From Macrostomum lignano (Eukaryota), in NCBI GenBank assembly GCA_002269645.1, contig NIVC01003007.1:1-28402 (forward strand): a DNA stretch of 28,402 nt, written 5' to 3'. Shown here piece by piece: positions 1 through 28,402 of this stretch. How positions within the stretch are numbered: the first letter of the stretch is position 1; each line of letters starts with the position of its first letter. The notes below the pieces were generated by a model. That model was not told the DNA's origin. It did not search any database and saw nothing but the letters and a program-made list of their open reading frames with translations. The position numbers and the translations under genes were made by a program.

Positions 1-1063
1 GAAGAACAGCTAACCGCTTGTAGAATTCAGGCATGCCTTTTCCAGTTGAGGGCGGTTGGTCTTGAGGTTGTGGAGTTGGTTGGGCTTGTGGCTGCTGGGG
101 AGGCTGATGCAAAAGACTGCTCACTTTCAGAGATGAACTGTCATGTGGTGCCTGTCTTGTGTGAGGTGTGAAAACTCTTTGCTTGATTCTGTTCATTCGA
201 TCTGGAGAGTGTTGTTCTAAGTGTTGCCAATCTGTTGGGTTTTGTTTCTTATATTCAGCTACTTGAGTCGGATCTGCATTTTCCAGTTGCCTGCAGTACT
301 TCTGTGAAATGTTGCTGCTCTGTGGTGTTGTGGTTGTTGTTGCTGTTGTTGTTGTTGTTCTAGATATTTTATGACTTCCGCCTGATCTGGCAAATCGAAC
401 CATTGTTTAAAGTGATTGTACTTTTTGAATCTAGTCAGGTTGACACCGTTATCATACATAAGTCTCAGGACTTCTGGGGCCTTTAGTATTGCTATATCTC
501 TAGCAAGAGCAAAAGTCACTAGATCTCTATAGTTCTTTAGCTGTTTGTCCGAGATTCTCTCTTGGTTCTTGGTCATAAAAGTCAGTAAGGTTTCTGTGAA
601 AGGAATGCTCTTAGTTTCCGAGCCTTTGACAACAGAAATATGTTTCTTATTTATGTCGATATAATATTCCACTGGTTCATTATAAATGTTTCTTCTCCAC
701 ATACTTATTCCAAATACATATTTCCCATCATGTTCGACACGCTCTACTGGTCCAAAAATGTTATCTGTCACTTTTAGTTGTGATTGATGTGGTTGTGGTT
801 GTTGTGGTTGCGGCTGTATCTGTGGTGCTCTGGAATTTTGCCCAAAACCTTTTGCACTTGGTTTCCTGTATGTCGTCGATAGTTTCTTTGACCTGATCAA
901 TATTTTTCTTAGCTTCTCCATACCCGGGCTTATGAAACTCTGTGGCTGCTTGGACAAACTCATTGTAGGATTGTTGCTCCTTATTTATTAGCCCGGTAAC
1001 TCGTTTCTCTGCTTGTGCTAGCTTCTCCAATTCAGATATCTGCTGTGTACTTTTCCGCTTCAT
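1..1063 (-). pseudogene. Polinton/adintovirus-type accessory protein gene broken into three reading-frame segments; runs off the window start
   Basis: ATG at 1063 after an A-rich leader opens a coiled-coil-like segment (761-1063). The 259-963 frame carries DNIFGP..FG..TETLLTFMTK..LKNYRDLV. A third segment, open from 403 to base 1 and read by hand, ends ...STGKGMPEFYKRLAVLL. These motifs resemble a conserved Polinton protein as I recall it (D..FG, T.gL..ll..k, G.G..RL.lL.aS..AGN). It is divergent from the capsid gene across only 30 bp. Confidence 0.55.
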
Positions 1064-1093
1064 TTCTTATTTTATTTTATTTTTAGTTAAAAA

Positions 1094-2380
1094 ATGAACG
1101 ACCCACTGACACCAGTTTTCTACAAAATTAACAAGCCTATTTTGAGTGATGATAGCACAATCAAAGCGACACAAGTTAGAGTTCCGAGTCACGAGAACCA
1201 GAATGAAACTAATTTGGGTCCAGGTCAAACACTGACATTTACATACAATGGATGTTCGTCTCTGGTTAGTGTGCACAGTCTTAAGAGCGGCTTCCATATG
1301 ACATTTCAATTCAAGACAAAAGGTGGTGCGGATGCGGCTCGTGCTAACGTTGACAAGCATGATGCGGATGTGGCTCTGATCAGTAACTTTTGGGCGTACA
1401 TGTTCAAGGAGTTTAGTGTATCGAATGGGAGCACAGAGTTGGAGCGAATCGCCAACTTTGGAATTGTCTATGACGCTCATTGTTTGATCGAGAATCCTGA
1501 TTTTATTCAGTTGGGAAGTGGTGCGGGTTTTATTGCAGATGAAAAAGAAGGAGATATCAATGACAGTGGTTATAAAAATAGGAAGAAGAGATACAACTAT
1601 GCATTGCAAGGTGCTGATGATGCTGCTAAGAACCCGCAGTATCGGTCTGTTGATGTATTTGTACCACTGAGATTCATGAGTGGATTCTGTAATACATTTA
1701 ATCGACTGACTAGTAACTTTAGCTACACATTTAGACTGACTAGAGATGATCGCAGTAGAGTGTTGTGGACTGGGGCGGACCACACAAGGATGGAGGTGAA
1801 GCTAACCGGAATCGAGCTGTATTTGGAAGTCATTGAGCCAAAGACTGCACTAAAAGCAGACTATCTTAAGGCAATAGAGAAGGACATTGATGTTGCATAC
1901 ACGGCCTACATGTGTCGAGATGAGCGAAACGAAACTAGAACAAACATCTGCATCAAAGAGGGATCATGCAGCAATCCAAGGTATATCATTATTAATATGA
2001 GAAACCCAAATAGCATTATACGCTACATGCATGGAGACGTGCGGTCCATTCAGCATGAAATCAGTGATAATCTTTACCCTGCACTGCCACAAAATGGAGA
2101 TTTCAGTCAGAACAAGATTAGCAAATTTTACAGCGAGTTGGTCGACTTGGCTGTGAAAGAGAACAATGGAATTGCTATCACTGCTCTTCAATATGGAACT
2201 CTATATCCGATGTTTGGAGCTGATGTGTCTGCCAGACAAATGCCTACTGATAACAGCCCTGTGAATATCGTGACTAACATTGAAAGGACTGTCGCAACAC
2301 CCGTGGACTTGTACATTATCTATGCATTTGAGAGGAAGGTGAAGCTTAACATGATCAACAATTCATCCAGTAAAGTTTAA
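1094..2380 (+). CDS. Polinton/adintovirus major capsid protein (double jelly-roll, hexon-like), intact 428 aa
   Basis: Intronless ORF with motifs typical of Polinton MCPs: KPILSDDSTI near the N-terminus, DVALISNFWAYMFKE...ELE..G, VPLRFMSGFCNTF...YTFRLTRDD, PRYIII and YPMFGADVS.Q. It lies directly upstream of a penton-like ORF. Confidence 0.85.
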   Translation: MNDPLTPVFYKINKPILSDDSTIKATQVRVPSHENQNETNLGPGQTLTFTYNGCSSLVSVHSLKSGFHMTFQFKTKGGADAARANVDKHDADVALISNFWAYMFKEFSVSNGSTELERIANFGIVYDAHCLIENPDFIQLGSGAGFIADEKEGDINDSGYKNRKKRYNYALQGADDAAKNPQYRSVDVFVPLRFMSGFCNTFNRLTSNFSYTFRLTRDDRSRVLWTGADHTRMEVKLTGIELYLEVIEPKTALKADYLKAIEKDIDVAYTAYMCRDERNETRTNICIKEGSCSNPRYIIINMRNPNSIIRYMHGDVRSIQHEISDNLYPALPQNGDFSQNKISKFYSELVDLAVKENNGIAITALQYGTLYPMFGADVSARQMPTDNSPVNIVTNIERTVATPVDLYIIYAFERKVKLNMINNSSSKV

Positions 2381-2401
2381 ATATTTTTTATGTGAAAAAA
2401 A

Positions 2402-3265
2402 ATGGAAGCGATTGCTGAAAGACTAAATAATATTATTTCGCACTCCAAGGAGAGCATTCCTATTACAATAACTGGGCGAATTAATGACTCAAACGGGATG
2501 TTTGTTGAAAAATTAGAGCAGGCGATTCGCCTGGATCCAGGCGCTAATTACCATGTCTATCTTAACGACTTCACTGGTTGGTCAAACGTTCCCAATGTGA
2601 TGGCAGCAAATAATAAGTTTTATTACAAATGGAAAGGTGCAGCAGCAGACCCTGTGGTATTCCAGGTGAGCACGCAAAGTGTGGATACCTACAATAACTT
2701 TCTAGAAAATGTCTTTACTAAGAGAGGCCATTTTGAGACACCTGATGCGAGTAAGCCAGAGAAGAAACTGTTCCCTGTCAAACTAACCTATGATCTCACT
2801 GTAGTGAGAGTGGTCATGCAAGTTCACAAAGATGCGGAGGTTGAGTTTAAAGATGACACTTGGTATAGGGAACTGGGATTCGAGAAGAAAGTTTATAAGG
2901 CAGAATCCGCGGCGCGGACCGCCACTCAAGCATTGGGGACCGTTAGCATGGCCCGGGAAAGTGTACGCGGTTTGTTCTTAGCACCCAATATAGCAGACAT
3001 TGTAAAGGGTTTGAATATTCTAATCAGAACTAATCTCAGTCTTGATTGGGTATTTAAGGGAAAGCGAACGAATATTTTGTACAATATCTCCAACTCTGTA
3101 GCTGGAGGACAGATGGTGGTAGAGAAACCAAATCCAGTGAAAAGAGTTGTATTGAGTAATAAGGAGATTCACGAGATTGTGCTACAGTTTGAGATTGAAG
3201 ATGGGATGGGTGTTGATTTCAACTGTGAAGAGTTTGTATTGACGTTGATCATTGAGAGAATGTGA
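2402..3265 (+). CDS. Polinton/adintovirus minor capsid protein (penton), intact 287 aa
   Basis: LEQAIRLD...YHVYLNDFTGWSNVPNV..ANNKFYY at the N-terminus and GVDFNCEEFVLTLII at the C-terminus match the Polinton penton pattern. It starts 21 bp after the MCP stop. Confidence 0.8.
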   Translation: MEAIAERLNNIISHSKESIPITITGRINDSNGMFVEKLEQAIRLDPGANYHVYLNDFTGWSNVPNVMAANNKFYYKWKGAAADPVVFQVSTQSVDTYNNFLENVFTKRGHFETPDASKPEKKLFPVKLTYDLTVVRVVMQVHKDAEVEFKDDTWYRELGFEKKVYKAESAARTATQALGTVSMARESVRGLFLAPNIADIVKGLNILIRTNLSLDWVFKGKRTNILYNISNSVAGGQMVVEKPNPVKRVVLSNKEIHEIVLQFEIEDGMGVDFNCEEFVLTLIIERM

Positions 3266-3529
3266 TGTTAAAATAACTAAATATTTTATTTCAGTTCTAT
3301 TTCGAATTTTTAGTATATTTTTCTAGTCATAATACTTATTAGTAGGCAACCTCACGCTTTTTGGACTGACCAAGCATTATTTTTTTTCTAACCAGTATTT
3401 AGTGAAAGGATTGAAAACACAAAAGAAATCGGACACAAAAAGATAGTCTGTGCTCAGTCTATTGTTTTATTATGCCAAAAGTTGGTTAACTTCGCAAGTA
3501 TTCGCACATAAAAAACACAAGTCTGTCAT

Positions 3530-3672
3530 TAGTCTTTCTCAGAAAAAAAGCTTTTTTTTGCACAGTTGAATTCGTGCGAATTCCTGTTAAGACAGGAAAT
3601 GGCGCGAATCCAACTGCGCACTAGTCTTTCTCAGAAAAATGCTATTTTGCACAGTTGAATTCGTGCGAATTC
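3530..3672. repeat. Two direct copies of a ~52-bp unit containing the hairpin GAATTCG-TG-CGAATTC
   Basis: tagtctttctcagaaaaa...ttttgcacagttgaattcgtgcgaattc begins at ~3530 and again at ~3622. Confidence 0.85.
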
Positions 3673-3680
3673 TTGTTATG

Positions 3681-3840
3681 CACATGATTTTTACGAACGT
3701 TCGTAAAAATCATGTAACCACTGAGAGCCGCTTTATGCTGCACATGATTTTTACGAACGTTCGTAAAAATCATGTAACCACTGAGAGCCGCTTTATGCTG
3801 CACATGATTTTTACGAACGTTCGTGAAAATCATGTAACCA
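3681..3840. repeat. 60-bp tandem repeat (2.7 copies), each with a 34-bp palindrome
   Basis: acatgatttttacgaac|gttcgtaaaaatcatgt is perfect at 3682-3715 and 3742-3775 and has one mismatch at 3802-3835. A partial copy lies at ~4088-4115. Confidence 0.95.
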
Positions 3841-3955
3841 GTGGGAATCGAACCATGCGGGGCAGACTGAGACCGGTTTCGGGCTTGTTTGCCCTCGTCA
3901 GTCAGTCATAGCCACACGAGGTCGGCTCCACCTCTAGCCAGCTGAGTGGAACTGC
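3826..3955 (-). ncRNA. Putative ~130-nt tRNA-like/Pol III-type RNA hosting the hammerhead
   Basis: On the minus strand: TATAAATA (3963-3956), a D-arm-like hairpin CTC-AGCTGGCTA-GAG (3946-3932), a 5-bp hairpin AGCCG/TGGCT, the hammerhead, a B-box GGTTCGATTCC (3854-3844) and TTTT (3829-3826). The A-box is degenerate and the acceptor and T stems are imperfect. Confidence 0.5.
3865..3907 (-). ncRNA. Type I hammerhead ribozyme (minimal form, palindromic helix III)
   Basis: The minus strand reads GACUGA-CUGACGA-GGGC(AAACAA)GCCC-GAAA-CCGG-UC/UCAGUC. This gives a 6-bp stem I, an intact CUGAnGA and GAAA core, a 4-bp stem II and a GUC triplet, with predicted cleavage between 3871 and 3870. Confidence 0.85.
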
Positions 3956-4172
3956 TATTTATACGCCCTTGCACCAAGTCCTTGCCTTGCACATGGCGAC
4001 ATTTTCTAGTCAACCATGTGAGGAATTCGCGCCATGTTCAAATAGCTTTACTATCAGTAAGCTATCGCTTACAAATGTAACTAATACGAGCCGCTATATG
4101 CTGCACATGATTTTGTCAGTATTTTTAGATCTTGCGTCTGCACTCTACAGGGTACAACCGTGTAGTTGGCTA

Positions 4173-4409
4173 CTACAACTGCCTTATAACTTCAGCAAAG
4201 TTATAATAGCTGTCAAAATTGTTAATGACTACTCCGTGTTTTTCAAACCAGTGAGATTTAAGTGCTTGATTAATATTAGGGACATTGATATCAACGTCGG
4301 GCCAATATTTTCTCATGTACTCGCTGCATTCTAGTTTGCATCGGTACTTGGATTTGTACAATGGATGAGGCTGAGTATAATAAGAACCTGGAGAGACAAC
4401 TGGAAACAT
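4173..4409 (-). CDS. Small 78-aa hypothetical protein, probably of the Polinton
   Basis: Non-repetitive ORF whose ATG follows an A-rich leader (ctcaataaaaATG) like those of the MCP (gttaaaaaATG), penton (gaaaaaaaATG) and the 1063 gene. No family recognised. Confidence 0.5.
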   Translation of the reverse strand: MFPVVSPGSYYTQPHPLYKSKYRCKLECSEYMRKYWPDVDINVPNINQALKSHWFEKHGVVINNFDSYYNFAEVIRQL

Positions 4410-4609
4410 TTTTATTGAGAATTTAGTTTTTTTTCAAAGGGTAAGGACCCATGGTTTGGGGATTTAAAGTCTTAGGGATGTGGTAGCACGTTGCAAATTG
4501 AATGTGGGCCCCATGGGGAGAAGAATGCAGATTATTTTCTGATTGTTTCGAAGATGCTATGGGTGGATGTCAGTGTCAGTGAACATAACAGGTATCAGTG
4601 GACACCTGC

Positions 4610-4824
4610 TCTGATTCTGTCAGGGATTATATGGATGGATTTAATGGGATTATGGAGGACGTTTTGTGAGCGAGTGCGACCCCCCTTTTTTCTGATTCTG
4701 TCAGGGATAATATGGATGGATTTAGGTGGATTATGGAGGACGTTTTCGGAGCGAGTGCGACCCCCCTTTTTTTCTGATTCTGTCAGGGATAATATGGATG
4801 GATTTAATGGGATTATGGAGGACG
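4610..4824. repeat. 81-82-bp tandem repeat, 2.6 copies
   Basis: tctgattctgtcagggat.atatggatggattta...ggattatggaggacgt starts at 4610, 4691 and 4773. Confidence 0.9.
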
Positions 4825-5036
4825 TGAAAAATTTTGTCCCAAAAGCCCCCTCATGCCTTCTACTGAGTTCATTTAGATTTCTATAACGCCCGTAAAGATG
4901 CTGACCATACATTCGCTATGAAACAATTTGAGCAGACGGAATTTTCGGAGCTTAATAAAAGGCCACGCGATTCGACGGTTGGCGTTCGGCCAGGATTCAC
5001 GAGTTCCAAATAAATTACCGTGGGTAGAAGTCTAAG

Positions 5037-5117
5037 CAAGGACGATTAGAAGTTACCGTTGTACTCGTATTCAGGCTGTAACACAACTGCTACAACGGTA
5101 ACTTCTAGTGGCCCTTG
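5037..5117. mobile_element. 81-bp MITE, hAT-like
   Basis: 27-bp TIRs starting CAAGG (23/27 match, inner 17 bp perfect at 5047-5063 and 5091-5107), flanked by the 8-bp direct repeat AGTCTAAG (5029-5036 and 5118-5125), the TSD length typical of hAT elements. Confidence 0.75.
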
Positions 5118-5382
5118 AGTCTAAGCTCCAGACTACCTACATGTTTATACATGCGAATGCATAAGCGTGTATAGTCTAGTAATGTACGAGCAACGCACTT
5201 AATCTACTTAATGACTTGTATGACGACGTCGACTATTAACATCGGCTGGCAAACGTCGCAATCTCCGGTTTTGACAGTGTAGCATGTATGAGTAGCGTCT
5301 AACCGCTGATGCAGACAGCGATTCCTTAATAAACTTAATAAAATTTCAGTAACTTTAGGAGTACTACAACATCATTTTATAG

Positions 5383-8300
5383 GCATGAATTCCGGCTATG
5401 ACTGCATTTCTGGTACAGCTGACGAAGCAGCTCGGCAGCGACAGCAGGCCGTCTACACCGGCTACAGGAATGTGGCGGCCTCGGGAGAGCCCTGCTTGGC
5501 CTGGAACCAGATCGTGGAACGAAACAAGCAGAGAAAGCAAAAAATAGATCCAGTTGGTAACGTGCATGTACTATGTAGACGTAAAATAATAAAACGCGTT
5601 TTACGTGTAAAACCAATACGGTGGTGGTTACTAGTAGAACGGTGAAGTATTTATTCGTAAGTATTATATTCAATTAAAAAAATTAACGAGATTTTTCGAG
5701 GAAAGAAAGTTTTTTCGGGAAAATTTATGATAATATTTAAAGCGCTTTAACAACAAAAACCTGGGCTAAGTTAGCAGTATGGTCTAATAGTTGTCTTGGA
5801 CAATAAAAAAACTAATTGACGAGAAAAAATCATTTATTAGAATTTTAGATTATAAGTAGCTATACTTTATAAGTTACACGTATACTTTATATACAAACGA
5901 TTATACGGGGAAGCAAGTTTCGCTACTACTCGTACAAGTTTAGAAACATCAGACAAAAACAATTTGTGACTGAATGAGAAACTCTTCTCTAGTAGCAGTA
6001 ACAACAAAACACAATAACACAATAACGATATAAAAAAAACTGTGTAGTTGTTGAGTGAAAGTATTTTATTTATTTATATAATCCAGTTGTCCTCCAGCGC
6101 TTTTAATATTTAAACAAAATGTCTTTATATTTTAAACTGTCACATTTCAGCCAACTATGACTATAAAATGCGGATTCATTTGGAAACGCCCGACTATGAC
6201 CGGCTTGAAGGTGCTGACAATTTTTGCAGGCCTGCTCAAATTATCCGGGAGTTTGGCTTTTCAGACAGGGTTTATTAGTAAGCTTTGATTGCAGCTATAC
6301 GCTTAATAGTGCTGCCAATTCAGTAATTATTTAAGTGCCAAAACACTTGCAGCCCTAAGTTCTCATATCGAACATTTCAGTCGGAACCCAGATTTGAAAT
6401 CAGACGACGAGGCTCCCTCCTGCGCTTCTGACACCTTCGGAAAATCCAACTTGGTAAATTTGGCATTGACCAAGTGCGACATTCCCGCCTGCTGTGAGTT
6501 TAGCATTTGCCAGTCAAATAGTCCTAAAAAATATTGTGCCAGTTTCTGCCTGCATCTGTCTCACTTCTGTCTGAATGTCTGTCTCTCGATTGGCGCCCGC
6601 CCCTGTCCTTGGGCCTGTCCCTCTCATCTTAGGCCTGTGATTTCACAACGCCGAAAACTCTACGAGTATATACGAGACCCTCTAGCTCGTACAAGACCAA
6701 ATTTGACAACGCCAAATATTTGCATGGTCCTTGTTTTATTAAGTTTTCTACGATGTGAACTTTCCGTCATATGAATTTTCGGACTTGTAAAGGGTCTTGC
6801 ATATGGAGTTTTCGGTGTTGTGAAATTTCGGTCTTATGAAAGGAACCCATCAGTTCTTTAGTTTGTTTTTTTAATAGGAACGTCCCCCCCCCTCGCCCCT
6901 CCCCTTCTGCTTAGGCCACAATACAATATAGTACATGTATTTAGCTTTAAGATAAGTAGAAGAAATGTCACAGTCAATAAGTGCTACAGTTTTCTAGCTC
7001 TTATTGATGTCTTGCAGACACTAAAGTTCCCACCGTGACTGCTGCGATCCGGGATGGCATCGGCAGCCACCTGCTGGCCCTGCAGTTCAGCAGCGACCTG
7101 AGCTTCACCCTGGCCGAGTGCTCCTTCGGTGGCCAGAGCTGCACTAAAGACGACTTCCTGAGCGTGTCTCACCCGCAGCTGGGCATGTGTCACCACTTTA
7201 TGAAGCAGCGATTCACCCAGAACATGTCCAGCTCGCAGTTGGCGGACAGTCAGCTGTCAATCAAATATTTCACGGACTTGACAGACTCGAATGGTGGAAC
7301 AATACCAGAATTGGACAAGCTGAACCGCATCGTGCACAGGTCCGTCAGCAATGATGAAAGAAAAATCGCTTTTAAAGTAAGTCCTACAAACAGTGAATAT
7401 TTTGAAACTGTTTGTACCATGCCGTTGCGTTGTGTTCTTCTCTCAATTTTTCATGTCCTAATTCCCATGTCTTAGTTCCTAGTTCTCAACCCCGCCTGTT
7501 CAATCTTATTTCTCATTGTTAGTAGAAGCTTTTATTTAATTACCACTTTATTAGTTTTTCACGAACATCTGAATTTTGCAGGCAGTCATAGTCCCAGAAG
7601 GCAGCTACCCATGGCCGTCAAAGGGTGTCGATGTTGCCACAGCTCAAAGCATGGATATTCAGTTGAGTTTTAAAAAAATTAAGAAGCTATCCACTGCATC
7701 GAGGCCCTGTGTTGAGAACACGGAGCCTGTAACTTACAGAATGCCGTCTTGGAAGCAGGCTAAAACCACGAGTTCTAATGAGTAAGCCTGGAAATATTAC
7801 TTGGACATAAGTATGATCCTAAATTGCATTATCGTGACTTTCTATTTCAGGGAAAATATACGTTTACACTTCGTTAAGGCAGCCTCGGAATGGTGGCAAA
7901 AAATTGCTGTTCTGCGAGCACAACTTGAAAAACAAAACGCGTTGAGGTGCGTGGCATACTGTACTCAAAATTTTAACCTGTCCAACAGTTTAATCCTACG
8001 ATATGAAATCTTTTACATTTGACTTTGTAGACCCCTGCAAGCAATGGATTGGCGCTACAATATCCCAAGCAAAGAAGACTACACAAACAAATTTACTGTG
8101 CAACATTTCGCTAAGGCATGTAACTGCTTGCCATCATTTCTGCCAATTGAAGTTGAGTTATTCTCGAACTATACCTTCTGCTTTGACACCAATGACACGG
8201 GAACTGTGTCAAGGCTACGGGAATCATGCTACAGAGAGCAGTTATCGAAGCTGCTGCAGTACCAGTTCGAGGCGGCTAAGAAAGCCTTGTCGCCGTGCGA

Positions 8301-11300
8301 GGAAACCGACTACGACATGCGGCTTATCTCCTACGCTTGGCCGGATCTAAGTGGCGCCAAGTCGATGGAGATTCTAAAGAAGCTGGCGCACAATTTTGGC
8401 TTAGGAACAGAGTACAGTCGTCTTAGAGGAATAAGCAGCATCTACAGCACTTACTGGCGCTCTCTGGTCATGTTGGAAAGCAATCTGACCGAGAGCAACT
8501 TGCACGATAGAATTAATTTTGAAAACGAGCTAAAATTTCTTCGAGACCGACTGGCTCAACTGACGGTTAAAGGATTGACGTCGTATGGTCAGGAAATTTC
8601 GGAAGAGGAGGCCTACCCCGCGAAAAATCTTCTGGCCGATATAGGAGGTAACTGCGTTTTTTGACTGTATGTTTTTGAATTACTAAAGCCAATCAAGTCT
8701 AAAAACCTTACACACCGCAGCAACAGCCACTGCCACGAGAATTGCACCTAACCCACCCCATTCGCTCAGTCACTGGATGAGGAAGAACTTTTTTAATTTT
8801 TTTATTGCACACTAGTTCTCATCTTCTTCTCTCCTACTAATAGTAGGCTAGATTGTTAATTTAGGATTTTCTTTATTGATGATTGCTTTTCTGCGTTAAG
8901 ACTTCGTGTTGAGTCGAAGTGGCCTTTCTTTATTGAGAGGCAGGCCGGCGAAGCTGGAGGGATGAAAAGCAGCTCCTCTGCATGTAAAAAGTCTGTTGTC
9001 CAGCGCTAGCTTTTCGAAAATGGCTTTGAAACTTGACTCCGCTTGCGAGCAACCCTGACAGTCTCCATGGCGTATTCTCATGAGTATCTTCTGGGTGAAC
9101 GGGTCTCTGTGTCCATTTACATGTATGTCAAAATTCTTTCGGGCTCGATCACCAGTGATTCGAATGCCTCGGCGTTGATGGTATCAGACGTTTCCTTGTC
9201 GTCTGCGAAATAGTTGTCGAAGCGGAGCCGATGTGGAGCGTCAGCGTGTGGAATATCGCAGCTTCTTGCACATACTCGATGTTCAAGAGTCAAAGTGCAT
9301 GAGACGCATAGCCCAGCGCCCAATTCTCGACGATGTGTGCAAAGCTGTAGAGATGTCACAGCCAGAAGAGACGACTCAGTGGCTGAAAATCGTGCCTAAC
9401 GGCCATGAAGGAAGTTTGATTTTTGAGCAATTTGATTTGGCGGCTGACAGTGTCCTCGAAACAAATATTTCGGGATATCTCTCCTATGTCACTACGCGGC
9501 GATTGAGCTCTTTGAGGCATCCTTTCTTAGAGTTAACTCTTTTGATAGGCTATAGGGCTTGCACTATATATTGCACTATTGGGACTTCAGCTTTGAGATT
9601 ATCGAAAGCTCGAGAGCACTCATCGGTCCAGTCAAAGTTGATGTTAGATTTTTGCAGTTAATTAAGAGGAACAGTATTTTGAGCGAAGTTCGGAATCAGT
9701 CTCCTAAAGCAGTTGACCAGTCCCAAAAGCTGGCGAGCTCAGATTTGTTTGTCGGGGCAGAAACGTGTCTGACTTTTTTATACCAGCCGTTCATCTTGGC
9801 TGGATTCCGAATTTGAGATCGATCGGGCTTCACCAAGTGACTGCGACGCCATTTTAGTGTTTCTTTCTGTTTTACATTTGCGTTGAGTCGAAGGCCTTTC
9901 TGAATTGAGCATACCCTCTTAGGAAATTCAAAGCTTATTCCTAGTTAAATTCCTAGTCTAAATGTGAATATTAAAAGTTAATTAAACTACGAATGAGAGA
10001 ACGATTGTGTCCTAGTAAAGGTGACTGTTTGAATTAATAGCAATTTATCAAAGCTATACTTCTATTGTTTATTCTTACTATTTTTATGGCAATTTATAAG
10101 AAAAATAATTCATTATCTTACTTAAATCTTACTCAATTGCTAAATTTATAATTGCCTATTTCGATCAATACTACTGAAAAAAAATTGTGTGCTACTAAAC
10201 GTAGTAAATAAACACGAGTATGACTCCTAAATGTTGAACTTTGATTCATGCTCACCTGTTTTAGGGCGTCACAATTTTTCACATTTTTCGATTTATTATC
10301 GTATATAGCTATCATTTCTCGCTCCAGAAAGTATAGATAGTTTGTCTTCTGTTTGTCTTCAACTACAACCTGAAATATAATAAACCCGAATTATCATAAA
10401 CCCGAAATATCACAACTTCGAAAGTTCTAGCAACGCCCAACACTATTTTGGTTTTCGAAGTGATGCTGTTTCGGGTTTATGATAGAAAGCGCTTTTCGAA
10501 ATTGTGATTTTTCGTGTTAATGATGGCGACCCCCCTCCCTGGGGCACATGTATGAGAGGTCGCCATGCAGGCGCAAAGGATTTTGCGAGGTCTTGAAAGT
10601 CGAGCTAGTCATCCTGAGCTCGTCCAATAAGAAAATTCCACACTGAGTATAACAAATCGGCCCTTCTCACCTCTCGTTTAAATGTGCTATTTTTGTGGAA
10701 GAACTTCAATTCCTATTGCTCCGATTCAGTTCCAAGCAAATAACTTTAAATTAAAGAGAAAGTCAAATTTCGATCATTTAAGTTTTCAAGTGCAACTCTT
10801 ATCGCAATGCTAGACAAGATGAGTGGCCACTTTGCTGATCGAGGTTTTTCCAGTCCATTAGTCTATCGATCAAACAGGTATTGGAAATCCCGAATACTTT
10901 CTGAGAATTTAGTTTTTTGATCATGTATTCAGACGACAGCGCAAGAACCCCCACAAAAAGTCCCATCAGTCCGTGCTGCATGATCAATACGATCTAATCC
11001 TAGCAGCGTCCGGCTTTATACATATCGGAGATGAACAGTTATAGCTATAAAAGACACTAGTTGGCAGGTACGTGTGCAGAAGCCGCAATTCTAGTCAAAA
11101 AACTGATTTAGAAAGTGCTGCTTCGTTAAGCCTGTTCAGCTTGTGATGGCGGATTAGCATAAATCCTGGGATTTGTTGTTTTCTACCCTACAAATTCCCC
11201 TACTAGTCTCTCGCTCTCCTCTCTTTTAGCCATATTGACCTATCATCTGACAGGAATGCAAGGCTAGCTAGAGTGCTCAGTGATTCATTTCTGGACTCTG

Positions 11301-11780
11301 AGGACAGAAAAGTTTCCGATCAAAAAAGCTTAAGAAGCCCGAACCCATCAACTCTGGCTATGAAAAATCCCTTTTATTAATATTGATTGGCTTGCTTTAT
11401 TTTCTATGGCCCAGTAGAGTTTATGGCTGTCGCTGCCACTGCAGTGAATGGGGATCCTCGACCAGAGACTTTCATTCTTTCCTGGGGGTCTTTGACAACC
11501 TCAACTTCCACTAGATATGGGTCCCTCATTGGATTTGTGAAGGGCAGTGCCCCCCATTTTATGAAGGTTTGCACAGTTTAATAAATGCATGTACACCTAT
11601 TATATAAACTTTCTTTTTTCAGGAGCTCTAGGCCTATGGAGCGGAATATTTGTTCTGACAATCTGCGAGCTGCTTGAGTTCTTTTACTACATCAGCATCG
11701 GCTTGGCGCTGAGTCTGCGACATCGACGCGATTCACTCCGAAGGGACAGTGTGGCCAGGGAAATTGAGACCCATGCTTAA
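5383..11780 (+). CDS. DEG/ENaC (amiloride-sensitive channel superfamily) subunit with an inserted kringle domain; 5' exons (N-terminus, TM1) not in window
   Basis: Exons 5383-5556, 6151-6277, 6381-6493, 7018-7376, 7582-7781, 7851-7946, 8031-8647 and 11623-11780 all have GT-AG boundaries and matching phases, giving ~613 aa. Motifs: ECSFGGQSC..DF...HPQLGMCHHF, AVIVPEGSYP..GVDV, KACNCLP, SPCEETDY and TM2 NLLADIGG|ALGLWSGIFVLTICELLEF. Confidence 0.9.
5403..6492 (+). other. Kringle domain encoded across three exons of the DEG/ENaC gene
   Basis: The spliced sequence DC..YTGYRNVAASGEPCLAW..GADNFCR..RNPD..APSC..KCDIPAC has all six kringle cysteines plus the Y.G...SG..C..W and RNPD motifs. Confidence 0.8.
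6640..6826. mobile_element. MITE-like inverted-repeat element in an intron
   Basis: atttcacaacgccgaaaactc (6640-6660) is the reverse complement of 6806-6826 with one mismatch; short related motifs recur internally. True ends not defined. Confidence 0.55.
8950..9835 (-). mobile_element. Decayed Ty3/gypsy pol fragment (end of RT, RNase H, pre-integrase linker), antisense within the last DEG/ENaC intron
   Basis: Read by hand across frameshifts and stops: PTNKSELASF/GLVNCFRRLIPNFAQNTVPLN*LQKSNINFDWTDECSRAFDNLK, KELTLRKDASKSSIAA, IFVSRTLSAAKSNCS, SRIGRWAMRLMHFD, DIPHADAPHRL and DPFTQKILMRIRHG. Confidence 0.85.
10380..10525. mobile_element. Small inverted-repeat (MITE-like) element, possibly related to that at 6640-6826
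   Basis: atcataaacccgaaa...acttcgaaa (~10393-10423) is inverted at ~10454-10484, with extra partial copies on both sides. Confidence 0.5.
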
Positions 11781-11952
11781 GGACTTCATGTGAAAGCGCA
11801 AGACATGGTAAAAATTTTGCTTTAGCTAAGTCGGTTTTTTGCTTAAAATGCATTAGTGAATTCGTATTTTTCTGCTTCTTTGGACCAACTGGACAGTATA
11901 TCTCACCTTCAAGACTTCTTACAGTACTATTATTTTTATTGTTATTATAGCT

Positions 11953-12360
11953 TTTGTCATGCTGTCTCGGCCTGGGGACATCCAAACTCAGCCAGCCCCA
12001 TTCCGCAATGCGTTTTTTGGCTCGAGCTAGTCGAGTTTTGCCATAGACGTGCTTCTTGGGGCCATGCTATCTCAGCCTGGGACATGCAATCTCAGCCAAT
12101 ATAGATTTCAATTGCAAACAGATCTCAATGCTATCATTTCTGTAACGTGACATGAAATGGCAACAAACAGCAATGAATGAACGCAGCAAGAAAAGTCAGT
12201 AAGAATCTGAAAAGTGGCTGAGATTGCATGTCCCAGGCTGAGATAGCATGGCCTTAAGAAGCATGTCTATGGTAAAACTTGACTGGCTTACGTAAAAAAT
12301 CGCACTGTTGAGATGGGCTGGCTGAGTTTGGATGTCTCTGGGCTGGGATGGCATGACAAA
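11953..12360. mobile_element. Foldback/MITE with 146-bp terminal inverted repeats
   Basis: Arms 11953-12098 and 12215-12360 are reverse complements (roughly 80% by eye, inner ~40 bp perfect) around a 116-bp spacer, in AT-rich flanks. Confidence 0.8.
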
Positions 12361-14660
12361 TACTATATTATTATTATTATTATTATTACTAGTATTATTA
12401 TCAGTATTATTATTAGGTAAAACGCGCACACTATTCAACGTTAAGCAAAACGTTTTTCTTGGTGAGATTTTTTAGAAAACAATTACTGTATATTTCCGTT
12501 TTCTGGTTCTCAATAGCAATAACATTATTTTTTTTTAAATTCATCTGCGTTAAGTTTTAATATAATACATTTTAGACTGCTTGGCCCGCTACATATATTC
12601 AAATCAAATGTTCAGAACGTACATGTAAGTTACTCTCTGTGCTAAGAGTAACATTTTCTATCGAGTTAACTCATTTAAGGATTGGCGATTTTAGCGTAAC
12701 AGCACACATAAAACATCCAAAAAAGTTAACTAACTACAAGTAGCTACGGGCGCTCGTAATATAAGTGATTTATGTACCTAGCTTACGTAGATATAGTAGG
12801 AATACTTGATTTAAAATTAAACGAAAAATTTAAGTAAGTTGTATAGTTCCATTGTACGTGTTATTTTGTAAAAGTAGAACATTCAGTTGAAATTTCAGTG
12901 ATGCCAAATATATGCCATAATTATATATACTAATAGCTATACAAATATTTGTATGCTTTTTATCGCTAATATCTATTTTTTAGCTTTTCTAAACACGAAG
13001 ATAAGAAATGACAAGAATATCTAAATCAAAACGATTATACACGTACAACACAAAAAAATTAATGATTCTTGATTCCGAACAACATAGTGCTCTTCTACAG
13101 AAACGACTACATCGTTTGTTTAAGATTGATTAATTGTCTTTTCTGTTTTTCGGAAATAATTTCGACTTTTTTGTCGCAATTTATGAAAAATTAGCGTTTG
13201 TATGGTAATTAGCAATTTTCTTTTATATAGAAGTTTGGGATTACGAGTCACGGCTTAAAAGGTAATATACATGTACGTCGTGTAACGATGGCAACAATGC
13301 TGCACGAAAACTAAAAAGAATCTGCGCTAATGTAGGTCACATTGAAGTCAATCTTGAACAAAAACATAATACACAAACTTTCTTTGTTGAGGACAAGATG
13401 CAATATACTCGTAGATCGATTCGGACGAAAAAATATACATGCATTACAACGCAAAAGTATAACGAAACTTGTCCTTACTTGAATATGCAAGGGATTTTTT
13501 GTGGGGTTTTCTAGCTTATTGTCAAAGCCAATAGAGAGGAGGCGCAACCTCCCAACCTTGGTCGTGGCTGCGCCACGTGACTGAATTAAAACACTGCGCT
13601 ACTGAACGGAACATTAAATTAAATTATTATCAAGAGTTAACACTAATATAATTTTAGCAGAACAGGACTTGGAACGAAAAATACATGATAAATTGTCACC
13701 GAAGATATATATTTACTACTACGAGTAATTTGGTCAGATCGACAAAAAAACGAAATATTAGCATACATGTACATGTACTCGTATATATAAGAAAAAGTAT
13801 TTTTGTTTACTGATTATATCATCTTAAAAAAATTGTAGCACAATTCAAAAAGGAAAACAACGCGAATTTTTGATTCAATGGTGCATTTCGATGAAAAAAA
13901 CAAGATTACAGAACCAAGACTATTCAACGGTGACTATTCTTTTTGCTTTTCGGCTTGAGTGATAAATAGCAAGTAACTTCAACGGGAGTGAAAAGAAACT
14001 TTACAGGAATTTCAAGGTTTAGATAATTTTTTTTTGTATTTTTTTGAACTGCTAACTGATAAATTGCAGATTTTTCGCCCGTTGGATTCTAATAGCTTTA
14101 CGACCCTCTATATTAAAACCATGTAATTTCATTTAAACAAATAATTTTACTAGAAAAGCATCGTAAAAATATCGAATATTCAGTTTTCATTGCACAAAAT
14201 TGTAAATACTACAATACGTTAGCATCGAAAATATAAAATTCATGCTGATTTCAACTTTTAAAAAACAGAACTTGGAGATCGAGAATCTGATTGTTTTTAG
14301 TGCACGAAGAGTGGTTTTATCATAAAGAAACTTTTTTTGGAAAATATTCTTTGAAAAAATATCGATTTTGAAATTTATATATACAGTCCCAGGAACTATA
14401 GAAACTGGCAAAAATTTTGCTTGAAATTTCATTGTTTGTTATACATTGTATAGTAAGCCTTTACCAAAAATTCAAATTCAATAAACGTGACATTTTCTAT
14501 GATCATTGAATGTCAAAAGATAAGCTGAGAACACTAAATTGCCGAGTTTAGAGCGGAAATGGAGAGAAATGTATCTCGTCAGTTTCAAAGTAAAATGAAT
14601 TATTGCAAATTTGAAGTGCTACATGCATGTAGAAACATGCGGTCCTTGTTCCTGCACACC

Positions 14661-17600
14661 TCAGTCTGGTCCGCTAGTAGCTCTCTCATTCCTCAGCTTC
14701 ATCACCAAATTAACCGGCTGCTGGCGATAACCAACTGCTACCAGATCGTTGATCTCTTCGTGCTGCCCAAGACTCTTGCAGCAGCAGCAGCAGCAGCGGT
14801 CAAAACAGCGTGACAAAGGTGTCGGCCAGCGGCTCTGATAAGCCCCGTAGATTACCGGATTCACAGCGCTGGTAGACATGCCGAAAAAGAACACTCCGTT
14901 TGAAATCAGTTCCACCGCGTCGTTGTACCGACCTCCGCTAAGCCGGTTAGCGCACGCAAATATGTACAGGCCCCAGTAGGGCAGCCAGAGCAGTAGGAAT
15001 GTCAAAATGATGACGGAGAACATTCGAAAGCTGCGCAGTTTTGCGCGAAGTAAAAATGCCTGACGATAGCTGGCGATGAAGTTGCCGGCTTGGTTTAATT
15101 GCATCTCGTAGCTCGGCGGCGACTGGGTCTGAAGTTGAGACCGCTGCTGCTGCTGCTGCCGCTGTTTTGGATGATGATGATTATTTAAGAAGTCGGTGCC
15201 GAGTGTCGGCGAGCTGGGTTCGGGCTGCAGCGGCTGCTGCTGCTGTTGCTGTTGGTAACCGTTCAGACTTTCAGCATCCGTGGCTGAAGTGACGCAGAAG
15301 AAAATTAGACTCTCAAGGTGAGATTCTTGGGTTTGACCCGTTTGAGATAGCAATTAGAGTCGGTCTCACAAAGACTCTCAGGGTGAGATTCTATGGTATG
15401 CGATAGCAACTAGAGTCGGTCTCACAAAGAGTCTCAGGGTGAGATTCTAGGGTCTGAGATAGCAATTAGAGTGTTATTAAACTCTCAGGGTGAGATTCTA
15501 GGGTTGGAGATCGGTCAGTCTATAGGGACTGGCTAAATTCTTCCTAATGCTGGCTAGTTGCAGTCGGAAGATTAAATTTAAAATTTGGAGAAAAATTGCT
15601 TTGATAATCAACCTCAGAAAAAATCTCTCATTTGAGGGCTTGATTTATCAAAAATATGAAAAAACGGCTTGGAAATGAATTCGATGGTGCTATAGCTGCA
15701 CAATGAGATTTGACTCATTGAAATTTACATACTCCATTGTTTCCGAGAGTAGATTTTATCACGAATTTGCTGAAGGCAGCATGCGAGCGTACAAAATGGA
15801 CATTTGCATTTGCAAACTGGACTGCTTGTTGTAATATTGGAATAAAACACTCTCCTGTCAGGCACAGGAGGGTGTTCTACAGGAGGGTGTTACACAGGAG
15901 GGTGTTACACAGGAGGGTGTTACACAAAAGGGTGTTGTTACACAGCGATAGGCTATAGTGATTATAGTTAAAGAGTCAATGTAAACTAGCTTTCACTAAA
16001 AGTGCAAAGAAAGCTTTGAAGTTGTACAATCTATTCAAAAAGTCGTATAGAGGTTATAACCTACATTGCAGAGTCAAAATACATGTAATTCGATCCCCAT
16101 AGCAGAATCCATCCACTTAATGAAAGGATTAGCTAGACTCGAATTACACATAGGCAACAAGTCCATAGTTTCAATGCGAACGGAAGTGAGCTTATAAGAT
16201 AAAGCTTATAATTATTATATTATTATTATTTTGGTGAAGAGCGGTTGAAACTGCATATTTAAAGATTACAAGTTCCTCTCTGGTTAAGTTCATTATATAT
16301 ACGCGCTCGTAGGTATATTTCCACCATTCCGCTATCTCTCATCTCTGCCTCTCTCATCTCTGCCTCTCTCATCCATCCTCTCTCATCTCTGCCTCTCTCA
16401 TCTCTGCCTCTCTCATCCATCCTCTCTCATCTCTGCCTCTCTCATCTCTGCCTCTCTCATCCATCCTCTCTCATCTCTGCCTCTCTCATCTCTGCCTCTC
16501 TCATCCATCCTCTCTCATCTCTGCCTCTCTCATCTCTGCCTCTCTCATCCATCCTCTCTCATCTCTGCCTCTCTCATCTCTGCCTCTCTCATCCATCCTC
16601 TCTCATCTCTGCCTCTCTCATCTCTCCCTCTCTCATCCATCCTCTCTCATCTCTGCCTCTCTCATCTCTGCCTCTCTCATCTCTGCCTCTCTCATCCATC
16701 CTCTCTCATCTCTGCCTCTCTCATCTCTGCCTCTCTCATCCATCCTCTCTCATCTCTGCCTCTCTCATCTCTGCCTCTCTCATCCATCCTCTCTCATCTC
16801 TGCCTCTCTCATCTCTCCCTCTCTCATCCATCCTCTCTCATCTCTGCCTCTCTCATCTCTGCCTCTCTCATCCATCCTCTCTCATCTCTGCCTCTCTCAT
16901 CTCTGCCTCTCTCATCCATCCTCTCTCATCTCTGCCTCTCTCATCTCTCCCTCTCTCATCCATCCTCTCTCATCTCTGCCTCTCTCATCTCTGCCTCTCT
17001 CATCTCCGCCTCTCTCATCTCTGCCTCTCTCATCCAATCCTCTCTCATCTCTGCCTTTCATCTCTGCCTCTCTCATCCATCCTCTCTCATCTCTGCCTCT
17101 CTCATCTCTGCCTCTCCCATCTCTGCCTCTCTCATCCATCCTCTCTCATCTCTGCCTCTCTCATCTCTGCCTCTCTCATCCATCCTCTCTCATCTCTGCC
17201 TCTCTCATCTCTCCCTCTCTCATCCATCCTCTCTCATCTCTGCCTCTCTCATCTCTGCCTCTCTCATCCATCCTCTCTCATCTCTGCCTCTCTCATCTCT
17301 GCCTCTCTCATCCATCCTCTCTCATCTCTGCCTCTCTCATCTCTCCCTCTCTCATCCATCCTCTCTCATCTCTGCCTCTCTCATCTCTGCCTCTCTCATC
17401 TCCGCCTCTCTCATCTCTGCCTCTCTCATCCAATCCTCTCTCATCTCTGCCTTTCATCTCTGCCTCTCTCATCCATCCTCTCTCATCTCTGCCTCTCTCA
17501 TCTCTGCCTCTCTCATCTCTGCCTCTCTCATCCATCCTCTCTCATCTCTGCCTCTCTCATCTCTGCCTCTCTCATCTCCGCCTCTCTCATCTCTGCCTCT

Positions 17601-20600
17601 CTCATCCAATCCTCTCTCATCTCTGCCTTTCATCTCTGCCTCTCTCATCCATCCTCTCTCATCTCTGCCTCTCTCATCTCTGCCTCTCTCATCTCTGCCT
17701 CTCTCATCTCTGCCTCTCTCATCTCTGCCTCTCTCATCTCTGCCTCTCTCATCCATCCTCTCTCATCTCTGCCTCTCTCATCCATCCTCTCTCATCTCTG
17801 CCTCTCTCATCTCTGCCTCTCTCATCTCTGCCTCTCTCATATCTGCCCCTCTCATCTCTGCCTCTCTCATATCTGCCCCTCTCATATCTGCTCCTCTGCC
17901 TTATATTCTAACTCGTTCTCAGTCTCTGTATCTCTGATTGAGTCAGGAGTATAAGTACAAATGCCATTAATTAATGCTATTAACAATCGATCAATATTTC
18001 CATAGCTGTTTACTCACCGCCCAGTTCGCGAGATTTCCCCGAGATCCTGCTAATAATGAGTCCGTAAGCTGTGCTCAAGCAGCACAGTGGGCCAAGAAAC
18101 AGACTGGCAATGTTAAACAGCATGTAGGCCAGCACCAGCTTGTCCATGTGAGCTGTCAGGTGGTCTGTGCTAGTGGGCTGCATATCCAGCGAGACGCATT
18201 GGTAGAAATCTTCTCTCCATGGGCCTCGGGCCAGTCCAAAGAAGAATAGCTGAAAAGTTAGACATGAGACACTTGTGTTAGACATGAGGCATTTATGTTA
18301 GACATGAGGCCACTTGTGTTAGACATGAGACACTCTGTTAGACATGAGGCCACTTGTGTTAGACATGAGGCACTCTGTTAGACATGACGCCACTTGTGTT
18401 AGACATGAAGCATTCTGTTAGACATGAGGCCACTTGTGTTAGAAATGAGGCACTCTGTTAGACATAAGGCACTCTTTTAGGCATGAGGCACTCTGTTAGA
18501 CATGAGGAACTCTGTTAGACATGAGGCCACTTATGTTAGACATGAAGCATTCTGTTAGACATGAAGCATTCTGTTAGACATGAGGCACTTATGTTAGACA
18601 TGAGACACTCTGTTAGACATGAGACACTTGTGTTAGACATGAGACACTTGTGTTAGACATGAGACACTTGTGTTAGACATGAGGCACTTGTGTTAGACAT
18701 GAAGCCACTTATGTTAGACATGAAGCATTCTGTTAGACATGAAGCATTCTGTTAGACATGAAGCATTCTGTTAGACATGAAGCATTCTGTTAGACATGAG
18801 GCACTTATGTTAGACATGAGACACTCTGTTAGACATGAGACACTCTGTTAGACATGAGACACTCTGTTAGACATGAGACACTTGTGTTAGACATGAGACA
18901 CTTGTGTTAGACATGAGACACTTGTGTTAGACATGAGGCACTTGTGTTAGACATGAAGCCACTTGTGTTAGACATGAGGCACTTGTGTTAGACATGAAGC
19001 CACTTGTGTTAGACATGAGGCACTTATGTTAGACATGAAGCCACTTGTGTTAGACATGAGGCACTTATGTTAGACATGAAGCCACTTGTGTTAGACATGA
19101 GGCACTTGTGTTAGACATGAGGCACTCTGTTAGACATGAGGCACTCTGTTAGACATGAGGCCACTTATGTTAGACATGAAGCCACTTGTGTTAGACATGA
19201 GGCCACTTATGTTAGACATGAAGCCACTTGTGTTAGACATGAGCCCACTTGTGTTGGACATGAGGCACTCTGTTAGACATGAGGCACTCTGTTAGACATG
19301 AGGCACTCTGTTAGACATCGAGGTGAACGCAGAGCCGTGTCAGGATGAACACAGACTTATGAAATGTACACAGTCCCGATGGGTAGTACGCAGCTGTGAA
19401 AAACGTCCTCAGCTTTAACACGCCAAGCCCATTCTCACCTGCGGCGCGGCCATCAAGCAGCTCAGCAGCCAGGCCGCAGTCAGCAGTCGCACCCGAACAG
19501 TCGGGCTGCTCCAGTTCCACGGCTTGACCACGGCCACCGCTCGGTCAATGCCGATGGCAACCGTCACGTAGGCGCTGGCGGTCAGCGATAGGCCTTGAAG
19601 GAATTTGAACAGCCGGCAAAGCAAGTCGCCGCCGTAAAACTGCACCGTCATCATCCAAGCCACGTTGCCTAGGAAACAGAAGAACACAACTAGCAGGTCG
19701 GCCACAATCAGGTGCAGCATCAGCTGACTGCAGTGGGCATTTCGACGCTTGTCGGTGACGCGTCGGAGAGCGCGCAAGTTTGTCAGCAGGGCGAAGGTGA
19801 AAATGCAGAGCAGAATGCTGCTCTTGGCGATGCTCGTGCGGCCCAGTCCCGGGTACGGTGGCAGCGAAGCGTTGGCTGGTGGCTGCGGGTTGGGAGAGTG
19901 TACATGAGATGTACATCTGGCTGTGTTCTCATGAGGTGTACATCTGACTGTGTTCTCATGAGGTGTACATCTGGCTGTGTTCTCATGAGGTGTACATATG
20001 GCTGTGTTCTCATGAGATGTACATCTGGCTGTGTTCTCATGAGATGTACATCTGGCTGTGTTCTCATGAGATGTACATCTGGCTGTGTTCACCTGGGTTG
20101 TACATCTGGCTGTGTTCTCATGAGATGTACATCTGGCTGTGTTCACCTGGGTTGTACATCTGGCTGTGTTCTCATGAGATGTACATCTGGCTGTGTTCCC
20201 ATGAGATGTACATCTGGCTGTGTTCACATGGGGTGTACATCTGGCTGTACTCTAGAGAAGGATGTACCTATATATCCTTTACAGATACATCACGTAGGAG
20301 TTTGAAAACAAATGTGACAATGAAATACAGTGAATTCAACAAGGGGAGAGTGAGAAGAGGTGTGACAGAAAGATTTGGCGGGGAAAGTTGACAGGGGGAT
20401 GCGATGAGGGAATGTGATAGAGGAATGGGACAGGGATGTGACAGGAAGATGTGCCAGGAAGATGTGACAGGAAGATGTGACAGGGGGTGTGACAAGGGAA
20501 TGCGACTGGTCAAGCATGCTGGACAGAGGAGTAAAAATGCAAACAGATGAAGGGCCTCAGTCAGCATTGTTATCCATGCACATCTGAGGCGCTCTTCCCC

Positions 20601-21932
20601 AATCGCTAATTGGAACTCAGAGCAAAAAAATTCGAAATAATTGCCAAATCCTATTTTAGTTTCGCGTGAATACGACGATTTCGGATCCCAAGAGACTGTG
20701 AGAGGGGCAGATGGCCTGACTACCCTGATAATTGAGTGTTTGAGTCTCCCCTCCTCAGGAGCTAATCCCACCTCCCACATTTTGCTCCAAATTCAACTGG
20801 AGAGTTTTCTGAGGTTTTCTTAATTGATTTATCCTCTTTGCCTGGCTACAGGAATTTCATTCAATTAATTTGCCTGGTTCTGCCGCTGGCCACCGACTCG
20901 CTGTCATCCCCTCTCATCTCCCTCCCTCACTCATCCCCTCTCATCTCCCTCCCTCTCTCATCCCCTCTCATGTCCCTCCCTCTCTCATCCCCTCTCATCT
21001 CCCTCCCTCTCTCATCCCCTCTCATCTCCCTCCCTCTCTCATCCCCTCTCATCTCCCTCCCTCTCTCATCCCCTCTCATCTCCCTCCCTCTCTCATCCCC
21101 TCTCATCTCCCTCCCTCTCTCATCCCCTCTCATCTCCCTCCCTCTCTCATCCCCTCTCATCTCCCTCCCTCTCTCATCCCCTCTCATCTCCCTCCCTCTC
21201 TCATCCCCTCTCATCTCCCTCCCTCTCTCATCCCCTCTCATCTCCCTCCCTCTCTCATACCCTCTCATCTCCCTCCCTCTCTCATCCCCTCTCATCTCCC
21301 TCCCTCTCTCATCCCCTCTCATCTCCCTCCCTCTCTCATCCCCTCTCATCTCCCTCCCTCTCTCATCCCCTCTCATCTCCCTCCCTCTCTCATCCCCTCT
21401 CATCTCCCTCCCTCTCATCCCCTCTCATCTCCCTCCCTCTCTCATCCCCTCTCATCTCCCTCCCTCTCTCATCCCCTCTCATCTCCCTCCCTCTCTCATC
21501 CCCTCTCATCTCCCTCCCTCTTTCATTCCCCTCTCATCTCCCTCCCTCTTTCATTCCCCTCTCATCTCCCTCCCTCTCTCATTCCCCTCTCATCTCCCTC
21601 CCTCTTTCATTCCCCTCTCATCTCCCTCCCTCTGTCATCCCCTCTCATCTCCCTCCCTCTCTCATCCCCTCTCATCTCCCTCCCTCTCATCCCCTCTCAT
21701 CTCCCTCCCTCTCATCCTCTCTCATCTCTCTCCCTCTCTCATCTTCTCCCATCTCCCTACCGCTCTCATCTCCTACCAGCTCCTAGCTCCTCTCATCTTC
21801 TCTCATCCCCTCTCGTCTCCCTAACTTTATAATCTCCCTCTCTATCTCACCTCTCATCTCATCGAGACAAAAAACAGCAAGAGCTGGAACAAATCTTACC
21901 AAAGTAGTCAAGTCGAGTAATTGAGCTTGCAT
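14661..21932 (-). CDS. Rhodopsin-class neuropeptide GPCR of the GnRH/AKH/corazonin receptor superfamily; complete 4-exon model, 443 aa
   Basis: Exons 21932-21900 (MQAQLLDLTTL, donor GTAAGA), 19882-19439, 18249-18018 and 15283-14661 total 1332 nt with phases 0,0,1. Motifs: HLIVADLLV, AWMMTVQFYGGDLLC..KFLQ, GIDRAVAV..P, APQ|LFFF...GPWREDFYQCVS, RAKLRSFRM, WLPY and NPVIYGAY. Confidence 0.9.
15309..15510. repeat. Degenerate tandem repeat of ctctcagggtgagattctagggt...gagatagcaattagagt, ~4 copies
   Basis: The motif is repeated visibly in the GPCR intron next to the last exon. Confidence 0.75.
15855..15945. repeat. ~14-bp minisatellite (acaggagggtgtt[a/c])
   Basis: About 5-6 direct copies. Confidence 0.85.
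16335..17895. repeat. Pyrimidine-rich 14/15-bp minisatellite (ctctcatctctgcct / ctctcatccatcct)
   Basis: ~1.55-kb array; it explains the DERGR-type ORFs in the track. Confidence 0.95.
18257..19318. repeat. 19-21-bp minisatellite (gttagacatgaggcacttgt variants)
   Basis: It fills almost the whole intron between GPCR exons 2 and 3. Confidence 0.95.
19900..20251. repeat. 27-bp minisatellite (tacatctggctgtgttctcatgagatg)
   Basis: About 13 copies; source of the NTARCTSHE, MRCTSGCVL and MYIWLCSHE ORFs. Confidence 0.95.
20904..21760. repeat. 27-bp pyrimidine-rich minisatellite (ctctctcatcccctctcatctccctcc)
   Basis: ~30 copies; source of the SLPLSSPLI and MRGDERGRE ORFs. Confidence 0.95.
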
Positions 21933-22022
21933 GACAGCTTTTTTGTCTTTTATATTCGTATTTGCCTTAGGATATCCTCTAGGGGAGATAGCCGTTGCAG
22001 CCGCTGTCCCCCACGCAGGCCG

Positions 22023-22076
22023 TATTTATAAACTGCCGCGGCCTGGTCTCCCTCATGGCACTCTCTGATTGGCTGC
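22023..22076 (-). promoter_or_regulatory. Pol II promoter of the GPCR: CCAAT box plus TATA box
   Basis: Minus-strand AGCCAATCAG (CCAAT at 22072-22068) and TATAAATA (22030-22023) lie ~90 nt upstream of the inferred ATG at 21932, with plausible spacing. Confidence 0.65.
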
Positions 22077-22999
22077 TTAAGACAGAGCAATTAGACTGAT
22101 GCATCAAATGTTCTGAGCTTCAGAATAGAATTTTAGTATTTGGAAATAGAGACAGGGGCTTTTACGGCACCTGTGGGGATTAAGGTTCAGATGGGAATTT
22201 GGAAAATATTTACTCTTGATCCTCTCCTAAATGGGAAAGTTAAGCATTCTTTTTCTTGTGTTCTTAGAGTGCTCATTTCTTGTTCTTAGAGTGCTCAATT
22301 TATATGCTATTGGAGTGCTCAATTTATGTTCCTAGAGTGCTCACTTCATGCACCTTTAGAGACAGAGTGCTTTCTTTGTGTGTTCTTTTAACACTCTAGT
22401 CCAGGTGTTAAAGGTGTCAGGAGGTCCTTGAACAGCGTCATGTTTTCTAGAAAGTCACCTGACTAGATTAGCCCTCAGCAGCTCTACGCCCTCGAAAAAA
22501 CGTGGGTGTAATAATCACTGTTTACCTGCCTTAACATGATTAAAGATCAGATAGAATCGGATTTCAAAGTGAGTAAAATCAATTTCTTTTAATTTAAACA
22601 ATTGCAGTCCGTGATCAACACCGGAAATTTAGCCACCCCCTCACACAGACCATATTTCTTTTGCGAAAATATCTATTTATATTCTTATTGACGTCATCCT
22701 TTTGCTTTGCTTTTTGCTTTTGCAATCGACAGAGTAAAAGCGAGAGATCTTTATTCCAGCAAGCTTTGAGCAAGAAGTTCAACTAGCTAAGCAGGCACTC
22801 ACAGCGGATGAGGGGCAATGGCTCGGTCATTTCGGAAATTAGTTTTCTGACTACCTCGTACTTCTTACACTAGTTTGGCTTCTTGAAAATCCGACGAGTA
22901 GAATATAACATAGCAATTTTTCATTTTTTGTTTGAGCGCAATTAATTAAAAGCTAATTAGAAGTGAAACACAGTTTTATCCCGGCATGCACAGAAAAGC

Positions 23000-23320
23000 G
23001 ATGATAAGAAATGGGGTGGTGGGCGATAGTTGGGGCTGGGAGTGAGGTGGGTGTCTGTTTGTGGGAAGGAGTCCAGAGCAAGGCCAATGATAAGAAATTG
23101 GGTGGTGGGTGCGATAGCTTATGCTGGGAGTGAGGTGGGGGTCTTCCCGGTGGACAGGAGTGCACCGAAAGGCAATAATAAGAAATGGGGTGGTGGGTGC
23201 GATAGCTTGGGCTGGGAGTGAGGTGGGTGTCTTCCCGGTGGACAGGAGTGCACCGAAAGGAAATGAGAAGAAATGGGGTGGTGAGAAATGATTAGATTGG
23301 AAGTGAGGTGGGTGTCTGTC
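23000..23320. repeat. ~90-95-bp tandem repeat, ~3.5 copies
   Basis: gataagaaat.gggtggtgggtgcgatagctt.ggctgggagtgaggtggg recurs. Confidence 0.85.
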
Positions 23321-24129
23321 TAACGGGTGGAGGAAAGACAAAACTACTCGTAGTCTGCAAAACATCCTGAAGTGTTTAGGATTTTCTTGGAGGGTTCGGC
23401 TTCTACGAGTCTTGTATCTGCACTTCTCAGGCAACGTGAGTATAGTTGACCAAGGTCTCCATCCCCGTATTAGAAGCCTTTCTAGTAGCGCAGGTATAGT
23501 TACTGCCACCAGTCCCTTCGGGTCTCAGTCTTCGGTGAGGTGAGCTTCCCGTCGGAACGAAATTAATAAGACGAGCGAAATCAGCACTTGGTGCAGATCT
23601 ACGATTGCAGACGATCAGTCAGCAGATCCTGCCGGGCTCAAAAGTGAGTGGGAGCTGGGCAGTGTTAGCCTGGGGTCAGACTCAGAAGTCTGGGTTTGAC
23701 GCGAGAACATAAGCGGGACAATGTCAGATTTGGAAACTTGGAGAATTTAGCAAACTGAATAATTAGAAACTGAAGCTGAACTCCTTGATGGAAATCACGT
23801 GAGATCTATTTTTAGCAACTGACGTCAGTGCCTTGCCTAGTAAAGCAAGAATTCCGAAGCACGTGAGCTCTGCCATAAGCACGCGCAAAATCAATGAAGT
23901 AAACATTTTTACTGTTCTTTTGGACTCCAAGAAACAAGGCTTGTCATGTGGCGCTGGCCAGATAATCGTTGTCACGCGCTGGGACCTGATTGAAAGTAGC
24001 TGATTGAAAGTTGCTGACAGTCCAATTTATATTTTAAGGAGTCTCATGTTCCAACTGAAAATAAGAAGTCTTGGTCATGCTTTGGCCACAGACAAATAGC
24101 TATATTTATGACGTTGAATATCAATTTAT

Positions 24130-25142
24130 ATGCTAACAAATGCCAAAACTCATCGGATGGTTAAAATTCGCAGTAAACTTCTGAGCACTGGGCAGTCAAT
24201 CAGCAGCATGGTCAGCAACAGCAGCAACACCCACGCCTGTTCGTTCCGCACCGCCCTACAACAGGCCTGCAGCCTGGACGTGGACACCAGCCCAGCCAAG
24301 ACCACGGGCACCGGCATCATGTGCACCATCGGCCCCGCCAGCTGGAGCGCCAAAGTCATCGCCGAGATGGTCCAAGCCGGCATGGACATTGCCCGGCTCA
24401 ACCTGTGTCATGGCACCTTAGAAGAGCATCGTCGAGCGTTGAAACTAATCGCCGAAGCCGAGGAGAAACTCCGCGACGATCCGGAGGTCTCCACTTGGCA
24501 GCACAAGCCGCTGGGCGTGGCGGTGGACACTCGCGGATCTGAGATTCGAACTGGCGCCCTACCGGAACATGGCAAGCTGACGGACACTGTGAATCTGGAG
24601 ACTGACAGCCTCGTGACCATCGACTGCTCACCAACTGGAGCTGCACAGCCCATCACGTCAACTCGACTGTGGGTCGATTTTGACAACTTCGCCAAGATTG
24701 TACAGCCTGGCCAAGCTGTGTACATCGACGACGGACTGCTGGAGCTGCGTGTCGAGTCGCCGCGACCGGCTGACTCGGCCGTGGACTGCCTGGTGATCGT
24801 CGGAGGCCAGCTGGGCGCCGCCCGGTGCGTCTGCCTGCCCGGGTGGACACCGGCATGCCTGAGGTCTCCCAGCGCGATCTCGACGATCTAGCGGCTCTGG
24901 CATCCGACTCGGGCGACGATTCTTTGGCGAGGATTGGCATCGTCATGGGTTCGTTTGTGCGCAGCGCCGAGACGGTGCGACGGCTGCGCCAAGCGGCCAC
25001 GGCTGACGGTCGGCCACCGCCGCTTGTCGTCGCCAAAATTGGCGACGCCAGAGGCCTACAGGCGCTGGAGGAGATTCTAGTTGAAGCCGACGGCGTTTTG
25101 GTGGCACGCGGCGACTTGGGGTGCGAGCTACCCCAAGAGAAG
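24130..25142 (+). CDS. pyk: Pyruvate kinase-like gene, 5' exon, with a 1-nt frameshift at ~24842 (pseudogene or assembly error); downstream exons not found in window
   Basis: TGIMCTIGPAS, GMDIARLNLCHG, DTRGSEIRTG and YIDDGLLEL, then in another frame VDTGMPEVSQRD, SFVRSA, AKIGD and DGVLVARGDLGCELPQEK followed by a GT donor at 25143. The start codon is uncertain. Confidence 0.85.
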
Positions 25143-25224
25143 GTTTGTTGCTGGCAATTCGCTGGTGAATGTGGTCCGATATCCAAGTTGACACCCGATC
25201 TCCACGATCGAAGTGTCGGGATAC

Positions 25225-25824
25225 GTCTAGGTTGAGACTGGGGTGTCCAATTCAAGACTGGATGCTCAAGTTGAGTCAAGGGTTTCCACTTTAAAGGATA
25301 AGTCGTAAGACAGGGGTGTCCAGGTGTAGACAGGAGGGTCCAAATTAAGAAAAAAGTGTCCAGGTTAGAACAGGAGTCTCCAGATTAAGACAGGAGTGTC
25401 CAGGTTAAGACAGGGTTATCCAGGTTAAGACAGGGATGTCCAGGTTAAGACAGAGGTGTCCAGGTTAAGACAGGATGTTAAGCCAGAGGTGTCCAGGTGA
25501 AGACAGGAGTGTCCAGGTTAAGACAGGAGTGTCCAGGTTAAGACAGGGTTAACCAGGTTAAGACAGGAGTGTCCAGGTTAAGACAGGGTTAACCAGGTTA
25601 AGACAGGAGTGTCCAGGTTAAGACAGGGTTAACCAGGTTAAGACAGGAGTGTCCAGGTTAAGACAGGGTTAACCAGGTTAAGACAGGAGTGTCCAGGCCG
25701 TTAGAACAGGAGTCTCCAGGTTAAGACACGGGTGTCCAAATTAAGACAGGGGTGTACAGGTTAAGACAGGAGGTTAAGACAGGGATGTCCAGGTTAAGAT
25801 ACGGATGTCCAGGTTAAGACAGGA
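25225..25824. repeat. 20-bp minisatellite (gtgtccaggttaagacagga)
   Basis: Direct tandem copies with two alternating variants. Confidence 0.95.
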
Positions 25825-26159
25825 GCAGTTGCTATTACCGTATTTAATTAGCCATGCCGTGGGCTGATCCAAGTGGGCGGATAAAAGAAGTTAGATTGAA
25901 AAATAACAGACTGCCACACAAGAAGCTTTGAAAGATGTCGGGTTGATTTCAAGTCTGCCTTCGCCATCTACTCATCCAAGCTGATGAGAAATATGAGCTA
26001 ACGCCTACAGTAGTGCTGATGAGTTGCAAGCAATTAGTTTTTTTCATTGTGCGGGCCCCTATGGAGTGAGATTTGGGATTTGAGATGATGAGAATTGAAA
26101 TGATGGAGTTGAAGATGAGTGACATAAAGTGAGTGAAATTGATTATATTGACATTGGTT

Positions 26160-26710
26160 ACAGTGACATGAGAAGAGTGACATGAGAAGAGTGCCATGAG
26201 AAGAGTGACATGAGAAGAGTGGTATGAGAAGAGTGACATGAGAAGAGTGACATGAGAAGAGTGACATGAGAAGAGTGACATGAGGGAGTGACATGAGAAG
26301 AGTGACATGAGAAGAGTGACATGAGAGAGTGACATGAGAAGAGTGATATGAGAAGAGTGACATGAGGGAGTGACATGAGAAGAGTGACATGAGAAGAGTG
26401 ACATGAGAAGAGTGACATGAGAAGAGTGACATGAGAAGAGTGACATAAGAAGAGTGACATGAGAAGAGTGACATGAGGGAGTGACATGAGAAGAGTGACA
26501 TGAGGGAGTGACATGAGAAGAGTGACATGAGAAGAGTGACATGAGAAGAGTGACATGAGAAGAGTGACATGAGGGAGTGACATGAGAAGAGTGACATGAG
26601 AAGAGTGACATGAGAAGAGTGACATGAGAAGAGTGACATGAGAAGAGTGACATGAGAAGAGTGACATGAGAGAGTGACATGAGAAGAGTGACATGAGAAG
26701 AGTGGCATGA
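26160..26710. repeat. 14-bp minisatellite (agaagagtgacatg)
   Basis: Direct tandem copies; source of the SLFSCHSSHVTLL ORFs. Confidence 0.95.
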
Positions 26711-27350
26711 TTAGAGTGATAAAAATGAGTGTTAGCAGTGCTCGTGCTCCATCATTGCAATCGAGGCCACAGAGTACAAGGGAAAATGGCGTGACCGACT
26801 GACTGAGACACGGGCAGAAGAATCCCGACTGCGAGCTCCCACAGGAAACCGCCGAGTTTCCCCTCCAAGCGAGTGGCTGGTTCAGCTCAGAATAGAAATT
26901 GCTTTTTGAAAAGAACAGAAAAACGCAGTGTTACTTATGTCGAGTAACCTGCGCTGTGTTTAGGTTAGGGAATCATAAATATCTAATTTTGCGTTTCCAT
27001 AAGGCACGTTCTTTTGCTAGACGTAATAACGGTTATATTCTATACGGCTATTTAAGAGGAACAGTTCTAAAGGAAACTAAGAAAGATCAAAGGTAAGAGC
27101 ATCTTCAAACGTTTTTACAGGCAATTTTCGTTAGGTTTAGACATTTTTTTCGTGTGTGAGTCCGACTGCCCCTACTAGAAATGCTGGGACTCAATACAAG
27201 CACTGCCTGAGGTTGAGGGAATCAAAGGCGGGTGTGAGATACGCTCGTCCTAGCCTCATCGGAGCCGTAGCTAGAGAGGGATGCAGGGGTGCCTCATCCT
27301 GCCTCCGAAATAGGCTGGACAAATTTGCGGTGCTCCCTACACAGCGCTAG

Positions 27351-28402
27351 GTTGGCGCCCCTTGGTGCTGGCGCCCCTTGGTGCTGGCGCCCCTTGGTGC
27401 TGGCGCCCCTTGGTGCTGGCGCCCCTTGGTGCTGGCGCCCCTTGGTGCTGGCGCCCCTTGGTGCTGGCGCCCCTTGGTGCTGGCGCCTCTTGGTGCTGGC
27501 GCCCCTGGTGCTGGCGCCCCTTGGTGCTGGCGCCCCTTGGTGCTGGCGCCCTTGGTGCTGGCGCCCCTTGGTGCTGGCGCCCCTTGGTGCTGGCGCCCCC
27601 TTGGTGCTGGCGCCCCTTGGTGCTGGCGCCCCTTGGTGCTGGCGCCCCTTGGTGCTGGCGCCCCTTGGTGCTGGCGCCCCTTGGTGCTGTCACCCCTTGG
27701 TGTTGGTGCCCCTTGGTGCTAAAGCCCCTTGGTGCTAAAGCCCCTTGGTGTTGGTGCCCTTGGTGCTAAAGCCCCTTGGTGCTAAAGCCCCTTGGTGCTA
27801 AAGCCCCTTGGTGCTGGCGCCCCTTGGTGCTGTCACCCCTTGGTGTTGGTGCCCCTTGGTGCTAAAGCCCCTTGGTGCTAAAGCCCCTTGGTGTTGGTGC
27901 CCCTTGGTGCTAAAGCCCCTTGGTGCTAAAGCCCCTTGGTGCTAAAGCCCTTGGTGCTGCGCCCCTTGGTGCTGGCGCCCCTTGGTGCTGGCGCCCCTTG
28001 GTGCTGGCGCCTCTTGGTGCTGGCGCCCCTTGGTGCTGGCGCCCCTTGGTGCTGGCGCCCCTTGGTGCTGGCGCCTCTTGGTGCTGGCGCCCCTTGGTGC
28101 TGGCGCCTCTTGTGCTGGCGCCCTTGGTGCTGCGCCCTTGGTGCTGGCGCCCCTTGGTGCTGGCGCCCCTTGGTGCTGGCGCCCCTTGGTGCTGGCGCCC
28201 CTTGGTGCTGGCGCCTCTTGGTGCTGGCGCCCTTGGTGCTGGCGCCCTTGGTGCTGGCGCCCCTTGGTGCTGGCGCCCCTTGGTGCTGGCGCCCCTTGGT
28301 GCTGGCGCCCCTTGGTGCTGGCGCCCTTGGTGCTGGCGCCCTTGGTGCTGGCGCCCCTTGGTGCTGGCGCCCCTTGGTGCTGCGCCCCTTGGTGCTGGCG
28401 CC
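27351..28402. repeat. 16-bp GC-rich minisatellite (ggtgctggcgcccctt) running off the window end
   Basis: Over 1 kb of tandem copies; source of the WCWRPLVLAPLGAGAP ORFs. Confidence 0.95.

Follow-up and report, generated by a model that had tools for sequence, protein, structure and literature searches.

A hammerhead-bearing TRIM of an animal genome: a solo LTR carried by a Polinton and a possible LTR retrozyme

The 238-bp unit at 3836..4073 on the minus strand of the window, by which we mean the whole 28,402-nucleotide stretch of DNA analysed here, is, as judged from its sequence, a solo LTR. It belongs to a non-autonomous LTR retrotransposon (TRIM) of 620 bp. It contains a type I hammerhead motif placed between tRNA-like A and B boxes. 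We put at roughly 0.7 the probability that this solo LTR is carried as a passenger of a Polinton and that the free element multiplies as an LTR retrozyme through a 390-nt RNA circle.

A hammerhead motif in the LTR of a short retrotransposon

When we searched the genome with positions 3800-3990, the ribozyme unit was covered by at least 39 matches, at least 25 in Polinton context and at least 14 at eight other loci; 40 of 52 candidates were scored, so these counts are lower bounds. The flanks of the eight listed non-Polinton loci were unrelated, and their common stretch was exactly 230 bp long (TGTAAG...CTGATA). Five of them carry a solo LTR and the other three carry LTR-160 bp-LTR arrays, with two LTRs at C3053, three at C4118 and four at C201. 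The full TRIM at C3053 is 230+160+230 = 620 bp long and non-coding. The 5-bp target duplication, which was taken directly from the flanking sequence of each locus, was perfect at seven of the eight listed free loci and agreed in four of five bases at the eighth, and neither a poly-A tail nor a 5' truncation was seen at the free loci. A sequence-only reading of this DNA had placed the unit at 3826..3963, and the real unit turned out to be larger (3836-4073). Compared with the 230-bp LTR, the window LTR has gained 18 bp in U3 and lost 10 bp near its 3' end.

The interior of the TRIM begins 2 bases past the LTR with TGGTTCCCTG, its primer binding site (PBS), and ends in a polypurine tract (PPT), GAAAAGCGGGAAGA. 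The PBS shows 10-base complementarity to tRNA-Glu-like 3' ends with CCA within the genome, which were present at 3 of the 30 loci retrieved by the PBS motif; we take the matching tRNA to be of isotype Glu, and ARAGORN reported no tRNA gene at these 30 loci. Searches with the interior and the PBS recovered only the six known interiors. The LTR termini are TG...TA, those of the candidate helper described below are TA...TA, and those of an older related family are TG...CA. The element therefore has the features of a TRIM, namely two LTRs in less than 1 kb of non-coding sequence, a PBS and a PPT, and a target duplication in the 4-6-bp range. The same tRNA-Glu PBS was observed in a gag-only non-autonomous element with a PNMA domain (L231) and in a short non-autonomous element with identical 455-bp LTRs (L234).

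The type I hammerhead lies at 3854..3918 on the minus strand. The sequence-only reading had described such a hammerhead, with a palindromic helix III and between A and B boxes, and all of its motifs were found in place on this strand: stem I (6 bp, GACUGA 3907-3902 with UCAGUC 3870-3865), the CUGACGA core (3901-3895), stem II (4 bp, 3894-3881, with an AAACAA loop), the GAAA core (3880-3877) and helix III, which is the palindrome ACCGGU, with the predicted cut site (GUC) at 3871/3870. The core CUGAnGA/GAAA/UH with helices I and II is complete in the window copy. The Rfam model Hammerhead_HH9 matched 3847-3919 with 32.7 bits (E=1e-4), below the gathering score of 52; this match further indicates an outer stem I, 3918-3912 with 3860-3854 on the minus strand, followed by an internal loop and then the 6-bp stem I. 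The bare core pattern was also reached in 74 of 100 shuffles window-wide and is not beyond chance by itself, while a tight core pattern gave 49 matches in the genome and none with the reversed control. When the 138-nt unit was folded, its z value against shuffles was -1.5. The minimum-energy fold of one copy does not form the active core and that of two copies is a double hammerhead; dimer-type action has been described for most metazoan type I hammerheads in the accessible part of PMC4209133. Based on its motifs, we identify the element as a type I hammerhead with a palindromic helix III, and its self-cleavage at the GUC, as a dimer, is a prediction.

Of the 14 listed free LTRs, 11 retain the complete core, stems and palindrome, among them all LTRs of C201 (four) and C3053 (two) and one of the three at C4118. 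When we compared the hammerhead with the rest of the LTR in the free copies, 5 of 37 and 15 of 179 columns were variant, respectively (p=0.35), and the column comparison revealed no excess conservation of core and stems in either the free or the Polinton-borne set (L025, whose 3' end is misaligned, was omitted from the latter count). Covariation across the two LTR families was not above shuffles (287/500).

The A-box-like stretch TGGCTAGAGGTGG is located at 3928..3940 on the minus strand and fits the pattern TRGCY..YGG, with A14 out of register; this pattern is given for the Helenus TRIMs in the accessible text of PMC10886601. The B box GGTTCGATTCC (3844..3854, minus strand) follows 73 bases past the A box, and both Helenus-type boxes, TRGCY and YGG at 3940-3928 and GGTTC at 3854-3844, are thus present in the LTR. 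The element CTCAGCTGGCTAGAG named by the sequence-only reading was found in place at 3946-3932 (minus strand). The U3 region contains a TATA-like box (3956..3963, minus strand), which reads TATAAATA in the window and CATAAATA in the free TRIM copies and is CATAAAAG-like in the older family. The score of the B box was reached in 13 of 100 shuffles window-wide and is not beyond chance by itself; the A and B boxes recur together with the ribozyme at related loci. Of the tRNA-like, Pol III-type unit proposed earlier, the boxes stand and the tRNA fold does not: ARAGORN found no tRNA gene with cloverleaf, anticodon and T arms, Rfam gave no tRNA match, and by inspection the T-stem has only two pairs. 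The tRNA-like part of the LTR consists of boxes only, without a tRNA fold. The downstream TTTT, which had been counted as part of the unit, is indeed present at 3829-3826 (minus strand) but belongs to the 60-bp repeat of the Polinton, outside the LTR; the LTR's own TTTT is deleted in the window copy.

An older solo-LTR family with the same hammerhead gave at least 40 matches, mostly 75-90% alike (40 of 285 candidates were listed). Among its 11 aligned rows, an A-box-like stretch occurs in six and an exact GGTTCGA in four, and the first pair of stem II is non-standard in ten. No full-length older TRIM was found, since no partner LTR was present within 1.5 kb at any of the 23 loci examined out of the 40 listed. 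Contigs of 1.8-1.9 kb in two sequencing runs that we guess to be RNA (shorter in a third) contain a degenerate hammerhead stretch of the older family, perhaps an old LTR within a host transcript. At L108 (C494, about 1330-2650) there is a 36-bp tandem array of dozens of units that resemble a bare hammerhead core, CTGATGA...GAAACCGGTC.

A proposed RNA circle and its candidate helper

A search with gag led to a Gypsy-type family with the order gag, protease, RT, RNase H and integrase. Three copies (C1189, C1405 and C1878) have 1.04-kb LTR pairs that are 99.9% alike, and these share with the TRIM the PBS at the 2-base offset, a similar PPT and 5-bp duplications; their LTR ends are TATAAG...CGTATA, compared with TGTAAG...CTGATA in the TRIM. 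Because the PBS, the PPT, the LTR ends and the 5-bp duplications are common to both, this young Gypsy family is likely the helper of the TRIM. The helper of plant retrozymes has likewise been inferred from common short signals, according to the accessible part of PMC4918200. No similarity between the Gypsy family and the TRIM was found beyond these short signals, and the three helper LTRs examined contain neither a hammerhead nor a B box. Three other Gypsy copies that were retrieved lacked an LTR pair or such a PBS in range, and the first seven tRNA-Glu-PBS loci retrieved held no complete autonomous element. In C1189 (L261:1-6420, minus strand), a single frame of 2,458 codons includes a Monjiviricetes-type fusion-glycoprotein domain (PF24664, E=2.8e-7), which lies after gag and ahead of the protease, where an env-like domain is unusual.

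We suggest that the free element would multiply as follows. Transcription would start in the 5' LTR and end in the 3' LTR. Initiation would probably be by Pol III from the A and B boxes, with read-through of the first TTTT; a start by Pol II from the TATA-like box is a possibility that we rate somewhat below even odds. Two hammerheads 390 nt apart would then pair via ACCGGU into a double hammerhead and cut, by which a 390-nt monomer would be freed, and this monomer, without terminal redundancy, would be ligated to a circle that retains the PBS and the PPT. Reverse transcription by the co-resident Gypsy family would be primed by tRNA-Glu, and rolling reverse transcription would give solo, unit and multimeric cDNA, which the Gypsy integrase would insert with 5-bp duplications. 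The solo LTR in the Polinton lacks a PBS, a terminator of its own and a second hammerhead in cis and would thus give at most a short, poorly cutting RNA.

When the 390-nt monomer was folded as a circle, its energy was -146.5 kcal/mol (z -4.7), and none of 60 shuffles was as low. In all three runs guessed to be RNA, from three studies, the unit appeared as one self-closing contig of 420 nt, which carried free-TRIM alleles and was of even depth. In run X19, the depth of the LTR was about five times that of the interior, and the LTR branched into the Polinton and other flanks. The RNA nature of the runs is a guess, none being on record as RNA, and a closed contig also arises from read-through of tandem arrays or from DNA, so that it is a weak hint at a circle. 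The contigs gave no molecule ends.

Here, we need to consider the observations that count against this mechanism. First, many Pol III transcripts would end at the LTR's TTTT past the B box, ahead of the PBS; a T-run past the B box is also found in two fungal Helenus LTRs in the portion of the supplement of PMC10886601 that was covered. Second, tandem TRIM arrays can also form by unequal crossing over. Third, signals of ribozyme selection and of covariation are absent, and stem II of the older family opens with a non-standard pair. The last two points would also fit a passenger that is an ordinary TRIM and that, like Helenus, replicates by LTR strand transfer, with arrays formed by unequal crossing over and a hammerhead that is vestigial or trims short transcripts. 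Tandem arrays are reported for a ribozyme-free Helenus in the accessible text of PMC10886601, and with the guessed status of the runs this further favours such an element. On the other hand, the hammerhead is complete in most of the listed free LTRs and still recognisable in a second family that is 75-90% alike, the 390-nt circle folds far under its shuffles, and closed-loop contigs occur in the three guessed-RNA runs, which is weak evidence. Based on these observations, we consider an ordinary TRIM unlikely, and the retrozyme with an RNA circle is preferred.

A more specific version of the retrozyme can be suggested tentatively. The element might be an animal LTR retrozyme with a viroid-sized 390-nt circle, transcribed by Pol III from a tRNA promoter that is split by a dimer-cleaving hammerhead; the circle might be reverse-transcribed and packaged by Gypsy and might act as an intercellular satellite RNA, and its LTR would be hitch-hiking in a capsid-encoding DNA element. 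Since the Gypsy bears a fusion-protein-like domain, a packaged circle could travel between cells.

The LTR as cargo of Polintons

Polintons and adintoviruses are characterised by terminal inverted repeats, 6-bp duplications, an rve integrase, pPolB, a C5 protease and capsid genes. The window is a whole contig, which starts inside such an element, and the Polinton ends at 4864. The major capsid protein gene is at 1094..2380 on the plus strand (428 aa; PF21738, E=1.7e-5, 24.6 bits, below the cut-off of 27); its product is DJR-like, and PF21738 was found in nine of its nine relatives, while the best match to PDB sequences had E=0.51, which is chance level. The plus-strand ORF at 2402..3265 (287 aa, without a Pfam match) probably encodes the minor capsid protein (penton), which we presume from its position, and it has at least 136 genome matches at 91% identity or more (136 of 578 candidates scored). 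The 60-bp tandem repeat of the Polinton (3679..3835) includes a 34-bp near-palindrome, and the LTR landed in such a unit. Its copy number among Polinton ends ranges from 1 to about 24, and it could be a protein-binding or replication signal. An Rfam match to MIR4227 at 3682-3775 was rejected, being this palindromic repeat and far under the gathering score. The terminal inverted repeat occupies 4151..4864 (714 bp in the C2068 copy), contains 81-bp repeats at 4610-4853 and ends ...CTACT, and one side of the 6-bp target duplication is at 4865..4870.

Two other copies complete the picture of the host element. The C2068 Polinton is 14.9 kb long, has 714-bp inverted repeats that are 99.6% alike, and encodes an rve integrase, pPolB, a C5 protease and a PLA2-like domain. 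The C4162 Polinton (16.7 kb) is a near-identical twin of the window insertion, and both sides of the 6-bp target duplication are visible there. The host element is a Polinton/adintovirus by its terminal inverted repeats, 6-bp duplication, integrase, pPolB, protease and capsid in the copies C2068 and C4162, of which the window holds the capsid end only. The capsid-encoding Polinton end that the sequence-only reading had recognised is hence confirmed by the PF21738 capsid, the end at 4864 and the twin with its 6-bp duplication. The host matches known capsid-encoding Polintons and adintoviruses in its inverted repeats, 6-bp duplications, integrase, pPolB, protease, PLA2-like domain and capsid, and differs in that the ribozyme unit, which is outside the Polinton gene set, travels as cargo in a minority of copies.

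The LTR is flanked by a target duplication, the 5' copy of which is ACATT (4074..4078, minus strand), as in 13 of the 25 listed Polinton-borne copies. The 3' copy is ACATG in the window (3831..3835, minus strand) and ACATT in L024, where the duplication is perfect. All 25 listed copies share the same site in the 60-bp repeat and the same 10-base loss, which includes the LTR's TTTT, and 17 of them keep the terminal TGATA. The last five bases of the window LTR match the Polinton repeat in place of this usual end, which we attribute to drift of the LTR terminus and of the 3' duplication towards the repeat sequence. At C273, C1178 and C293, the Polinton end has one repeat unit that is LTR-free. 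The shared site, the shared deletion and the LTR-free ends are explained by one insertion of the TRIM into a Polinton. There are near-identical duplicates among the 25 (L001/L003 and L016/L017), and the copies therefore do not represent 25 events.

When we examined the capsid end at the best 30 of at least 136 penton loci, seven had the LTR, 20 reached the terminal repeat LTR-free, and the remaining three had no terminal repeat within 1.5 kb. The cassette is at the capsid end in 18 of the 25 listed copies and at the integrase end in six, and one copy is truncated. On the capsid-gene tree the cassette is scattered, with a label that needs four changes, at least two of them forced by well-supported branches; the resolution of this tree is low, with 12 of 22 inner branches open and two long rows, and it does not give the order of events. 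The ribozyme is intact in 12 of the 25 listed copies, carries G12A in 11 and has a core deletion in two; G12A is an inactivating change of the hammerhead. In the boxes of the Polinton-borne copies, 3 of 13 A-box and 1 of 11 B-box columns are variable. With its presence at 7 of the 30 closest loci and 12 intact cores among 25, the LTR unit is not a fixed, conserved part of the Polinton. The Polinton-borne LTR is likely a passenger from a single nested insertion, which is ordinary in kind.

It had been suggested that the motif might be a small RNA of the polintovirus itself, and this does not hold, as the unit is absent from most of the Polinton copies examined and occurs dispersed, with target duplications of its own. 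In a modified form, one Polinton lineage might use the captured LTR as a VA-RNA-like Pol III small RNA or as a promoter or terminator beside the terminal repeat, with a ribozyme that is maybe dispensable or selected against. The cassette has been kept in at least 25 copies at both ends of the element, its changes on the capsid tree are partly forced, and its B box is hardly altered, all of which would fit such a use. In addition, a 75-nt contig of run X1 crosses from the LTR to the Polinton repeat, which means that the Polinton copy may be transcribed. However, most close Polintons are LTR-free, 13 of the 25 cores are broken, the A box varies without any excess conservation, the whole subterminal zone is freely swapped among copies, and several of the 25 are near-identical duplicates. 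We thus regard a use by the Polinton as improbable, and the passenger from a single nested insertion is the preferred reading.

The subterminal zone of the Polinton behaves as an exchangeable module, and other cargo ORFs were seen in this zone of other Polinton copies (L187, L188, L189 and L191). Three Polinton derivatives (C1584, C633 and C2140) have the capsid-side ORF at each end, in inverted orientation, which suggests end-duplication events of a kind that may have moved the LTR cassette.

Relation to known elements and the rest of the window

The sequence-only reading had also considered a SINE or a Penelope repeat riding in the Polinton, of which the passenger part stands and the class does not, since the PBS, PPT and 5-bp duplications are those of the LTR of a TRIM. 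A SINE, a Penelope pseudo-LTR or an animal non-LTR retrozyme inserted by target-primed reverse transcription would fit the type I hammerhead, the palindromic helix III, the 390-bp tandem period and the tRNA-like boxes (PMC4209133 and PMC7229834, as far as accessible), but is largely refuted and very improbable given fixed ends at eight of eight listed free loci with constant 5-bp duplications, arrays that start and finish with a whole LTR, a PBS and a PPT in canonical places, and neither poly-A tail nor 5' truncation.

In the accessible parts of the literature, plant LTR retrozymes have a type III hammerhead, a PBS, a PPT and 4-bp duplications (PMC4918200, PMC7761336), and animal retrozymes are non-LTR elements with a type I hammerhead, without LTR, PBS or PPT (PMC7229834, 10.64898/2026.07.22.740005). 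The TRIM described here resembles the plant LTR retrozymes of Cervera, Urbina and de la Pena 2016 (PMC4918200, in part) in being non-coding, with a hammerhead in each LTR, a PBS and a PPT, solo, unit and multimeric copies, a Gypsy helper that is deduced from common PBS, PPT and LTR ends, and a structured monomer between two ribozymes. By the same source, it differs from them in its animal host, in its type I dimer-type rather than type III hammerhead, in its tRNA-Glu PBS and 5-bp duplications (tRNA-Met and 4 bp in plants), in the tRNA-like A and B boxes around the ribozyme, and in a monomer of 390 nt rather than 600-1000 nt, the circles here being predicted only.

The Helenus/TRIMp3 elements (Kojima 2024) are TRIMs with tRNA boxes that are known from six animal phyla, the animal families having 4-bp duplications, and the accessible text of their description (PMC10886601) mentions no ribozyme; the supplement was screened by five short terms over 108,717 characters. 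As described in that text, Helenus resembles our TRIM in its length of less than 1 kb, the A and B boxes in the LTR, the PBS and PPT, the solo LTRs and tandem arrays, and the Gypsy helper in animals, and a tRNA-Glu PBS is known from bivalve Helenus families (PMC10886601). Set beside Helenus by description only, the TRIM differs in its 5-bp duplications as against 4 in animal Helenus, and in having a hammerhead in place of the tRNA-like middle (PMC10886601, in part), and ARAGORN detects no tRNA in it. From these comparisons, we suggest that the TRIM functions in the manner of a plant LTR retrozyme and has the architecture of Helenus, yet departs from each in described features; it does not belong to the plant family as described.

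In schistosome Sm-alpha repeats a full tRNA stands beside the ribozyme in a non-LTR repeat. Here, by contrast, only boxes are left, with the ribozyme between them, and the repeat unit is an LTR. The combination of tRNA-related sequence and a type I hammerhead in one short repeat is common to both, according to the accessible part of PMC4918200. With metazoan non-LTR retrozymes and Penelope pLTRs, as partly covered in PMC7229834 and PMC4209133, the TRIM shares a 6-bp helix I, a 4-bp helix II, a palindromic helix III and a tandem period in the 150-450-bp range (PMC7229834, PMC4209133, 10.64898/2026.07.22.740005); it differs from both in the LTR, the PBS, the PPT and 5-bp instead of longer duplications (PMC7229834, PMC4209133).

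What is likely new, on the sequence evidence, is an LTR retrozyme from an animal, in whose LTR the A and B boxes enclose a type I hammerhead. Within the open literature covered, neither an animal LTR retrozyme nor a hammerhead in a Polinton was found; Repbase or supplements may contain such an element. A metagenome scan for a hammerhead with a B box gave four matches, all in bacterial-looking coding DNA without stems or repeats, which we regard as chance.

The literature separates plant LTR elements with type III hammerheads from Penelope-dependent animal non-LTR elements with type I hammerheads, and an animal type I hammerhead within Gypsy-type signals breaks this division. It would imply that a ribozyme module can switch its mobilising partner, for which a young candidate helper is present in the same genome. 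The LTR is a natural example in which Pol III promoter boxes flank a ribozyme, and the predicted circle is short. An LTR of a retroelement amplified at least 25-fold as Polinton cargo also points to a possible route of horizontal spread, and cautions that hammerheads in endogenous DNA viruses may be nested LTRs. If true, the retrozyme reading would join the plant LTR and the animal Penelope-type lines and suggest that animal TRIMs include hidden hammerhead LTRs.

The 7tm_1 and ASC exons in the window show that the host is an animal; we guess it to be a flatworm. Host exons of an ASC/DEG-ENaC channel, a rhodopsin-family receptor and pyruvate kinase were observed at 8044-8664, 14661-19720 and 24130-25235 of the window, amid dense minisatellites (16200-28402).
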